This document shows, piece by piece, positions 1 to 21,378 of a stretch of 21,378 bases of DNA. The notes under the pieces are model-generated. The model ran no database searches, was not told the origin of the DNA, and was given only the letters and a program-made list of their open reading frames with translations. The translations under genes were made by a program, and so were the position numbers. The stretch is from a virus. Location of the stretch: UHGV virus genome UHGV-0079970. One strand, 5' to 3'. Numbering within the stretch: the first letter of the stretch is position 1; each line of letters starts with the position of its first letter.

Positions 1-1219
1 GCCCCGATGGCGTGTCGCCGCCGGGCGAGGGTTTGATTTCCGGTGCCTTACCACTAATGAAGGCTAAGGTGCGACCGGCTACGTTCAGAATAGCAGTTGC
101 CATACGATCGGGAATAATGCCACGACGCGCCCATGAGCTGAAATGCGTCGGGCGATTTGATGATACCCAGTTTTTGTTCGTTCGGGATGCCGAACCGTAA
201 TAACCAGACCCGGCAATATCAGGATCTTCTGACGGGTTGTTTGTCGGTGTATTAACTCCGCTACCATCGGTCATAAAGGGAACAAAATAAATCTGCTGGG
301 ATTCTTTACCTTTATATGCACCATATACCACTTCATATTGCGTACCGTGTTCTTGTTTCCACGCGTATGTCGTGTCGCCACAAATCCAGGGGACTGATGC
401 CGGACTTCCACCGTGACACTGCGCCGCCAGCCCGGCAAGGTCAGCACGGAACTGCTGTACCATTGCAAGAAATGCTGCTGGCTGCTGGGCGTAACTGGCA
501 TTCGTCATATCGAATTCCCCCTGCATCCAGCATATCGCCAGCAAAACGTTTTTCGGGTTTTTCTGCAATGCTGCCTTCGTGCGGAAAAGCAGATCCTGAT
601 ATAACGGCTTACCCACTCCCCAGCGAGCCGAATCCTGACTGGCCCCCGTGGACTCGCTGAATGTCCCCTCCGTGCCCTGGGTGAATGCCGAACCACCACG
701 ACAGCATGGTACCAGCAGGATCCCCGCGTTATTAGGGATATACGGAAGCAGTTTTTTGGCAATATGTAAGCCCTGTCCGACACAGCCGTACTGCCCTTTG
801 CTCAGGTCAGCCCGGGGATGGTTAATCGTACTCATATCCTGAACATCATGCAGACAATGGTCAGCAGGAATGATGTCGTTAAATACGCATACTTCACCAC
901 CGGGAGTCACTGTGTTACGACGGGCCAGTTGCTTAATGCGCGGATGGGGCGCATCGTATGAATCCGGCAGCGGAAGCCCTTCACCGTAAGCCATGGCATT
1001 GGACTGCCCGGCCAGTACGATGACGTAGTACCACTCCGGCTCAGTTGCACCACTGACGACCACATCACCTTCTGCTGCAATCGCCTGCATCAGGGTATAA
1101 GGGGTTATGGCCACCGGACTACCAAACGGCTGCCAGCCCTCTTTCAGTTTATGTGTCAGCTTTTCCGCAAGATCTGACGGCGACGCCGCCCTGACAACAT
1201 CATAGTGTTTAAATGCCAT
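1..1219 (-). CDS. NanS-p-like SGNH/DUF303-family esterase (putative sialate O-acetylesterase), N-terminal 406 codons; 3' end beyond window
   Basis: Uninterrupted minus-strand frame from ATG at 1219 (GGAGG 6 nt upstream) to position 1, verified codon by codon; absent from the ORF track because no stop is in the window. Begins MAFKHYDVV and contains the block VLAGQSNAMAYGEG (GQSN, SGNH-hydrolase type). Sits after a late-region tRNA cluster as in Stx phages. Family assignment is from memory. Confidence 0.5.
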   Translation of the reverse strand, partial: MAFKHYDVVRAASPSDLAEKLTHKLKEGWQPFGSPVAITPYTLMQAIAAEGDVVVSGATEPEWYYVIVLAGQSNAMAYGEGLPLPDSYDAPHPRIKQLARRNTVTPGGEVCVFNDIIPADHCLHDVQDMSTINHPRADLSKGQYGCVGQGLHIAKKLLPYIPNNAGILLVPCCRGGSAFTQGTEGTFSESTGASQDSARWGVGKPLYQDLLFRTKAALQKNPKNVLLAICWMQGEFDMTNASYAQQPAAFLAMVQQFRADLAGLAAQCHGGSPASVPWICGDTTYAWKQEHGTQYEVVYGAYKGKESQQIYFVPFMTDGSGVNTPTNNPSEDPDIAGSGYYGSASRTNKNWVSSNRPTHFSSWARRGIIPDRMATAILNVAGRTLAFISGKAPEIKPSPGGDTPSG

Positions 1220-1412
1220 GAATCCTCCCGGCCGGGATAATATTGTGAGTAAAATGAGGAGCGGGCTGAAGTCCGGAAGTTACAGGACAATGGCAGAAGA
1301 GAGACAACAGCCCGCAATACGAAAAAGGCCGCGCTATTGCGCAGAGTGATTACTGTCGGATATTATTCGCCAGCTGAAATATTACTTCACGTTTTGTTGT
1401 TTATTCCTTGCC

Positions 1413-1441
1413 GCCCGCGTCTCCCAGCGCGGGCTTTTTTT
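1413..1441 (+). terminator. Rho-independent terminator-like hairpin (plus strand)
   Basis: 7-bp GC stem GCCCGCG (1413-1419) / CGCGGGC (1428-1434), 8-nt loop, followed by T7 (1435-1441). Confidence 0.45.
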
Positions 1442-1444
1442 GTC

Positions 1445-1472
1445 CATAAGAAAGCCCCTCCGGAGAGGGGCT
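1445..1472 (-). terminator. Second hairpin, possible minus-strand terminator (weak T tail)
   Basis: 8-bp stem AGCCCCTC (1453-1460) / GAGGGGCT (1465-1472), 4-nt loop; on the minus strand followed by TTTCTTAT. Together with the 1413-1441 hairpin forms a back-to-back pair. Confidence 0.3.
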
Positions 1473-1708
1473 GGAGAGTGGCGCTATGTGCCATTGCATG
1501 GTGCCGGGTGCCTCCCGGTGAATTCAGTACCAGCACCTGAATCCGCGATTATCCCATATACCTACTCGCTGATTGCCCCTCCGCACAGGGGGATTCACCA
1601 TGCCAGTTTCTTTTAACAAACTCCCCGCAAACCAGACAACAGTCAACCGCCTAAATTGTGAGACATTTAAAAAAAAGGCCCACAAAAGCGAGCCAGGGAA
1701 AATAAGTG

Positions 1709-1785
1709 TGGCGCGTTGTACTGGATTCGAACCAGTGACCGATTGCTTAGAAGGCAATTGCTCTGTCCGGCTGAGCTAACAACGC
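1709..1785 (-). tRNA. tRNA-Arg (anticodon TCT)
   Basis: Minus-strand 77 nt, GCGTTGTTAGCTCAGCCGGACAGAGCAATTGCCTTCTAAGCAATCGGTCACTGGTTCGAATCCAGTACAACGCGCCA: 7-bp acceptor stem, D arm, anticodon loop CTTCTAA, T arm GGTTCGAAT, encoded CCA. Confidence 0.85.
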
Positions 1786-1798
1786 ATGATGCAGATAA

Positions 1799-1875
1799 TG
1801 GACCGCCATCGGGGACTTGAACCCCGCGCAACCAGCTTCGAAGGCTGGCGCTCTTTCCTGATGAGCTAATGGCGG
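1799..1875 (-). tRNA. tRNA-Arg (anticodon TCG)
   Basis: Minus-strand 77 nt, CCGCCATTAGCTCATCAGGAAAGAGCGCCAGCCTTCGAAGCTGGTTGCGCGGGGTTCAAGTCCCCGATGGCGGTCCA: cloverleaf with C1-G72 acceptor pair, anticodon loop CTTCGAA, T loop TTCAAGT, encoded CCA. Confidence 0.75.
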
Positions 1876-1882
1876 TATGTGA

Positions 1883-1958
1883 TGGTGGCCCTTGCTGGAT
1901 TTGAACCAGCGACCTGGCGATTATGAGTCGCTCGCTCTCACCACTGAGCTAAAGGGCC
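1883..1958 (-). tRNA. tRNA with CAT anticodon, tRNA-Ile2 (lysidine) type / Met
   Basis: Minus-strand 76 nt, GGCCCTTTAGCTCAGTGGTGAGAGCGAGCGACTCATAATCGCCAGGTCGCTGGTTCAAATCCAGCAAGGGCCACCA; anticodon loop CTCATAA; closely resembles E. coli tRNA-Ile2 as I recall it. Confidence 0.8.
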
Positions 1959-2007
1959 GGGAGCAGAATAATAATGGTGCGTAATTAATTCTGCAATCTC
2001 ATCCGTT

Positions 2008-3057
2008 TCAAACGATTAAATCCTGAACTTCCCTGACTGTCTGCTCAAAACGTCCGGTCTCCAGTTCAACGCCAATCGCACGACGCCCGAGCGCCAGTGC
2101 AGCTTTTACCGTTGAACCTGAGCCCATAAAAAAATCTGCAACCAGGTCTCCCGGACGACTGCTTGCGCTGATTATCTGCTGCAGCATTTCTGCCGGTTTT
2201 TCGCACGGATGTTTCCCGGGATAGAACTGCACCGGTTTATGTGTCCACACATCCGTGTACGGCACCTGCGCCGTCACACCAAAATACCGCCGCAGATGCT
2301 TATATTCACTATGCAGCTCCACATACTGCCGGTTCAGTGACGTATACGTATCCACCAGCTGGTGGTGGGGCTTTTCCAGTTCACCGCGCTGATGTTTCTC
2401 TTCTGCCACCCGGGCAAACAGCGACTGTAATTTCAGATAATCGCTTTCGTTCGGTAGCTGCCACTGACTGGCACTGAACCAGTGCGACACCATGTTTTTC
2501 TTTCCTGTGGCATCTGCAATCTGTTTTGCCGTTATCCCCAGGGCAGCTCGCGCATCACGAAAGTAAGAAATCAGCGGGGCCATCACATGCTGTTTCAGTG
2601 CACTGCCCTTCGCCGCATACCCGGCATCTTTCGGACGATACGGCCCCTGATAATGTTCCGCGAACAGAATGCGCTCTGTGGCGGGGAAATACGCCCGCAG
2701 GCTTTCCTTGTTGCATCCGTTCCAGCGTCCGGACGGCTTCGCCCAGATAATATGGTTCAGCACACTGAAGCGTTCACGCATCATGATTTCGATATCAGAT
2801 GCCAGGCGATGACCACAGAACAGGTAAAGACTTCCGGCAGGTTTCAGCACCCGCCAGAACTGCGCCAGACACTGGTCCAGCCACTTCAGGTAATCATCGT
2901 CGCCCTTCCACTGGTTATCCCAGCCCTCGGGTTTCACTTTAAAGTATGGCGGGTCTGTGACTATAAGATCGACAGAGTTTTCCGGTAAGGTCTGGATAAA
3001 TTCCAGGCAATCAGCGTTGATTAACTCACAACTGGATATTTTTACAGTATTAGCCAT
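2008..3057 (-). CDS. N6-adenine (or N4-cytosine) DNA methyltransferase, beta-class
   Basis: 349-aa ORF; motif IV LIVTDPPYF near the N-terminus and AdoMet motif FFMGSGST near the C-terminus (order typical of beta-class amino-MTases). Confidence 0.8.
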   Translation of the reverse strand: MANTVKISSCELINADCLEFIQTLPENSVDLIVTDPPYFKVKPEGWDNQWKGDDDYLKWLDQCLAQFWRVLKPAGSLYLFCGHRLASDIEIMMRERFSVLNHIIWAKPSGRWNGCNKESLRAYFPATERILFAEHYQGPYRPKDAGYAAKGSALKQHVMAPLISYFRDARAALGITAKQIADATGKKNMVSHWFSASQWQLPNESDYLKLQSLFARVAEEKHQRGELEKPHHQLVDTYTSLNRQYVELHSEYKHLRRYFGVTAQVPYTDVWTHKPVQFYPGKHPCEKPAEMLQQIISASSRPGDLVADFFMGSGSTVKAALALGRRAIGVELETGRFEQTVREVQDLIV

Positions 3058-3193
3058 AGATCAATAAGCACTTCTCTGATAGGCTCATACCGCTTTTGCG
3101 CAAAGCAGATGGGCCTGAGGTTTGCTTGTGACCCCAACGCATGAGCAGATGGCTGGCAGGTGCCGCTAACACCCACCAGCCGCCCATTACCAC

Positions 3194-3221
3194 AAATAAA
3201 AAAGCCTTCACTGAGGAAGGC
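3194..3221 (-). terminator. Rho-independent terminator (minus strand) at the 3' end of the small wHTH gene
   Basis: Minus-strand 6-bp stem GCCTTC / GAAGGC (plus coords 3216-3221 / 3204-3209), 6-nt loop, then TTTTTTATTT; the stop codon of the small ORF lies inside the stem. Confidence 0.5.
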
Positions 3222-3405
3222 GTCTGTAACAACCGAACTGATAATCTGCCAGACCCGCCATAACAAGCTGGGTCAGTATTAACTGGCAACGTTCGCGTGA
3301 AAGGTAAGTATTCTGCGCAATTTCCCCGACGGTCGCCGGTTCGGTGACGCTTAATTCATTAAACACCACTCTGGCAGTTTCGGTCATATCCTGCTGTTTT
3401 AGCAT
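3208..3405 (-). CDS. Small winged-helix-like DNA-binding protein (65 aa), hypothetical regulator
   Basis: ATG at 3405 preceded by AAGGGA; product MLKQQDMTETARVVFNELSVTEPATVGEIAQNTYLSRERCQLILTQLVMAGLADYQ... has a helix-turn-helix-like pattern (VGEIAQNTYLSRERCQLILTQL). The ORF track extends it to 3642, which I consider unlikely. Transcribed divergently from the DUF262 operon. Confidence 0.4.
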   Translation of the reverse strand: MLKQQDMTETARVVFNELSVTEPATVGEIAQNTYLSRERCQLILTQLVMAGLADYQFGCYRRLPQ

Positions 3406-3528
3406 GTCTTTTTCCCTTTTCTGGTTAACGTGACATACCAATAACTCTTGTCTGAAAAGCCAGCAAGCTGAAAGACCGGTATTCGCAACCACCAGCACGT
3501 TTAACGTACTGCGCCGTTTTTCGGACAC

Positions 3529-3548
3529 AAAAAACCGCCTGGCGGCGG
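3529..3548 (-). terminator. Possible minus-strand terminator upstream of the small wHTH gene
   Basis: 5-bp GC stem (plus 3535-3539 CCGCC / 3544-3548 GGCGG), 4-nt loop, followed on the minus strand by T6 (plus 3529-3534 A6). Short stem, so weak. Confidence 0.3.
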
Positions 3549-3597
3549 GTTTAAGCTGTGTGGCGTAGTAACCACTCTTAACACGATATAATATTTT

Positions 3598-3626
3598 TTG
3601 CGTACGCGTTATAGTTTTCTTACAAT
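3598..3626 (+). promoter_or_regulatory. Candidate sigma70 promoter for the DUF262-HEPN operon
   Basis: -35 TTGCGT (3598-3603), 17-bp spacer, -10 TACAAT (3621-3626), in an AT-rich intergenic region; SD AAGGAA (3646-3651) 7 nt before the ATG at 3659. A separate perfect TATAAT at 3587-3592 lacks a -35. Confidence 0.35.
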
Positions 3627-3658
3627 CTATTTCCAACTCCAATTAAAGGAACAGTGAT

Positions 3659-4816
3659 ATGACCACACTCAAAGAACTCAAAGAAGAGCTTGCTCAGATT
3701 CAAGATGAAAACGCGAAAAATAGAAAAAAAGCTGAAATTGCAGCCTTGGTCACTTCTGCCGACAACGAGATTAGGCTTGCTCAGAGAAATATTGGATACA
3801 ACGTACGTGAATGGACCGTTGAATTAATTGTACAAAAGTATGGCAATAATCTTGAAACTGACAAAAACGAACTTTTTATTCCTGATTATCAACGCGATTA
3901 CAAATGGGATATCAAAACAGCCTCTCGATTCATCGAAAGTATATTATTAGATTTTCCAATCCCGTACCTCTACATCTCCGACGTATTTAATGAAGATCCT
4001 GAGTTGGATGGTCGTGTAGAAATTATTGACGGTTCACAAAGGATTCGCTCAATTTACTACTTTTGGAACAATCAGTTTGAATTGAAAGACTTAAAAGAAC
4101 TCAAAAGTTTAGAGGGCTTCAAATTTTCAGATCTTTTGGCTAGCCGCCAGAGGCGATTTTTAAGGGCATCACTAAGATTTATTGAATTGAAAGGTGATGT
4201 TGAGGAGCAACATAGAAGAGATTTATTCGAAAGAATAAATTCAGGTGTTAAGAGACTGGAAGCGATGGAGGTTAGACATGGTTCAGATGCGGCCACTTCA
4301 ATTTTCTATAGGGATGTTGTGACTCCTTGCTCAACAAATCCACTTTTCGCTAGTCTAGCTCCATTATCAGACCGGAAACGTTCGAATGGCGATCATCGTG
4401 AGTTAGTTTTGAGATTTTTTGCATACTTAAATGATTTAGAAAATTATAAGGGTTATGTCGCTCCTTTTATTGACAATTATCTTAATGTTCAGGCCGAAAG
4501 GGTCACACAACAAGATGTAGACAAATTTAAACATGATTTTGAAAGCATGCTTGCTTTTGTAGATGCTCATTTCCCTATGGGGTTTAAAAAGACACCAACA
4601 AGCAAAACCACCCCCCGTGCTAGATACGAAGCCATAGCAGTGGGAACTGCTCTTGCCTTAAAAGCCAATCCACATCTACAGGCTCCGGTTATTCCTGTAG
4701 GAGACTGGCTGTTTGGGGAGGAATTTGAAACCATAGTTACTGCTGATAGTGCCAACAACACCAGCCAACTCAAAAACAGAATATTTTATGTCAAAGATAA
4801 ATTATTAGGAATGTAA
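3659..4816 (+). CDS. DUF262 / ParB-like (GmrSD N-terminal type) domain protein, 385 aa; no recognisable DUF1524/HNH nuclease domain
   Basis: Motifs DYQRDYKW and IIDGSQRIRS (DGQQR-type DUF262 signature), later LFERINSGVKRLEAME; N-terminal ~60-aa coiled-coil-like extension. Strong RBS. AT-rich (~37-41% GC in hand-counted 100-nt samples). Confidence 0.75.
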   Translation: MTTLKELKEELAQIQDENAKNRKKAEIAALVTSADNEIRLAQRNIGYNVREWTVELIVQKYGNNLETDKNELFIPDYQRDYKWDIKTASRFIESILLDFPIPYLYISDVFNEDPELDGRVEIIDGSQRIRSIYYFWNNQFELKDLKELKSLEGFKFSDLLASRQRRFLRASLRFIELKGDVEEQHRRDLFERINSGVKRLEAMEVRHGSDAATSIFYRDVVTPCSTNPLFASLAPLSDRKRSNGDHRELVLRFFAYLNDLENYKGYVAPFIDNYLNVQAERVTQQDVDKFKHDFESMLAFVDAHFPMGFKKTPTSKTTPRARYEAIAVGTALALKANPHLQAPVIPVGDWLFGEEFETIVTADSANNTSQLKNRIFYVKDKLLGM

Positions 4817-4818
4817 CT

Positions 4819-5508
4819 ATGAGTTTGATTGATTTAAGAGATGAATACGAAGAAAGAGCAAGAGATATTATGGAATTGCTTTCTCTTGCGTCATCTTTAG
4901 AGGCTCAGACTCAGCAGTTAGATCAGCAAACGCATAAAGATGAAATAGAATCAAATACCCTTAGGGTTAACATTTTAAAATCATCCGTGCACATGATGCT
5001 GTACAATCAGGTTGAAAACACTGCCAGAGGATGCATTGAGTCAATTTATGACCATTTGCAAGATAATGAAGTAAATTACGCATCACTCAGGGAGAAATTC
5101 CAAGTAAATATCTTGCACCGTATCATTTCAGATAATGAATCGGGAAAATCTCTTTATCAAAAAATTGGTTCCGATATATCTAAAAGGATCATTTCAGCCT
5201 CATTAAACATACGTAAAGAATTCAATGGTAATGTTTGCAAGTCTGTATTGCACAAAATAACACAAGCTTACGGAATAACTGTTGCAAACTCACCAGAGTG
5301 TAGAAATGGTGTTGACTTAGATTTACTTAAAGATATCAGAAATGAGCTGGCACATGGAAGTACCAGCTTTTCTAAAAAAGGTCAAATAGACCCTTTAGAA
5401 GAAGTCAAATCGAGGTCAGAAAGAATTGATCTATATTTGCGTTTATTAATCAACTCAACAGAAAATTATATTACCTCTAACGGGTATTTATCCCCTCAAC
5501 ATGTCTGA
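4819..5508 (+). CDS. HEPN-motif protein (predicted RNase-type effector), 229 aa
   Basis: ATG 2 nt after the upstream stop (translational coupling) with AGGAA SD; canonical R-[N]-x3-H motif RNELAH (5338-5355) in the C-terminal third; rest mostly helical by composition. Confidence 0.6.
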   Translation: MSLIDLRDEYEERARDIMELLSLASSLEAQTQQLDQQTHKDEIESNTLRVNILKSSVHMMLYNQVENTARGCIESIYDHLQDNEVNYASLREKFQVNILHRIISDNESGKSLYQKIGSDISKRIISASLNIRKEFNGNVCKSVLHKITQAYGITVANSPECRNGVDLDLLKDIRNELAHGSTSFSKKGQIDPLEEVKSRSERIDLYLRLLINSTENYITSNGYLSPQHV

Positions 5509-6517
5509 TAAATGTTTCCCCTATTATCTGACCAATTATAGGGGGAACAGCATTTCCAATCATTGTCCCCAATTTTTGGAATGAAAAAGGCGTCTCCTTG
5601 TCAAGGAATTTATAATCCATTGGAAAGGATTGCAAAATCGCAGCTTCACGCAAAGTTATGGCGCGATTTTGCTCAGGATGGCCAAATCGTCCATTTCCAT
5701 ATCCATAACACTGGGTAGTTATCGTAGGGCTAGTATCGTCCCAAACCATCCGTCCATAAACGCTTTTATAGGTAGCACCTGAATTCTTTTTATGACAGTC
5801 TGCTCTAATTTCTTCAGGCCAGTCATCCCACGTACCACCAGGTAAAGAATGCATGATTCGTTTAAGATTGATATCCATCAATTTAGGCGAACGATGCAAG
5901 GGATCGCTTTCCAGCTTCTCACCTGCCCCTACTTTTGGCAACCTACCAATAGCATCCTTAACAGTAACTTTACGGCTAACTTTTTTTTGATCAAGGCTGA
6001 TCGGCCCCAATTGGGAACCAATTAGAATTAATCTACGTCTATTTTGAGGTAAGCCATACTCAGAACATCTTACAACGTCGTACCACAAATGATATCCAAG
6101 AGTCTTTAATGCACTAACAAACCCTTCAAAAACCTTATGGTTTCTAAGTTGAGGAACATTCTCCATCGTCACAAGCTCTGGCATGACATCACTTACAAGC
6201 CTTTGAAACTCATATAACAAACGCCACTTTGTATCGTCTTTACGGCTATTTGGATTACGATACTTGGAAAACGGTTGGCAAGGAGCACATCCAGCAAGCA
6301 ATCTAATATTTCCTTCCTTGAACATAGCAGACACATCGCAGGATTGCAGTTCTGTAACTGACTGATTAATGAACTGCGTTAAAGGATTATTGCTCTCAAT
6401 AGCAAAACGGCAGGATTCATCAATATCAATACCATGAGAAACCTCAATCCCGGCTTTTTTTAGCCCAAAAGTTAAGCCCCCCGCACCACAAAAAATGTCT
6501 ACTGCCTGAATGTTCAC
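5477..6517 (-). CDS. C5-cytosine DNA methyltransferase (Dcm/type II M family), 346 aa
   Basis: Motif I DIFCGAGGLTFG, catalytic PCQ in GCAPCQPFS, ENV, QNRRRL, GNAV. Start is GTG at 6517 with GGAG 6 nt upstream. 3' end overlaps the HEPN gene tail-to-tail by 32 bp. Confidence 0.9.
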   Translation of the reverse strand: MNIQAVDIFCGAGGLTFGLKKAGIEVSHGIDIDESCRFAIESNNPLTQFINQSVTELQSCDVSAMFKEGNIRLLAGCAPCQPFSKYRNPNSRKDDTKWRLLYEFQRLVSDVMPELVTMENVPQLRNHKVFEGFVSALKTLGYHLWYDVVRCSEYGLPQNRRRLILIGSQLGPISLDQKKVSRKVTVKDAIGRLPKVGAGEKLESDPLHRSPKLMDINLKRIMHSLPGGTWDDWPEEIRADCHKKNSGATYKSVYGRMVWDDTSPTITTQCYGYGNGRFGHPEQNRAITLREAAILQSFPMDYKFLDKETPFSFQKLGTMIGNAVPPIIGQIIGETFIRHVEGINTR

Positions 6518-6580
6518 AAGATTCTCCGTTACTTTATCCTGGTATTATATACACATAAAAGTTGGGAAAGTAGAACGATT

Positions 6581-6949
6581 TTACATAGAACTTAAGTCAT
6601 TGTAGTAAATGAAAAATGACAAGCAGCCATCAATAAACCCCATTGCTGTTTGCATCTCTTTCCGTATTGTTCCATCTGAACATTTCCGTTTTTTAGCAAT
6701 AGCGCGTAATGAGATACCAATAACAAAGTGAGCAATGATCAACTCATACTCTTCGGGTTTATACTTTCGCAACCGAGCCACACAACCGTCTATCATGATA
6801 CCTTCGTCATCATCACACTGGAGACGTGACTTTTTACCGTGTGGTAAAAGCCCCTTGAAGCCTGCTGCTATCGGCTGCCAGTCCACACCACTGTTATCTG
6901 CTGCAGCCCAGGCCCCCCAACGATCTAAAACTTCGTACATATCACGCAT
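6581..6949 (-). CDS. Q: Late-gene antiterminator Q-like protein (QuuD/Q-type), 122 aa
   Basis: N-terminus MRDMYEVLDRWGAWAA... and Cys cluster (C-x-D-D-D...GC...CSDG) match what I recall of lambdoid Q/QuuD proteins; lies between replication and late-region genes; start overlaps the upstream stop (TGATG). Confidence 0.65.
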   Translation of the reverse strand: MRDMYEVLDRWGAWAAADNSGVDWQPIAAGFKGLLPHGKKSRLQCDDDEGIMIDGCVARLRKYKPEEYELIIAHFVIGISLRAIAKKRKCSDGTIRKEMQTAMGFIDGCLSFFIYYNDLSSM

Positions 6950-7206
6950 CAGCGCAGTACCTCCTGCACCAGTTTTTCAAACTTACCAACTCTGGTTTCC
7001 AGCTCTGCCACACAATCCACCAGCTCATCCACTGCTTTTTGTGCACGGTGTTTTGCCTGCATCAGTTCCCTGAGCGCTGGCACCATATCCCGACGAATGG
7101 CATCTTTTGTTACACCTGTTTTTTCCAGTTGTTCCGCCTGCCGCAACATTTCCTGTGCCTGTTTACGTAATTGCTCAGGGGTAAAAGTCATTGTCTGGTT
7201 GTTCAA
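6949..7206 (-). CDS. Hypothetical small coiled-coil protein (nin-region position), 85 aa
   Basis: TTG start at 7206 with GGAG 8 nt upstream, overlapping the DnaB-like stop; translationally coupled to Q. Alternative ATG at 7191 has no SD. Confidence 0.45.
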   Translation of the reverse strand: MNNQTMTFTPEQLRKQAQEMLRQAEQLEKTGVTKDAIRRDMVPALRELMQAKHRAQKAVDELVDCVAELETRVGKFEKLVQEVLR

Positions 7207-8603
7207 AAGAAACGCTCCATCTTACTGCTGTCAGTTCGTTTGTTGCTGTATCTGCGCGGCTGGGGCTGTTGCATTGGTGTGGAAAGAACCCGGGCACTCT
7301 CCTGGTCCACAGGCAGAAAATGTCCGTTATGAAAACGCCGGTAAATGGTCCCGAGCGTGCCATTACGCTGTTTCGTGATGTTGATTTCTGCTATGCCTCT
7401 GGCCTGAGTTTCCGGGTTGTATACCTCCTCCCTGTAAAGCATCAGAATGATGTCGGCATCCGCCTCGATTTCCCCGGAGTTTTTCAGGTCCGAGTTCATT
7501 GGGCGTTTATTGGGTCTGGATTCCACGCCACGGGAGAGCTGGCTCAGAGCAATCAGCGGAAAACCGCCGGATTTTGCCAGGCTTTTAAGTCCCTTTGAGA
7601 TTTCCCCCACAGCAAGGTCGTGACGCCCCGTGCTGCGGGTTTTAATCAGGCCGAGGTAATCGACCACAACCAGCGCCGTTTCCGGATGCTTCATCCGGTG
7701 GTGCTTCGTGGTTGCACATATCTCATCAATGGTCAGGTTTGCCTGGTCCACCATCCAGATATTACGCCCCGTCATTCGTCCCACGCCCTGCGAGAAACGC
7801 GCCCAGTCTTCATCTTCAAAACGGGCAACAGACTTAAGACGGGATACCGGCATTCCACCGGCAGCAGACACCATACGTTCACCAATCTGGATGTTCGCCA
7901 TCTCCATGGTGAACAGAAGCACGCCATGCCCCTGCTCAGTCACCTTGTCGATGATGTCCAGCGCAAGTTCGGTTTTCCCCATCGAAGGACGGGCGGCAAT
8001 GAATACCAGGTCTCCGGGCTCCATACCGCCCGTTTTTGCGTCCAGTTCATCAATACCGGTCATCAGCGCCCTGGATTTCTCCAGTCCCTGATTGCGGCAT
8101 TCAACACGGTCGACCACTTCCGGAAGGACATCATCAATGTGAACCGGCTGAATGACGCCCTTTCCGGTCGACAGTGAGGCCATCATGTTCTGCGCATCCT
8201 TCAGGGCATCCTCGGCTGCTTCACAGGTATACGCATCACGTAAATTCTGTAATGCTTCAGTCAGTGTTTTTTCTGCATCACGCAGTGCGGCATTGCGCCG
8301 CAACGCTGCGACATAGTGCTCCAGTGAAGACTTCACCCAGGTTTTGCGTCCGGTGTCGGTAATCACCGGGGCAAGTTCCGGCATCTCATTGCACAGCAGT
8401 ACGGGGTCAATGACGCCGGATATGCGAGCCTGTCTGCAAATCCCCGCGTAAATATCCCGGTACTGACGCACAAAAAATACATCCGCCGGAAGTGTGGCCA
8501 GAATATCCATCACTTCCGGATCGGCCCCACGCAGAAAAAACGCACCGATGACAGCGCCTTCCAGGTCATCGTTACGCCATGCCGGGGTGTTCTGGCTGGT
8601 CAT
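7203..8603 (-). CDS. Replicative DNA helicase, DnaB family (phage-encoded)
   Basis: 466-aa ORF with Walker A ARPSMGKT, Walker B-like LVVVDYLGL and a RecA-like C-terminal domain; follows the DnaC-like gene with overlapping stop/start. Confidence 0.9.
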   Translation of the reverse strand: MTSQNTPAWRNDDLEGAVIGAFFLRGADPEVMDILATLPADVFFVRQYRDIYAGICRQARISGVIDPVLLCNEMPELAPVITDTGRKTWVKSSLEHYVAALRRNAALRDAEKTLTEALQNLRDAYTCEAAEDALKDAQNMMASLSTGKGVIQPVHIDDVLPEVVDRVECRNQGLEKSRALMTGIDELDAKTGGMEPGDLVFIAARPSMGKTELALDIIDKVTEQGHGVLLFTMEMANIQIGERMVSAAGGMPVSRLKSVARFEDEDWARFSQGVGRMTGRNIWMVDQANLTIDEICATTKHHRMKHPETALVVVDYLGLIKTRSTGRHDLAVGEISKGLKSLAKSGGFPLIALSQLSRGVESRPNKRPMNSDLKNSGEIEADADIILMLYREEVYNPETQARGIAEINITKQRNGTLGTIYRRFHNGHFLPVDQESARVLSTPMQQPQPRRYSNKRTDSSKMERFF

Positions 8604-9499
8604 GCGGCAACACCTCCGATACGAGAACGGTAGCTGGGCCAGTTAAACGACAACCAGTTGCGCCCGCCATCGGTGATCCTGTCGGCAATCCGGGGACTGA
8701 TGAACGCCCACAATTCTTCCGGTGAAAGGTTGCTGATCAGGATAGTTGGCAAAATACCCTCATACCGGGCATTGATAATTTCCTGCAAAATGGCCATTTC
8801 AGCCGCACTGCCAAACTGAACGCCGACTTCGTCGACAATCAGCAAATCCAGTGACGCATAATGCTCAATGACGTCATCCGCTGTTTTTTCACTGTCATTC
8901 CGCCAGCAGTTTTTCACAGCCCGGGTAAGGCGCATCACGTCGGTGATCTCCACACTGGCCAGATAGTTACGGATGATGTGTTTTGCCATTGATACCGCCA
9001 GATGATTTTTCCCGGTACCGCAACTGCCGGTCATAACAAGACTGGTACCGTTCTCCAGCATATCTGGCCAGTTCTCCGCATAGCGGCGACAGGCCGCAAG
9101 ATTTCTGGCTGCGTCAGGATTAACCTCCAGATAATTATCAAACTCGCAGTCCCGAAAACGCAGAGCAATTCCGGCGTTATCAGTCAGTTCTTCCGCCTTG
9201 AGGGACGACAGTTCCATGGTCAAATCACTGGCCTCAGCGATCAAGCAGTCAGGGCAGCATGAAATTTTTTCTCTGTCCTCGCCATTACGATCGATCCACA
9301 CCAGTATATGCGTACGATATTTACCGTGTTTTTCGCAATATCCGCGACCTTCACGCATCAGGCAGGAACGATAAGGCCATGGCTTTTCGCCCTTCTGAGC
9401 AAATGCAATCTCTGCCCGTAACTCATCCATTTCTGCCCGTAACTCATCCATTCGCGCCTGTAGTCTTGTTTGTTTCTCACGTTGGTCAATCGTCATCAT
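8600..9499 (-). CDS. DnaC/IstB-like AAA+ helicase loader
   Basis: Walker A GSCGTGKNHLA, Walker B LLIVDEVG. Probable start is ATG at 9499 (GAGG 8 nt upstream) rather than the GTG at 9508 used in the ORF track. Confidence 0.85.
   Translation of the reverse strand: MMTIDQREKQTRLQARMDELRAEMDELRAEIAFAQKGEKPWPYRSCLMREGRGYCEKHGKYRTHILVWIDRNGEDREKISCCPDCLIAEASDLTMELSSLKAEELTDNAGIALRFRDCEFDNYLEVNPDAARNLAACRRYAENWPDMLENGTSLVMTGSCGTGKNHLAVSMAKHIIRNYLASVEITDVMRLTRAVKNCWRNDSEKTADDVIEHYASLDLLIVDEVGVQFGSAAEMAILQEIINARYEGILPTILISNLSPEELWAFISPRIADRITDGGRNWLSFNWPSYRSRIGGVAA
9411..9452. repeat. Perfect 21-bp tandem duplication inside the DnaC-like gene
   Basis: tctgcccgtaactcatccatt occurs twice in tandem (9411-9431, 9432-9452), encoding MDELRAE-MDELRAE in frame on the minus strand. 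Confidence 0.9.
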
Positions 9500-9509
9500 C
9501 GCTGTCACC

Positions 9510-10496
9510 TCAGAATGTCAATTTGTTACTGGATTTACCGAATTTGTCAGACATGGCTCCCAGGCCAGCCAGGACATCGACCTGTCGCTGTCGCCCACCT
9601 CCGTGAGCGGCTGGCTGTTGCCAGTAATCTTCGAAGTGACGATCGGGTCCAAAGAACGTCGCAGCCTGCTTCACGAACTGTGTGCCGGTATTTCCTGTAG
9701 CACGTACCCAGGCGGCATACCGCTTCACGCCATCAAGCATGGTCTCCGGTTTTATTCCCTCCCTGATACGGGCTTTCCAGGCTTTGAAGGCTGCTGACTT
9801 GGAATTGCCACCAGCACGTTTGGGATATTCCTGCCAGGCCTGTTCAAATTCCGGTGAATATTCCTGTCGGGCAGAACGCGCAGACGCGTCAGCGGATGCA
9901 TCAATAGTGTTTTTAGTCTCCGTTGTAATCTCTGTAGTAATCTCTGTATTTGTATCAACATTCGGCGTATCCCCTGTTCCGTTATGACGTCGGGGGGTGT
10001 TCCGTTTTAACGTAATAGCTGTATCGCTGATTGCATTATTGCTGTTACTTTCTGGCGAAACAGAAGAAGGTGTGGTGATGGCCGCAATTGCCTGTGGGTT
10101 GATCCCGACAAACAAAATATTGCTGCATTTCACCCCATCGAGCATTTCCACCGTGCGTAAATCCAGAGTAATAAACCCTGCATCGCGCAGACGCTTCAGC
10201 GCATCTGCGGTTTCCCTTTTCCCGAAACCAAACTGCTCAGCAAACGCCTGGTAGCTTCTTTGCAGTTTGTCGCCCTGAAAACGCTTGCGATATCCCAGCA
10301 ACGCTCCGGTGTGCTCATCCCTGACCTCTGTCGGGCGGTACCAGTAAACGATCTCTGAAAGCAGAGCGATAGCCGTCGCATCCGGACGCCCACTGGGTAG
10401 TCGAATATATTTCCACCAGTTCGCAGGTGTAACATTGCCGGAAATATTAATTTGACCAATAGCCATAACTTCCGGTGTGGGGGCGTAACGGCTCAT
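9510..10496 (-). CDS. Replication initiator, O-like (phage replisome organiser)
   Basis: 328-aa ORF with AAGGAGG RBS, directly upstream of and coupled to the DnaC/DnaB-like genes; N-terminal domain, low-complexity central linker (TNTEITTEITTETKNT) carrying DNA repeats, C-terminal domain. Family call is by position and architecture. Confidence 0.55.
   Translation of the reverse strand: MSRYAPTPEVMAIGQINISGNVTPANWWKYIRLPSGRPDATAIALLSEIVYWYRPTEVRDEHTGALLGYRKRFQGDKLQRSYQAFAEQFGFGKRETADALKRLRDAGFITLDLRTVEMLDGVKCSNILFVGINPQAIAAITTPSSVSPESNSNNAISDTAITLKRNTPRRHNGTGDTPNVDTNTEITTEITTETKNTIDASADASARSARQEYSPEFEQAWQEYPKRAGGNSKSAAFKAWKARIREGIKPETMLDGVKRYAAWVRATGNTGTQFVKQAATFFGPDRHFEDYWQQPAAHGGGRQRQVDVLAGLGAMSDKFGKSSNKLTF
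9911..9956. repeat. Iteron-like short tandem repeats inside the O-like gene (candidate origin)
   Basis: gtaatctctgta repeated in tandem (9925-9936, 9937-9948) with degenerate flanking copies. Lambda ori lies at the equivalent place within O (established knowledge). Confidence 0.35.
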
Positions 10497-10792
10497 ACAA
10501 CCTCCTTCCGCGGCATGAGAATTGTGTAGCCACGCGCAGGTTGTAGTCTGGCTTTTGCATCAATAGTAAGCGTTGCAATTTTTCGGATATGAAGATAACC
10601 AGCTCTTTCCAGTGCCAGGGTTTCCCTGAATATCGCTTGCTTAGAACAACAGCAGAAATCAGCAAGCACCTGATGATCAATAACTCTCTCGCCTTCACCG
10701 TCTGAAGAACCCGACATCAAAACACGCAACATAATTAGGCGCTGAATCGGGTTATCGAAAGCACATCCGCACACAAACTGAAAACAGTTCAC
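10493..10792 (-). CDS. Hypothetical protein, 99 aa
   Basis: GTG start with GGGAGG 6 nt upstream; stop overlaps the O-like start; part of a chain of coupled genes. Confidence 0.45.
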   Translation of the reverse strand: MNCFQFVCGCAFDNPIQRLIMLRVLMSGSSDGEGERVIDHQVLADFCCCSKQAIFRETLALERAGYLHIRKIATLTIDAKARLQPARGYTILMPRKEVV

Positions 10793-11013
10793 GCCACACC
10801 TCCCAGACGCTTAAACATTTTTCCAGACAGAAATACCGCCAGAGGGTAACTGATGGTGTAGCTACGCCCCTGTAGTTCGCACACGACTTTCTGGCTTTCA
10901 GCGTTGACTAGGCAAACCCGCAGAACGTGACCGTTGCTGGTGGCGAACCACTGCCCCACACGGGGGCAACGGTTGTATCGGTGATACAGGGAATTAACGA
11001 TGTGGCGGATCAT
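10789..11013 (-). CDS. Hypothetical protein, 74 aa
   Basis: ATG with GGAGG 7 nt upstream; stop/start overlaps with both neighbours. Confidence 0.45.
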   Translation of the reverse strand: MIRHIVNSLYHRYNRCPRVGQWFATSNGHVLRVCLVNAESQKVVCELQGRSYTISYPLAVFLSGKMFKRLGGVA

Positions 11014-11204
11014 GGACGCACCTCCGCCGTAGTTACGTATTTAACCGGGCTACCTTTCATTGAGATGGTTTCACACATCTCTGCCGCTTTCAGTTCCGCT
11101 GTTTTTCTGGATTTATAGCGACGGTGCCAGACAGATACATCCGTGCGAACTGATACATCGTTTCTGTATTCCGTAGTGGAGATGATGATTTCGTAACTAA
11201 TCAT
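11010..11204 (-). CDS. Hypothetical protein, 64 aa
   Basis: ATG with AAGGAGG 7 nt upstream; ATGA overlaps with both neighbours. Confidence 0.45.
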   Translation of the reverse strand: MISYEIIISTTEYRNDVSVRTDVSVWHRRYKSRKTAELKAAEMCETISMKGSPVKYVTTAEVRP

Positions 11205-12052
11205 GGGCGAACCTCCTTGTCAGAACCATTCAGCCTGGAATCAACAAGTGCAGCGCCAAAAACAGCATCACCAACACGGTCGTACAGTTTGCTAGCCAGC
11301 GGAGATTCAACGGCCTTAAGCATTGGATAAAGCTGGCTTGTCCAGATTTGATGGATTTCACGCAAATGCAGGTATACGCCTCTGGCGTTTCGTGCGACAG
11401 CTGACATATCAGACGCATCGGCACCTGATAAACTCTTCTCCATCAGGTTAAAGGCGTTGATGTATGCCTCTTTGAACTGGGCAGCACGTTTACCAGTGAA
11501 GCCCATGGCAAGAAACGCAAAACCGTCGCGGGTGATTTGGTAACAAGGGAGTTTGCGGCCTGATGCGTCGGTGTATTCACTTAACACAAAATTGTGTTCA
11601 GTAAATTCAGCGGAACATTCGAGGTTTCTAATTCTATCTAAAACCCGCTCATGCCGTTTAGTAAAGTAATTAGCTACTGCAAGAGATGTGGTGACAACGC
11701 GACCATTGATAATCGTGATTTCAGGGTGAGATTGGGTTGGGAGAGTAGTCATGGTGACAGCCCCTATGTTGAATTCAATGAACTCACCACCAAGGCTTTC
11801 CACGACCATATAGGTGGTGAGACGTACAGGGGTGGAAATACCGGTCAACATAGAACCCGGCCCAACCGAAGTTGGCCCTGCACGCCCCACCATAATTTGG
11901 GTGTAACGATGCTCATGACACGAAAAAACCGCATGAGCGCGGTTGTGCTCTATATTGAATTTCGGGTTTCCACGCCCGGCACCCGCTTTATAAGGTGCCT
12001 GAGCAGTGTAACGTCCCGGAATTGCAGAATCAATATGCTGGTGGCGGATCAT
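11201..12052 (-). CDS. Rha-family phage regulatory protein with an N-terminal extension, 283 aa
   Basis: C-terminal half has Rha-like motifs (SLAVANYFTKRHERVLDRIRNL ... ITRDGFAFLAMGFTGKRAAQFKEAYINAFNLME); N-terminal ~100 aa (IDSAIPGRYT..APYKAGAG..IMVGRAG) is paralogous to the next gene. GGGAGG RBS. Confidence 0.6.
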   Translation of the reverse strand: MIRHQHIDSAIPGRYTAQAPYKAGAGRGNPKFNIEHNRAHAVFSCHEHRYTQIMVGRAGPTSVGPGSMLTGISTPVRLTTYMVVESLGGEFIEFNIGAVTMTTLPTQSHPEITIINGRVVTTSLAVANYFTKRHERVLDRIRNLECSAEFTEHNFVLSEYTDASGRKLPCYQITRDGFAFLAMGFTGKRAAQFKEAYINAFNLMEKSLSGADASDMSAVARNARGVYLHLREIHQIWTSQLYPMLKAVESPLASKLYDRVGDAVFGAALVDSRLNGSDKEVRP

Positions 12053-12711
12053 AGGTGCACCTCCCGTTGATTACGACGGAACGCGGAGTGACCCTGGACG
12101 GTTTCAGCCTCATGGAATGCTTCAATACAGCTCTCGTAGTACCGCATTGTGCGCAGACTTAACCCAAGCTGAAGCATCATCAGACCATCAAGGGTGATGT
12201 AATAACCACGCAGGGAGTCACCGTAGATGTGATAAGTACCCGGTATGAAATTGCGGGTAAAAAACTCGCGTGAGCAGTTCAGATACTCGATTTTGTCAAC
12301 GATGTTCTGGTGCATGCGCTTGAAATGGCAGGCAACATGCAGGGAGAAAATAACGGCCTTGCCGTTGACGACTTCGATTTTTAGGAATGGGGAAGTTAGG
12401 ACAGTAGCCATGATGGCAGCCTCCGTTGACAGTGAAAAACTTCCACCACCGGAAACGCCAATTTCACTGGTGGTGAACTGGACGGGGTTGGCGTAACCGG
12501 CGTCAACGGAGACCGGCGCACCTTTCGGTGCCCCCGCCCAGCCCACCATAATCTGGATGTGAGCAAATGCGGACGATAAAAAAGACGCTGGCGCGTCATA
12601 CATCGCCGTTGACAATTTCAGGACGCCAATCCCGGCACCCGCTTTATAAGGTGCGGAGACAGTGTAACGTCCCGAAATTGCAGAATCAATATTTGGTCTT
12701 GAAATGATCAT
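12049..12711 (-). CDS. Paralog of the preceding gene, Rha-like (more diverged), 220 aa
   Basis: Aligns along its length with the 11201-12052 product (MIISRPNIDSAISGRYTVSAPYKAGAG ... IMVGWAG ... FSLHVACHFKRMHQNIVDKIEYL ... ITLDGLMMLQLG). No obvious SD at its ATG. Confidence 0.5.
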   Translation of the reverse strand: MIISRPNIDSAISGRYTVSAPYKAGAGIGVLKLSTAMYDAPASFLSSAFAHIQIMVGWAGAPKGAPVSVDAGYANPVQFTTSEIGVSGGGSFSLSTEAAIMATVLTSPFLKIEVVNGKAVIFSLHVACHFKRMHQNIVDKIEYLNCSREFFTRNFIPGTYHIYGDSLRGYYITLDGLMMLQLGLSLRTMRYYESCIEAFHEAETVQGHSAFRRNQREVHL

Positions 12712-12819
12712 ATAGCTGCTGATATCTTTAGAACTGTTCTTGGATGTTTCGGAGCCGTTTTATGCGAAACAGCTCCCCGTTATTGATGTTGAGTGAGCCG
12801 GGTTACTCCCGGCTTTTTT

Positions 12820-13527
12820 TCACCGCTGCCAACCAATAACCTGAAATAACCCCATTTTCGGGTGATACCAGCGAGTCCCTCGCGGTTCTGCTTCCTCCAT
12901 AACCCGATAAAAAGCAGCCATAAACGGTTCCACAGCAACAATTGCGCGACGTGACAACAATCCGTCCGGCGTCATGAACTCATGTGTGTCTGTAGGAATT
13001 TGATAGGCGTTCACCAGATTGCGGCATTTATCATCTGACAAACCGGTTTTTGCTTTCAGTTGGCGATATCCGGCATAGCCCTCACGAATAGTGCCCTTTT
13101 TAATTTGCTCGACTGTTTCAGCAACGTGGCTGACTTTTTCTTCCACCTGAGTGATCCGTTTCTGTTGGCGAACGGCTTCAAGAGCCATCGCGGCAACCAT
13201 TTCGATTTCGCTCATTGGCTTACGGATCTGTTCTTCCAGTTCGCGCCAGCGATCTACCAGGCGAGCTGTGAATTCAGGACAGAGCTGTGCGACGACAATG
13301 ATGCTGTCGCGCTTACCTCGTTCACCTTCGAATACATACGCGCTAGAAAATCGGCGAGGCCCAAGTGATTGTTTATTCTCAATTTCCACAGTCTGTGGAA
13401 ATTGGATGATTCCCTTTTTAGCCAGTGTTTCAATAGTTCTCTTAACACTATCTGGTCGGCTTCCCACCAGCTCTGCGATCTCAACGCTGGTCATGGATGC
13501 TTTGCCGTTAAAAATTGCGGTGTTCAT
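12820..13527 (-). CDS. Phage regulatory / antirepressor-like protein with N-terminal Rha/AntA-like DNA-binding region, 235 aa
   Basis: N-terminus MTSVEIAELVGSRPDSVKRTIETL resembles the start of Rha/antirepressor domains; AGGAGA RBS 8 nt upstream; first long gene of the rightward-equivalent early operon. Confidence 0.5.
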   Translation of the reverse strand: MNTAIFNGKASMTSVEIAELVGSRPDSVKRTIETLAKKGIIQFPQTVEIENKQSLGPRRFSSAYVFEGERGKRDSIIVVAQLCPEFTARLVDRWRELEEQIRKPMSEIEMVAAMALEAVRQQKRITQVEEKVSHVAETVEQIKKGTIREGYAGYRQLKAKTGLSDDKCRNLVNAYQIPTDTHEFMTPDGLLSRRAIVAVEPFMAAFYRVMEEAEPRGTRWYHPKMGLFQVIGWQR

Positions 13528-13751
13528 TGTTGGTCTCCTGTGGGCTTGTCATCTTCTGTATTCGCTAGACTTGGGTGTGTATATGGAATGCTCGGATCCA
13601 GATGACAAAGAATGGCAACATCCTCCGGAACACCTCGCGTTTTCCACTTTCCAACACCTTGACTGCCACGAGGCCTTCCTTTCTTTGGGAACCTGCGACC
13701 AATAGCGGCATTGGTTTTAAATTGAATTTTTAATATTTCATAAAGGGTCAT
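13524..13751 (-). CDS. Hypothetical small basic protein in the cro position, 75 aa
   Basis: Divergent from cI with a ~110-bp intergenic region carrying repeated operator-like motifs; stop overlaps the next gene start. No clear HTH or SD, so function and even reality are uncertain. Confidence 0.3.
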   Translation of the reverse strand: MTLYEILKIQFKTNAAIGRRFPKKGRPRGSQGVGKWKTRGVPEDVAILCHLDPSIPYTHPSLANTEDDKPTGDQQ

Positions 13752-13862
13752 TCTTTAGTCTCACACCAGATACTTTGTTATTCAACGATGTTAACCACAG
13801 GAATCCAAAGTATCAAGAAATTCTGTTACTTTAGTATCAACAGCCATGAGAGGAGAAGAAAA
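13752..13862. promoter_or_regulatory. Immunity-region intergenic with repeated operator-like motifs (OR-like)
   Basis: GATACTTTG (13769-13777) and its reverse complement CAAAGTATC (13806-13814) form a perfect 9-bp inverted repeat; a further AGTATCAA copy at 13833-13840; the same motif recurs downstream of cI. Confidence 0.4.
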
Positions 13863-14519
13863 ATGAAGTCTTTAGGTGAACGTCTCATCAACGCACGGCA
13901 AAAAGCTGGGTTAACACAAGATGCGTTGGCTAAAAAAGCTGGGATCACCAGAGTTGCAATCAGTAAAGCCGAGCAAGGCCTTACAAAAAGTTTCAACGGT
14001 GACACCCTTTTTAAAGTTGCAGCTGCACTGCGGTGTTCACCGCAGTGGCTTCAGAACGGAGATGAAAAAGATAAGCATTGGGAAAATAATGTTAAGAGCT
14101 GCCCACAGAGAGACACAGCACACTCTTACCCTGTAATTAACTGGGTTCAGGCAGGATTATTCGCAACTTCTGGTGATGACTACAACATGTATGATCAGGA
14201 TAATTGGAGGCATTCTGTAAAATACGCTGGTGAGAGGGGGTTCTGGCTGGAAGTGCACGGAGACTCAATGACTTCGCCCGTAGGAATAACATTTCCTGAA
14301 GGAATGTCGATCCTTGTCAACCCAGATAAAGAAGTTTTTTCAGGGTGTTACGTCATCGCCAGAAAAAAATCTACCAATGAAGCAACATTCAAAAAATATA
14401 TTTCTGACATGGGAAAGGCGTTTCTAAAGCCCCTTAATCCACAATATCCAATCATAGAAATGGACAATGATTGCGAAATAGTAGGTGTTGTGGTTGATGC
14501 CAGGTGGGATATTTTCTGA
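13863..14519 (+). CDS. cI: CI-type prophage repressor (N-terminal HTH, C-terminal S24 LexA-like autopeptidase)
   Basis: ATG at 13863 with GAGAGGAG SD (the ORF track's 13788 start is an upstream extension). HTH LTQDALAKKAGITRVAISKAEQG; catalytic Ser in GDSM and Lys in FKK; candidate Ala-Gly cleavage site in VQAGLF. C-terminal domain closely resembles lambda CI as I recall it. Confidence 0.9.
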   Translation: MKSLGERLINARQKAGLTQDALAKKAGITRVAISKAEQGLTKSFNGDTLFKVAAALRCSPQWLQNGDEKDKHWENNVKSCPQRDTAHSYPVINWVQAGLFATSGDDYNMYDQDNWRHSVKYAGERGFWLEVHGDSMTSPVGITFPEGMSILVNPDKEVFSGCYVIARKKSTNEATFKKYISDMGKAFLKPLNPQYPIIEMDNDCEIVGVVVDARWDIF

Positions 14520-14544
14520 CCAGAAACAAAACACAAAAAGAAAC

Positions 14545-14580
14545 CAAAGTATCAAAAATCACTTGCCACACCTTGATACC
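14545..14580. promoter_or_regulatory. Operator-like inverted repeat downstream of cI (OL-like), possible promoter for the early-left genes
   Basis: CAAAGTATCAA (14545-14555) and inverted TTGATAC (14573-14579), same motif family as upstream of cI; possible -35 TTGCCA (14563-14568) and -10 TACCAT (14586-14591) with 17-bp spacer. Confidence 0.3.
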
Positions 14581-14622
14581 TTAGTTACCATAAAACAAAG
14601 TTCGTAACTGAGGTATCATCTC

Positions 14623-15126
14623 ATGATCAATAAAGCTACAACTCTTGACTGTCTCGAAGAACTGAAAAACCTCGGCAGCCTCATTACACTAATAGCAAAA
14701 GCAACACCTGATGCTACGCTCTCTAGCGATATAGAGTCATGCGCAGGACTGGCATGGGATATGACAAATAGCATATCCAGAAAGCTATCGTCAGCAATGC
14801 TTTTACAGAACAAAAATTCTGCAATCAACAACCGTCTTCGCACCCAACGCGAAGCCTGCGGCTTAACAACCGCCGAACTCGCCAGGCTGCTCGATCTCGA
14901 TGAAGAAATTATCATCCAGTGGGAGAGCGGAGAGTATGAACCAACTATCAGTATGCTTATCCCACTGGCAAATATTCTTGGCTGCGATGCGATGTGGCTG
15001 TTAACTGGTGAGGTTACTCCTCCGGAGCAACCAAAAAGTGAGGAGCAGCAACACCATGACGCATCTCAACAAGTTTGCCCCTTATCTCGCGAAGCTCTTC
15101 TACGGAAGAACCAATACCAATGGTGA
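14623..15126 (+). CDS. XRE-family HTH protein with N-terminal domain of unknown function, 167 aa
   Basis: HTH block LTTAELARLLDLDEEIIIQWESGEYEPTISMLIPLANILGCD; GAGG SD 9 nt upstream; first gene after the OL-like site. Confidence 0.55.
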   Translation: MINKATTLDCLEELKNLGSLITLIAKATPDATLSSDIESCAGLAWDMTNSISRKLSSAMLLQNKNSAINNRLRTQREACGLTTAELARLLDLDEEIIIQWESGEYEPTISMLIPLANILGCDAMWLLTGEVTPPEQPKSEEQQHHDASQQVCPLSREALLRKNQYQW

Positions 15127-15274
15127 CATAATCGCCGCTTCGCCCCTCAAGGTACATGCGAACATTTTTATCAATCATTGCGGAAACAGTCTTAATATGA
15201 AAACACTTCTGAGACTCGCTATATAGCAGAACATATAAGTCAGCTGAGGAAACCATGAAAAAGTTCGAAAACAT
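15014..15274 (-). CDS. Possible small minus-strand ORF, 86 aa (uncertain)
   Basis: ATG at 15274 with GGAG 7 nt upstream, but overlaps the 3' end of the XRE gene and the start of the next plus-strand gene; may be spurious. Confidence 0.2.
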   Translation of the reverse strand: MFSNFFMVSSADLYVLLYSESQKCFHIKTVSAMIDKNVRMYLEGRSGDYVTIGIGSSVEELREIRGKLVEMRHGVAAPHFLVAPEE

Positions 15275-15620
15275 AACTGTTCTCCATGTTGATGACTTTG
15301 ATTATACAAACCCGGAACTTCTCCCGGAGGTTGTAAAGGCAATAGATGTTGCCGATATAGTGATTAGAGAAAAGAGAATTGTCAAAAACAGGCTCGTATG
15401 CACTTCAGGAGCAATGACAGAAACAACCTCACAGCAAGATAATTACGAAGGCATTTGCCTGGAGCCTGATTCATTTGCGGTAAATGTTTATCATTTATTG
15501 CATGCAACACAGGTATTACATATGTCCAGTAATCACGAAACGAAAACACTCGGCAGCGAAATTCTGAATTTTGCATGTGAGTATACAAAAGCTGCTGCCG
15601 AAAAAGAATTAGCGCAATAA
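15255..15620 (+). CDS. Hypothetical protein, 121 aa
   Basis: ATG with GAGGAAA SD; no recognisable motifs. Confidence 0.5.
   Translation: MKKFENITVLHVDDFDYTNPELLPEVVKAIDVADIVIREKRIVKNRLVCTSGAMTETTSQQDNYEGICLEPDSFAVNVYHLLHATQVLHMSSNHETKTLGSEILNFACEYTKAAAEKELAQ

Positions 15621-21378: not shown

Follow-up and report, generated by a model that had tools for sequence, protein, structure and literature searches.

Convergent pairs of small RNAs (sRNAs) have been described 3' of the late promoter PR', at the moron site and before a conserved downstream ORF (Tree et al. 2014, PMC4104026). Such pairs are present in Sp3, Sp4, Sp5 (stx2), Sp9, Sp10, Sp11, Sp15, and Sp17, and their members include EcOnc27 with AsxR in Sp5, AgvB in Sp10 and Sp17, and EcOnc08/21/42 in Sp4 (PMC4104026). 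EcOnc27/sRNA103, which belongs to the STnc100 family, is an expressed, Hfq-associated RNA in homologues (PMC12370729, PMC4104026), and the location of STnc100/EcOnc27 downstream of stx2B, 75 nt downstream of stx2, is already documented (PMC12711010, PMC12370729). The 933W/Sp5 type of the Stx2a late region has also been described in the literature. For prophage PP6 of EPEC E2348/69, an Hfq-bound sRNA was found by RIL-seq and named ‘E2348C_1409.E2348C_1408.IGR’ (Pearl Mizrahi et al. 2021, PMC8550237). Its partners were the 5'UTR of cfa (767 chimeras), the 5'UTR of dppA (197), and pcm (118), with tir and perA as further partners, its targets had the common motif GGCAAGG, and its authors equated it with EcOnc08/21/42 of the O157 Sakai prophage Sp4 (PMC8550237). 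PasD and STnc100 were proposed to descend from a common ancestor (Zhu, Shabalina and Storz 2026 preprint).

Here, positions 1220-1960 of a 21,378-nt stretch of the virus genome UHGV-0079970 (the window) were compared with these systems. The segment is, with good confidence, an accessory (‘moron’) late-operon segment, in its common toxin-free form, of a lambdoid prophage that resembles phiP27 and is related to Stx phages; its two hairpins would be the Rho-independent terminators of a convergent Hfq-type sRNA pair. The arrangement is real, ordinary, and already described. The initial annotation had presented it as a late region with an empty toxin slot, and this is the one point of substance to correct: a known convergent sRNA locus, and not a vacated toxin slot, makes up the ‘non-coding gap with two hairpins’.

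Methods

The phage-sense strand is the minus strand of the window. Intrinsic terminators were scanned over positions 1000-3700 with shuffled controls. Junctions and blocks were counted in 5426 complete E. coli genomes, with at least 80% of the query covered.

Prophage context and gene order

From integrase to late region, the window covers one half of a lambdoid prophage and, besides the genes in Table 1, encodes Rha/Ash regulators, a DnaC-like protein, DnaB, and, after Q, accessory genes. The closest phages over the whole window were PhiR49_2 (53% coverage, 93.5% identity) and phiP27 (52%, 89.9%), followed by Stx1a and Stx2a phages. The order on the minus strand is PR'/tR', methylase, tRNAs with their terminator, the convergent sRNA pair, nanS-p, and lysis genes. 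The identities, positions, and homologies of the parts and the exact stx2AB point at 1664-1668 come directly from the analysis (Table 1).

Table 1. Features of the window, with coordinates, strand, and the evidence used
Feature	Position	Strand	Evidence
Integrase	20230-21363		
S24 CI-type repressor	13788-14519		
Q	6949..6581	-	
Probable late promoter PR' and terminator tR' (hairpin 3548..3535 and T-run)	3529..3605	-	Homology, terminator scan
N6/N4 DNA methyltransferase, directly upstream of the tRNAs	2008..3057	-	Pfam PF01555 at 3e-44
tRNA with CAT anticodon, ileZ-type tRNA-Ile2	1883..1958	-	ARAGORN (labels Met); Rfam tRNA, 72.5 bits
tRNA-Arg (TCG), argN-type	1799..1875	-	ARAGORN; Rfam, 59 bits
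tRNA-Arg (TCT), argO-type	1709..1785	-	ARAGORN; Rfam, 70 bits
Intrinsic-terminator-like hairpin (1694..1677) and T8 (1676..1669), end of the tRNA cluster	1669..1694	-	Terminator scan
Apparent module junction, true ‘toxin slot’, ~5 bp	1664..1668	.	blastn breakpoints, junction sequences
Predicted STnc100-family sRNA gene, terminator hairpin 1472..1453	1442..1632	-	Rfam RF02076
Putative 3' core of convergent Hfq-type sRNA, EcOnc08/21/42 group	1373..1441	+	Identity to E2348/69 PP6
G/U-rich box	1391-1402	+	Part of plus-strand RNA
Putative seed CCUUGCC	1406-1412	+	Part of plus-strand RNA
Predicted terminator, hairpin 1413-1434 and U7 (1435-1441)	1413-1441	+	Terminator scan
Candidate promoter TTGCGC-18-TATTAT, short (~69 nt) form	1337..1366	+	Inferred from alignment and sequence reading
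Candidate promoter ATGCCA-17-GATAAT, long (~190 nt) form	1213..1241	+	Inferred from promoter scan
Predicted NanS-p-type 9-O-acetyl-sialic-acid esterase, 5' two-thirds, runs off the window	1..1219	-	Pfam, PDB match

The Stx2a-converting phages (e.g., Stx2_14040, accession LC567818) have the same order as the window from Q through the lysis genes, namely Q, PR'/tR', a small ORF, the N6/N4 methylase, and ileZ-argN-argO with the terminator, and, after the slot, an STnc100-family sRNA, a convergent antisense sRNA nearly identical to the plus-strand sRNA of the window, nanS-p, and the lysis genes. The window differs from them in that stx2A and stx2B (1332 bp) are missing at 1664-1668 and in having a Dcm/HEPN/DUF262 cassette between Q and PR'. 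Set against the definition of a Stx-converting phage, it is without stxA and stxB but shares the late-region synteny of Q, methylase, ileZ-argN-argO, and nanS-p. In TUM11356 (99.4%), the whole gene order is as in the window, the defence cassette included.

The description of the segment as a Stx-phage-like late region is borne out by the methylase-tRNA block, which was 94% identical to Stx2a phages, and by the phiP27 backbone (52% at 90%). The methyltransferase gene had 94% nucleotide identity to that of Stx2_14040, and the same gene occurs in Stx2a and phiP27 phages. The PR'/tR' segment was 92% identical to the post-Q segment of PPyecE_EH1910 and Stx2_14040, and Q of the window was 61% identical to Q of these two.

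tRNA cluster and esterase gene

A cluster of Ile2/Arg/Arg tRNAs followed by a large esterase gene had been noted initially and was recovered here: ARAGORN and Rfam place three minus-strand tRNAs at 1958..1709 (Rfam tRNA scores of 59-72 bits), and a NanS-type gene runs from 1219. The tRNA with the CAT anticodon is a tRNA-Ile (ileZ type) by the annotation of near-identical RefSeq loci and of phages Nil3 and phiP27. The hairpin at the end of the cluster (fold of -11.9 kcal/mol, z -3.95) is conserved in Stx2_14040, Nil3, TUM11356, and E2348/69, and also stands before stx2A in Stx2a phages.

The esterase gene begins with an ATG at 1219 on the minus strand. Its N-terminal homology, which had been proposed for checking, was confirmed, as the first 406 aa contain the Pfam domains DUF1737 and SASA and match PDB 3pt5 (NanS/YjhS) at an E value of 1.4e-122. 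In the TUM11356 locus (99.4% identical) the full length is 618 aa, and relatives are annotated as SASA family esterase, yjhS, or NanS. By its N-terminal DUF1737 and SASA domains, the gene is predicted to encode a NanS-p-type sialate O-acetylesterase.

Predicted convergent sRNA genes

The gap between the tRNAs and the esterase gene (1220-1708) is 489 bp long, in agreement with the ~490 bp free of protein genes and toxin ORFs that had been reported; no Pfam match was obtained for its ORFs, and stx was not found by blastn or tblastn. As a ‘non-coding’ stretch the gap was described correctly in that it has no credible protein gene, but the two predicted sRNA genes inside it had been missed. The terminator scan, in which 1000-3700 yielded 8 sites and shuffled sequence 2.5 +/- 1.3, recovered both back-to-back GC-rich hairpins that had been placed at 1413-1441 and 1453-1472 (1413-1434 with T7 on the plus strand, and 1472..1453 on the minus strand). 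The two hairpins are best read as Rho-independent terminators of an STnc100-family RNA in phage sense and of an EcOnc08/21/42-type RNA on the opposite strand. A further hairpin at 1344..1329 (minus strand) was no more stable than shuffles (z +0.33) and for this reason is not claimed as a terminator. Rfam matches to OmrA-B, anti-hemB, SgrS, and snoRNA in the hairpin region were far under the gathering scores and were regarded as chance.

On the minus strand, the match to RF02076 at 1632..1442 scored 138 bits (gathering score 47; E 2e-32) and covered model positions 1-206 of 206. The fold of 1442..1632 was -74.4 kcal/mol (z -2.2), and the terminator has a poor U-tract (UUCUUAUGG). By the covariance model this would be an sRNA gene of the STnc100 family, which is named EcOnc27/sRNA103 after stx2B and is related to PasD. 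The family is found at the same position on the phage-sense strand in four comparison loci, including the non-Stx prophage PPyecE_EH1910, where AgvB is convergent to it, and Stx2_14040, where the copy downstream of stx2B scores 159 bits; prophages of the FDAARGOS_1290 type have 2-3 tandem copies. PasD1 and PasD2 of EPEC, upstream of a sialic-acid esterase, occupy the same niche as the window sRNA (Zhu, Shabalina and Storz 2026 preprint), but unlike them the window copy is STnc100 proper, and the PasD seed UGUGAG was not found by direct reading of 1442-1632.

On the plus strand, a 156-base query around the hairpin was 99.4% identical, with one mismatch, to EPEC E2348/69 PP6, and the published 3' end of the EPEC sRNA (NC_011601:1444797) corresponds to window position 1441. 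The northern probe for EcOnc08/21/42 of Sakai (PMC4104026) is the reverse complement of window 1332-1366. The 3' core folds with z -2.8, and the target motif GGCAAGG is complementary to CCUUGCC at 1406-1412. These identities point to an RNA of the EcOnc08/21/42 type, equivalent to the EPEC PP6 IGR sRNA, with which it has the 3' end and the seed CCUUGCC in common; in E2348/69 PP6 the facing STnc100 is cut by ISEc13 and one tRNA-Arg is missing, whereas both are intact in the window. The transcription, Hfq binding, and targets of the window sRNAs would be those of the EPEC and EHEC homologues, from which they are carried over.

The plus-strand RNA, its TTGCGC and TATTAT boxes, and its terminator are conserved in the alignment of TUM11356, E2348/69, FDAARGOS_1290, and the Stx2a phage, and the candidate promoter at 1337..1366 aligns with the AgvB promoter TTGCGC-17-TAAAAT of PPyecE_EH1910. 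The 5' end is ambiguous and may lie near 1373 (69 nt) or near 1248 (~190 nt), or the RNA may be of ~270 nt. The candidate long form is consistent with the estimate of 182 nt in EPEC (PMC8550237) and with the northern band of ~271 nt for EcOnc08/21/42 in Sakai (PMC4104026), and it would overlap, in antisense, the 5'UTR and start codon of the esterase gene.

The plus-strand hairpin occupies exactly the place of AgvB in PPyecE_EH1910, convergent to an STnc100-type sRNA. The -35 box (TTGCGC) and the frame are common to AgvB and the plus-strand RNA, but the body differs in the alignment, the ~42-nt conserved 3' region of AgvB/AsxR being replaced by a different body and terminator. The Rfam models for AgvB (RF02702) and AsxR (RF02703) gave no match at E <= 10 in 1220-1710, while the AgvB model scores 96.5 bits in PPyecE_EH1910, and the RNA was therefore not filed under AgvB or AsxR.

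Pairing of the 5' 40 nt of the RNA with the RIL-seq windows of cfa and dppA in E2348/69 was no better than with shuffles, both by RNAduplex and by longest perfect helix. The 7-bp helices seen, CCUUGCC:GGCAAGG (cfa) and UUUUGUU:AACAAAA (dppA), were reached by ~30% of shuffled sequences, so that it is the published target motif that argues for use of the seed. When the G/U box was paired by hand with the GcvB site close to the ribosome-binding site of dppA, the pairing lay outside the RIL-seq chimera window and was set aside.

The position and convergent layout of the window pair are the same as those of the moron-site pairs of Tree et al. It could still be argued that the hairpins are a mere bidirectional insulator and the Rfam match conserved phage DNA, with no functional sRNA genes here. 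This is improbable. The full-length covariance-model match takes in internal helices besides the terminator, and in EHEC and EPEC the homologues were detected by CRAC, northern blot, and RIL-seq as RNAs bound by Hfq. The plus-strand RNA is preceded by conserved promoter boxes at a position shared with the mapped AgvB promoter, and STnc100 is amplified in tandem in other prophages. In favor of an insulator are the back-to-back GC-rich hairpins, which could stop transcription from either side, STnc100 being without a proven target, and the dispensability of the sRNA copies in some relatives, where STnc100 is split by ISEc13 in PP6 of E2348/69 and PhiR49_2 keeps just part of it.

A dual function of the plus-strand RNA can be suggested tentatively, although we consider it rather unlikely. 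The long form, as the antisense of both the start codon and the ribosome-binding site of nanS-p, may damp expression of this gene in the lysogen, and the 3' core may act in trans on host mRNAs (cfa, dppA). AgvB is a GcvB sponge with CACAACA, and the plus-strand RNA has an opposite-sense G/U-rich box, GUUUUGUUGUUU, together with CCUUGCC. Because AgvB, AsxR, and the plus-strand RNA share a promoter-terminator frame, the plus-strand site would act as an exchangeable ‘seed cassette’, and if this is true, different prophages could push common host targets, e.g., dppA, in opposite ways.

The stx2AB junction and the frequency of the toxin-free state

In blastn alignment with Stx2_14040, the window had 94% identity over 3100..1668, which covers the methylase, the tRNAs, and the tRNA terminator, and 71-81% identity over 1665..85, which aligned to phage DNA starting 41 bp past the stop codon of stx2B. 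Since the homology ends at 1668 and restarts at 1665, the phage has 1332 bp (its positions 4435-5766, with stx2A, stx2B, and short flanks) where the window has just AAATG at 1668..1664. The slot is this point of ~5 bp, and the equation of the whole gap with an empty toxin slot had to be abandoned, as the 490-bp gap appears to hold the conserved convergent-sRNA module that is also present between stx2B and nanS-p in Stx2 phages.

A search with the stx2AB cassette by blastn (word size 7) and with Stx2A/B by tblastn over the 21 kb gave chance-level matches alone, and no duplication, inverted repeats, or stx remnant were found at 1664-1668. Alignment to Stx2 late regions had been suggested as a way to reveal a clean stx2AB deletion; the absence is indeed base-precise, but no footprint of insertion or deletion accompanies it. 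An ATCTG motif is present at both cassette ends in Stx2_14040 but at 5 bp is too short to interpret.

With Stx2c phages and the Stx2e phage phiP27, too, the left-hand homology stops where it does with Stx2_14040, and phiP27 has stx2e directly after the tRNAs. In other phages the left-hand neighbour of the same right-hand module, which again starts at 1664-1668, is tciAB (JLK-2012), sequence other than the tRNA cluster (PhiR5_1), or a post-Q ORF. As one right-hand module stands beside unrelated left neighbours, positions 1664-1668 read as a mosaic module boundary and not as a deletion scar. The junction of toxin-free loci falls in or beside a T-run common to both modules, so that the direction, gain or loss, is not readable from the sequence.

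The toxin-free junction was present in 937 of the 5426 genomes and the tRNA-Arg-to-stx2A junction in 553, so that the toxin-free form is no rarer than the stx2-occupied form. The 3.1-kb methylase-tRNA-sRNA-esterase block was found in 1123/5426 genomes, with identity up to 99.4% and with ST131, APEC, and environmental isolates among the hosts. Closed junctions are also present in the sequenced stx-negative phages Nil3 (AM051322, 99.3%), phi296/315/367, TL-2011a, PPwrbA_EH2201, and PhiR49_2. In stx-negative phages and in the TUM11356 and ST131 prophages, as in the window, the STnc100 module follows directly on the tRNA-Arg terminator. Differences from the window are ~40 additional bases behind this terminator in vB_EcoP_phi296 (Traversvirus tv86) and the lack of nanS-p in PhiR49_2.

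The toxin-free configuration is therefore the common state, and recent loss of the toxin is unlikely. The suggestion of a stx-negative relative, or of a prophage that lost or never acquired the toxin, stands in its first part, given the phiP27-like backbone, and not as far as recent loss is concerned. A common state without a toxin-insertion footprint, which had been named at the outset as the objection to an empty slot, is largely what the counts and the junction reveal.

A recent derivation from an Stx2 phage by precise deletion of stx2AB, which would make the locus a vacated slot, is accordingly very improbable. No Stx phage of the collection is close on both sides, with at most ~94% identity on the tRNA side and 71-87% to Stx2a phages on the sRNA-esterase side (~94% to Stx2 phage 86), whereas across the full 3.1 kb the identity to toxin-free loci is 97.4-99.4%. 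The toxin-free junction is spread over many pathotypes, the window has no stx remnant, and the joining of the right-hand module to unrelated left neighbours at the same point argues for a mosaic boundary. The base-precise absence relative to Stx2_14040 and the homology of the flanks to Stx phages would fit a deletion, and the ATCTG repeats could mediate one, which for 5 bp is weak. Nothing indicates recent carriage of the toxin by this prophage.

Small open reading frames of the gap

That the gap encodes at least one small protein, such as the 68-aa ORF at 1573-1779 or a pseudogene fragment called by PGAP, has next to nothing to recommend it: the ORF matches phrog_27294 at E 8e-45, in relatives PGAP places an ‘incomplete hypothetical protein’ within the counterpart of 1488-1613, and phage phi296 has three small ORFs by PHANOTATE, but the first runs antisense across tRNA-Arg and its family has no known function and derives from automatic ORF calls, the second is antisense and inside STnc100, and the small ORFs of the gap (43-77 aa) are without a Pfam match and start with TTG or GTG. 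The conservation of the PHROG-matching ORF and of the PGAP fragment follows from their overlap with RNA genes, and the small ORFs were rejected as genes.

Proposed operation and use for annotation

In a lysogen, both sRNAs would be made from their own promoters and bound by Hfq, as judged from the EHEC and EPEC homologues. Each would stop at its own hairpin, which would also shield the other sRNA gene. The plus-strand RNA with Hfq would pair via CCUUGCC, and perhaps via the G/U-rich box, with host mRNAs, for example in the cfa and dppA 5'UTRs, and the long form, if it exists, would be antisense to the translation start of nanS-p and could mask it. Upon induction, as is standard for lambdoid phages, Q would act at PR' (~3605..3529, with the tR' hairpin), and the Q-modified polymerase would pass tR', the tRNA terminator, and the sRNA terminators, leading to expression of the tRNAs, nanS-p, and the lysis genes.

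These results carry little weight as a discovery but are useful for annotation. The stretch from the tRNAs or stx to nanS-p is routinely left blank or given spurious small ORFs, while it holds a conserved pair of sRNA genes whose products, in EPEC and EHEC, reach mRNAs of host metabolism and of virulence. The stx2AB genes stand at a sharp module boundary directly behind the terminator of the tRNAs, and toxin-free loci are found widely among non-STEC E. coli, so that the presence of a ‘Stx-phage late region’ should not be taken for evidence of toxin loss.

The codons decoded by the three tRNAs are AUA, AGA/AGG, and CGA. In dcm and the HEPN and DUF262 genes nearby, these codons reach 49-74 per 1000, compared with 78 per 1000 in stx2A and 10-24 per 1000 in the esterase, methylase, and replication genes.

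A three-gene cassette at 3659-6517 is flanked by the stop codon of the late antiterminator gene Q (6581) on one side and by the probable late promoter and its terminator, PR'/tR' (~3605..3529), on the other, and is not part of the late transcript. The cassette has the look of a defence island against other phages, carried by the prophage, and E. coli TUM11356 has the same arrangement. In related phages, both Stx and non-Stx, the stretch immediately following Q matches the probable PR'/tR' segment, from which a short PR' leader RNA could be made. Coordinates are listed in the table.

Late-promoter, cassette and Ash/Rha-region features
Feature	Position	Strand	Evidence or note
Probable PR' promoter and tR' hairpin (CCGCCGCCAGGCGG, then T-run)	3529-3605	minus	92% identity to post-Q segment
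DUF262/GmrSD_N protein	3659-4816	plus	PADLOC NsnA 5.6e-46, PD-T4-2_A 4e-27
MAE_28990-type HEPN nuclease	4819-5508	plus	Cassette gene
C5 cytosine methyltransferase (dcm)	6517..5477	minus	Cassette gene
C4 antisense RNA and isrK Hfq-binding RNA, two tandem copies	11810-11998, 12466-12654	minus	RF01695, 81-82 bits; RF01394, ~62 bits

The three phage tRNAs read AUA, AGA/AGG and CGA. In the three cassette genes (dcm, HEPN and DUF262) the frequency of these codons is 49-74 per 1000, much as in stx2A of the Stx2a phage Stx2_14040 (78 per 1000); for the esterase, the methylase and the replication genes it is just 10-24 per 1000.

The copy number of the STnc100-family sRNA, which lies between the tRNAs and the esterase, differs between prophages. 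Many carry it in tandem as two strong copies and one weak (for instance, E. coli FDAARGOS_1290, locus L004, 2968-3645), which results in a 975-bp gap. In prophage PP6 of EPEC E2348/69 (locus L003, 4118-4430), STnc100 is broken by an ISEc13 element with the plus-strand sRNA still intact. The ORFs placed in the sRNA/tRNA region by automatic annotation are doubtful; these are a 68-aa ORF at 1573-1779 (plus strand) antisense to tRNA-Arg that matches phrog_27294 (E 8e-45), a PGAP "incomplete hypothetical protein" antisense within STnc100 of relatives (L005, 7488-7613), and three small PHANOTATE ORFs in the equivalent region of phage phi296 (L009, 2667-3097). The sRNAs are annotated in none of the records with these calls.

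Each of the tandem Ash/Rha-domain genes (11201-12052 and 12049-12711) contains one C4/isrK copy.

Follow-up and report, generated by a model that had tools for sequence, protein, structure and literature searches.

Which unit of this phage does its small winged-helix gene belong to, and what might it control? The window, i.e., the whole 21,378-nucleotide stretch of virus genome UHGV-0079970 analyzed here, carries on its minus strand a 65-aa open reading frame (ORF) at positions 3208-3405, with the ATG at 3405-3403 and the TGA at 3210-3208. The initial annotation viewed it as a candidate regulator of the DUF262 operon, divergent from it and flanked by two terminator-like hairpins, and left it unclear to which unit the gene belonged. 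The G+C content of the region (0.47 at 3201-3600) can be compared with 0.35-0.42 in the DUF262 cassette and 0.50-0.56 in the phage backbone.

The small ORF is a real gene, as originally claimed. Its product, MLKQQDMTETARVVFNELSVTEPATVGEIAQNTYLSRERCQLILTQLVMAGLADYQFGCYRRLPQ, is under purifying constraint (median dN/dS of 0.09, with saturated synonymous sites), and its length and start codon are kept in Escherichia, Salmonella, Klebsiella, Proteus, Providencia, and Plesiomonas. A Shine-Dalgarno-like AGGGA, read from the sequence at 3413-3417 (minus strand), lies 7 nt 5' of the ATG and is retained as AGG(G/T)A-N-ATG across homologous loci. The ORF is nested within a 144-aa ORF with a TTG start (3208-3642), the N-terminal extension of which is not conserved; all homologues are 63-67 aa long and consist of the winged-helix domain alone. 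One could argue that the ORF is untranslated and that the region is a mere leader between two late-operon terminators, given that the ORF is short, has no Pfam family above threshold, and is labeled hypothetical or a pseudogene in some annotations. This is barely credible: the dN/dS at saturated synonymous sites already contradicts it, as do the conserved frame, start codon, and Shine-Dalgarno sequence, the confidently predicted fold, and the intact ORF in 74 of 75 viral contigs. We found no paper on the gene, and it is not discussed in the P840, M.EcoGII, and sRNA papers.

The AF2 model of the protein (pLDDT of 91) contains three helices followed by a beta-hairpin wing and superposes on known wHTH domains. 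The predicted structure is that of a stand-alone winged helix, in agreement with the HTH-like pattern and DNA-binding-type fold suspected earlier. Residues 1-64 match the phrog_331 profile (E = 1.4e-37, 128.7 bits), a family filed under "unknown function" in PHROGs. PGAP names the gene either "hypothetical" or "TrmB family transcriptional regulator." TrmB proteins combine an N-terminal wHTH with coiled-coil and sugar-binding effector domains; the small protein carries the winged helix only, and its score against the TrmB family PF01978 (18.0 bits, E = 0.0026) is below the gathering threshold of 25.6. Of 21 diverse members of the small-protein family, 10 reached E <= 0.01 against PF01978 (lowest value, 3.7e-4). 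The score against the NCBIfam Lrs14 model was 12.4 bits for a cutoff of 90, and no NCBIfam model was matched at its cutoff. Unlike MarR, ArsR, TrmB, and Lrs14 regulators, the protein lacks dimerization and ligand domains, and its Pfam and NCBIfam scores are all under the curated cutoffs. Sequence searches of the PDB with the single sequence and with the profile returned nothing significant, and the best Foldseek matches were winged-helix dimerization domains of SAM-dependent methyltransferases. The protein did not match PF10122 (Zn_ribbon_Com) and has no four-cysteine zinc ribbon: C40 is the only nearly invariant cysteine, and the Proteus/Providencia group has lost C59.

Small HTH regulators are common beside defense operons, and 253 nt separate the gene from the start of DUF262, which is encoded on the other strand. 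Regulation of the divergent DUF262/HEPN (+Dcm) defense cassette would fit this general pattern, but the two have independent distributions, and this reading is largely refuted on that ground. The cassette was found in 107 of 5426 E. coli genomes, as opposed to 2186 for the small-ORF region. In 34 of the 107, a cassette of 86.7% identity comes after Q and has a holin gene as its immediate next neighbor, with no small ORF after it. Conversely, DUF262 is present in only 2 of 75 viral contigs that carry the small ORF and the methyltransferase gene described below. What precedes the small gene varies: in phiP27 it is a GIY-YIG moron, in Salmonella a lipoprotein moron, and in other loci Q itself. 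At the position taken here by the cassette, the loci of phiP27, Salmonella, and Klebsiella carry different morons or no moron. The small protein was also unmatched by PADLOC. The divergent geometry noted in the initial annotation is real in that the two units are on opposite strands, but the cassette promoter actually backs onto a putative late promoter and its terminator, which separate it from the small gene, and not onto the control region of the small gene itself. This candidate promoter (3598-3626, plus strand; TTGCGT, 17 nt, TACAAT) was read from the sequence and falls below the reporting threshold of a consensus promoter scan; its -35 overlaps the CGCAAAAA spacer of the late-promoter unit. 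It is conserved in the EcPF16 copy of the cassette (86.7% identical), and the TTGCGT -35 also precedes a different cassette in phage Stx2a_1447. The small gene is independent of the DUF262/HEPN/Dcm cassette, and a role as its regulator is highly improbable. Its tempting assignment to the adjacent defense cassette is thereby corrected.

The constant neighbor of the small gene is instead the gene downstream. Positions 2008-3057 (minus strand) encode a 349-aa N6-adenine DNA methyltransferase (Pfam N6_N4_Mtase, E = 3e-44) that is 94% identical to M.EcoGII (328/350 aligned positions, from the machine-read text of supplementary file 5 of PMC11551740) and 95% identical to the methyltransferase of phage 1720a-02, itself a close relative of M.EcoGII (PMC5778455). 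By sequence, it falls in the M.EcoGII family (beta-class, ~349 aa) and is predicted to be non-specific. M.EcoGII is a non-specific adenine methyltransferase that is deleterious when expressed constitutively, silent in the lysogen, and active alone in vitro (PMC5778455). A methyltransferase homologue follows the small gene in 32 of 34 species-representative loci, with a spacer of 134-153 nt; of the two exceptions, one locus is at a contig end and the other has a truncated ORF. Among IMG/VR contigs carrying the methyltransferase, 74 of 75 have the intact small ORF at 149-151 nt. Since this methyltransferase-centered scan yielded only relatives at least 95% identical, distant relatives were taken from the annotated phage collection. 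The linkage is still seen at a protein identity of 41% and in telomere as well as lambdoid phages, with shuffled upstream content: the upstream Q gene belongs to at least three different Pfam families and lies at a variable distance. A departure is phage PhiR5_1, which has the small gene without the methyltransferase. In phiO18P, the winged-helix gene and the RNA motif described below are both missing, and the methyltransferase is carried inside the lysis cassette. The small gene belongs to the phage backbone, specifically to a methyltransferase module, which settles the question of ownership left by the initial annotation.

This module is located at the head of the late operon, directly after a putative Q-dependent late promoter and its terminator. 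The promoter-like unit (3549-3611, minus strand; pR' type for PF06530 Q proteins) comprises a poor -35 (TAACGC, 3611-3606), the conserved CGCAAAAA spacer, a -10 (TATCGT, 3588-3583), and the initially transcribed GTTAAGAGTGGTTAC (3582-3568). In alignment A4, all eight sequences of the PF06530-Q type share an A as the second and a T as the sixth base of a hexamer located 2 nt before TAAGAG. In N15 and phiKO2, the stretches that align with the unit and its terminator are annotated as late promoter and terminator; the annotated -10 in these phages sits ~3 nt further upstream of the TAAGAG motif than here. From this alignment, we infer that 3549-3611 is a Q-dependent late promoter. The Sp5 StxS/pR' region was considered as a guide and rejected: its leader, at 258 nt, is unrelated and therefore unusable for placing pR' here.

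Two hairpins, each a G+C-rich stem-loop with a U-tract on the transcribed strand, bracket the small gene. The upstream predicted intrinsic terminator (3525-3548, minus strand) is CCGCC-GCCA-GGCGG (stem 3548-3535) followed by TTTTTTGTGT, i.e., a 5-bp all-GC stem and then T6GTGT (U-tract 3534-3525). The second (3194-3221, minus strand) is GCCTTC-CTCAGT-GAAGGC (stem 3221-3204) followed by TTTTTTATTT, a 6-bp stem and then T6ATTT (U-tract 3203-3194), with the TGA of the small gene inside its loop. Folding, which the initial annotation had proposed as a check, recovered both hairpins with single-sequence z-scores of only -2.0 and -1.6, and the eight terminator-like sites in 1800-7200 are not above chance (5.0 +/- 2.0 in shuffles). 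Their significance therefore rests on conservation. The upstream terminator is present in 34 of 36 homologous loci despite highly varied stem sequences, and a terminator-like hairpin overlaps the stop codon in 16 of the 36. Compensatory changes maintain the latter in Enterobacteriaceae, Proteus and Providencia lack it, and only in E. coli-type loci does a strong U-tract follow it. This conservation of position with changing stems bears out the earlier description of the two hairpins as terminator-like.

The upstream terminator aligns with the terminator annotated after Q in SfV, and in E. coli EcPF16 the late leader and terminator precede the holin gene with no small ORF. By these comparisons, the upstream hairpin is the tR'-like terminator of a putative Q-dependent late-promoter leader. 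Lambda pR'-tR' (6S RNA) and StxS of Stx phages are likewise short Q-dependent late-promoter leaders ended by an intrinsic terminator, and morons insert around them, as they do here (PMC7547250; PMC4104026). The predicted leader in the window is only ~50 nt long (lambda, 194 nt; Sp5, 258 nt), and it differs from both in its sequence, which has no Rfam match, and in the PF06530 type of its Q.

Between the small gene and the methyltransferase is a structured leader RNA (3058-3187, minus strand). Covariation in alignments A2 and A5 and the minimum free energy (MFE) fold define helix P1 (3187-3141), a long-range helix (3134-3124 with 3069-3058) that ends 1 nt before the methyltransferase ATG, P3 (3115-3109 with 3088-3082), and the P4 hairpin (3106-3092); the covariance model matches 3046-3194. 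In A2, 92.4% of cells were paired, compared with 29-44% in slid controls, and 13 pairs changed on both sides, a number reached by none of 500 shuffles. In the model-fitted A5 (46 sequences), 93.5% were paired and 29 of 40 pairs changed on both sides. The MFE of -60.7 kcal/mol (z = -3.5) corresponds to a fold identical to the covariation structure, and the RNA is assigned to the gene strand because of its G-U pairs. In the long-range helix, the 3' strand reads GCUUAUUGAUCU and runs straight into the AUG, with no Shine-Dalgarno sequence. An Rfam search with 7.2 kb gave no match to the leader at E <= 1, one with 211 nt gave only chance-level matches (12-15 bits), and a literature search for the leader sequence found no paper. 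The small gene is linked to this leader as well as to the methyltransferase.

Three other features of the leader region were considered and rejected. A spacer-encoded peptide (frame ATG GGC GGC...) reaches the methyltransferase start here and is interrupted or frame-shifted in other genera. An alternative GGUCAC/GUGAGCC pairing that could act as a switch was confined to one clade, with loci L009 and L025 unsupportive. Wing sequence types and leader sequence types did not co-vary in a consistent pattern.

The small gene is also preceded by a promoter- or operator-like element (3431-3466, minus strand; TTGCTG at 3466-3461, 17 nt, TATTGG at 3443-3438, then TATGTCA). It was found in 30 of 30 diverse aligned loci, and also 5' of the N15 gp50-gp51 operon (-10 TACAGT) and of ORF60 in Yersinia phage P840. 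The -10 ends in G in lambdoid phages. The consensus scan reported nothing in 3406-3660, and promoter assignments in this region therefore rest on cross-phage alignment only. Pairing of a CTTGCTG 5' of the gene with codons 4-6 (CAGCAAG) was considered and rejected, being possible in many Enterobacteriaceae but not in Proteus, Providencia, or Plesiomonas. The order of the module is thus the element, the winged-helix gene, the stop-codon hairpin/terminator, the ~130-nt leader, and the methyltransferase.

In N15, phiKO2, and P840, a 75- to 77-aa winged-helix protein is encoded just 5' of the late promoter, terminator, RNA, and methyltransferase. It is the top hmmsearch match in each locus and aligns with the small-protein family profile with 87% probability (hhalign, E = 4e-6). 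N15/phiKO2 gp51 (annotated as a winged helix-turn-helix domain protein) and P840 ORF60 are therefore probable distant homologues by profile comparison, similar to the small gene in size, upstream DNA element, and position next to the RNA-methyltransferase unit. They differ in their identity of ~25%, in being 5' rather than 3' of the late promoter and terminator, and in the co-transcription of gp51-type genes with gp50. Since the telomere-phage gene is outside the late transcript, a simple model of a co-transcribed activator does not fit some architectures.

The small protein could be a phage transcription factor or accessory protein unrelated to the methyltransferase (acting, e.g., in late-gene timing, lysogeny maintenance, or against the host), adjacent to it as part of a block that is inherited and recombines as one unit. 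PhiR5_1 and the co-transcription of the N15-like homologue with gp50, 5' of the late promoter, are in line with this possibility, and the conserved own-promoter element suggests the autoregulation typical of generic repressors. However, the linkage persists down to 41% identity in both lambdoid and telomere phages while upstream genes are shuffled, the spacer length is fixed, and phiO18P, with its methyltransferase in the lysis cassette, lacks both the RNA and the winged-helix gene. We consider an unrelated role improbable.

A close parallel, and a candidate functional one, is Com-Mom of phage Mu. In both, a small protein (~60 aa) is encoded just 5' of a host-toxic, late-expressed DNA adenine-modification gene, mRNA structure hides the start of that gene, and the enzyme is silent in lysogens. 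Here, the small ORF is followed after 150 nt by an M.EcoGII orthologue, the ATG of which is abutted by a covariation-supported helix. The systems differ in that Mu Com is a 4-Cys zinc ribbon rather than a winged helix, com overlaps its partner gene instead of lying 150 nt upstream, and the mom leader is a single inhibitory stem as opposed to a 5-helix RNA of ~130 nt. Com-like genes precede the non-specific adenine methyltransferases Hin1523, Hia5, and Nma1821 in Mu-like prophages (PMC3299994). Within the RNA-methyltransferase module itself, a Com-type zinc-ribbon gene (PF10122) is present in Aeromonas PhAER-1 (34.5 bits) and Vibrio ST2-1pr (25.3 bits). No winged-helix gene was detectable in the VHML and PhAER-1 loci, which have the RNA motif; the leader can therefore work without the small protein. 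Restriction-modification controller (C) proteins are small DNA-binding proteins encoded 5' of a potentially lethal modification or restriction gene, the timing of which they set; the small protein would resemble them in this role and in a probable autoregulation via a conserved site at its own promoter. C proteins, however, are Xre-type 5-helix HTH dimers that bind C-boxes and mainly control the endonuclease, whereas the small protein is a winged helix, its module has no endonuclease gene, and structured RNA and terminators intervene.

By analogy with Com-Mom, we slightly favor a model in which the small protein is the upstream partner and dedicated controller of M.EcoGII-type methyltransferase expression. 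Silencing of the toxic methyltransferase in a lysogen would be due to both terminators together with the closed leader. Upon induction, Q-modified RNA polymerase would pass both terminators, and the winged-helix protein would then set methyltransferase expression by binding nucleic acid. Its likeliest target would be the leader RNA, where the helix hiding the start codon could be opened or locked, as by Mu Com on mom; alternatively, it may bind the conserved DNA element at its own promoter. That the small protein regulates is an inference, as is its target, and it may act as an activator or as a repressor. Some observations count against the controller model. The small protein is slightly acidic, with few basic residues: two where helix 3 begins (R37, R39) and two in the wing (R61, R62). 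In PhAER-1 and VHML, the RNA motif occurs without a detectable winged-helix gene, M.EcoGII is active alone in vitro (PMC5778455), and PhiR5_1 retains the small gene without a methyltransferase. The position of the telomere-phage gene and the final G of the -10 in lambdoid phages also count against it.

A different partnership would have the small protein target the methyltransferase enzyme itself and not its expression, either as an antitoxin-like inhibitor or as a DNA-targeting cofactor that limits or directs methylation. A toxic enzyme preceded by a small gene recalls the arrangement of type II toxin-antitoxin pairs, the two genes are very tightly linked, and the acidic net charge of the protein and its Foldseek matches to methyltransferase dimerization domains point the same way; moreover, with what looks like a promoter of its own and with a terminator ahead of the methyltransferase, the small gene could be expressed in the lysogen. 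On the other hand, M.EcoGII is fully active alone (PMC5778455), a 150-nt structured spacer with a terminator is atypical of antitoxin-toxin pairs, and the precedent of a Com-type occupant of the module is one of translational control. We regard action on the enzyme as unlikely.

A bolder version of control via the leader has a lower probability than the controller model, and we advance it only tentatively. The leader would represent a new class of riboregulators guarding non-specific adenine methyltransferase genes in lambdoid, N15-like telomere, and Vibrio/Aeromonas phages, and the small protein, as a winged helix that binds RNA, would switch it and be a non-homologous replacement of Com. In a variant, the signal for the leader may be a small molecule that it senses, e.g., SAM or SAH, and the action of the winged-helix protein may be confined to its own promoter.

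M.EcoGII is in wide use as an enzyme. How it is controlled in nature is undescribed in the literature we found, with PMC5778455 giving only its silence in the lysogen and the harm of constitutive expression. The locus suggests how phages may restrain it, by two terminators, a covariation-supported leader RNA in which the start codon is hidden, and a small winged helix dedicated to this task, in an arrangement that extends from E. coli to Plesiomonas and recurs with a changed order in N15-like phages. The leader is a candidate for a new structured-RNA family that can be tested directly, and the module plausibly exemplifies the replacement of Mu Com by a non-homologous protein. It also provides a functional lead for phrog_331, which is present in ~40% of complete E. 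coli genomes; many Stx2 prophages are among its carriers and have its gene between Q and stx.

The 65-aa ORF on the minus strand (ATG start; 3405-3208) is a real gene. A mechanical ORF list gives it as the 3' part of a 144-aa ORF with a TTG start (3208-3642); all homologues start at the methionine of MLKQQDM, and AGGGA lies 7 nt 5' of this ATG. The database contained 334 homologues, mostly 63 to 65 aa long, in Escherichia, Shigella, Salmonella, Klebsiella, Citrobacter and Buttiauxella, and scanning one genome for each species extended the range to Kluyvera, Enterobacter, Proteus, Providencia, Mangrovibacter, Mixta and Plesiomonas, with identities down to 41%. Between genera, dN was 0.09 to 0.37 with synonymous sites saturated; where dN/dS was measurable, its median was 0.09 and its maximum 0.20. 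The product is a predicted winged helix. It scored below the curated thresholds of TrmB, MarR and DprA_WH (18 bits for Pfam TrmB, with a cut-off of 25.6), and searches of NCBIfam and of PDB sequences returned no match. PHROGs places it in phrog_331 (category "unknown function"). Thousands of genomes already carry annotated members of the family, and we found no functional study of it in the literature. The initial annotation of an HTH-type gene was thus borne out by the low dN/dS, the conserved start and the predicted fold, and the opposite view, that the ORF is not a gene, is scarcely credible. Some close relatives have annotation problems at this ORF, with an internal stop or an N-terminal extension (L010, 3149-3379), and many database entries of 94 to 106 aa represent this 65-aa gene, called too long.

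The minus-strand neighbors of the small gene are lambdoid late-early genes, in the order DnaC-like gene, DnaB, Q (PF06530; 6581-6949), small ORF, N6_N4 methyltransferase (MTase; 2008-3057) and tRNAs Ile/Arg/Arg. Q and the small ORF are separated by an inserted low-GC block, the cassette, which encodes a DUF262/GmrSD_N protein (3659-4816, plus strand), a HEPN_MAE_28990 protein (4819-5508, plus strand) and a Dcm C5-MTase (5477-6517, minus strand). The small gene had been proposed to regulate the DUF262 operon, with a GC content nearer to that of the phage backbone; at 0.47 for 3201-3600, the latter is above the cassette (0.35 to 0.42) and short of the backbone (0.50 to 0.56).

The cassette and the small gene are mutually independent. 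Among 5,426 complete E. coli genomes, 107 contained the cassette and 2,186 the small-ORF region. In 34 genomes, an 86.7%-identical cassette follows Q and is itself followed directly by the holin gene, with neither small ORF nor MTase. The position of the cassette is occupied by a GIY-YIG gene in phiP27, a lipoprotein gene in a Salmonella prophage and a different two-gene cassette in Stx2a_1447, and it is empty in Stx2_14040 and Klebsiella prophages. Of the IMG/VR contigs with the MTase and enough upstream sequence, 74/75 carried an intact small ORF and 2/75 a DUF262 gene. Given these independent distributions, a role as DUF262 regulator is highly improbable. The small ORF is tied to the MTase instead: an MTase homologue was found 3' of it in 32 of 34 species-level loci (the exceptions being one cut by a contig end and one truncated ORF), and the spacer from its stop to the MTase ATG was 134 to 153 nt, while the upstream Q belonged to at least three Pfam families and lay at varying distances. 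Thus, the small gene travels with the methyltransferase, and a phage function unrelated to that enzyme appears unlikely.

The cassette spans 3590-6580, between Q and the late promoter, and it directly follows Q in both loci inspected. PADLOC matched its DUF262 protein to NsnA (E = 6e-46) and PD-T4-2_A (E = 4e-27). Similarity to Stx2_14040 Q stops at GFIDGCLS (6581-6640, minus strand); the last 11 codons (FFIYYNDLSSM) and the downstream sequence differ. Apparently, the left end of the cassette took the place of the Q 3' end, and EcPF16 (L046) shares this junction.

The window MTase shares 94% identity with M.EcoGII as printed in a supplement of PMC11551740 (machine-read text) and 95% with the enzyme of phage 1720a-02, a close relative of M.EcoGII according to PMC5778455. 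M.EcoGII modifies adenines irrespective of sequence context, stays unexpressed in the lysogen and is harmful under constitutive expression (PMC5778455). A frameshift interrupts the MTase gene in some close relatives, where it is annotated as a pseudogene, e.g., in E. coli BEC1-S17-ESBL-09 (L002, 4948-5998).

The spacer between the small gene and the MTase contains a structured RNA of about 130 nt on the minus strand (covariance-model match, 3046-3194), with five helices supported by covariation. When the spacers of 36 loci were aligned, conservation was far above that of synonymous sites, with obvious compensatory changes. A structure of five helices and 40 pairs was drawn on a MAFFT alignment of 25 sequences, in which 92.4% of cells were paired, as opposed to 29 to 44% with slid partners; 13 pairs changed on both sides, a number reached by none of 500 shuffles. 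RNAalifold found the long-range helix independently, and minimum-free-energy folding of the window leader reproduced the drawn architecture (-60.7 kcal/mol, z = -3.5). A covariance model derived from the 25 sequences found one copy in the window and one before every tested MTase homologue except that of Aeromonas phiO18P. In the model-fitted alignment of 46 distinct sequences, which leans towards the structure, 93.5% of cells were paired and 29 of the 40 pairs changed on both sides. G-U pairs assign the structure to the gene strand. With its 3' strand (3069-3058, GCUUAUUGAUCU), the long-range helix reaches to 1 nt before the MTase AUG; no Shine-Dalgarno sequence is visible before this AUG in the window. 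The spacer was rejected as protein coding, as it is not a conserved ORF across loci, and Rfam searches with the leader returned no matching family. The motif precedes MTase homologues in lambdoid, N15-like, Yersinia, Hafnia, Vibrio and Aeromonas phages.

Both hairpins flanking the small gene are of the terminator type, as initially described. The upstream one (CCGCC-GCCA-GGCGG, then T6GTGT; 3548-3525, minus strand) was found in 34/36 loci, with many different stems, about 83 to 96 nt or 114 to 129 nt from the ATG. The downstream one (GCCTTC-CTCAGT-GAAGGC, then T6ATTT; 3221-3194, minus strand) has the TGA stop in its loop and qualified as a terminator in 16/36 loci. Compensatory changes keep the hairpin in Enterobacteriaceae, its U-tract is strong only in E. 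coli-type loci, and it is absent from the Proteus and Providencia loci. Since terminator-like sites in 1800-7200 do not exceed chance (8, with 5.0 ± 2.0 expected) and the single-sequence z-scores of the two hairpins are modest (-2.0 and -1.6), the case for them rests on conservation.

In phages with a PF06530-type Q, the upstream terminator is preceded by a conserved late-promoter-like unit: CGCAAAAA comes first, followed by a hexamer in which A2 and T6 never vary (window, TATCGT at 3588-3583) and by GTTAAGAGTGGTYAC. The annotated late promoter and terminator of N15 and phiKO2 align with this unit, although their -10, as annotated, is placed about 3 nt more upstream of the TAAG motif than the window hexamer. 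In the SfV record, a terminator is annotated 3' of Q, and orf47 (the small gene) and orf48 (the MTase) are given as unknown; in EcPF16 the unit and terminator directly precede the holin gene. Based on these layouts and annotations, we read the upstream hairpin as a tR'-type terminator of an approximately 50-nt leader from a putative Q-dependent late promoter and place it outside the small gene. At 3598-3611, the -35 of the candidate cassette promoter (TTGCGT), which is divergent, shares bases with the CGCAAAAA spacer of the late promoter. A different cassette, in Stx2a_1447, also has TTGCGT, and phages with a cassette retain only TAACGC as the -35 of the late promoter itself.

A sequence element common to all 30 aligned loci lies between the upstream terminator and the ATG: CTTGCTG, 17 nt, TAYNTG and then TRTGTCA (3466-3431 in the window). 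The element also occurs upstream of P840 ORF60 and 5' of the N15 gp50-gp51 operon, there with TACAGT as a more canonical -10. That it accompanies the winged-helix gene even in phages whose late promoter is downstream of this gene argues for its being the gene's own promoter or operator, although the lambdoid -10 ends in G.

N15, phiKO2, YDC107_1 and Yersinia P840 share the order gp51-like protein, late promoter, terminator, RNA motif, MTase, terminator, holin. The annotation of phiKO2 describes gp51 as a wHTH protein, and gp51 matches the small-protein family profile (hhalign probability 87%, E = 4e-6); the gp51-like protein was the top hmmsearch match in each N15-like locus. A terminator separates the winged-helix gene from the RNA-MTase unit in both the lambdoid and the N15-like architecture. 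N15 gene 52 (L128, 2001-2235) seems to have its start annotated some 78 codons too late, at 2235; similarity to the window MTase at the protein level already begins at 2001, directly after the RNA motif, as in phiKO2.

Aeromonas PhAER-1 and Vibrio ST2-1pr have a Com-type zinc-ribbon ORF (PF10122; 34.5 and 25.3 bits, cut-off 22.9) between the RNA motif and the MTase. These ORFs (L136, about 1329-1517, and L132, 1358-1468, respectively) are unannotated or merged. No winged-helix ORF was found upstream in PhAER-1, none was detectable in VHML and VP58.5, and phiO18P had neither the gene nor the RNA motif. In ST2-1pr, the last helix of the motif covers the com-like start codon.

A control element, the winged-helix gene, a hairpin/terminator, a structured leader abutting the start codon and an M.EcoGII-type MTase make up the module, which lies directly after a putative pR'-tR' (lambda-like late promoter and leader terminator). 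In the lysogen, the terminators and the closed leader would keep the toxic MTase off; after induction, Q-modified polymerase would read through, and the winged-helix protein would set MTase expression. We lean towards the small protein being a dedicated controller of MTase expression; within this reading, direct action on the leader RNA is a tentative option. The presence of a Com-type gene in the same RNA-MTase module of other phages makes a post-transcriptional role plausible but also shows that the leader can function without the winged-helix protein. That the small protein acts on the MTase protein is doubtful.

The closest working precedents are Com-Mom of Mu and the com-like genes that precede the nonspecific MTases Hin1523, Hia5 and Nma1821 (PMC3299994). 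The small protein is neither a Com, since it lacks a zinc ribbon, nor a C protein, as an Xre fold is missing and so is an endonuclease in the module. We would rate the control as of a known kind, a small protein and an mRNA structure gating a toxic phage DNA-modification enzyme; we found no description of the module in the literature, notably of the leader RNA and the winged-helix/Com alternation.

Downstream of the MTase, 1442-1632 (minus strand) is a full-length Rfam match to the sRNA STnc100 (RF02076; 138 bits, E = 3e-31), just downstream of three tRNA genes and with no long ORF in the surrounding 1-1700. ARAGORN called 1883-1958 (minus strand) tRNA Met (CAT); its counterpart is annotated as tRNA-Ile (ileZ) in phiP27, Stx2a_1447 and a RefSeq E. 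coli record.

Follow-up and report, generated by a model that had tools for sequence, protein, structure and literature searches.

The low-GC block at positions 3406–6580 of the window (the whole 21,378-nt stretch of virus genome UHGV-0079970 that was analysed) is made up of three genes, which are set between the gene for antiterminator Q and a homologue of the late promoter pR'. The features of the locus, ordered by position, are as follows.

3525..3548, minus strand: intrinsic terminator-like hairpin directly downstream of pR' (stem 3548–3535, T-run to 3525), from the terminator scan
3530..6950, no strand assigned: exchange unit of pR'/terminator element, DUF262, HEPN, C5-MTase and Q (ends ~3530/3552–6950), from blastn and GC
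3576..3592, minus strand: core of the late promoter pR', with -10 TATCGT (3588–3583) or TATTAT (3592–3587) and a predicted start near A3576
3598..3611, no strand assigned: TTGCGTACGCGTTA, with the palindrome GCGTACGC (3600–3607), the final conserved backbone sequence ahead of the cargo
3598..3626, plus strand: candidate promoter of the DUF262–HEPN operon, TTGCGT-17-TACAAT, back-to-back with pR' and overlapping it
3659..4816, plus strand: DUF262 (ParB-like NTPase) protein, 385 aa (PF03235 GmrSD_N/DUF262, 1.1e-25)
4819..5508, plus strand: HEPN protein of the MAE_28990 family, 229 aa (PF18737 HEPN_MAE_28990, 3.8e-16, above the gathering score; PF18735, 6.7e-8)
5477..5508, no strand assigned: 32-nt tail-to-tail overlap of the HEPN and MTase 3' ends, from the ORF coordinates
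5477..6517, minus strand: DNA cytosine-5 methyltransferase (MTase), 346 aa (PF00145, 9.5e-54 over 2–322/324), co-directional with Q
6544..6549, minus strand: TATAAT hexamer, candidate -10 of a Q-independent MTase promoter, in the 63-bp Q–MTase spacer
6581..6949, minus strand: antiterminator Q, 122 aa, PF06530 family (PF06530, 3.3e-47)

The Pfam matches bear out the DUF262/GmrSD_N, HEPN and C5 methylase domains that had been proposed in an earlier note on this DNA. The plus-strand operon of that note, however, consists of the DUF262 and HEPN genes only, as the MTase gene lies on the minus strand; the operon converges on Q/MTase transcription. The DUF262 stop codon is 2 nt before the HEPN start, and this pair is near-invariant in ~70 loci. 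Within the DUF262 protein, the motifs PDYQR (residues 75–79) and DGSQR (124–128) are invariant in the alignment. The best PADLOC match is to NsnA (PDLC03877, 5.6e-46), with a further match to PD-T4-2_A (PDLC04027, 4.3e-27; residues 72–336); both are defence profiles, which counts towards a defence role and sustains the earlier designation of the cassette as a defence-type module. The AF2 model (pLDDT 83) has an all-helical C-terminal domain (residues 215–383), and its top folds are ParB/Noc, BrxU and SspE, the latter two matching only partially; no DUF1524/HNH domain was found in the protein, either by Pfam (no match past residue 206) or by the AF2 fold search. We predict that the DUF262 protein is a DNA sensor.

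HEPN domains are RNases, and the R174-x4-H179 motif of the HEPN protein (R174-N-E-L-A-H179) is invariant across 12 homologues, down to 41% identity; the protein is the predicted RNase effector. Among the PADLOC partner models, PD-T4-2_B did not match it, and the sole match at E≤10 was to RTasHEPN (0.0078). Searches of the block with Pfam and PADLOC profiles found no REase, HNH or PD-(D/E)xK domain, and the HEPN RNase is the only predicted nuclease; additionally, neither an NsnB-like ATPase nor an NsnC-like ORF or profile match was found among its ORFs and Pfam and PADLOC matches.

The catalytic motifs of the MTase are complete, namely, FCGAGG (residues 9–14; motif I), PCQPFS (79–84; motif IV, PCQ), ENV (119–121; motif VI), QNRRR (158–162; motif VIII) and GNAVPP (321–326; motif X), and the enzyme is predicted to be catalytically competent; it also matches TIGR00675 (6e-35) and the PADLOC models MTase_II (1.6e-87) and DrmMII (4e-85). 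The TATAAT hexamer upstream is perfectly kept in the related loci L004 (Escherichia coli), L006 (Klebsiella) and L010 (Yersinia), despite the diverged spacer around it, although the corresponding -35 is poor. A second MTase (N6/N4) is encoded by the same prophage at 2008–3057.

The composition of the block is distinct, as had been suggested. Its GC content is 38.7%, against 52.4% for positions 1–3405 and 50.7% for 6581–13500, and it is the minimum-GC 3.2-kb stretch of the window; the computed values for the DUF262, HEPN and MTase genes (38.3%, 34.8% and 41.3%, respectively) are near those first obtained by hand counting. Likewise, GC3 is 0.30–0.35 in these genes against 0.57–0.60 in the flanking N6-MTase and DnaB genes, and the tetranucleotide profile deviates too, with the maximum distance to the phage backbone at 3001–7000. 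A second low-GC region lies at 13.5–17 kb (about 0.40–0.44), and the cassette is thus the lowest but not the sole one. Two-breakpoint maximum-likelihood segmentation of positions 1–13000 placed the breaks at ~3565 and ~6765 (delta logL 90), with a GC content of 38.0% between them and 51.6% elsewhere. The low-GC block extends into at least the 3' half of Q, the whole gene having 43.6% GC. The limits of the unit were defined by blastn of window positions 3000–7300 against L004, L006/L008 and L010: identity is 86.6% over 3530–6951 with the E. coli locus L004, 73.6% over 3552–6949/50 with the Klebsiella loci L006/L008, and 67% over 3758–6930, plus 3549–3611, with the Yersinia locus L010. Defined by homology in this manner, the unit 3530–6950 has 39.0% GC (z = -14.7 against the flanks). 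Because the shared homology block spans ~3530/3552–6950, these alignments indicate that Q is exchanged jointly with the three cassette genes, and the idea that the cassette was inserted downstream of Q has to be given up. Moreover, the block homology to L004 and L006 stops at the Q start codon, and homology to phiP27 picks up again only at 6903, which again points to a Q allele that is co-inherited with the cassette.

The position of pR' was assigned by comparison. The region is identical at 20 of 22 positions to the sequence ATATCATGATAAGAGTGGTTAC of Sakai Sp5, located directly after the Q933 stop codon, and the Sp5 PR' start has been mapped by dRNA-seq, 258 nt upstream of the 3' end of tR' (PMC7547250). 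At locus L094, the T-run of the second post-Q terminator ends at 1603; taking this as tR' places the start at ~1346, which aligns with window position 3576. The hairpin at 3525–3548 is by alignment the counterpart of the first hairpin after PR' in Sp5, and it is kept in nine phage loci; the pR' element itself was found in 358 phage records. Late transcription is accordingly predicted, by homology to Sp5, to start at ~3576 on the minus strand and to run leftwards, away from the cassette, and not, as had been supposed, antisense to the plus-strand operon. With pR' at ~3576–3592 and the cassette between Q and pR', the cassette falls outside the late transcript, and its slot is not that of stx.

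It had been held that the cassette sits exactly where stx does. The likeness to stx-type moron loci is that in both, accessory genes of low GC occupy the Q-to-lysis region of a backbone like that of Stx phages; however, stx is part of the Q-antiterminated late transcript and in both phiP27 and Sakai Sp5 is downstream of pR'/tR' and the tRNAs, whereas the cassette is upstream, on the Q side of the pR' homologue, in a separate Q–pR' slot. Other cargo is found there: phiP27, with the same backbone, carries a PD-Lambda-1-like gene (2e-89), and SfII carries PDC-M53A/B. The cargo is mostly on the opposite strand, as in SfII, mEp460, 569R4 and Stx1a phages, with a same-strand gene in phiP27. The sequence TTGCGTACGCGTTA is identical in the window and in L003, L004, L006, L010, L091, L092 and L093, the Q genes of which are annotated as antiterminator Q (PF06530 in the case of the window, L006 and L010), and is missing from Sp5, where the antiterminator is Q933. 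It may bind Q, or act as the -35 of a cargo promoter, or both. As regards a promoter, TAnnnT is positioned exactly 17 nt after TTGCGT ahead of four unrelated cargo sets, although the Yersinia locus L010 needs a 16-nt spacer (TATATA). This comparative evidence favours the suggestion that the operon has its own promoter at 3598–3626, albeit one that matches the consensus at 8 of 12 positions and falls below flagging in the promoter scan.

Among 5426 complete E. coli genomes, 107 match any cassette gene and all 107 have all three. Two alleles are represented, in 73 genomes at ≥99% identity and in 34 at ~87%, in two different prophage backbones; the ~87% allele (L004) is in the other, decaying prophage, where Q and the three cassette genes are intact and their neighbours pseudogenised. 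Copies in Klebsiella and Yersinia prophages are 67–74% identical. This distribution indicates that the block is horizontally mobile, in line with the horizontal acquisition originally proposed, and the different gene in the slot of phiP27 indicates that it is not a core phage module. Overall, the initial interpretation of a mobile, defence-type module stands, the GC being distinct and the domains present, whereas the slot, the relation to the late transcript and the omission of Q from the block do not.

The layout DUF262(+), HEPN(+), MTase(-) recurs in the Klebsiella and Yersinia prophages and in a Pseudomonas island adjoining McrBC, and the DUF262–HEPN–MTase layout was also found in Halomonadaceae chromosomes, a Proteus P2-like prophage, the P2-like phage P24B2, Moraxella Mcat phages and cyanobacteria. 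A scan of 100,044 species genomes gave 27 non-redundant three-gene loci, in 26 of which the HEPN and MTase genes meet or overlap at their 3' ends (-65 to +11 nt). The pairwise-identity matrices are correlated (r = 0.91 for DUF262/HEPN, 0.79 for DUF262/MTase and 0.81 for HEPN/MTase), and the most conserved part of the MTase is the target-recognition region. Conserved linkage and co-divergence argue that the MTase is genetically dedicated to DUF262–HEPN. In the DUF262 tree, all deep branches are MTase-linked forms, and the MTase-less forms comprise one derived cyanobacterial clade (28 loci judged by their flanks and 9 more on short contigs) and one Flavobacterium locus; hence, the three-gene form looks ancestral. 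The MTase-less loci have no MTase within ~6 kb and no other conserved neighbour. Recognised defence hotspots that hold the system are the P2 gpA–portal hotspot, the lambdoid Q–pR' slot and the site adjoining McrBC.

All three parts of the cassette correspond to operons predicted computationally by Anantharaman et al. (2013, Biol Direct 8:15; PMC3710099), in which a MAE_28990 HEPN with an intact Rx4-6H motif has a ParB-like (DUF262) nuclease neighbour and an adjoining DNA methylase; the description there is a one-line gene-neighbourhood entry, without experiment or mechanism. A relative with experimental validation is PD-T4-2 ('DUF262, HEPN'), which guards E. coli from T4, native strain included (Vassallo et al. 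2022, PMC9519451). It shares with the cassette a two-gene DUF262 and HEPN operon of E. coli mobile elements and the A-subunit profile; however, PD-T4-2 is 1540 bp and was cloned and active without a linked MTase, whereas the cassette pair is 1850 bp, is always C5-MTase-linked in Proteobacteria and has a HEPN protein that the B-subunit profile does not match. Menshen (NsnABC; Millman 2022; Li et al. 2025, PMC12065111) has the NsnA-type ParB-DUF262 protein with a helical C-terminal domain, but the cassette lacks both the NsnB ABC-ATPase/DUF3696 and the NsnC inPIN-effector, the partner being the 229-aa HEPN protein. GmrSD, BrxU and SspE (DUF262–DUF1524) have in common with it the N-terminal DUF262 NTPase with a DGQQR-like motif (DGSQR in the cassette); they differ in their DUF1524 His-Me nuclease, in place of which the cassette has a separate HEPN effector, and, unlike these type IV enzymes, it has a linked MTase. 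Lastly, the C5-MTase orthogroup, at 54–58% full-length identity, is the modification partner of DISARM class 2 (DrmMII; DrmC 5e-108, DrmB 5e-85) and of a GHKL-ATPase type II REase model (3e-92), the latter also in a convergent overlapping geometry. These systems use DrmABC or the GHKL-nuclease, whereas the cassette effector is DUF262 plus HEPN; the shared partner argues for marking of self DNA in the cassette too.

We consider it fairly likely that the three genes work together as a single anti-phage system of R-M-like type, and that a phiP27-like lambdoid prophage of E. coli carries it between Q and pR' as cargo for lysogenic conversion. This reading draws together the domains with their intact motifs, the three-gene synteny and co-divergence, the MTase orthogroup elsewhere, the mobility of the block and its Q/pR' position; we infer the defence activity (by extrapolation from PD-T4-2), the signal read by the sensor, the RNA targets and the expression timing of each gene. 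The C5-MTase would be expressed from its own promoter in the lysogen and mark a fixed motif in the DNA of host and prophage; on induction, it would additionally be transcribed by Q read-through. The DUF262 protein, with its ParB-like NTPase and helical DNA-binding domain, would scan DNA and, on meeting unmarked DNA, activate its operon partner, the Rx4H RNase of which would degrade RNA, such that the infection is aborted or arrested. To our knowledge, no demonstrated system couples a methylation read-out to a HEPN RNase. Also against this R-M-like model are the activity of PD-T4-2 without a linked MTase and its unmatched B-subunit profile, the MTase-less clade, and the weak promoter matches (8/12; a -10 without a -35). 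Furthermore, in phage P24B2, the MTase gene is frameshifted at ~residue 227 but its two partner genes are intact; if real, this implies that methylation is not strictly required for viability. The characterised DUF262 sensors GmrSD, BrxU and SspE are, moreover, triggered by modified, not unmodified, DNA (PMC12065111, PMC10952713).

Several of these observations would suit two separate functions that merely travel together, with DUF262–HEPN a modification-dependent (type IV-like or PD-T4-2-like) defence against hypermodified phage DNA and the C5-MTase an orphan that shields the phage genome from host restriction. The target of PD-T4-2, which works without an MTase, is T4, with its glucosyl-hmC DNA; known DUF262 sensors bind modified DNA, and an MTase-less clade exists; the MTase gene has the orientation of Q and may be expressed as a delayed-early phage gene; and a second MTase is already present in the prophage. 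Other lambdoid phage MTases do shield the phage genome in this way. Nevertheless, we regard this as unlikely: the genes co-diverge, and linkage, orientation and 3'-overlap are kept both in enterobacterial prophages and outside prophages, in loci of Pseudomonas, Halomonas and cyanobacteria; elsewhere, restriction-type systems employ this MTase orthogroup as their dedicated modification subunit; and an m5C-attacking sensor could not share a cell with an m5C MTase that recognises the same motif.

More doubtful still is an SspE-like logic, in which DUF262 would bind the m5C self mark of its partner MTase, licensing or stimulating the system, with the MTase needed for defence and not for self-protection. 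In SspABCD–SspE, the DUF262 domain reads the self phosphorothioate mark, which stimulates the NTPase and effector (PMC10952713), and the AF2 model has SspE as one of its best structural matches; tight linkage to one MTase orthogroup with a conserved target-recognition region would also fit a sensor co-adapted to one modified motif. However, PD-T4-2 and the MTase-less clade do without a linked MTase, and the same MTase has classical self-protection roles beside other effectors. Least probable is a selfish addiction module without a phage-defence role, stabilising the prophage through post-segregational killing once the block or prophage is lost and methylation diluted: type II R-M systems do behave as addiction modules, the block is mobile and low-GC, and cassette and Q are intact amid the pseudogenised neighbours of L004, but addiction and defence are not exclusive, the former follows from the R-M-like model, and the system is found in defence hotspots (P2 gpA–portal, the lambdoid Q–pR' slot with its PD-Lambda-1-like genes, and adjoining McrBC).

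We conclude that the cassette is genuine and, as probable prophage defence cargo goes, fairly ordinary, its gene set having already been predicted in 2013; to that entry are added the tail-to-tail geometry, the co-divergence, the MTase orthogroup common to other systems and the prophage slot. More tentatively, it may represent an R-M system with a non-DNase 'R', in which the DUF262 NTPase senses a missing m5C mark and licenses the HEPN RNase, thus coupling epigenetic self/non-self discrimination to RNA-level abortive infection. The MTase orthogroup would then be a portable self-marking module, swapped among DISARM, the GHKL enzyme and the sensor–RNase pair, and, at induction, Q read-through would raise MTase levels and, through transcriptional interference, shut off the convergent effector operon.

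A sharp fall in GC content marks the cassette. In sliding windows, the GC fraction drops from 0.50–0.56 to 0.35–0.42 across positions ~3500 to ~6800; the interval 3406–6580, with 38.7% GC versus 52.4% in the left flank and 50.7% in the right flank, is the lowest-GC 3.2-kb stretch of the window, and the tetranucleotide distance to the phage backbone reaches its maximum over 3001–7000. A two-breakpoint likelihood segmentation places the breaks at ~3565 and ~6765 (38.0% versus 51.6% GC; delta logL 90), and GC3 is 0.30–0.35 in the three cassette genes versus 0.57–0.60 in the adjoining N6-MTase and DnaB genes. The AT-rich block reported in the earlier note is confirmed by both the sliding GC and the tetranucleotide profiles, and all three of the domains that it named (DUF262, HEPN and C5 methylase) were found by domain search:

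3659–4816, plus strand: DUF262/GmrSD_N (domain match, 1.1e-25)
4819–5508, plus strand: HEPN_MAE_28990 (domain match, 3.8e-16)
5477–6517, minus strand: C5 DNA methylase (domain match, 9.5e-54)
6581–6949, minus strand: antiterminator Q (PF06530, 3.3e-47)

Early-to-late phage transcription runs on the minus strand, and, therefore, the MTase is co-directional with Q; of the three cassette genes, only the DUF262–HEPN pair is opposed. A second low-GC stretch (0.39–0.44) at 13500–17000 corresponds to the immunity and early-left region, with a LexA-family repressor and its neighbours according to the annotation of the related prophage in NZ_CP018991.1 (L001); the cassette is, therefore, not the sole compositionally atypical part of the prophage.

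The exchanged unit extends beyond the three genes. The phiP27 backbone, with the gene order helicase, Q, one cargo gene, small ORF, N6-MTase, tRNAs and stx2e, is common to the window at 89–90% identity; the homology ends at 3589 and restarts only at 6903, inside the N-terminus of Q. The cassette is also found in four other prophages (one from E. coli at 87% identity, two from Klebsiella at 74% and one from Yersinia at 67%), and the block that is homologous across these runs from 3530/3552 to 6949–6951, with one end at a terminator hairpin and the other exactly at the Q start codon. Q is, therefore, exchanged together with the three genes, and this accounts for its own low GC content (43.6%). 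The proposal of an acquired defence or R-M-like cargo was right in kind, and horizontal exchange is upheld by the alignment to relatives, whereas the interval 3406–6580 has to be redrawn to include Q. The E. coli prophage that carries the 87% allele (L004; NZ_CP054224.1, 4292256–4309243) is CPS-53-like and decaying: several of its genes (KilA-N, baseplate, gp53-like and HTH) are annotated as incomplete, with Q and the cassette intact, suggesting selective retention.

A sequence of ~100 nt at 3529–3630 is present in 358 phage records, and the order Q, opposite-strand cargo, 3529–3630 element and late genes is common to SfII, vB_EcoS-569R4, mEp460 and the Stx1a phages, where the gap between Q and the cargo is just 3–30 bp and the cargo consists of one to three unrelated opposite-strand ORFs. 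In Sakai Sp5 (L094), the homologous sequence (ATATCATGATAAGAGTGGTTAC...hairpin) lies directly 3' of the Q933 stop codon. In the StxS study (PMC7547250), dRNA-seq placed the PR' transcription start 258 nt upstream of the 3' end of tR'. In L094, the T-run of the second post-Q terminator, which we took to be tR', ends at 1603, giving a start at ~1346; this is inside the pR' element, 7 nt downstream of TATCAT, and aligns with A3576 on the minus strand of the window. Based on this alignment, we predict the late promoter, listed here with two neighbouring features:

~3576–3592, minus strand: late promoter pR', predicted by alignment to the Sp5 start
3548–3525, minus strand: hairpin after pR', by homology to the Sp5 hairpin
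1709–1958, minus strand: tRNA-Met(CAT), tRNA-Arg(TCG) and tRNA-Arg(TCT)

As judged from sequence homology, the cassette is located between Q and the predicted pR', where it would be outside both the late transcript and the stx position. Two contentions of the earlier note are, consequently, revised: the cassette does not occupy the stx cargo slot, which is separate and empty, and, with pR' at ~3576–3592 on the minus strand, it would not be antisense to late transcription. A pR' immediately downstream of Q was rejected for two reasons: the Q-to-cargo gap in SfII, 569R4 and the Stx1a phages is only 3–30 bp, and phages with the conserved pR' element in common carry different cargo. An Rfam scan of 3300–7000 for pR'/StxS-like or other RNA families returned nothing at E ≤ 1. 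Beyond the tRNAs, the stx position holds instead a DUF1737/DUF6645 NanS-p-like ORF, which begins ~490 bp further on and extends past the start of the window (426 aa open); window 1–1958, thus, resembles an Stx-phage late region devoid of toxin, with no stx where phiP27 and Sp5 carry one. The L001 prophage (strain Ecol_AZ146), otherwise 99.9% identical, lacks window 802–2601; this deletion leaves the N6-MTase truncated and fused to the DUF6645 gene, each being annotated as a pseudogene, and the three tRNAs are lost.

The upstream part of the pR' element contains TTGCGTACGCGTTA (3598–3611), which is the last conserved sequence ahead of each cargo and is identical in all examined loci with an annotated antiterminator Q (PF06530 was shown for the window, L006 from Klebsiella and L010 from Yersinia, and Q was otherwise taken from annotation); Sp5, which has Q933, is without it. 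Exactly 17 nt past the TTGCGT of this sequence, TAnnnT precedes four unrelated cargo sets, as TACAAT in the window and as TATATT, TAAGAT and TAAACT in the others; in L010, which has the same cassette, the −10-like TATATA requires a 16-nt spacer. This conserved arrangement supports the previously proposed promoter at 3598–3626 as a candidate for DUF262–HEPN expression, back-to-back with pR' and with a predicted start at ~3633 on the plus strand. Since a consensus promoter scan flagged neither, both this candidate and pR' rest on comparative conservation and not on consensus strength. For the MTase, a TATAAT on the minus strand (6549–6544) is perfectly conserved within the otherwise diverged Q–MTase spacer, and is a candidate promoter, with a predicted start at ~6537, that would be active in the lysogen.

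The Q–pR' slot is a defence hotspot. In phiP27 (L002 4522–5751), it is occupied by L22, a T5orf172/GIY-YIG protein that matches PD-Lambda-1 (2e-89), and in SfII (L091 2635–4249) by SfII_50/49, which match the PADLOC candidate PDC-M53A/B (2e-32 and 3e-54). The opposite-strand slot genes of the Stx1a-converting phages (three ORFs; L003 2338–4445), vB_EcoS-569R4 (two; L092 3709–5104) and mEp460 (one; L093 2643–3569) gave no Pfam or PADLOC match, and are candidate defence or exclusion genes. Further cargo is found immediately 3' of pR', where it separates the cassette/pR' element from the holin gene: a HicAB toxin–antitoxin pair in three of the four Klebsiella loci (L006/L007/L009 5007–5638), and a Mom-like gene in the Yersinia prophage (L010 4873–5604).

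Within the DUF262 protein, the PDYQR and DGSQR motifs are invariant; its AF2 model (pLDDT 83) resembles ParB/Noc CTPase domains, BrxU and SspE, and has an all-helical C-terminal half without a His-Me nuclease. R174-x4-H179 is invariant in the HEPN protein, the AF2 model of which, with a pLDDT of only 65, is too poor to inform on the fold and retrieves only generic helical bundles from the PDB using Foldseek. The MTase has every catalytic motif; its PDB relatives (DNMT1 and M.HaeIII) match the catalytic core only, its NCBIfam match is to the generic dcm superfamily, and of the 120 homologues listed, from 8000 that were scored, none has a source name indicative of specificity.

Comparison with known systems excluded Menshen, which provides the best PADLOC match (NsnA), as NsnB and NsnC are absent, and GmrSD/type IV, as there is no DUF1524 domain. 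PD-T4-2 ('DUF262, HEPN'; 1540 bp; ECOR65, QOYX01000002 338334–339873) has been experimentally validated and protects against T4 (PMC9519451). Identity with this system was also rejected: its A-subunit profile matches, but its B-subunit profile does not match the HEPN of the cassette. PD-T4-2 was cloned without an MTase. Automated PADLOC annotation would probably recover only an orphan MTase and a lone NsnA-like gene, since the v2 library lacks a model for the HEPN partner. In the literature searched, we found no paper characterizing the three-gene form, nor any by accession (WP_001025378, WP_000209290, WP_000052342 and WP_001205451).

Roughly 2% of the complete E. coli genomes carry the cassette, among them that of an O25b:H4-ST131 strain and those of other human clinical isolates, and all three genes occur in 107 of the 107 complete E. 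coli genome records with any match. A scan of 100,044 species (one genome each) yielded 79 loci, among which the DUF262–HEPN pair is essentially invariant (ORF-level jackhmmer), and a convergent C5-MTase directly follows HEPN in all proteobacterial loci, one cyanobacterial clade and other lineages. The 27 non-redundant loci with all three genes have orthologous MTases (48–94% identity to that of the window, with one exception at 30%), which are most conserved in the target-recognition region; the three proteins have correlated pairwise-identity matrices (r = 0.79–0.91), and HEPN and the MTase overlap or abut at their 3' ends in 26 of the 27. The triad is also found in a P2-like phage, Moraxella phages and Halomonadaceae chromosomes, and, in a P2-like prophage of Proteus, is flanked by gpA and the portal gene. 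In the Peduovirus P24B2 (L095 2021–3041), the triad MTase is full length with a change of reading frame at ~residue 227, caused either by pseudogenization or by an error in the assembly, whereas the other two genes are intact. Some 37 mostly cyanobacterial loci (L036–L082) have DUF262–HEPN in housekeeping surroundings, with no C5-MTase within ~6 kb. When the DUF262 proteins are arranged in a neighbour-joining tree, all of the deep branches are MTase-linked forms, and the MTase-less loci comprise one derived cyanobacterial clade and one Flavobacterium locus; these have no conserved third partner, only housekeeping neighbours.

Elsewhere, MTases with 54–58% full-length identity are paired with two other kinds of partner. 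The first is a convergent and overlapping GHKL-ATPase of 654–665 aa, for which PADLOC gives a type II REase model (3e-92). In these loci (L099/L100 4001–7016, L103–L105 and L108–L109), the HATPase_c_3 (GHKL) protein also has a faint SduA_C match, and the MTase identity is ~54–55% where aligned (L100 and L103), and examples of the pair occur in a Pasteurella P2-like prophage and in metagenomic contigs. The second is a DISARM class 2 set of Vsr, DrmC (5e-108), DrmB (5e-85) and a large helicase; in Pseudomonas and Azotobacter (L106/L107 and L110), an MTase of 56–58% identity precedes Vsr, DrmC, DrmB and a helicase of ~1330 aa. Since the MTase is the self-marking component in DISARM and R-M pairs generally, self-marking is also the most economical reading here.

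The best-supported model, which we consider reasonably probable, is R-M-like in its overall behaviour: the DUF262 protein would act as the sensor and HEPN as the RNase effector, and methylation would guard the system. Against this stand the existence of an MTase-less clade, the fact that PD-T4-2 works independently of an MTase, the preference of characterized DUF262 sensors for modified DNA and the frameshifted MTase of P24B2. An independent type IV-like defence, accompanied by an orphan MTase, is the foremost alternative, albeit an unlikely one; SspE-like licensing by the self mark is less likely still. Pure addiction appears very improbable.

The cassette belongs to a family predicted in 2013 by Anantharaman et al. 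and is related to a validated system; its novelty is, thus, modest. If true, the methylation-guarded model would connect the epigenetic self-marking of R-M systems with abortive infection by a HEPN effector, a coupling that has been predicted since 2013. In lambdoid phages with such a Q/pR' element, the Q–pR' slot offers a compact place to search for new defence genes; the outward promoter geometry is built in, and several of its occupants, including those of the Stx1a phages, mEp460 and 569R4, have no known domain. Overall, we conclude that the proposed mechanism of the cassette and the slot that it occupies are useful leads.

Follow-up and report, generated by a model that had tools for sequence, protein, structure and literature searches.

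The 21,378-nucleotide stretch of the virus genome UHGV-0079970 analysed here (the window) carries a cassette of three genes, encoding a DUF262 protein (A), a HEPN protein (B) and a C5 cytosine methylase (M), which occupies the moron slot beside the Q antiterminator of a phiP27-like E. coli prophage. The cassette is probably a phage-defence module. It is real and not new in kind, its gene arrangement having been described in 2013. We propose, with slightly less than an even chance of being right, that it works as a prophage-borne defence cassette of restriction-modification-like logic, in which M would mark, A would sense and B would cut RNA. Its features are collected in Table 1.

Table 1. Features of the cassette and of its immediate surroundings in the window
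Feature	Position	Strand	Source
Gene A, 385-aa DUF262 protein	3659..4816	+	Pfam
Gene B, 229-aa stand-alone HEPN protein, MAE_28990 family	4819..5508	+	Pfam
Gene M, 346-aa C5 cytosine DNA methyltransferase	5477..6517	-	Pfam, TIGR00675, PADLOC
Antiterminator Q gene	6581..6949	-	Pfam PF06530, 3.3e-47
Intergenic leader, co-inherited with the cassette	3530..3658	.	Terminator scan; block comparison with L087

The three proteins and their place in the prophage

Pfam places the GmrSD_N domain (PF03235) at residues 69-206 of A (E = 1.1e-25; 91 bits against a cut-off of 33), and the DUF262 signatures that the preliminary description had read in this protein are both present, as IPDYQRDYKWD and EIIDGSQRIRS; across phyla, PDYQR and DGxQR are each found in 79 of 80 homologues. 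The absence of a DUF1524/His-Me nuclease, claimed on the same occasion, is likewise borne out: the C-terminal half has no Pfam match beyond residue 206 and no DUF1524, and it is all-helical in the structure model, whose comparison with known structures gave no HNH or His-Me match. The best PADLOC match of A is NsnA (5.6e-46, 155 bits, residues 16-313); the PD-T4-2_A profile also matches (4.3e-27, 93 bits, residues 72-336 of A, profile positions 52-313 of 363). A profile search of the PDB with A returned a single weak DUF262 match (20yv, E = 7e-4), and NCBIfam had no model for either A or B. These results identify A as an NsnA-like protein with a predicted ParB/Srx-fold, NTPase-type DUF262 domain and a predicted helical C-terminal domain of the DNA-binding type, without a nuclease domain. 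Such a protein would act as a sensor of DNA or of its modification, not as a DNase.

The stop codon of A (TAA, 4814-4816) and the ATG of B at 4819 leave a gap of 2 nt, as initially reported, and the two open reading frames together span 1850 bp. The canonical HEPN motif noted in B stood up as well: the string DIRNELAHGS is present, and B matches PF18737 (HEPN_MAE_28990; E = 3.8e-16, 60.4 bits against a cut-off of 26.8) and also passes PF18735 (HEPN_RiboL-PSP; 33 bits against a cut-off of 28). The protein fits the HEPN helical fold with an Rx4-6H motif, its own motif (R174-N-E-L-A-H179, Rx4H) being invariant in two homologue alignments, and R-N-x-L-[AST]-H is kept in 72 of the 77 B homologues from across phyla. 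The PADLOC model for PD-T4-2_B gave no match to B at E <= 1, and nothing was found by a profile search of the PDB. The HEPN proteins of the methylase-linked form fall into 1274 clusters at 50% identity, spread over many phyla. We take B to be a putative RNase effector.

M is convergent with B, and the 3' ends of the two genes overlap by 32 nt. It matches PF00145 (9.5e-54) and TIGR00675 (dcm), and its best matches in the PADLOC defence library are MTase_II (1.6e-87) and DrmMII (4e-85). The closest solved relatives (DNMT1, 3g7u and M.HaeIII) are related through the catalytic motifs only, and the target site of M could not be deduced from them or from the defence-library matches. No gene of a restriction-endonuclease type (PD-(D/E)XK, HNH, GIY-YIG or PLD) lies in the cassette, nor did related loci contain such an endonuclease, or any other conserved neighbour, as a candidate partner of the methylase. 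M may be the self-marking component, its methylation protecting rather than triggering.

The cassette lies just downstream of Q, with M on the lytic strand. The Q gene itself is context and no functional part of the defence system; it belongs to the same co-inherited mosaic block. Over 3426 nt, this block (3530-6951) shares 86.6% identity with a second E. coli prophage context (L087); sequence homologous to phiP27 begins again only at 6903. In phiP27 a GIY-YIG nuclease gene fills the same slot, which can thus be regarded as a hotspot for cargo genes. Within the leader, the terminator scan found a minus-strand terminator-like hairpin at 3535-3548 followed by a T run. The leader also contains the probable promoter region of A, with a TATAAT read by eye at about 3584-3589; a sigma-70 scan upstream of A gave no strong plus-strand site. 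A and B read in the direction of the cI-like repressor gene, opposite to lytic transcription, and are therefore probably expressed in the lysogen.

Conservation of the trio across genomes

Conservation was followed in 80 related loci, that is, contigs sampled at one genome per species. A homologue of B directly follows the homologue of A in 77 of the 80; the two genes most commonly overlap by 4 nt or 1 nt, and the HEPN motif is conserved. This answers the call for a co-occurrence check of homologous pairs made in the preliminary description: the synteny is far beyond chance, and a fortuitous adjacency of A and B is ruled out.

Among the related loci with judgeable flanks, 40 carry an adjacent C5 methylase, mostly convergent and with overlapping 3' ends; in one locus tally, 33 of the adjacent methylases were orthologous to M, 28 being convergent as in the window. 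The linkage of the orthologous methylase extends over Gammaproteobacteria, Planctomycetes, Bacteroidales and Cyanobacteria. Another 29 loci with adequate flanks have no adjacent methylase (adjacency alone was counted, so that a methylase acting in trans is possible), showing that the pair can exist without a linked M; in these loci no conserved third gene was found, the neighbours being housekeeping genes. Loci lacking the methylase largely cluster in a single derived clade of the A tree, a cyanobacterial one, so that the trio looks like an ancestral arrangement. Pairwise identities are correlated between A and B (0.92), between A and M (rho 0.70) and between B and M (rho 0.68). On sequence evidence, the C5 methylase is thus part of the unit, a third component that this clade has had from its ancestor and that has co-evolved with A and B.

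The same holds at the scale of one species: in E. coli, the 107 of 5426 complete genomes (2%) that carry A-B, ST131 strains among them, are exactly those that carry M. The genes occur there as two alleles about 85-91% identical, which reside in two different prophages, each time beside a Q gene. The trio is carried also by the P2-like phage P24B2 and by Moraxella Mcat phages; in P24B2 the methylase frame is split by a frameshift, A and B being intact.

Relation to known systems

The preliminary description had found no named system to match the pair, a statement that has to be withdrawn on two counts. The architecture appears in Table 1 of Anantharaman, Makarova, Burroughs, Koonin & Aravind (2013, Biol Direct 8:15; PMC3710099) as a MAE_28990 HEPN gene with a ParB nuclease and a DNA methylase, and all three proteins of the cassette already bear names in RefSeq. 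The neighbourhood listed there shares with ours the HEPN family, the Rx4H motif, the adjacent gene of the DUF262/ParB superfamily and the adjacent DNA methylase; structurally the window shows no difference and is a plain member. That survey was purely computational, termed the ParB protein a nuclease and took PrrC-EcoprrI as the model for the MAE_28990 family (PMC3710099), whereas the fold and motifs seen here favour an NTPase-type DUF262 protein, as in GmrSD, BrxU and SspE. With PrrC-EcoprrI the cassette would have in common a HEPN RNase that is tied genetically and functionally to a restriction-modification system; PrrC, however, has its own ABC-ATPase domain and lies inside hsdMSR, whereas B is partnered by a DUF262 protein and one C5 methylase.

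The other counterpart has been tested. PD-T4-2 from E. coli ECOR65 (Vassallo 2022) is a DUF262 and HEPN pair that acts against T4 in its native ECOR65 background and also in K-12; both of its open reading frames, spanning 1540 bp, were cloned without a methylase and were functional as two genes, and HHpred assigned PD-T4-2B to HEPN_RiboL-PSP (97.8%) and HEPN_MAE_28990 (96.9%) (PMC9519451). Our pair resembles it in the order DUF262 then HEPN, in the match of B to the same two Pfam families and in its origin from E. coli. By profile comparison, however, the two are distant: the PD-T4-2_A score on A stays below that of NsnA (93 versus 155 bits), which speaks for homology and not for clear membership of that family, and the spans differ (1540 versus 1850 bp). 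We also considered the pairs of P24B2, Klebsiella ST16-OXA48phi5.4 and vB_EcoM-689R6 as PD-T4-2 orthologues and rejected them, PD-T4-2_A reaching only 49-118 bits and PD-T4-2_B giving no match; the PADLOC model for the latter likewise failed to match B from P24B2, from Mcat32 and from the Klebsiella phage. DARNA is PD-T7-3 and was set aside as unrelated.

Menshen (NsnABC; Millman 2022; Liu et al. NAR 2025) comes close to the cassette in the domain architecture of A: NsnA combines a ParB-DUF262 domain with a helical 'ParBDB' domain, as A does, and has been proposed to be a DNA sensor, and Menshen effectors are mostly RNases (PMC12065111). Identity with Menshen was nevertheless rejected, since neither the NsnB ABC-ATPase nor the NsnC inPIN-effector is there; the HEPN gene directly follows A, and downstream we find only this gene and the convergent methylase. 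With GmrSD and BrxU the likeness is confined to the N-terminal DUF262 domain of A. A split GmrSD was discarded because no DUF1524 His-Me nuclease exists anywhere in the cassette, fused or nearby; A is paired instead with an RNase-type HEPN protein and linked to a methylase. In GmrSD, BrxU and SspE, DUF262 is the NTPase sensor that controls an attached nuclease, and DUF1524 does the DNA cutting (PMC10952713). SspE acts together with a modification of the host's own DNA (PMC10952713, PMC12065111); SspABCD-SspE and DndBCDE-DndI would differ from the cassette in the mark, phosphorothioate there and putative 5-methylcytosine here, and in having a fused DUF1524 nickase instead of a separate HEPN protein. 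Classical type II restriction-modification shares the methyltransferase and differs by its restriction endonuclease, of which the cassette has no recognisable equivalent. Literature searches on the cassette (by RefSeq accessions, by MAE_28990/PF18737 and by DUF262 with HEPN and methyltransferase in prophages) found no experimental work, and none found a paper on the mechanism of PD-T4-2.

A candidate mechanism and its alternatives

We propose a model in which M would methylate host and prophage DNA and so provide a self mark, while A would read DNA or its modification state through an NTP-driven switch. B, made by translational coupling with A, would be the effector: upon an encounter of A with DNA lacking the mark, B would cleave RNA (tRNA, mRNA or rRNA), translation would stop and an arrest resembling abortive infection would follow. 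The RNA that B would cut and the anti-phage effect of the cassette itself are likewise inferred. The earlier suggestion that an RNase-type effector has replaced the DNase of GmrSD-type enzymes in a defence module is plausible. In its most specific form, in which the mark is 5-methylcytosine and the DUF262 NTPase detects unmarked DNA and switches on the HEPN RNase, the cassette would be a restriction-modification-type system with an RNase as its 'restriction' arm; this version is possible, if on the unlikely side. The methylase linkage favours restriction-modification-like or Ssp-like logic over a purely type IV mechanism that senses modified phage DNA. Several observations count against it: PD-T4-2 is functional without a methylase, 29 loci have none adjacent, and P24B2 keeps A and B intact beside a frameshifted methylase gene. 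Moreover, characterised DUF262 systems mostly sense modified, not unmodified, DNA.

There is also a type IV-like alternative, the view taken in the preliminary description, which treats the methylase as an optional neighbour: A would sense modified phage DNA (hmC, glucosyl-hmC) or a nucleotide signal and activate B, and the methylase would be separate, for instance a travelling phage anti-restriction methylase. It draws on the recognition of modified DNA by the DUF262 domains of GmrSD, BrxU and SspE (PMC10952713, PMC12065111), on the selection of PD-T4-2 on T4, whose DNA contains glucosyl-hmC, with no methylase needed (PMC9519451), and on the same methylase-free loci. However, the orthologous methylase is linked from Gammaproteobacteria to Cyanobacteria, in many cases as a convergent gene whose 3' end overlaps, and co-varies with A and B, and the co-occurrence in E. 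coli is perfect. A hitch-hiking methylase is unlikely to have stayed linked over such phylogenetic distances; an ancestral, co-evolving methylase points to self-marking logic, and we regard the type IV-like alternative as distinctly unlikely.

Following Anantharaman et al., the cassette could also be a two-tier restriction-modification system, in which A is a ParB-fold DNase acting on unmethylated invaders, M protects self DNA, and B is a PrrC-like back-up RNase kept inactive by A and freed only if restriction has been blocked or overwhelmed. The precedents GmrSD, BrxU and SspE, where cutting belongs to DUF1524 and DUF262 is an NTPase (PMC10952713), speak against it, as does A itself, which has the NTP-binding DGxQR and no recognisable nuclease domain; the close coupling of A and B in translation fits a sensor-effector complex at least equally well. 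This makes the two-tier system an unlikely explanation. An addiction or toxin-antitoxin-like function, with B as a toxin neutralised by A or by the methylation from M and with stability of the prophage block, not phage exclusion, as the main effect, seems very improbable: for the related pair PD-T4-2, defence against phage has been measured (PMC9519451), moron or hotspot positions in lambdoid and P2-like phages are typical of defence cargo, and no MNT-type antitoxin is present.

For the DUF262 and HEPN architecture, the cassette adds to a single validated representative, PD-T4-2, the observation that the methylase-linked form is common and carried by temperate phages. Its dedicated C5 methylase opens the question of what DUF262 sensors read to clean genetics, namely whether methylation protects or triggers, and the cassette also suits asking whether restriction-modification-like self-marking can drive an RNase effector. 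Should the methylase prove irrelevant, the cassette would be another PD-T4-2-like abortive system. If the RNase does serve as the 'restriction' arm, self/non-self discrimination by DNA methylation would be coupled to translational shutdown, not to DNA cutting.

Prophage setting of the cassette

The window belongs to a lambdoid prophage of E. coli, kin of phiP27 and of the Stx phages, carrying side by side the genes of a DUF262 protein (A), a HEPN protein (B), and a C5 cytosine methyltransferase (M), and the G+C content drops from ~52% to ~38% over positions 3600 to 6550. Homology with phiP27 ends at 3589 and restarts at 6903, and the corresponding slot of phiP27 (L082, 3622-4851) holds a GIY-YIG nuclease gene. 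The block common to this prophage and to a second, decayed E. coli prophage (window 3530-6951 versus L087 6878-10297, 86.6% identity) comprises a terminator hairpin, A, B, M, and the antiterminator gene Q; in the decayed prophage, the cassette lies directly downstream of Q and adjoins holin and lysis genes. Between Q and the late/lysis region, this slot serves as a hotspot for cargo. As the minus-strand terminator hairpin (3535-3548) travels with Q, its position suggests that the cassette sits between Q and the cognate pR'/tR' region.

Features of the window and extra HEPN-like ORFs downstream of B at cyanobacterial loci
Feature	Sequence	Coordinates	Strand
Three tRNA genes	window	1709-1958	-
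N6/N4 methylase	window	2008-3057	-
Small TrmB-like gene	window	3209-3406	-
Gene A	window	3659-4816	+
Gene B	window	4819-5508	+
M, C5 cytosine methyltransferase	window	5477-6517	-
Antiterminator Q	window	6581-6949	-
Rha/Ash regulators and replication genes (O-like, DnaC-like, DnaB)	window	7203-12711	-
cI-like LexA/S24 repressor	window	13788-14519	+
Integrase	window	20230-21363	+
Extra HEPN-like ORF	L031	7166-8646	
Extra HEPN-like ORF	L032	7834-8043	
Extra HEPN-like ORF	L065	7806-8114	
Extra HEPN-like ORF	L070	7804-8073	

In E. coli, the A-B pair and M coincide exactly, each being found in 107 of 5426 complete genomes at 108 places, as one allele at least 99% identical to the window (73 genomes) and another, that of the decayed prophage, at ~85% for A-B and ~91% for M (34 genomes). 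The trio is also present on nine Moraxella Mcat phages and, at the P2 hotspot that flanks gene A, on the P2-like phage P24B2. The methylase of P24B2 (Peduovirus, L083, 2021-3035) carries one frameshift, at about residue 227, that splits it, with A and B intact; either the sequence is in error there or this is an A-B pair that naturally lacks a functional methylase. Distant pairs without a methylase were found on two temperate phages, the Klebsiella P2-like phage ST16-OXA48phi5.4 (L085 2360-4263, DUF262 plus RiboL-PSP-HEPN) and Escherichia phage vB_EcoM-689R6 (L086 2450-4161), where the partner after DUF262 measures ~216 to 220 aa; that of vB_EcoM-689R6 gave no Pfam match. One of these pairs is located between tail genes, and the other adjoins an integrase gene.

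The three tRNA genes of the window are Arg-TCT, Arg-TCG, and one with a CAT anticodon, called Met by ARAGORN and Ile by RefSeq. They adjoin the N6/N4 DNA methylase gene, conserved with phiP27 and Stx phages, so that together with M the prophage codes for two DNA methylases of different classes. The neighboring 65-aa gene, annotated as "TrmB family" in phiP27, is all that RefSeq keeps of a mechanically listed 144-aa ORF (3208-3642, minus strand), which is too long and whose upstream stretch extends through a terminator-like hairpin into the promoter region of A.

Proteins A, B, and M and their linkage across genomes

As the preliminary description had it, A (385 aa) carries both DUF262 signatures (PDYQRDYKW and IIDGSQRIRS) and lacks DUF1524, Pfam giving GmrSD_N/DUF262 as its single match (residues 69-206, E = 1.1e-25), and B (229 aa), with its RNELAH motif, does start 2 nt past the A stop codon (4814-4816). 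In PADLOC, A matched best NsnA of Menshen (5.6e-46, residues 16-313), then PD-T4-2_A (4.3e-27, residues 72-336), with weak N-terminal matches to SspE, HEC-05/06, and Orf5. Its AlphaFold model, built with 50 homologues (pLDDT 85), opens with a long helix at the N terminus, continues with a ParB/Srx-like alpha/beta domain, and is helical throughout its C-terminal half. B exceeds the gathering scores of both HEPN_MAE_28990 (3.8e-16) and HEPN_RiboL-PSP (6.7e-8); its model is of medium confidence (pLDDT 69), residues 86 to 139 being poor. This HEPN family is of middling size: clustering at 50% identity gives 1274 clusters at E <= 1e-3, 673 of them at E <= 1e-10, and almost every member is a stand-alone protein of ~220 to 250 aa. 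Some E. coli encode a HEPN protein of 192 instead of 229 aa (P0019-P0021, ~90% identical, 84% coverage), which may reflect either a different choice of start codon or truncation of the allele. M is a full-length C5 methylase (PF00145 at 9.5e-54, TIGR00675; in PADLOC, MTase_II at 1.6e-87 and DrmMII at 4e-85).

An alignment of A homologues was scanned against one genome per species, and ORFs called in the resulting 80 loci were searched with profiles from the window proteins. These loci span Gammaproteobacteria, Planctomycetes, Bacteroidales, Lentisphaerae, a deltaproteobacterial MAG, and many Cyanobacteria. B directly follows A in 77 of them, the two genes most commonly overlapping by 4 nt (25 loci) or 1 nt (16 loci); of the other three, two lie at contig ends and one is decayed. 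PDYQR and DGxQR are conserved in 79/80 A homologues and R-N-x-L-[AST]-H in 72/77 B homologues. A C5 methylase is adjacent at 38 to 40 loci, with clear M orthologues at 33, and lies convergent and downstream of B at 28, as in the window, 3' ends usually overlapping. Another 29 loci with adequate flanks showed neither an adjacent methylase nor any other conserved neighbor. In a neighbor-joining tree of A, almost all methylase-less loci fall within one derived cyanobacterial clade, and all deeper branches, including that of the window, are methylase linked. The pairwise identities of the three rise and fall together (Spearman 0.92 for A-B, 0.70 for A-M, and 0.68 for B-M), and B evolves fastest (its mean pairwise identity is 44%, while A has 57% and M 58%). 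Several cyanobacterial loci bear partial extra HEPN-like ORFs just downstream of B, which could have arisen by tandem duplication of the effector gene or be pieces of it.

Relationship to described systems

The MAE_28990 HEPN neighborhood stands in Table 1 of Anantharaman et al. 2013 (PMC3710099), and the window shows all three of its defining features (the HEPN protein itself, an adjoining ParB-superfamily gene, and an adjoining DNA methylase gene) and is thus a member of that predicted system. RefSeq moreover names A "DUF262 domain-containing protein," B "MAE_28990/MAE_18760 family HEPN-like nuclease," and M "DNA cytosine methyltransferase." The earlier interpretation is supported in part: A-B is plausibly a defense-type DUF262-HEPN pair, but it is not unmatched to any described system, as this kind of cassette was previously described and the window is a further member. 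Synteny at 77/80 loci excludes a chance association of A with B.

PD-T4-2 also combines DUF262 and HEPN and protects against T4 natively in ECOR65 and in K-12 (Vassallo et al. 2022, PMC9519451). It shares the architecture of A-B, and HHpred places its HEPN protein in the same two Pfam families as B, but the relationship is only distant: the PD-T4-2_A profile scores 93 bits against A, the PD-T4-2_B profile of PADLOC did not match B, the PD-T4-2 proteins are smaller, and the methylase is an extra of the window. In a Citrobacter koseri isolate (PMC13268207), DefenseFinder called "PD-T4-2," and a C. koseri pair (P0071/P0018) is 84% and 77% identical to A and B; DefenseFinder may therefore already label the family of the window PD-T4-2, PADLOC PD-T4-2_B being, however, unmatched. 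Identity with Menshen was rejected because NsnB and NsnC are absent, and a GmrSD-type enzyme because DUF1524 is absent. Our literature search brought up no work addressing how PD-T4-2 or the window's family acts; the Menshen study poses the same mechanism question for methylase-associated DUF262 systems (PMC12065111).

Proposed mechanism and alternatives

It is established for DUF262 enzymes that this domain acts as an NTPase and sensor governing a catalytic domain distinct from it. GmrSD and BrxU cut modified DNA under its control, and in SspE it recognizes the phosphorothioate mark of the host itself and permits nicking (PMC10952713, PMC12065111). HEPN proteins with Rx4-6H are RNases in most characterized cases, serving as abortive-infection or toxin effectors (PMC3710099). 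The locus is probably a defense module built on A and B. Combining this knowledge of both domains with an ancestral link to the methylase and with the absence of any DNase gene, we favor a self-marking scheme, in which M would methylate the DNA of host and prophage, A would be an NTP-driven switch reading DNA status, and B, made in stoichiometric coupling with A, would cleave RNA on meeting unmarked DNA. We put forward this specific mechanism tentatively, and it is rather doubtful that the cassette amounts to an R-M-type system with an RNase as effector. The two-tier R-M proposed in 2013, with the ParB-fold protein as the DNase and HEPN as a PrrC-like back-up, appears unlikely.

The type IV-like sensing of modified DNA put forward in the preliminary description, to which the methylase would be unrelated, agrees with a PD-T4-2 clone free of methylase and with the existence of a methylase-less clade, but methylase linkage is conserved over a long range, and we hold this reading to be quite improbable. 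An addiction or toxin-antitoxin-like module is very unlikely.

A and B run in the same direction as the cI-like repressor, opposed to lytic transcription, and M follows Q on the lytic strand, which suggests that A-B is expressed in the lysogen; during induction, judging from this arrangement, there would be more methylase and less A-B. Cassettes of this kind are widespread and phage-borne, and the mechanism proposed here may be how they act.

Follow-up and report, generated by a model that had tools for sequence, protein, structure and literature searches.

What role does a C5-cytosine DNA methyltransferase (MTase) gene play when it stands between an antiterminator gene, Q, and a convergent operon for a DUF262 (ParB-like NTPase) protein and a HEPN nuclease, as it does in the virus genome UHGV-0079970, of which we analysed a stretch of 21,378 nucleotides (the window; Table 1)? 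The initial annotation had left two readings, a protective partner of the DUF262-HEPN module or an orphan anti-restriction MTase. We conclude that the MTase is probably the modification component of a mobile three-gene DUF262-HEPN module, which occupies as cargo the slot from Q to the late promoter/terminator block of a lambdoid E. coli prophage. Matching genome counts and synteny across phyla strongly favour a partner over an orphan; that the partner is also protective is conjecture, weakened by an MTase-less sister clade, by the PD-T4-2 system and by a frameshifted MTase in one genome.

Table 1. Features of the MTase locus, in window coordinates
Feature	Coordinates	Strand	Details and basis
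Conserved block 3' of the cassette, ending in an intrinsic terminator	3525-3611	minus	stem 3548-3535, T-run 3534-3525
Candidate promoter of the DUF262-HEPN operon	TTGCGT 3598-3603; TACAAT 3621-3626	plus	17 nt between the hexamers; ATG at 3659; predicted from sequence
DUF262 / ParB-like NTPase protein gene, NsnA-like	3659-4816	plus	385 aa; PF03235, E = 1e-25
HEPN nuclease gene, MAE_28990 family	4819-5508	plus	229 aa; PF18737, PF18735
MTase/HEPN coding overlap, tail-to-tail	5477-5508	both	32 bp
C5-cytosine DNA methyltransferase gene	5477-6517	minus	346 aa, GTG start; ORF, PF00145, TIGR00675
Q-MTase spacer with MTase ribosome-binding site and -10 element	6518-6580	minus	63 bp; part of the cassette
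MTase Shine-Dalgarno, GGAG	6524-6527	minus	sequence
TATAAT, -10 hexamer of the presumed MTase promoter	6544-6549	minus	poor -35
Antiterminator Q gene	6581-6949	minus	122 aa; PF06530, E = 3e-47

The methyltransferase and its neighbouring genes

Full-length profile matches above the curated cutoffs place the protein among the C5-cytosine DNA methyltransferases: PF00145 covers residues 4-336 (E = 9.5e-54, 183.4 bits, cutoff 22) and TIGR00675 reaches 121.4 bits (cutoff 100.65). An alignment of 21 homologues showed no variation in motif I (FxGxG; F9, G11, G13), motif IV with its catalytic Cys (PCQ; P79-C80-Q81), motif VI (ENV; E119-N120-V121), motif VIII (QxRxR; Q158, R160, R162), motif IX (RE; R290-E291) or motif X (GNAVP; G321-N322-A323-V324-P325), and we infer that the gene encodes an m5C DNA methyltransferase with intact motifs, predicted to be active. 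The target-recognition region is likewise strongly conserved clade-wide among the 21 aligned sequences, which suggests that the enzyme recognises one fixed motif; the motif itself was not deducible from the PDB, where sequence matches extend no further than the catalytic domains of DNMT1 and M.HaeIII. Matches of the MTase to PADLOC models (MTase_II, DrmMII, DruM) were generic. ST131-type E. coli prophages carry the three genes, and the published ST131 methylome concerns m6A only, the MTase of this cassette not being among the enzymes covered. The second methyltransferase gene that had been noted in the prophage, at 2008-3057, is real and separate, encoding an enzyme of N6/N4 type (PF01555, E = 3e-44).

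Comparison of the window allele with a second E. coli allele gave dN/dS values of 0.083 for the MTase gene and 0.059 for the HEPN gene, and of 0.05-0.08 across the MTase, HEPN and DUF262 genes, showing that all three are under purifying selection. Phase variation at an A8 tract in the MTase gene was considered and rejected, the tract being intact in all 73 of the 73 allele-1 E. coli genomes. E. coli strain 639 has an A8-to-A7 frameshift in its MTase gene, possibly a sequencing error, with the DUF262 and HEPN genes annotated as intact.

The HEPN assignment rests on PF18737 (E = 3.8e-16, 60.4 bits, cutoff 26.8) and PF18735 (E = 6.7e-8); the Rx4H motif spans R174-H179, with R174, N175 and H179 invariant in 12 homologues. 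HEPN effectors are usually RNases. The DUF262 protein matches the PADLOC models NsnA (E = 5.6e-46) and PD-T4-2_A (E = 4.3e-27), and its DGSQR motif is invariant in the alignment. In its AlphaFold model (pLDDT 84) the match is to the N-domains of BrxU, ParB/Noc and SspE, and the remainder, the C-terminal half, is helical. Neither the Pfam search nor the model revealed a recognisable nuclease domain in this protein, PF07510 (the DUF1524 His-Me finger nuclease) included. More generally, Pfam and PADLOC searches of the MTase partners found only GmrSD_N and HEPN, and no PD-(D/E)XK, HNH, GIY-YIG or PLD domain. The putative promoter of the operon keeps its TTGCGT-17 nt-TACAAT arrangement in allele 2, Salmonella bongori and Yersinia; it was not called by the consensus promoter scan, its -35 having three of six matches.

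Sequenced phage and plasmid collections held no close relative of the HEPN protein, all matches being at most 32% identical. One distant homologue, in the P2-like phage P24B2, follows an uncharacterised 381-aa gene, with an annotated 234-aa MTase nearby. A scan of genome contigs with the HEPN alignment yielded no confirmed locus, as its patterns were too enterobacterial, and the DUF262 alignment was used instead for the survey below.

Cassette limits and transcription in the Q slot

The Q proteins of eight loci agree as far as GFIDGCLS and then diverge; that is, the last ~11 Q codons fall in the cassette junction, and DNA homology with other Q genes stops at 6627-6633. When the locus is compared with prophages whose Q genes are related, a single ~3.0-kb cargo cassette emerges at about 3612-6630; its limits take in the MTase, HEPN and DUF262 genes, the 63-bp spacer and both upstream regions. 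This mapping supports the earlier proposal of a joint acquisition of the MTase and the DUF262-HEPN operon. Beyond the cassette lies the conserved block, which is common (~90%) to prophages with different cargo and to the empty-site phage Stx2_14040, where it starts ~40 bp past the Q stop. The slot from Q to this block thus holds different cargo in other prophages and is empty in one.

This comparison of empty and occupied sites is what leads us to place pR' in the block, which is probably the site of the Q-dependent late promoter/terminator unit. A sigma-70 consensus search of the block found no convincing -35/-10 pair common to all loci, and Rfam has no family there or within the cassette. 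We had also entertained the stretch 3530-3611 as a homologue of the 3' part of StxS/tR', and dropped it, as there is no sequence homology with 933W and only the position is alike.

The arrangement described initially was confirmed from the ORF coordinates: the MTase and HEPN genes overlap tail-to-tail by 32 bp, 63 bp separate the Q stop from the MTase start, and plus-strand ATTATA in the spacer is TATAAT on the minus strand. The range first marked, 5477-6580, corresponds to the MTase gene plus spacer. The terminator/promoter scan predicted no terminator in the spacer, and the claim that it has no room for a pR'/terminator unit is borne out by the shared terminator-bearing block 3 kb further on. 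The spacer is 95% conserved with allele 2, and TATAAT or TGTATAAT occurs ~25-30 nt before the MTase start in E. coli (both alleles), S. bongori, Yersinia and Providencia, while Halomonas has a weaker TAGAAT in the -10 position. The flanks of this conserved -10 are unrelated between the four enterobacterial genera. The consensus scan did not call TATAAT as a promoter, the -35 being poor. Nonetheless, with a -10 conserved across genera and an MTase gene upstream of the likely late promoter/terminator unit, expression of the MTase in the lysogen is plausible.

The same hexamer could instead be read as the phage late promoter pR' itself, with the MTase as first gene of the Q-dependent late transcript; its perfect -10 and its position right after Q, as for pR' in lambda and 933W, agree with this. 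We regard this as highly improbable, because 1) the spacer is specific to the cassette and missing from other prophages with related Q genes, 2) the same -10 stands beside the MTase without any Q in S. bongori, Providencia and Halomonas, 3) the cargo gene of sister prophages overlaps or abuts the Q stop, leaving no room for a promoter, and 4) the sole sequence common to all is the conserved block, which directly follows Q in the empty-site phage.

At the other end of the MTase gene, the overlap with HEPN is again 32 bp for allele 2, grows to 35 bp in both S. bongori and Klebsiella and reaches 38 bp in Yersinia; across 31 distant loci the two genes are spaced by between -64 and +112 bp. Judged by this recurrence across genera, the convergent junction is no chance feature.

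Distribution and co-occurrence of the three genes

Among 5,426 complete E. coli genomes, the MTase was found in 107 and the DUF262-HEPN pair likewise in 107; each search returned two alleles (73 + 34 genomes, 108 places), with shared accessions in both listings, and the two cassette alleles occupy different prophages. Elsewhere the trio lies in lambdoid prophages of Yersinia and Klebsiella, in a Tn7-like element of Pseudoalteromonas, in an integrase island of Providencia, in the Halomonas chromosome, in a Pseudomonas prophage and in S. bongori; the collection searched indexes the DUF262 protein in 761 blocks for Klebsiella pneumoniae. In the species-level scan, an MTase of the same clade adjoins 36 of the 71 interpretable DUF262-HEPN loci, convergently in 31, and these MTase-adjacent loci include cyanobacteria, planctomycetes and Bacteroidales.

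A further 29 of the 71 loci have no C5 MTase within 400 bp, and a sister clade of DUF262-HEPN pairs is MTase-less and lies among housekeeping genes. Eighteen ORFs neighbouring the MTase-less loci were checked by Pfam, and the cyanobacterial ones were mostly housekeeping genes; we take such surroundings to mean that a DUF262-HEPN pair has no inherent lethality when no MTase adjoins it. Nearest DUF262 neighbours agree in MTase state 39 times out of 44 and 24 times out of 29, and by this measure MTase presence is a clade property of the DUF262 protein. Distance matrices of the DUF262 protein and the MTase are correlated (Mantel rho 0.53, reached in 0 of 2000 permutations), a relation partly confounded by species phylogeny; the pairwise Mantel test replaced a correlation of identities to the window, in which the values for distant loci had saturated. 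In a P2-like prophage of Pasteurella, an MTase of the same clade is paired convergently with another effector (HATPase_c_3 / faint SduA_C), which is what one would expect of a modification subunit.

These distributions bear on the reading of the MTase as an independent orphan, which would methylate the phage's own DNA in lytic growth against host restriction, or alter host expression, with DUF262-HEPN as an unrelated neighbour. The gene does come immediately behind Q on the early-right strand, uninterrupted by a terminator, so that strong lytic expression would be expected; DUF262-HEPN pairs without an MTase exist; and the two E. coli alleles differ by a dS of 0.41 in the MTase against 0.8-1.0 in DUF262 and HEPN, hinting at partly separate histories. 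A solitary MTase would, however, have no conserved neighbouring effector, and here the adjacency is conserved across phyla and mostly convergent, from Enterobacteria to cyanobacteria and planctomycetes. The E. coli counts match, the MTase lies inside the cassette limits, and the trio also occurs outside phages (Tn7-like element, chromosomal islands), a context in which anti-restriction on behalf of a phage would make no sense. We therefore hold an orphan role to be quite improbable.

Relation to known systems and possible mode of action

Convergent MTase and effector genes are the classical layout of type II restriction-modification (R-M) systems, and the trio resembles these in having a canonical-motif C5 MTase tail-to-tail with a putative effector operon and in moving as one unit on mobile elements. 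It differs in that no adjacent endonuclease of a known nuclease fold was found, the partner being an NTPase-type sensor plus HEPN, and in that the trio includes no controller protein.

The operon type itself was listed in 2013, when ParB(DUF262)-HEPN(MAE_28990)-DNA methylase operons were predicted and a link to R-M-type defence was proposed (Anantharaman, Makarova, Burroughs, Koonin & Aravind 2013, PMC3710099). That entry is a row in a comparative-genomics table, with ParB taken as a DNase and HEPN as a back-up RNase (PMC3710099). The window has the same three components, a MAE_28990 HEPN with Rx4-6H next to DUF262 and methylase genes, with the difference that its DUF262 protein has no recognisable nuclease domain. 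The 2013 entry does not go into the prophage location in the Q slot, this particular clade of C5 MTases or the sister clade that lacks the MTase.

PD-T4-2 of E. coli ECOR65 is a DUF262 + HEPN pair shown by experiment to defend E. coli K-12 against T4 (Vassallo et al. 2022, PMC9519451); its ORFs span 1.54 kb and were cloned as 1.8 kb without an MTase (PMC9519451). The window shares the two-gene operon and a DUF262 protein matching PD-T4-2_A, more weakly than NsnA; its HEPN has no match to the PD-T4-2_B model at E <= 0.01, its genes are longer, and in E. coli they are always linked to a C5 MTase. Nor is it a Menshen (NsnABC) system, operons of which frequently adjoin methylases (PMC12065111): NsnA is the best PADLOC match of the DUF262 protein, and the NsnB ATPase and NsnC effector are lacking, the second gene being HEPN. 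The PADLOC models tried did not recognise the trio as a system.

SspE, GmrSD and BrxU share with the window a ParB-like DUF262 NTPase with a DGQQR-type motif (DGSQR in the window). In all three, DUF262 is fused to a DUF1524 His-Me nuclease, a fusion that the window's protein does not have. SspE needs phosphorothioate marks of the host, GmrSD and BrxU target modified DNA, and Dazbog is inferred to do likewise; in Ssp, it is a self-made DNA modification that the DUF262 domain reads (PMC10952713). In the trio the mark would be m5C rather than phosphorothioate or (glucosyl-)hmC.

Such systems raise the alternative that the trio works by SspE-like licensing, in which binding of m5C-marked self DNA by the DUF262 protein would arm DUF262-HEPN, making the MTase a positive cofactor rather than an antidote. 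The characterised DUF262 domains sense modified DNA (PMC10952713), the model of ours is nearest to BrxU, ParB and SspE, tolerance of a frameshifted MTase, as in strain 639, would be predicted, and the conserved synteny of the trio fits equally well. Against this, the MTase-less sister clade and PD-T4-2 persist or function without a dedicated MTase, and the convergent layout is that of type II R-M; on balance we think licensing unlikely.

For the favoured reading, an R-M-like module with the MTase as its modification component, we infer the following scheme as regards promoter use, methylation activity and motif, the state sensed by the DUF262 protein and the HEPN substrate. The MTase would be transcribed in the lysogen from its own weak constitutive promoter and would mark host and prophage DNA at a single fixed short motif. 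The methylation state of DNA would be read by the DUF262 protein, and unmarked incoming DNA would turn on the HEPN nuclease and stop the infection. The convergent, overlapping layout may couple the two transcription units: in lytic growth, read-through from the early-right operon via Q would also reach the MTase gene, raising MTase levels and sending antisense transcription through DUF262-HEPN. It sits awkwardly with simple R-M logic that known DUF262 proteins respond to modified, rather than unmodified, DNA.

Taken alone the MTase is most likely ordinary, a standard intact C5 enzyme forming the modification half of a mobile module. We advance only tentatively the wider idea that the trio represents an R-M-like immunity class in which an m5C self-mark, set at a fixed motif by a dedicated MTase, would be read by a nuclease-less ParB-type NTPase switch and a HEPN RNase would execute the response, so that DNA self-marking would gate an RNA-targeting, abortive-type response; the MTase-less, PD-T4-2-like sister clade might then be a modification-independent or modification-triggered version of the sensor. 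Our literature search found no experimental paper on the trio, which is widespread in clinically important Enterobacteria and reaches far beyond them. Through the trio, the way in which ParB-like DUF262 sensors distinguish self from non-self becomes open to a clean genetic test, with m5C as either shield or licence, and the MTase-less sister clade is a natural comparison for that question. For one lambdoid prophage family, the analysis delimits a slot for cargo that runs from Q to the late promoter block; Stx phages have related backbones, and various defence-like cassettes are exchanged at the Q slot.

Prophage layout and the cargo slot behind Q

The window is a lambdoid prophage of E. coli, with the minus strand as the direction of its early-right and late genes, and its 3000-7300 region shares 99.9% identity with prophages in the chromosomes of many human isolates, several of which carry the label O25b:H4-ST131. 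The prophage of strain Ecol_AZ146 spans tail genes to an integrase that adjoins yecN/cmoA. Reading positions from the sequence bore out every element that the initial annotation had described at the C5-cytosine methyltransferase (MTase) locus, namely the overlap with the HEPN gene, the distance from the antiterminator gene Q, the minus-strand TATAAT and a separate N6-adenine MTase, the last being of N6/N4 type. This second enzyme is intact in the window (349 aa), in contrast to the late-operon copy of Ecol_AZ146 (L001 19600-20058), a truncated pseudogene fused to a DUF6645 fragment. Downstream of it, at 1442-1958 on the minus strand, lie three tRNA genes and an STnc100 sRNA (138 bits); Stx phages have tRNAs and then stx genes at this position. 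Elsewhere, within the Rha/ash antirepressor region, C4 antisense RNA plus isrK occurs as two tandem minus-strand copies (11810-12011 and 12466-12667; Rfam E 1e-11 to 1e-15), apparently a duplicated immunity module of the P1/P7 type within a lambdoid prophage.

Features of the MTase locus in the window
Feature	Position	Strand	Remarks
DnaB-type helicase	7203-8603	minus	
Small ORF	6949-7206	minus	
Antiterminator Q	6581-6949	minus	PF06530, E 3e-47
Spacer, 63 bp	between Q and MTase	minus	
TATAAT	6544-6549	minus	
GGAG ribosome-binding site	6524-6527	minus	
C5-cytosine MTase	5477-6517	minus	GTG start, 346 aa, PF00145 E 9.5e-54
HEPN/MTase gene overlap, 32 bp	5477-5508		
DUF262/GmrSD_N gene	3659-4816	plus	converging on MTase
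HEPN gene	4819-5508	plus	converging on MTase
Second MTase, N6/N4-type	2008-3057		PF01555

In two prophages with a related Q and other cargo (strains 04-00955 and 5264), homology to the window breaks off within the Q 3' end (6627-6633) and resumes only at 3611; moreover, the Q proteins of eight loci agree as far as GFIDGCLS but not in the final 5-15 residues. Because of these breaks we take about 3612-6630, as delimited by alignment, to be a cargo unit, comprising the MTase, HEPN and DUF262 genes, the 63-bp spacer and 47 bp upstream of DUF262. That the MTase was acquired together with the DUF262-HEPN operon, as first proposed, is upheld by cassette limits that enclose all three genes. The same slot holds a GIY-YIG nuclease gene in phiP27 and two or three unknown convergent genes in 04-00955, 5264 and phage Stx2a_1447; in phage Stx2_14040 it is empty, a conserved block starting about 40 bp after the Q stop. 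The interval from the Q 3' end to the conserved terminator block is thus a cargo hotspot in these lambdoid prophages (window about 3612-6630; comparison loci L004, L005, L006, L099 and L100).

Linkage of the methyltransferase to DUF262-HEPN

Among 5,426 complete E. coli genomes, the MTase was present in 107 and DUF262-HEPN in 107; each search gave 108 places and divided into 73 at >=99% and 34 with a second allele (about 91% identity for the MTase, 85% for the DUF262-HEPN pair) that resides in other prophages, again directly after Q but with another Q allele. Searching with HEPN homologues recovered the order DUF262, HEPN, convergent C5 MTase in a Pseudoalteromonas Tn7-like element, in S. bongori and in a Yersinia lambdoid prophage, there also after Q. 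MTase homologues at 55-63% identity brought up the trio in a Providencia integrase island, a Halomonas chromosome and a Pseudomonas prophage, and it is common in Klebsiella pneumoniae, again after Q. Since such synteny across phyla and element types ill fits an unrelated phage anti-restriction gene, we conclude from these comparisons that the MTase is probably part of the same system as DUF262-HEPN. Of the two readings originally offered, partner and orphan, the former is the better supported, and we consider an MTase independent of DUF262-HEPN improbable.

A species-level scan with a DUF262 alignment yielded 80 loci, 71 of them interpretable. HEPN directly followed DUF262 at every locus with enough downstream sequence. 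A same-clade C5 MTase was adjacent in 36 of the 71 (31 convergent, spacing -64 to +112 bp) and another C5 MTase in six, while 29 had no C5 MTase within 400 bp; at least two of these 29 adjoin Eco57I/MmeI-type N6 MTases, and the cyanobacterial neighbouring ORFs that were checked by Pfam were mostly housekeeping genes. Loci with and without a linked MTase fall into distinct DUF262 clades (a locus agrees with its nearest neighbour in 39 of 44 and 24 of 29 cases). Inside the linked clade, distances between MTases track those between DUF262 proteins (Mantel rho 0.53, reached by 0 of 2000 permutations), a correlation to which species phylogeny contributes.

Two distant DUF262-HEPN pairs, from a Verrucomicrobiota MAG and Alcanivorax (L056 and L058), sit right after a 1400-1480-aa Eco57I/MmeI-type N6 MTase and before a protein of about 1245 aa, for which no Pfam match was found in L056; the layout points to pairs embedded in a type IIG-like or BREX-like system, and L064 and L066 show a partly similar array of large flanking ORFs, those searched by Pfam giving no match. 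In a Pasteurella multocida P2-like prophage (L017/L018 5001-8016), a same-clade C5 MTase (55% identity) converges on and overlaps the gene of a 658-aa HATPase_c_3 protein with a faint SduA_C match, not DUF262-HEPN; that protein may be a second effector type for the same methylation mark.

Predicted transcription of the cassette

The only sequence common to all compared prophages, whatever their cargo, is a block of 82-110 bp (window 3525-3611) that terminates in a strong intrinsic terminator (stem 3548-3535, then T6). There is no room for a promoter beside Q in 04-00955, where the last gene of the cargo and the Q stop overlap by 8 bp. We place the Q-utilisation/late promoter/terminator unit, by inference, within the conserved block or immediately upstream of it, 3 kb downstream of the MTase; that the spacer TATAAT is itself pR' seems to us very improbable. 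Consensus searching did not identify a late promoter in the conserved-block region. The block was also considered as a homologue of the annotated pR'-tR' of 933W and rejected, there being no sequence homology on alignment. With the late unit so placed, the MTase would lie upstream of it and therefore outside the Q-dependent late operon; the N6 MTase comes after the terminator, which is also its place in Stx phages. No terminator was predicted between Q and the MTase, so early-right transcription during lytic growth should enter the MTase and then run antisense across HEPN and DUF262.

About 25-30 nt upstream of the MTase start codon, the TATAAT is kept in both E. coli alleles, S. bongori and Yersinia, with variants in Providencia (TGTATAAT) and Halomonas (a weaker TAGAAT), and the surroundings upstream of this -10 element are different in each (behind Q, behind an integrase or within a chromosomal island). 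The promoter scan did not call the element and its -35 is poor; we regard it as a putative MTase promoter that would be relevant to expression in the lysogen. For DUF262-HEPN, a candidate promoter consists of TTGCGT (3598-3603), 17 nt and TACAAT (3621-3626). A conserved junction element, TTTTTGCGTACGCGTTA (3595-3611, with the palindrome GCGTACGC at 3600-3607), provides this plus-strand -35-like TTGCGT, and each differing cargo places a -10-like hexamer 17 nt beyond it. The element may be a shared outward promoter for any inserted cargo; on the other strand, it could be part of the Q-binding site.

Conservation and probable role of the methyltransferase

All sequence hallmarks of the C5 MTase family are present, and as an enzyme the MTase is ordinary. 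An alignment of 21 homologues, the most distant at 54% identity, shows no variation in motifs I, IV (PCQ, catalytic Cys80), VI (ENV), VIII, IX or X; the stretch between motifs VIII and IX, the region of target specificity, is unusually conserved there too, pointing to a single fixed target throughout the clade. The two E. coli alleles give a dN/dS of 0.083 in the MTase gene, 0.059 in HEPN and 0.052 in DUF262, and the MTase looks active. Synonymous divergence is uneven (dS 0.41, 0.80 and 1.0, respectively; window 3659-6517 vs. L002 7147-10008), which hints at recombination inside the cassette or separate histories of its two halves. In strain 639 an A8-to-A7 change frameshifts the MTase (tract at 5981-5988, T8 on the plus strand; L003 about 9470), with DUF262 and HEPN annotated as intact; the tract is kept in 73 of 73 genomes with the window's allele, and the A7 represents either a rare loss or a mistake in sequencing.

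No nuclease domain is recognisable in the DUF262 protein, which carries the NTPase motif DGSQR; its structure model (pLDDT 84) matched the N-domains of BrxU, ParB/Noc and SspE, the remainder being helical. The Rx4H motif of HEPN is invariant. The most economical model of the trio is R-M-like, in agreement with the prediction of Anantharaman et al. 2013 (PMC3710099): the MTase would mark self DNA, DUF262 would sense the marking state and HEPN would be the effector. We favor such a protective role of the MTase with some reserve, as several observations speak against a simple shield: the MTase-less sister clade; PD-T4-2 ('DUF262, HEPN', ECOR65), for which a 1.8-kb clone that contains no MTase is protective (PMC9519451); the response of characterised DUF262 domains to modified DNA, SspE acting only with self-modification (PMC10952713); and the frameshift in strain 639, a single case that may be a sequencing error. 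A licensing role of the MTase appears unlikely, though less so than its independence from the operon.

The trio fits the ParB-HEPN-methylase operon described in silico in 2013 (PMC3710099). It differs from canonical type II R-M in having no restriction-endonuclease fold, from Menshen in the absence of NsnB and NsnC, and from GmrSD/BrxU/SspE in the absence of DUF1524, and it does not match the PD-T4-2_B model. The literature searched yielded no experimental study of the trio, which belongs to a kind of operon known from prediction only; its moderate interest is that of a tractable system in which to ask how DNA methylation is used by DUF262 sensors.

Follow-up and report, generated by a model that had tools for sequence, protein, structure and literature searches.

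A tandem 12-mer conserved at the DNA level and a candidate replication origin inside the initiator gene of an Escherichia coli prophage

The virus genome UHGV-0079970 carries, within a gene for a putative replication initiator, a short tandem repeat that raises two questions: does the repeat belong to a replication origin and, if so, is it the part that the initiator binds? A sequence-only reading of this DNA had proposed both, describing the segment as a candidate ori made of initiator-binding iterons, inside an 'O-like' gene. The origins of lambdoid phages lie in the middle of gene O and combine iterons with an AT-rich tract; the O protein protects the iterons, and its binding is unchanged when the AT-rich region is replaced (PMC7466680). 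The AT-rich region is the site of strand separation and of DnaB loading on single strands (PMC3349717). Throughout this report, the window denotes the whole stretch of DNA analysed, 21,378 nucleotides in length, and all coordinates refer to it.

The initiator gene and its prophage

The window belongs to a lambdoid prophage and is 100% identical to E. coli chromosomes of the ST131 type (for example NZ_CP018991). Three genes on its minus strand form one leftward operon: a replication initiator gene of 328 amino acids (9510-10496), a DnaC-like helicase loader of the AAA+ type immediately downstream (8600-9508) and a replicative helicase of the DnaB family (7203-8603). The initiator matches phrog_270, 'replication initiation protein', over residues 2-327 (E 3e-75), and is labelled in RefSeq as 'hypothetical protein', 'replication protein' or 'LvrA C-terminal domain-related protein'. 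The loader matches PF01695 IstB_IS21 (4e-14) and phrog_50, DnaC-like helicase loader (1e-87); it also scores 4e-36 against NF005931 DnaC, yet under the cut-off of that model. Assignment of the helicase relies on PF03796 DnaB_C (1e-73) and TIGR00665 (6e-92).

The initiator consists of an N-terminal winged-helix domain, a linker bearing the repeats and a C-terminal domain that is common to phiP27 L17 and the 'O' proteins of Stx phages. The linker repeats span amino acids 160-194 of 328, the folded N-terminal domain ending near residue 140. The placement of the repeat in the initiator linker, ahead of the DnaC-like and DnaB-like genes, thus stands as originally proposed, and so does the equivalence of this mid-gene position to that in lambda O (PMC7466680 and the lambda record). 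The term 'O-like' holds for the architecture of the protein and fails for its sequence family. The initiator is not a member of PF04492 Phage_rep_O by Pfam search, and is therefore O-like in position and architecture only; its similarity to PHROG 'O-like' profiles is weak (phrog_391, 7e-7; phrog_678, 1e-4). No Pfam match was obtained at E <= 0.01, NCBIfam and PDB sequence searches were likewise empty, and no Pfam profile match places the protein among the RepA_N or Rep_3 plasmid types.

For the N-terminal domain (amino acids 1-140; 10077-10496, minus strand), AlphaFold2 predicts an extended winged helix with a pLDDT of 89.6 and a pTM of 0.82. The alignment used for the prediction came from a set of homologous proteins, mostly fragments, that served only for this purpose. 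Helices at residues 82-89 and 93-106 and a beta wing at 109-132 (strands 109-117 and 123-132) give the model a predicted helix-turn-helix with a beta-hairpin wing. The best Foldseek matches are all winged-helix proteins, including TFIIE-alpha/TFE, MarR-like proteins and the DnaD N-domain (2v79), and all are weak (E 2e-3 to 0.1). We presume from the model that this is the origin-binding domain. The domain type is present in 222 of 5426 complete genomes, with at least 80% query coverage in 221. Members of the family are also found on plasmids and phage-plasmids. The small plasmid pBN31-16k was considered as proof of a self-sufficient module and dropped, since it carries another Rep gene and therefore proves nothing about self-sufficiency.

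A 12-mer conserved at the level of DNA

On the plus strand, GTAATCTCTGTA occurs as two exact tandem copies (9925-9936 and 9937-9948) next to a degenerate third unit at 9913-9924 (TTAGTCTCCGTT, 8/12 matching), so the tandem repeat originally described is real. Tandem Repeats Finder (TRF) delimits it at 9917-9948, with a period of 12, 2.7 copies, 90% matches and a score of 50. Read on the coding strand from 9953 to 9913, the block is ACAAA TACAGAGATTAC TACAGAGATTAC AACGGAGACTAA, and the repeat encodes TNTEITTEITTE (amino acids 182-193), between two conserved domains. An A-rich tail, AAAAACACTATTGATGCA, follows the 12-mers at 9895-9912 (minus strand) and is the start of a segment shared with the initiator genes of Stx phages and phiP27; megablast homology to these genes stops at 9906-9947. 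Within the 21.4-kb window, TACAGAGAWTAC with at most one mismatch has two matches, both at this repeat, against 0.12 expected from shuffled sequence; one shuffle in 100 reached two. In one sequence alone, the repeat is thus modestly significant, and we accept it as a selected feature because of the comparative data.

The first clue came from BLASTN, which aligned positions 9908-10014 to Acinetobacter phage YMC-13-01-C62 with 74% DNA identity. The N-terminal domain encoded by the gene of that phage is 47% identical to that of the window, and the DNA of the matched stretch is better kept than the protein. Scanning viral contigs with the N-terminal domain gave only E. coli copies of at least 98% identity, which were useless for comparison; the comparative loci were taken instead from a scan with one genome per species. 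This provided 59 loci from many phyla, with 35-70% identity to the N-terminal domain, including Yersinia, Xenorhabdus, Providencia, Arsenophonus, Acinetobacter, the Bacillus cereus group, Brevibacillus, Lachnospiraceae, Syntrophomonas, Caldanaerobacter, Atribacterota, Thermodesulfobacteriota and Rickettsiales. In approximately 38 of the 59, AC(A/G)WATACARAGANTACTACARAGANTAC stands directly after the N-terminal domain. The 12-mer block is absent from the Rickettsiales loci (L053-L066) and from a Protochlamydia plasmid and is therefore not obligatory for this domain family.

The codon pattern of the block, in a set of 25 non-redundant loci drawn from several bacterial phyla, is ACA-wAT-ACA-rAG-AnT-ACT-ACA-rAG-AnT-ACT. 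Its silent third positions are invariant or nearly so (25/25, 25/25, 24/25, 25/25, 22/25, 23/25, 24/25 and 24/25), while the non-synonymous positions 10, 14, 22 and 26 vary, exchanging E with K and I, N and T with one another. Glutamate is encoded in the block by GAG and GAA in a ratio of 36:0, compared with 218:420 outside the block in these genes (Fisher p = 1e-16); ATT is likewise the sole isoleucine codon (23:0) and AAT the sole asparagine codon (35:0). Silent sites that remain fixed while amino acids change indicate that selection acts on the DNA rather than on the protein. Across phyla, the block keeps approximately 95% nucleotide identity, while the flanking domain is only 40-50% identical as protein, and the 12-mer is matched 108 times within 30 kb of linker zones, compared with 65 times in 539 kb elsewhere. 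Taken as a pattern of substitution, the comparisons show a stretch that is evidently under purifying selection at the DNA level.

A comparison over a shorter range, among six E. coli copies of 93-100% identity, gave the same picture. A disordered protein linker is expected to be the most variable part of its gene and not the least. Here, the linker contains 0-4 variable columns per 60 nt, with none in 9909-9956; the flanking domains (to 9615) contain 7-16 per 60 nt and the divergent last 60 nt of the initiator gene contain 39. The only change in 9909-9956 is a one-unit difference in copy number, the E. coli prophages carrying 2.7 or 3.7 copies of the 12-mer.

An adjacent AT-rich, easily melted stretch, proposed as a check on the candidate ori, was also found. 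The G+C profile of 9000-11000 reaches its minimum, 0.317, at 9900-9959; the 12-mers themselves are only about 67% A+T. Nearest-neighbour profiles of duplex stability show that, in 25/25 of the non-redundant loci, no 30-nt duplex within ±400 nt is less stable than the 12-mer block (z about +1.5); stability in the repeat zone upstream is above average. Searches of the repeat region against Rfam, single-strand folding, and promoter and terminator scans returned nothing above chance.

Upstream dyads and exchanged initiator domains

Three repeats at 9954-10019, absent from the sequence-only reading, are the better iteron candidates. Further repeats had been named as something to look for. A repeat search in the window detected the direct repeat ACGTTAAAACGGAACA / ACGTCATAACGGAACA with a spacing of 23 nt and a dyad-symmetric core, CGTTnnAACG. 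One copy is candidate iteron unit 1 (9998-10019, minus strand), with its core TACGTTAAAACGGA at 10014-10001. Unit 2 (9976-9997, minus strand; core GACGTCATAACGGA at 9991-9978) is 88% identical to unit 1 over 16 nt, and a degenerate unit 3 (9954-9975, minus strand) has the core TACGCCGAATGTTG at 9969-9956. The units are spaced at 22-23 nt, and a good dyad is present in unit 1 alone (5/6 pairs, compared with 3/6 and 1/6 in units 2 and 3).

The arrangement recurs throughout the family. Dyad-symmetric 14-mers (6+2+6) lie upstream of the block at fixed offsets of -16, -38, -60/-61 and -82, a 22-nt period, with mean dyad pairs of 4.16, 3.04, 2.5 and 2.5, respectively, versus a background of 1.53 (sd 0.34). 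The window units fall into this register: unit 1 at -60/-61, unit 2 at -38 and unit 3 at -16. The -16 register holds the strongest dyad of the family (4.16/6), whereas the window unit there scores only 1/6. The 14-mers differ by lineage (TACGTTnnAACGTA, TACAAAnnTTTGTA, TACTTTnnAAGTA, TACATTnnAATGTA and TGTAATnnATTACA), as do their half-sites (TACGTT, TACAAA, TACTTT, TACATT and TGTAAT), and the spacers between them are filled by runs of G or C. Residue 2 of the predicted recognition helix may loosely track the half-site (R with TACG/TACA, L with TACTTT, Y with TAGCAA, I with CCAGTT), a weak and anecdotal correspondence.

The 12-mers, by comparison, are not confined to one kind of initiator. The 'O' gene of the Stx2a phage EH2201 combines a C-terminal half of the window type and the 12-mer block (LTENTTEITSENTTE) with an unrelated N-terminal domain, and its upstream repeats are of a different type, GGGAAACC. 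In phiP27 L17, the C-terminal half is shared with the window, the N-terminal domain and the repeats are other ones, and the 12-mers are missing. More than 120 IMG/VR contigs among the matches listed contain the exact 24-mer TACAGAGAWTACWACAGAGAWTAC, and 80 loci were examined in detail. In all 80, it lies inside an initiator gene, on the sense strand and in the identical frame, within open reading frames of 270-370 amino acids and at residues 141-261. It follows at least four types of N-terminal domain (the window type in 15 loci, 'LNEAIVLQQ.xYW' in 49, 'RPIAYY' in five and 'LLNQIVFY' in two), each with its own upstream repeats, and precedes at least five types of C-terminal domain, including that of lambda O. 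The 'LNEAIVLQQ' type, which includes phage mEp460 and many phages of Staphylococcus aureus and Bacillus, carries GGTCAAAATGACC repeats of its own, spaced at 22-23 nt. A block common to initiators with different DNA-binding domains cannot be the site that gives an initiator its specificity. Binding of the 12-mers by the window-type recognition helix was demoted as the leading reading for the same reason, the block standing behind other N-terminal domains as well. In practice, the 24-mer can serve as a marker of such initiator genes.

A further comparison is with the lambda origin. In the lambda record, the iterons are annotated at 39034-39118, and the AT-rich sequence CACAAAAGACACTATTACAAAAGAAAAAAGAAAAGATTATTCG comes next. 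One 12-mer-bearing locus, L161, has a right flank (GATCATTCGTCGCAGAATTCTGGCGAATCC...) homologous to that of lambda (GATTATTCGTCAGAGAATTCTGGCGAATCC...), and its 12-mer block lies exactly between the last iteron and this lambda-homologous flank. By this alignment, the putative counterpart of the 12-mer block is the AT-rich region of lambda, whose slot it occupies.

A candidate origin and its relation to known systems

In our judgement, positions 9913-10019 on the minus (coding) strand are probably the replication origin of this prophage. Of the 'candidate ori' proposed from the sequence, the origin itself is thus supported by gene context, DNA-level selection and the lambda-like position, and the label 'iteron' is probably wrong for the 12-mers, given a block that stands behind at least four N-terminal types, forms the least stable segment and fills the lambda AT-rich slot. 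That the 12-mers serve as an unwinding and entry element (9913-9953, minus strand), and not as double-strand sites for the initiator, is suggested by their repetition, conservation and low stability, and we hold this to be somewhat better than an even proposition. The complete scheme, in which iterons at 9954-10019 are bound by the initiator, the 12-mers at 9913-9953 are melted and helicase is loaded as at ori-lambda, seems reasonably likely. Under this scheme, the N-terminal winged-helix domain would bind 9954-10019 (dyad core TACGTT..AACGGA), probably as dimers, and the bound complex would melt the adjoining 12-mers (TACAGAGATTAC). The C-terminal domain, together with the DnaC-like loader, would then bring the phage DnaB to the melted 12-mers. 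Counting against the scheme are the poor dyads of units 2 and 3, the A+T content of the 12-mers, the weak Foldseek matches of the N-terminal domain and the family members that lack the block. The lambdoid layout suggests that transcription through the site may come from an early promoter of the rightward type upstream.

Several features of the repeat would also be compatible with other roles. In iteron plasmids, Rep monomers occupy the iterons and dimers occupy inverted repeats. The 12-mers could by analogy be true iterons, with monomers bound head-to-tail on TACAGAGAWTAC and the upstream dyads acting as auxiliary or autoregulatory sites for dimers. Direct tandem repeats with position-specific conservation do suggest a sequence-specific reader, the copy number varies from two to four and is polymorphic among E. 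coli prophages, and a hydrophobic-x-Y/F-W/Y helix motif in all four N-terminal types might provide a common contact. We nevertheless consider this role unlikely, as the same block stands behind N-terminal domains that differ in recognition helix and in upstream repeats, 12 bp is little room for the footprint of a winged helix, the block is a local stability minimum, and it occupies the lambda slot in which the AT-rich region lies, while the footprints of O are on the iterons (PMC7466680). A reading in the manner of DnaA-trios was rejected, as the trinucleotide pattern does not fit and the systems bearing the 12-mers have their own initiator.

Conservation of silent sites would be equally expected of an element acting in mRNA, whether a signal for protein binding or ribosome pausing or an R-loop or primer RNA at the origin, and the constant strand and frame of the block in 80/80 viral loci examined would fit such an element. 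Common descent of the segment also accounts for the constant frame, no Rfam family matches, and the predicted fold, modelled for single-stranded DNA only, is no better than that of shuffled sequences (z = -0.57). The block keeps a fixed register with dyad DNA repeats and is equivalent to an origin element mapped in DNA, both of which favour an action in DNA, and we regard a role in RNA as quite improbable. Still more improbable is a slippage-prone, low-complexity linker (TEITTEITTE) with no part in replication, perhaps a recombination junction between modules. The difference of one 12-nt unit between close relatives, and the end of Stx-phage and phiP27 homology at or within the block (9906-9947), would be natural at such a site. 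Slippage or junction would hardly explain why E/K and I/N/T change over fixed silent sites with GAG at 36:0, why nucleotide identity across phyla so exceeds the protein identity of the flanking domain or why, among E. coli copies, no part of the gene varies less than the linker, and a mere recombination junction would not keep every position under selection.

The preferred reading, an unwinding and entry element beside initiator-bound dyads, leaves one property of the 12-mers to be accounted for. Their sequence is conserved beyond what AT-richness and melting need, which implies a sequence-specific reader; something common to all systems bearing the 12-mers appears to read the sequence. A more tentative extension, which we think somewhat doubtful at present, is that the TACAGAGAWTAC tandem repeats represent an ancient, sequence-specific 'origin core' of many initiator-internal origins in phages and plasmids, read in a common manner. 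Reading could fall to the winged-helix initiators, through a conserved surface acting on one melted strand, or to conserved host machinery such as the helicase or primase; CTG on one strand of the unit and CTA/TTA on the other would match known start triplets of bacterial primases. On this view, the AT-rich regions of lambda and P22 would have arisen from the same element by degeneration.

An origin inside the initiator gene is already known as the lambda kind, and the candidate described here belongs to that kind by its layout. The novelty lies in an uncharacterised initiator family with its own iterons and in a deeply conserved 12-mer array at the AT-rich position. Literature searches with the DNA and peptide motifs returned only unrelated primer matches, no experimental work on a member of the initiator family came up, and the main review of phage replication modules may describe the motif. 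If confirmed, these results map by homology the origin of a prophage common in E. coli ST131, and also cover a whole uncharacterised initiator family of Acinetobacter, Bacillus and other phages. A 12-nt unit with silent sites conserved across phyla and initiator types would mean that more than composition matters in the 'AT-rich region' of lambda-type origins, and the manner in which initiators open DNA and position the helicase would become testable with one short, portable sequence.

Compared with the origins of lambda and the Stx phages, the window has the same placement midway in the initiator gene, after a DNA-binding N-terminal and before a helicase-recruiting C-terminal domain, and a similar succession of candidate dyad repeats, with a period of approximately 20-24 bp, and a promoter-distal AT-rich stretch. 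Repeat number is variable in both and adds residues to the protein (four versus six iterons in lambda and Stx phages). Unlike ori-lambda, the window encodes an N-terminal domain outside Pfam Phage_rep_O, has a different repeat sequence and contains three units, two of them imperfect, rather than the 4-6 of lambda and Stx phages. Its AT-rich part, instead of being a plain A/T tract, is a tandem 12-mer of conserved sequence, and a DnaC-like loader and a phage DnaB take the place of lambda P and the host DnaB. The gene 18 origin of P22 likewise lies in an initiator gene followed by a phage-encoded DnaB-type helicase. The annotated P22 rep_origin comprises three repeats and then a related tandem repeat, ACAAAAGACAATAT-ACAAAAGACAATAA-ATACAAATAC, in which the A-rich ACAAAAGACAATAT, present twice in tandem, resembles ACARAGA..TAC. 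P22 gp18, however, has an N-terminal domain of the lambda O type, the tandem repeat has a period of 14 nt and another sequence, and no DnaC-like gene separates initiator from helicase.

Similarity extends in part to RK2 oriV and to the unwinding elements of oriC-type origins (repeated 13-mers), in which initiator repeats adjoin an AT-rich element of short tandem repeats. Rep or DnaA proteins read one strand of the unwinding-element repeats in iteron-plasmid and oriC-type origins. These origins are intergenic, usually with DnaA boxes and initiators of the Rep_3 or TrfA type, and the 12-mer of the window is unrelated to their repeats. Further parallels are the initiators of the Stx2_EH2201 and 'LNEAIVLQQ' types (mEp460 and the S. 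aureus phages 96 and phiIPLA88, among others), which share the gene architecture and often the same in-frame 12-mer block, directly after their own repeats of 22-23-nt period. They differ from the window in their N-terminal domains and iterons (GGGAAACC-type and GGTCAAAATGACC, respectively), while their C-terminal domains vary, being lambda-O-C-like, DnaD-like or of other kinds.

Genes around the replication module

Three Rha/Ash-type regulator genes stand in a row on the minus strand at 11201-13527, in the interval that separates the cro-like gene from the replication genes. Such a cluster of paralogous regulators of an anti-repressor-like kind is unusual. Also on the minus strand, an ORF of 99 amino acids (10493-10792) overlaps the start of the initiator gene by 4 nt and matches phrog_4617, 'replication initiation protein' (2e-29), over a region limited to the first 93 positions of the profile; the ORF may have an accessory function in replication or may be a remnant. 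Downstream of the initiator gene, the part of the DnaC-like loader gene that encodes its N-terminus holds a 21-nt unit duplicated in tandem, ATCTCTGCCCGTAACTCATCC / ATTTCTGCCCGTAACTCATCC, at window 9408-9449 (9411-9452 in the bounds set by TRF); the extra copy adds a repeat of seven amino acids. TRF scored this duplication at 84, with 2.0 copies and 100% matches, and a separate repeat search found the second copy to be 95% identical.

A possible defence cargo island

A DUF262 protein and a HEPN-like nuclease of the MAE_28990 family are encoded on the plus strand at 3659-5508. The flanking minus-strand features are a gene for a cytosine methyltransferase (5477-6517) and a DUF6645 pseudogene (over 2008-3057), just beyond which lies a truncated DNA-methyltransferase pseudogene (window about 2600-3060). 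With the Q antiterminator on one side and the lysis genes on the other, this group of genes and pseudogenes looks like a prophage defence cargo island.

Domain partners and repeats of related initiators

Homologues of the initiator N-terminal domain in intracellular bacteria, namely L053-L066 (loci of Rickettsiales / Megaera) and L148 (the Protochlamydia plasmid pPNK), carry this domain fused to different, long C-terminal parts (470-550 amino acids). Some members of this group, on plasmids, are annotated as 'DnaA-like', and the 12-mer block of the initiator linker is absent from these loci. The linker of the phiP27 L17 initiator gene (L153, 1590-2516, minus strand) has repeats of its own, comprising palindromes of the TCAGAnTCTGA type with a period of ~15 nt and a direct repeat of 21 nt, AAACATGATCCGCAAG, present twice; it may represent a different origin design attached to the same C-terminal domain as that of the window initiator.

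Some 20 nt past the 12-mer block, at window 9879-9894, lies a GC-rich palindrome, CGCAGACGCGT / ACGCGTCAGCG, centred on ACGCGT and situated within the segment that the window's initiator gene has in common with those of phiP27 and the Stx phages. An inverted repeat is also present in lambda, to the right of the AT-rich region.

Follow-up and report, generated by a model that had tools for sequence, protein, structure and literature searches.

The immunity region of P4 comprises PLE, seqA, the CI RNA and seqC with the nested eta and kil reading frames, and its Rho-dependent terminator, timm, is suppressed by translation. In P1 and P7, the C4 antisense RNA is cut (by RNase P) from a transcript that also carries its target. 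It recognizes two short sites up- and downstream, and pairing with the downstream pair blocks a ribosome-binding site, so that an antirepressor-type gene stays silent; P1 and P7 are heteroimmune owing to small differences between their sites. The immI operon of these phages reportedly has the order a1 b1 - c4 - a2 b2 - icd - ant1/ant2, a description said to go back to Citron and Schuster in 1990. CI of P4 is described as an RNA immunity factor, and in Gifsy-1, IsrK activates in trans the translation of orf45 and anrP (PMC4825925, Hershko-Shalev et al. 2016). The IsrK-C4 immunity system has previously been noted in P4, P1, P7, N15 and lambdoid prophages, and its motifs are already defined in the literature.

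The window considered here (the whole analysed stretch of 21,378 nt from virus UHGV-0079970) contains a region that we interpret, with a probability of about 0.8, as two tandem IsrK-C4 antisense-RNA immunity cassettes of the P4, P1 and Gifsy-1 type, each driving a Rha-family gene for a regulator or antirepressor-like protein. As predicted from the sequence, both cassettes (modules 1 and 2) lie on the minus strand and share one anatomy: a sigma-70-type promoter, an IsrK-like sRNA of ~77 nt, a C4-like RNA of ~88 nt, the target sites b2 and a2, and a cargo gene (Table 1).

Table 1. Coordinates of predicted elements of the two cassettes and of adjacent features, listed in the direction of cassette transcription except for the last two rows
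Feature	Position	Strand	Details
Module 2 promoter (predicted)	12661..12689	-	-35 TTGATT 12689-12684, 17-nt spacer, -10 TACACT 12666-12661
Module 2 six-nt patch	12655..12660	-	GTCTCC, -10 to +1
IsrK-like sRNA 2	12578..12654	-	hairpin 1; hairpin 2 with b1 12629-12623; a1 12613-12603; terminator 12597-12578
C4-like antisense RNA 2	12466..12553	-	a' loop 12512-12502; b' 12494-12488; orf45-like AUG 12549-12547
Module 2 target region	12420..12461	-	b2 12461-12455; a2 12430-12420 over GGAGG Shine-Dalgarno
Cargo gene 2	12049..12411	-	short Rha-like protein, 120 aa; ATG 12411
Long ORF 2	12049..12711	-	220 aa; PGAP 'ash family protein'; leader in frame with cargo 2
Junction	12041..12064	-	GGAGGTG Shine-Dalgarno + ATGA; cargo 2 stop overlaps long ORF 1 start
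Module 1 promoter (predicted)	12005..12033	-	-35 TTGATT 12033-12028; -10 TACACT 12010-12005
Module 1 six-nt patch	11999..12004	-	GCTCAG, -10 to +1
IsrK-like sRNA 1	11922..11998	-	b1 11973-11967; a1 11958-11948; terminator 11944-11923
C4-like antisense RNA 1	11810..11897	-	a' loop 11856-11845; b' 11838-11832; orf45-like AUG 11893-11891
Module 1 target region	11762..11803	-	b2 11803-11797; a2 11772-11762 overlaps Shine-Dalgarno-like AGGGG
Cargo gene 1	11201..11752	-	Rha-family protein, 183 aa; ATG 11752
Long ORF 1	11201..12052	-	283 aa; PGAP 'Rha family phage regulatory protein'; eta-like leader reading fused to cargo 1
GC-rich hairpin with T-runs	12795..12815	.	between Roi/Ant-like gene and module 2
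Upstream Roi/Ant-like gene	12820..13527	-	without RNA leader; outside repeat unit

Each cassette is covered by a long ORF, and the two ORFs overlap by ATGA. The sequence-only reading described them as adjacent paralogs with Rha-type C-terminal parts, and alignment confirms it (38% identity over 228 aa, E 8e-40). The near-identical stretch pointed out there is equally exact: 11975-12036 and 12631-12692 differ only by a 6-nt patch and one substitution, and the 59-nt pattern with the patch masked has exactly two exact matches (11975-12033 and 12631-12689) and none in 100 shuffles, i.e., it lies beyond chance. By repeat search, the direct repeat measures 79 nt with 85% identity and a spacing of 656 (11958-12036 and 12614-12692). 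The modules agree at 28/29 positions from -35 to -10 and at all 24 positions after the patch, in the patch itself at one of six, and in the flanking leader and coding sequence at only 40-61%.

The identity of the 62-bp block was ascribed at first sight to recent tandem duplication or gene conversion, which would make the block mainly a recombination substrate. The level of identity in the block (89-100%) relative to the flanks, the copy number of one to three and the fixed 656-bp period all fit this explanation, and the conserved blocks are obvious crossover points. Recombination among modules indeed occurs, as the a and b specificity types are combinatorially shuffled and one module (L093) is chimeric, and the expected variation in copy number is found among relatives, with one module in PhiR49_2, two in phiP27 and three in the IMG/VR locus L019. 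As an account of the identity itself, recent duplication or conversion is nevertheless improbable. The shared block is nearly invariant across 78 distinct related modules from ~70 other phage contigs; these were gathered by an exact 21-nt hairpin pattern that left the rest of the block, including the promoter part, unselected, and the identity is thus family-wide. Its extent coincides exactly with -35, -10 and hairpin 1 of IsrK. The patch, diverged at 5/6 positions between the two modules, is the sole hypervariable spot of the block (>10 variants among the 78 modules), contrary to the pattern expected after recent conversion. The block is therefore best read as the predicted promoter plus the first IsrK hairpin, with the patch as an unconstrained spacer between -10 and +1. 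Near-invariance combined with such a role points to family-wide functional constraint, which accounts for the identity so that recent duplication or conversion is not needed.

Both leaders match the Rfam models of the two RNAs over their full length. For isrK (RF01394, gathering threshold 50, model positions 1-77 of 77), the scores are 61.6 bits in module 1 and 62.2 bits in module 2; for C4 (RF01695, threshold 45, positions 1-87 of 87), they are 82.4 and 81.4 bits. The c4-a1b1 model (RF03163) stays below its gathering threshold of 46.7 in the window (23.6 and 23.9 bits; Gifsy-1 reaches 48.1 and P4 44.1), yet the a1 and b1 sites of both modules are recognized by complementarity. Minimum-free-energy folds of both C4 copies reproduce the Rfam structure despite a 39% sequence difference, and across the 78 modules the outer stem of C4 is 99.9% paired with four pairs changed on both sides, while its hairpin 2 is 100% paired with 4/5 pairs changed on both sides. 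The folds of the read-through leaders have z-scores of -4.8 and -4.3, and in that of module 2, a'/b' are paired with a2/b2 in cis. Terminator-like hairpins followed by T-runs lie at the 3' end of both IsrK-like sRNAs (11944-11927 in module 1, 12597-12584 in module 2). The putative promoter matches only 8/12 consensus positions, which explains why it is not listed by a simple promoter scan; its hexamers TTGATT and TACACT, the N17 spacing and the N6 to +1 are invariant in the 78 modules. The predicted -10/N6/+1 geometry is the same as in the isrK promoter of Gifsy-1, which is experimentally active.

Comparative evidence for the RNA-RNA contacts comes from compensatory changes between the leader sites. 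In the alignment of the 78 modules (A2), 98% of cells are paired for b1-b' (both-side changes in 6/7 pairs), 92% for a1-a' (8/11), 95% for a'-a2 (7/11) and 95% for b'-b2, which also covaries. Controls with the partner slid by 1-3 columns yield ~40%; none of 500 shuffles reaches the observed pairing score, a comparison that overstates significance because the modules are related by descent, whereas the slid controls do not. Across the modules, a' covaries with both a1 and a2, and b' with both b1 and b2, giving 22 specificity types among the modules. Cognate pairing in the window is complete in module 2 (a2 11/11, b2 7/7), where a2 covers the GGAGG located 8 nt before the ATG of the cargo, and nearly so in module 1 (a2 10/11, b2 7/7). 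Cross-module pairing reaches 4-6/11 for a and 3-5/7 for b; the two cassettes are accordingly mutually non-cognate, and each C4 should control only its own gene.

According to the sequence-only reading, the N-terminal parts of the long ORFs belong to an unfamiliar, possibly undescribed domain. They match PF10554 (Phage_ASH; cut-off 26) with 38.4 bits in long ORF 1 and 67.9 bits in long ORF 2 (E 1.8e-9 and 1.2e-18), and membership of an established family is what that reading had itself named as grounds for rejecting its idea; in both copies the matching region coincides with the isrK and C4 matches; what had looked like a domain is the translated promoter followed by the two RNAs. It could still be argued that the first ~100 aa form a genuine 'Ash' protein domain fused to Rha, the ORFs being ordinary two-domain paralogs and the RNA matches secondary. 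Several PHROGs also match the translated leader, PGAP and other pipelines call such proteins by the thousand (2760 hits at E <= 1e-5), the frame is open in all modules compared, with indels in multiples of three, and long ORF 1 starts with a strong Shine-Dalgarno sequence and ATGA. A genuine protein domain is very improbable. There is no third-position substitution excess, and codon-position entropies are flat in the leader (0.57 / 0.61 / 0.61), in contrast to the Rha part (0.76 / 0.59 / 0.98); variation clusters instead at positions whose covarying partners in RNA duplexes are 100-200 nt distant. AlphaFold2 models residues 1-109 without secondary structure at a pLDDT of 22-33, whereas the Rha domain of this model reaches 73-84; these values come from a shallow alignment. 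In Gifsy-1, a stop before the AUG of orf45 interrupts the frame, orf45 itself lies in a different frame from the cargo, and it is conserved in its nucleotide but not its amino-acid sequence; protein P0010 has its second leader translated in another frame. The founding P4 ORF, annotated as 'cI protein', overlies the CI RNA and matches PF10554 (E 4e-16), with profile positions 44-107 aligned exactly at the CI RNA. A genuine Ash domain is thus largely refuted by the flat codon entropy, the low pLDDT and the broken Gifsy-1 frame. PF10554 appears, from these alignments, to be the conceptual translation of IsrK/seqA plus C4/CI RNA genes, a label for a locus and not for a protein domain.

A purely RNA-based description of the leader is, on the other hand, too simple. 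Upstream of the cargo ATG, its frame stays free of stops over at least 306 nt in 90/90 modules, while the other two frames carry stops. The IsrK start and the cargo ATG lie 240, 243 or 246 nt apart in the modules compared, with no other distance occurring, so indels keep the frame. Such a strictly open frame implies some translation-related constraint. No Shine-Dalgarno sequence precedes the ATG of long ORF 2 at 12711, whereas the GGAGGTG + ATGA junction before long ORF 1 recurs at the second or third position in 5/9 other tandem arrays, the others having a different Shine-Dalgarno sequence with ATGA. The long ORFs through the leaders correspond to P4 eta; on the present reading, their amino-acid sequence is not selected but the frame is kept open.

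Cargo 1 is a clear Rha-family protein (Phage_pRha PF09669, 106 bits, cut-off 29.9; TIGR02681, 100.7 bits, cut-off 45.95). Cargo 2 is borderline for Phage_pRha (27.9 bits within the long ORF and 30.0 alone), scores 35.6-37.9 bits with TIGR02681, under its cut-off, and matches PHROG 995. The gene preceding the cassettes had been taken for a third Rha/antirepressor-like gene. It matches the PHROG 'anti-repressor Ant' and is annotated as Roi or Ant in related phages; as a Rha protein it is only weak, with a Phage_pRha score of 25.6 bits, below the cut-off, no NCBIfam match and no BLASTP similarity to the module 1 cargo. The cassettes belong to the early operon: cro/roi lie on one side, O-like, DnaC-like and helicase genes on the other, and a chain of overlapping starts and stops joins them to the replication genes. 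The lambdoid prophage in the window encodes a LexA-type repressor as well.

By analogy with P1, P4 and Gifsy-1, the terminator of the IsrK-like sRNA is most likely leaky, and the regulatory outcomes are most likely as follows. C4 would arise from read-through transcripts, and its a'/b' would pair with a2/b2 in cis or in trans, hiding the ribosome-binding site and keeping the Rha gene silent. The short IsrK RNA, which carries the same addresses with a disabled Shine-Dalgarno sequence (GGCGA instead of GGAGG), would compete for C4 and thereby turn the gene on. On transcripts from the early promoter, ATGA-coupled ribosomes arriving from upstream might read through the leader and melt the RNA structures; such read-through translation would avoid polarity on the downstream replication genes, which is the likely reason for the open frame.

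The same anatomy might serve mainly as a P4-like gate of RNA immunity and transcription termination before the replication genes, with control of Rha being secondary. The position of the cassettes, which parallels that in P4 before the primase gene alpha, and the eta-like long frame kept open agree with this possibility, as do the many address types, different ones being carried in tandem arrays, and protection against satellites has been suggested for lambdoid prophages in the literature. In such a case, the cassettes may additionally exclude superinfecting phages or P4-like satellites with the same address. We regard a gate as the main function as rather unlikely: the overlap of a2 with the cargo Shine-Dalgarno sequence suggests control at the level of cargo translation, as known from P1 and Gifsy-1, the rest of the window contains no further a/b target pairs, and the type difference between tandem modules is not statistically significant, the chance of sharing a type being ~8% per pair.

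A broader arrangement can be proposed tentatively: lambdoid E. coli prophages may carry a diversified, freely reassorting two-part RNA address code, stacking two or three orthogonal cassettes, with the leader frame open purely for ribosome override. The code would comprise at least 11 a-types, at least 6 b-types and at least 22 combinations, and each combination may be written three times per cassette, in the decoy sRNA, the antisense RNA and the ribosome-binding site of the mRNA. If true, several Rha-type regulators could be controlled independently, or the prophage could be immune to several classes of competing phages or satellites, and the leader would represent a coding frame maintained by selection for translation as such and not for its encoded product.

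The locus is no new kind of system; it represents a known phage RNA immunity switch in two copies, of a kind widely misannotated as protein. Thousands of entries ('ash family protein', 'Rha family transcriptional regulator', 'peptidase', 'Ant') begin with ~100 codons of promoter and regulatory RNAs; translation of the actual cargo proteins most probably begins at the internal ATG, or else at the AUG within C4. The translated leader seems to underlie one Pfam family and several PHROGs. The locus also offers a natural example of orthogonal RNA-RNA recognition, in which a common promoter and scaffold carry two differing short addresses and 78 variants document three-way compensatory changes. The cassette is also present in Stx-converting phages and so bears on prophage induction and cross-talk in pathogenic strains of E. 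coli.

Compared with P1/P7, the window has the two repeated short sites with the downstream pair at the ribosome-binding site, and the RNAs belong to one Rfam clan (CL00128); a translated search of the leader also retrieves the P1-like phage RCS47. Unlike P1/P7, the window has no icd-like gene, its cargo is Rha and not P1 Ant, and its upstream sites lie within a terminated sRNA (IsrK), with c4-a1b1 at only 24 bits.

Gifsy-1 has the same leader just upstream of anrP (isrK 79 bits, C4 69, c4-a1b1 48), its b1/b' sites (UUGGCG / CGCCAA) are identical to those of module 2, and in both loci the frame that leads into the cargo starts with an AUG at the C4 5' end. This frame differs in kind: Gifsy-1 orf45 is a separate, ATGA-coupled ORF of 45 codons in another frame than the cargo, and the stop codon just before its AUG leaves no long Ash-type ORF, whereas the orf45-like AUG of the window shares the frame of the cargo and precedes it by 46-47 codons. 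The AnrP protein carries an ORF6N domain instead of Rha, and the cargo proteins of the window are not homologous to it. The Gifsy-1 locus (isrK - orf45 (STnc1160) - anrP - isrJ) is single-copy and adjoins antQ in the late region; an Rfam scan finds no isrJ in the window. As the cassettes of the window lie in the early operon and not beside a Q gene, their physiological output may differ.

P4 shows isrK (60.8 bits) and C4 (74.9 bits) in the same order as the window, at seqA and CI, and follows the same site logic, with a1 ending in GGCGA and a2 at the Shine-Dalgarno sequence. IsrK and C4 are 24 nt apart in the window and 108 nt apart in P4, and the Rha-family cargo of 120 or 183 aa takes the place of the 65-aa Kil. 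Like the long ORFs of the window, the P4 ORF at 8168-8812 (197-199 aa, depending on the start within MMM) runs across promoter, seqA and CI and shares its frame with a short gene downstream; MATTLTPSHPE, the beginning of its last 65 aa, resembles the cargo starts MATVLTSP and MTTLPTQSHPE. Both cassettes precede replication genes, and, unlike P4, the window represents a lambdoid prophage that carries the cassette twice, with different addresses.

The overlapping long ORFs 11201-12052 (module 1) and 12049-12711 (module 2) each cover an RNA-bearing cassette, and the locus belongs to a known family, the IsrK-C4 / P4-type RNA immunity systems, of which it is a new, duplicated member carrying Rha-type cargo. 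In an Rfam scan of the window, isrK (RF01394, gathering score 50) and C4 antisense RNA (RF01695, gathering score 45) are matched full-length in both modules, within the first ~100 codons of each long ORF. A permissive scan places c4-a1b1 (RF03163) over the isrK region at 24 bits, below its gathering score of 46.7. As far as nucleotide comparison reaches, the parts of the module are demonstrated along with their order, complementarity and orthogonality: a predicted promoter, an IsrK-like sRNA with sites b1 and a1, a C4-like RNA with loops a' and b', the sites b2 and a2, and the cargo gene.

The sequence-only reading had described two adjacent Rha paralogs sharing a near-identical direct repeat of about 62 bp, and repeat search and regional identity counts bear out every detail of this description. 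The ORFs align over 228 residues with 38% identity (E 8e-40), which establishes their paralogy. The repeat (11958-12036 vs 12614-12692) has 85% identity over 79 nt, its copies lying 656 bp apart; a 59-nt pattern in which the 6-nt patch is masked matches only these two copies, and has 0 matches in 100 shuffles. Identity between the modules is 28/29 in the -35 to -10 block, 1/6 in the 6-nt patch, 24/24 in the 24 nt after it, and 40-61% in the remaining leader and the coding sequence. The near-identical block consists of the promoter, IsrK hairpin 1 and the beginning of hairpin 2; the patch separates -10 from +1. In both modules the promoter is predicted from its position with respect to the Rfam model's 5' end, the invariance among relatives and the geometry of the Gifsy-1 isrK promoter (TTGACA-N18-TATATT-N6-+1), whose -10/N6/+1 arrangement is identical to that in the window. 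With 8/12 consensus matches, the proposed promoters are absent from a simple promoter scan. A GC-rich hairpin with A- and T-runs on either side (12795-12815) separates the Roi/Ant-like gene from module 2 and is a possible bidirectional terminator; were it efficient, transcripts from an early promoter would need antitermination to reach the cassettes.

Coordinates of the features of the tandem cassettes (positions in the window; RNA sites in RNA letters)
Feature	Position	Strand	Remarks
Roi/Ant-like gene	12820-13527	-	235 aa; ahead of both long ORFs
Long ORF, module 2	12049-12711	-	220 aa; overlaps 11201-12052
Long ORF, module 1	11201-12052	-	283 aa; overlaps 12049-12711
Module 2 cargo stop / long ORF 1 start	12041-12064		strong Shine-Dalgarno and ATGA
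Module 2 predicted -35	12689-12684	-	TTGATT; then 17-nt spacer
Module 2 predicted -10	12666-12661	-	TACACT
Module 2 6-nt patch	12660-12655	-	between -10 and +1
Module 2 isrK	12654-12578	-	62.2 bits
Module 2 predicted +1, IsrK hairpin 1	12654	-	GCACCUUAUAAAGCGGGUGC; position relative to Rfam model 5' end
Module 2 b1	12629-12623	-	UUGGCGU; loop of hairpin 2
Module 2 a1	12613-12603	-	GUCAACGGCGA
Module 2 terminator	12597-12578	-	then 24-nt linker to C4
Module 2 C4	12553-12466	-	81.4 bits; loop a' UCUCCGUUGAC, internal loop b' ACGCCAA
Module 2 b2	12461-12455	-	UUGGCGU
Module 2 a2	12430-12420	-	GUCAACGGAGG; includes Shine-Dalgarno GGAGG
Module 2 cargo	ATG 12411	-	Rha-like protein, 120 aa
Module 1 isrK	11998-11922	-	61.6 bits
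Module 1 C4	11897-11810	-	82.4 bits
Module 1 a', b'		-	GUUCUAUGUUGA, UUUCCAC; layout as module 2, other addresses
Module 1 b1 and b2		-	GUGGAAA
Module 1 a1, a2		-	UCAAUAUAGAG, UCAACAUAGGG
Module 1 cargo	ATG 11752	-	183 aa
a1 change at Shine-Dalgarno position	12605; 11950		columns 90/185 in the 78-module alignment

The N-terminal parts of the two ORFs had been taken for a domain that may be undescribed. This is refuted: Pfam matches them to PF10554 (Ash protein family; E 1.8e-9 and 1.2e-18) at the same residues as the isrK and C4 RNA genes, and the C-terminal parts of both to Phage_pRha. PGAP labels the entire ORF 12049-12711 as 'ash family protein' and 11201-12052 as 'Rha family phage regulatory protein'. 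Several observations argue that the leader, i.e., the stretch upstream of the cargo ATG, is not a protein domain. Its codon-position entropies are flat (0.573, 0.607 and 0.614 in 103 unique sequences), whereas the adjoining Rha part has a coding signature (0.759, 0.588 and 0.982), and its variable positions are those covarying as RNA duplexes. In an AlphaFold2 model, which is supporting evidence only given the shallow 17-sequence alignment, residues 1-109 lack secondary structure (pLDDT 22-33), and the Rha domain reaches pLDDT 73-84. The frame also differs in relatives: in Gifsy-1 a stop codon directly precedes the orf45 AUG, and orf45 does not share the frame of anrP; protein P0010 reads its second leader in a different frame. 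In phage P4, the CDS of the 'cI gene product' (NC_001609, 8168-8584), still labeled 'transcriptional repressor' in RefSeq, matches Phage_ASH positions 44-107, the C-terminal half, exactly at the CI RNA. PF10554, several PHROGs and 2760 database proteins thus include translated RNA leader; the proteins are named 'Rha family', 'peptidase' or 'Ant', many of them being called 'peptidase' without visible basis. Gene callers give the same cargo varied N-termini (281-287, 341, 383-385 and 478-496 aa, as in P0001, P0010 and P0030), and P0010 (496 aa, 279 contigs) comprises two entire modules fused in one ORF.

The leader nevertheless stays open. The cargo frame is stop-free for at least 306 nt upstream in 90/90 unique modules, across C4, IsrK and promoter, whereas the other two frames contain stops over this stretch. 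IsrK start and cargo ATG lie 240, 243 or 246 nt apart, with no other values, so that indels are frame-preserving; several a1 variants contain TAG or TGA, never in frame. The downstream long ORF of every tandem array opens with an ATGA behind a strong Shine-Dalgarno sequence, and this ATGA overlaps the stop of the preceding cargo. A 24-nt motif consisting of these elements, GGAGGTGC..C.ATGATCCGCCAC, recurs in the window at three successive gene boundaries (11002-11025, 11193-11216 and 12041-12064). ORFs 11201-12052 and 10789-11013 both start with MIRH, and overlapping starts and stops continue unbroken from 12411 down to the O-like gene. In P4, ORF 8168-8812 spans seqA and CI, with three consecutive Met codons giving 199, 198 or 197 aa; the C-terminal 65 aa start with MATTLTPSHPE and can be aligned with the cargo starts of the window. 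The P4 eta frame reportedly begins upstream of PLE and ends as kil, and when ribosomes translate it on RNA made from the upstream promoter, immunity-specific, Rho-dependent termination is said to be prevented. Given this precedent and the Shine-Dalgarno/ATGA starts, the long ORFs are read as eta-like, probably selected for translatability and not for their product. Each module offers three candidate translation starts: 12052, 11893 and 11752 in module 1, and 12711, 12549 and 12411 in module 2.

The RNA contacts were assessed among relatives carrying the exact 21-nt hairpin-1 sequence, which occurs in at least 120 IMG/VR contigs; 78 distinct modules were taken for the alignment. Within C4, the outer stem is paired in 99.9% of cells with four pairs changed on both sides, and the second hairpin in 100% with 4/5. 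The contacts between elements behave alike: b1-b' is paired in 98.2% of cells (6/7 pairs changed on both sides), a1-a' in 92.0% (8/11), a'-a2 in 95.2% (7/11) and b'-b2 in 95.4% (4/5). The two outer b'-b2 pairs reach 79.5% in the alignment and seem broken because a 3-nt gap set by MAFFT shifts GTGGAAA-type b2 sites by one column; a sliding search finds 7/7 pairs in every module. Pairing falls to about 40% when the partner is slid by 1-3 columns. None of 500 shuffles attains the observed covariation score, a control that overstates the case since the sequences are related and the structure derives from one of them; this problem affects neither the slid control nor the count of distinct pair types per position (up to four). 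Whole-molecule RNAduplex comparison of C4 with IsrK or leader favored cognates, but it produced long artefactual duplexes and ignored intramolecular structure, and was replaced by in-register pair counts on exposed loops and covariation counts.

Eleven a' and six b' variants occur in 22 combinations among the 78 modules (23 over 128 modules), which indicates free reassortment of the address boxes. In the window, cognate pairing amounts to 10-11/11 (a) and 7/7 (b), against 4-6/11 and 3-5/7 across modules; judged by these counts, the two cassettes should not cross-react. A search for further C4 targets in the window yielded no paired a and b site, just scattered single-site near-matches with G-U pairs. 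Tandem modules of the same type are absent from 10/10 arrays, but with a random match of ~8% selection for differing modules is not significant. At the Shine-Dalgarno position, a1 carries GGCGA vs GGAGG in a2, which leaves a C.U mismatch with a' in 59/78 modules; a1 likewise differs from a2 at this position in Gifsy-1 and P4. The a1 decoy seems built to avoid ribosomes, or to have less affinity for C4 than the real target has. In one chimeric module (L093, 11773-12064, minus strand), IsrK a1 is TCAATATAGAG, while the C4 loop GTTCTTTGGTGA and a2 TCACCAAAGAG are of another type. This natural recombinant is a ready-made specificity mutant, with a decoy that does not match the antisense RNA.

By analogy with P1, P4 and Gifsy-1, C4 from read-through transcripts would pair in cis or in trans with the b2 and a2 sites, and so block the ribosome-binding site of the cargo; the predicted fold of the module-2 leader pairs C4 with b2/a2 in cis (z-score -4.3). 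IsrK, with b1 and a1, may compete for C4 or remodel the leader, turning the cargo on. Ribosomes in the long frame on early-promoter transcripts could bypass the switch and spare the following replication genes from polarity. With another emphasis, the same parts might form a P4-like gate on the replication genes, or serve superinfection or anti-satellite immunity, a reading that we consider less likely, though in silico it looks the same.

The window is the early region of an E. coli lambdoid prophage. At least 25 complete genomes carry a 2.8-kb stretch of it with 100% identity, E. coli Ecol_AZ146 and THO-003 included; 97/5426 genomes have at least 80% of this stretch, and parts are found in Stx-converting phages and phiP27. 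At 1442-1632 and 1709-1958 (minus strand), an STnc100 sRNA (138 bits in Rfam) adjoins a cluster of three tRNA genes, Met-CAT, Arg-TCG and Arg-TCT, as is usual where lambdoid and Stx-type prophages have their late-regulatory region. The anticipated copy-number variation is found: PhiR49_2 has one module and phiP27 two, and among the IMG/VR loci eight have two and one (L019) has three, with periods of 656 or 863-869 bp. Recombination, also anticipated, is evident from the reassorted address boxes and the L093 recombinant, and the conserved block is a plausible site of unequal exchange. Recent duplication or conversion is an unlikely source of the near-identity, as the block is conserved family-wide under functional constraint, and its conservation is no sign of recent conversion in this prophage. 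The exact hairpin-1 21-mer occurs in 2/185,579 species-representative genomes (Izhakiella australiensis and Citrobacter braakii), a count that says little on distribution; this sub-family seems mostly restricted to prophages of the E. coli/Shigella type and occasionally transferred beyond them.

The locus corrects a widespread annotation error, offers a well-documented natural collection of orthogonal RNA addresses, and raises a precedented constraint holding a non-coding-like leader in an open frame. In Gifsy-1, isrK (79 bits), C4 (69 bits) and c4-a1b1 (48 bits) lie directly upstream of anrP. AnrP has an ORF6N domain, unlike the window cargoes, to which no similarity was found, and cargo lengths among related modules are 77, 120-122, 181-187 or 397 aa; the cassette is therefore modular with respect to cargo, a portable regulatory front end. 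Directly downstream of anrP, Gifsy-1 has isrJ (33406-33480, minus strand; 100 bits in Rfam), which has no Rfam match downstream of either cargo gene in the window. The isrK promoter of Gifsy-1 drives isrK-orf45-anrP, and the read-through RNA is translationally silent (Hershko-Shalev et al. 2016, PMC4825925). IsrK in trans activates orf45 and, via coupling, anrP; STnc1160 is a processed RNA arising downstream of IsrK, and orf45 is conserved at the nucleotide, not the amino-acid, level (PMC4825925). Weinberg et al. 2010 defined the C4 and c4-a1b1 motifs. In structure, IsrK is homologous to P4 seqA (PMC4825925), and P4 carries the same two Rfam families, isrK and C4, at seqA and CI.

Follow-up and report, generated by a model that had tools for sequence, protein, structure and literature searches.

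The 21,378-bp stretch of DNA analysed here (the window) is a phiP27-type lambdoid prophage. Its region 13400-15300 shows 95.5% DNA identity to phage phiP27 and about 86% to a set of Stx1a/Stx2a-converting phages, and the phiP27 immunity type is also found in Stx1a-, Stx2a- and Stx2e-converting phages. A search of 5426 complete E. coli genomes found the same 1.2 kb in 204 of them, located in the chromosome every time. Among 50,697 deposited phage genomes, a repressor with more than 90% identity to that of the window is encoded only by phiP27 and ten Stx phages, the next-best deposited phage repressor outside the phiP27 group being 44.5% identical. As judged from these comparisons, no characterised phage appears to be identifiable as homoimmune with the window prophage. 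The gene order is that of lambda, with cI directed toward the early-left operon and the early-right operon divergent from cI. The leftward (early-right) operon starts with a 75-aa gene (13524-13751, minus strand; phrog_4749, unknown function, possible helix-turn-helix (HTH)), which occupies the cro position and is followed by three Rha-domain genes and by DnaC-like and DnaB-like replication genes. On the plus strand, 3' of cI, are found a 167-aa gene with a C-terminal HTH_3 domain (14623-15126), Ead/Ea22-like genes and an integrase gene. The three successive Rha-type-domain genes lie at 11201-13527 on the minus strand, directly after the cro-position gene, and include two paralogues (11201-12052 and 12049-12711), each with an Ash domain at its N-terminus. 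Elsewhere in the prophage, positions 2008-6517 carry a DNA-modification/defence-type gene cluster, which includes an N6/N4 methylase (2008-3057, minus strand), a protein with a GmrSD N-terminal domain (3659-4816, plus strand) and a C-5 cytosine methylase (5477-6517, minus strand).

The cI-type repressor gene (13863-14519, plus strand) encodes a protein of 218 aa with matches to Pfam HTH_3 (1.7e-14) and Peptidase_S24 (3.2e-22). The C-terminal two thirds of the protein match the lambda repressor (PDB 3bdn) with an E-value of 8.7e-34, and its VQAG/LF, GDSMT and TFKK segments align with VQAG/MF, GNSMT and TFKK of lambda cI. In this alignment the Ala-Gly cleavage site and the features of a Ser/Lys-type S24 self-cleaving domain are present. 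The best matches of the N-terminal domain in a phmmer search against PDB are 434 Cro (1e-8), P22 C2 (1.4e-8) and 434 repressor (1.9e-4). As read from these similarities, the predicted protein is a 434/P22-type HTH joined to a lambda-cI-type S24 autopeptidase domain. The start at 13863 is preceded by GAGGAG at 13850. A longer ORF starting at 13788 (243 aa) was rejected because 13863 has this ribosome-binding site and because relatives carry a frame-breaking 1-nt indel upstream of it. Within the repressor coding sequence, at 14026-14047, there is a perfect 10-nt inverted repeat, CACTGCGGTG/CACCGCAGTG, with the two arms 2 nt apart.

The initial annotation had described an operator-like motif of 9-11 bp in five copies on both sides of cI. 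By direct reading of the sequence all five were confirmed: GATACTTTG at 13769-13777, the exact 11-mer CAAAGTATCAA at both 13806-13816 and 14545-14555, AGTATCAA at 13833-13840 and TTGATAC at 14573-14579. As had been proposed, they occupy the intergenic region that separates cI from the divergent early operon and, again, the DNA directly 3' of cI. The list was correct but incomplete, a sixth copy, GTAACTGAGGTATC, being present at 14604-14617. Moreover, the 9-11 bp motif is not the unit. Alignment with relatives reveals as the unit an imperfect dyad of 14 bp; its consensus is GATAC-TTTA-GTATC, and the window holds six copies. In each of them a strong GTATC half is combined with a weaker one; individual sites match the consensus at 10-13 of 14 positions, and their arms are self-complementary at 3-4 of 5.

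Statistical enrichment, which was to be expected for genuine sites, was found for the clustering of the motif and not for its loose occurrence throughout the window. Searched over the whole window with up to two mismatches, the 11-mer gave 10 matches for 8.2 expected, and AGTATC was found 8 times for 6.7 expected, so neither is enriched. However, the two intergenic regions, 214 bp in all, hold 6 of the 45 GTATC/GATAC pentamers of the 21,378 bp, against a chance expectation of about 0.45 (Poisson probability roughly 1e-5, our own arithmetic). The window has five matches to the pattern GWWWC-N4-GTATC, both orientations being counted, and none of them lies outside these two regions. The two regions also have in common a 12-nt word, CCAAAGTATCAA, and nine 8-mers, a number reached by only 0.66% of control segment pairs of the same geometry taken from the window. 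The motif signal thus comes from the clustering and the 14-bp dyad and not from how often the word occurs. These data bear on the idea that the copies are chance repeats or recurring AT-rich promoter hexamers such as TTGATA, which is the predicted -35 hexamer at one of the sites (OR-b, below). The absence of window-wide enrichment would be in line with it, and by our calculation chance alone would give about a hundred exact 11-mer pairs in 21 kb. Nevertheless, it is contradicted by the clustering and, as described below, by the ranking of the sites with a cross-species matrix, by footprints, by conserved offsets and spacings, and by covariation with the recognition helix of the repressor, and we regard its probability as negligible.

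For the cross-species ranking, a position weight matrix (PWM) was built only from the six sites of a relative, L105, of which the repressor is 86% identical to that of the window and the spacers have diverged. The five best distinct positions for this matrix in the 21-kb window are 13825, 14575, 14604, 14540 and 13801, all with at least 14.5 bits, a level for which random Markov-1 sequences gave a mean of 0.09 matches. A 12.9-bit match at 4727, in a coding region, scores about as high as the best match in random sequence (mean 12.3) and was not retained. A possible seventh site, CATTCTTTAGTCTC (13749-13762), which overlaps the start codon of this 75-aa gene, was likewise set aside, its score being 9.0-9.6 bits and its sequence not conserved in diverged relatives.

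Three of the six predicted sites form a right set upstream of cI, with centre spacings of 32 and 24 bp. The early-right (PR-like) promoter, predicted by a sigma-70 consensus scan, is at 13788-13816 on the minus strand, with -35 TTGATA (13816-13811), a spacer of 17 nt and -10 TAACAT (13793-13788). These hexamers are kept in relatives, with -10 variants TAATAT in L003, TAAATT in L133 and TACTAT in L120. OR-a (OR1-like; GATACTTTGTTATT, 13769-13782) is located just downstream of the -10 and covers the expected transcript start. Its L105 PWM score is only 8.7 bits, because it has T at position 13782 where most relatives have C; its right half is thereby changed from TTATC to TTATT, which lowers the match. 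The same T is found in a minority of relatives (e.g. L052, L058, L060 and L075), and it could alter the stability of the switch. In another relative (L003; Stx2_12E129) the site is a perfect palindrome, GATACTTAAGTATC. OR-b (OR2-like; GAATCCAAAGTATC, 13801-13814; 14.5 bits) includes part of the predicted early-right -35, and corresponds to an invariant block, AAAGTATCAAG, in 24 unique relatives. OR-c (OR3-like; GTTACTTTAGTATC, 13825-13838) is the top PWM match with 17.5 bits and is conserved in relatives, its centre being 24 bp from that of OR-b in all relatives examined. The consensus scan yielded no promoter for the repressor gene itself. A candidate -10 for a PRM-like maintenance promoter, TAGTAT (13832-13837, plus strand), can be read inside OR-c and is the only plausible one; it has no good -35. 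This arrangement would suit a promoter that depends on an activator and limits itself, as lambda PRM does, and is the weakest part of the model proposed here.

The other three sites form a left set downstream of cI. The predicted early-left (PL-like) promoter is at 14563-14591 on the plus strand, with -35 TTGCCA (14563-14568), a spacer of 17 nt and -10 TACCAT (14586-14591). It is conserved in relatives, as TTGCCC/TACCAT in L105 and as TTGACA/TACATT in L133 and L135, the latter two being examples of hexamers better than those of the window. OL-a (GAAACCAAAGTATC, 14540-14553; 16.1 bits) lies upstream of the -35 and is conserved in relatives. OL-b (GATACCTTAGTTAC, 14575-14588; 17.5 bits) is in the spacer and the -10; its invariant block is TGATAC.TTAGTTACCAT, and all relatives that share the recognition helix have the site. 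OL-c (GTAACTGAGGTATC at 14604-14617; 16.2 bits), just downstream of the predicted transcript start, is conserved in the phiP27 clade. It contains the GAGG Shine-Dalgarno sequence of gene 14623, so its conservation could partly be for translation. Both predicted outward promoters point away from the repressor gene and overlap site copies.

Phylogenetic footprinting with unique sequences from relatives, 24 upstream and 29 downstream, shows site blocks that do not vary or hardly vary, separated by DNA that does. Besides the blocks at OR-b and OL-b, CTACTTT.GTATC and GTAACTG.GGTATCA stand out. The first site downstream of cI in L105 reads GATACTTTAGTATC. With a reverse PWM made from the sites of the window, three sites upstream and two or three downstream of cI are located at corresponding offsets in relatives from E. 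coli and in relatives of Klebsiella, Providencia and Photorhabdus type, whose repressors are only 52-94% identical to that of the window (52-74% overall for phages from other Enterobacterales). The upstream positions are kept among relatives with the same recognition helix: the offsets from the cI ATG, -94, -62 and -38, are exact in L105 and L133, and in other relatives they differ by a few bases, with the 32- and 24-nt spacing unchanged. Taken together, the cI-type repressor, the positions of the sites, the overlapping predicted promoters and the footprints speak for the OR/OL-like arrangement around cI that had been suggested initially.

To see which factor follows the sequence of the sites, the retrieved relatives were grouped by the predicted recognition helix of their repressor. 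The helix TRVAISKAE(Q/L)G is associated with GATAC half-sites in 53 unique intergenic pairs, which represent 24 distinct proteins. Repressors with SRVTISKIELG are accompanied by GAAAC/GTAAC-N4-GTTTC sites, without GATAC, and a Serratia repressor with SRMAISKIEMG by TAAAC-N4-GTTTA. From one helix group to another the half-site changes, and the positions of the sites and the 32- and 24-bp spacings remain constant. By this sequence covariation, the repressor is the only factor that tracks the sites, since its recognition helix varies with them and the neighbouring genes do not; a host protein is likewise excluded. The proposal that the copies could determine immunity specificity is strengthened by the same covariation, and the sites can be considered as candidate determinants.

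An alternative is that the sites are mainly bound by another phage protein, the product of the 75-aa or of the 167-aa gene, and that the cI-type repressor acts elsewhere. Both genes lie next to site clusters. In the 167-aa protein (phrog_4739 and phrog_4836) an HTH_3 domain (Pfam 1.3e-10) with DicA/CII-like matches is found, and the AF2 model of the 75-aa protein (pLDDT 82) has helices compatible with an HTH, its best PDB fold matches being Cro proteins at a non-significant level (E of at least 1). However, the HTH domain of gene 14623 is absent in L120 and L129, which keep GTATC sites, so its product is not the site-binding factor. The 75-aa protein, for its part, is 94-96% identical between L133, with GTATC sites, and L141 and L148, with GTTTC sites, and these loci have no other DNA in common. 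Only the recognition helix of the repressor follows the site sequence, and binding mainly by one of these other proteins is very improbable. The 167-aa product is made of two parts, L120 and L129 encoding only the N-terminal one (65-71 aa), and its version in L003 has 215 aa. No N-like antiterminator is evident at 14623-15126.

The gene at 13751-13524 had been taken for cro. It carries no recognised Cro domain, the protein having no Pfam or NCBIfam match, and comparison of its profile with Cro/YdaS-like neighbours gives a weak hhalign probability of 16%. It also shows no covariation with the sites. Between L133 and L141 this gene is the only DNA in common, over 213 bp (positions 1500-1712) with 95-96% identity. 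It is a discrete mosaic cassette among phages that differ in repressor, operators and downstream genes. This could mean that the 75-aa protein acts independently of the operator sequence, or that it does not act as a Cro. A classical operator-specific Cro role is doubtful, because the gene is exchanged independently of the immunity type, and no Cro partner that would bind the same operators is evident.

OL-b and OL-c are the arms of an inverted repeat at 14574-14618 (plus strand), with 15-bp arms that are 93% complementary and a loop of 15 nt. As RNA it has a predicted folding energy of -20 kcal/mol and a z-score of -5.0, the arms being fully paired with one G-U, and the predicted hairpin would bury the Shine-Dalgarno sequence of gene 14623. 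Such a hairpin would arise only in read-through transcripts from cI. The promoter/terminator scan detected no intrinsic terminator after cI in the phiP27 clade. Relatives of Klebsiella, Providencia and Photorhabdus type possess one and have no strong repeat; a clear GC hairpin with a T-run is seen right after cI in L120, L126-L129, L133 and L135. One may thus ask whether OL-b and OL-c are primarily an RNA element, that is, a read-through hairpin that hides the ribosome-binding site of gene 14623 or stalls the polymerase. The stability of the fold and the distribution of terminators would suit this, as would substitutions in relatives (L096, L100/L101 and L105) that keep the pairing as wobble. 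Against it, OL-b and OL-c are each a good operator match alone, and OL-b lies within the promoter in all relatives, even where the repeat is missing. No RNA family of Rfam was matched in 13300-15000. As the repeat occurs in one clade only, its correlation with terminator loss counts as a single event. Furthermore, RNA and operator roles are not mutually exclusive. We consider a primary RNA role unlikely, though clearly less so than binding by another phage protein; the hairpin may be an additional role of this DNA, a proposal that is based on one clade.

The best explanation is therefore that the six 14-bp dyads are the operators of the cI-type repressor of the prophage, a right and a left set flanking cI. 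From the sequence comparisons we hold this to be very probable. The system would then be an OR/OL-type switch of the phiP27 immunity group, a new example of an ordinary kind of system. By analogy with lambda, 434 and P22, repressor dimers would bind each dyad through the 434/P22-type HTH. Binding at OR-a and OR-b would block the early-right promoter, and binding at OL-a, OL-b and OL-c the early-left promoter. OR-b may serve to activate a weak repressor promoter and OR-c may autoregulate it. The lambda-type C-terminal domain could provide cooperative binding between neighbouring sites, and a loop between OL and OR across about 770 bp is possible. RecA-stimulated self-cleavage at the Ala-Gly site would lift repression. 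The sequence of the sites would set the specificity of phiP27-group immunity. A more speculative version is that the switch works without an immunity-specific Cro and that, in the phiP27 clade, the OL-b/OL-c repeat is also an RNA hairpin which silences the first early-left gene and replaces the lost terminator. We see this version as rather unlikely, if somewhat less so than a primary RNA role of the repeat.

Within the literature covered, which did not extend to the phiP27 genome paper, we found no operator description for the phiP27 immunity type and no binding, transcript-start or immunity results for the repressor. The present work provides a concrete operator map and a consensus for this immunity group; the layout is the expected one, here for an immunity type without an operator study found in that literature. 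The map could predict which prophages are homoimmune. The series of helices and half-sites (TRVAISKAEQ with GTATC, SRVTISKIEL with GTTTC and SRMAISKIEM with GTTTA) is ready-made for specificity swaps. The understanding of how lambda-like switches work is left unchanged by the map.

The window resembles lambda in several respects. The S24 self-cleaving C-terminal domain of its repressor is clearly homologous to that of lambda cI. Three sites lie in the interval from cI to the divergent early-right promoter; three more follow cI and cover the early-left promoter, which has the same direction as cI. The integrase and Ead/Ea22-like genes are early-left, and the DnaB/DnaC-like replication genes are early-right. 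Neighbouring operator sites of lambda are 24 bp apart, as are OR-b and OR-c. However, the sites of the window have 14 bp versus 17 bp in lambda and their sequences are unrelated, the DNA-binding domain belongs to the 434/P22 HTH_3 type, and the distance between OL and OR is about 770 bp versus about 2.4 kb. There is also no terminator or rex-like gene after cI in the window, nor a recognisable operator-specific Cro. With phage 434 the similarity concerns the N-terminal domain of the repressor, which matches 434 Cro (E 1e-8) and 434 repressor (2e-4). The operators of 434 have 14 bp, with conserved outer bases, a less constrained centre and a three-plus-three layout, and the sites of the window are alike in this. 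In contrast, the half-site is GATAC in the window and ACAA in 434, and the recognition helix is TRVAISKAEQ versus TQQSIEQLEN. The consensus GATAC-TTTA-GTATC is unlike the operators of 434 and P22, and the window prophage is presumably not homoimmune with either phage. The Stx phages 933W and H-19B are also lambdoid and have OR and OL sets bound by cI. In 933W three OR and two OL sites are described, and in H-19B four OR sites (PMC8065619), whereas the window has three plus three sites, with different sequences. The repressors of these two phages are distant from that of the window, with about 35% identity or less.
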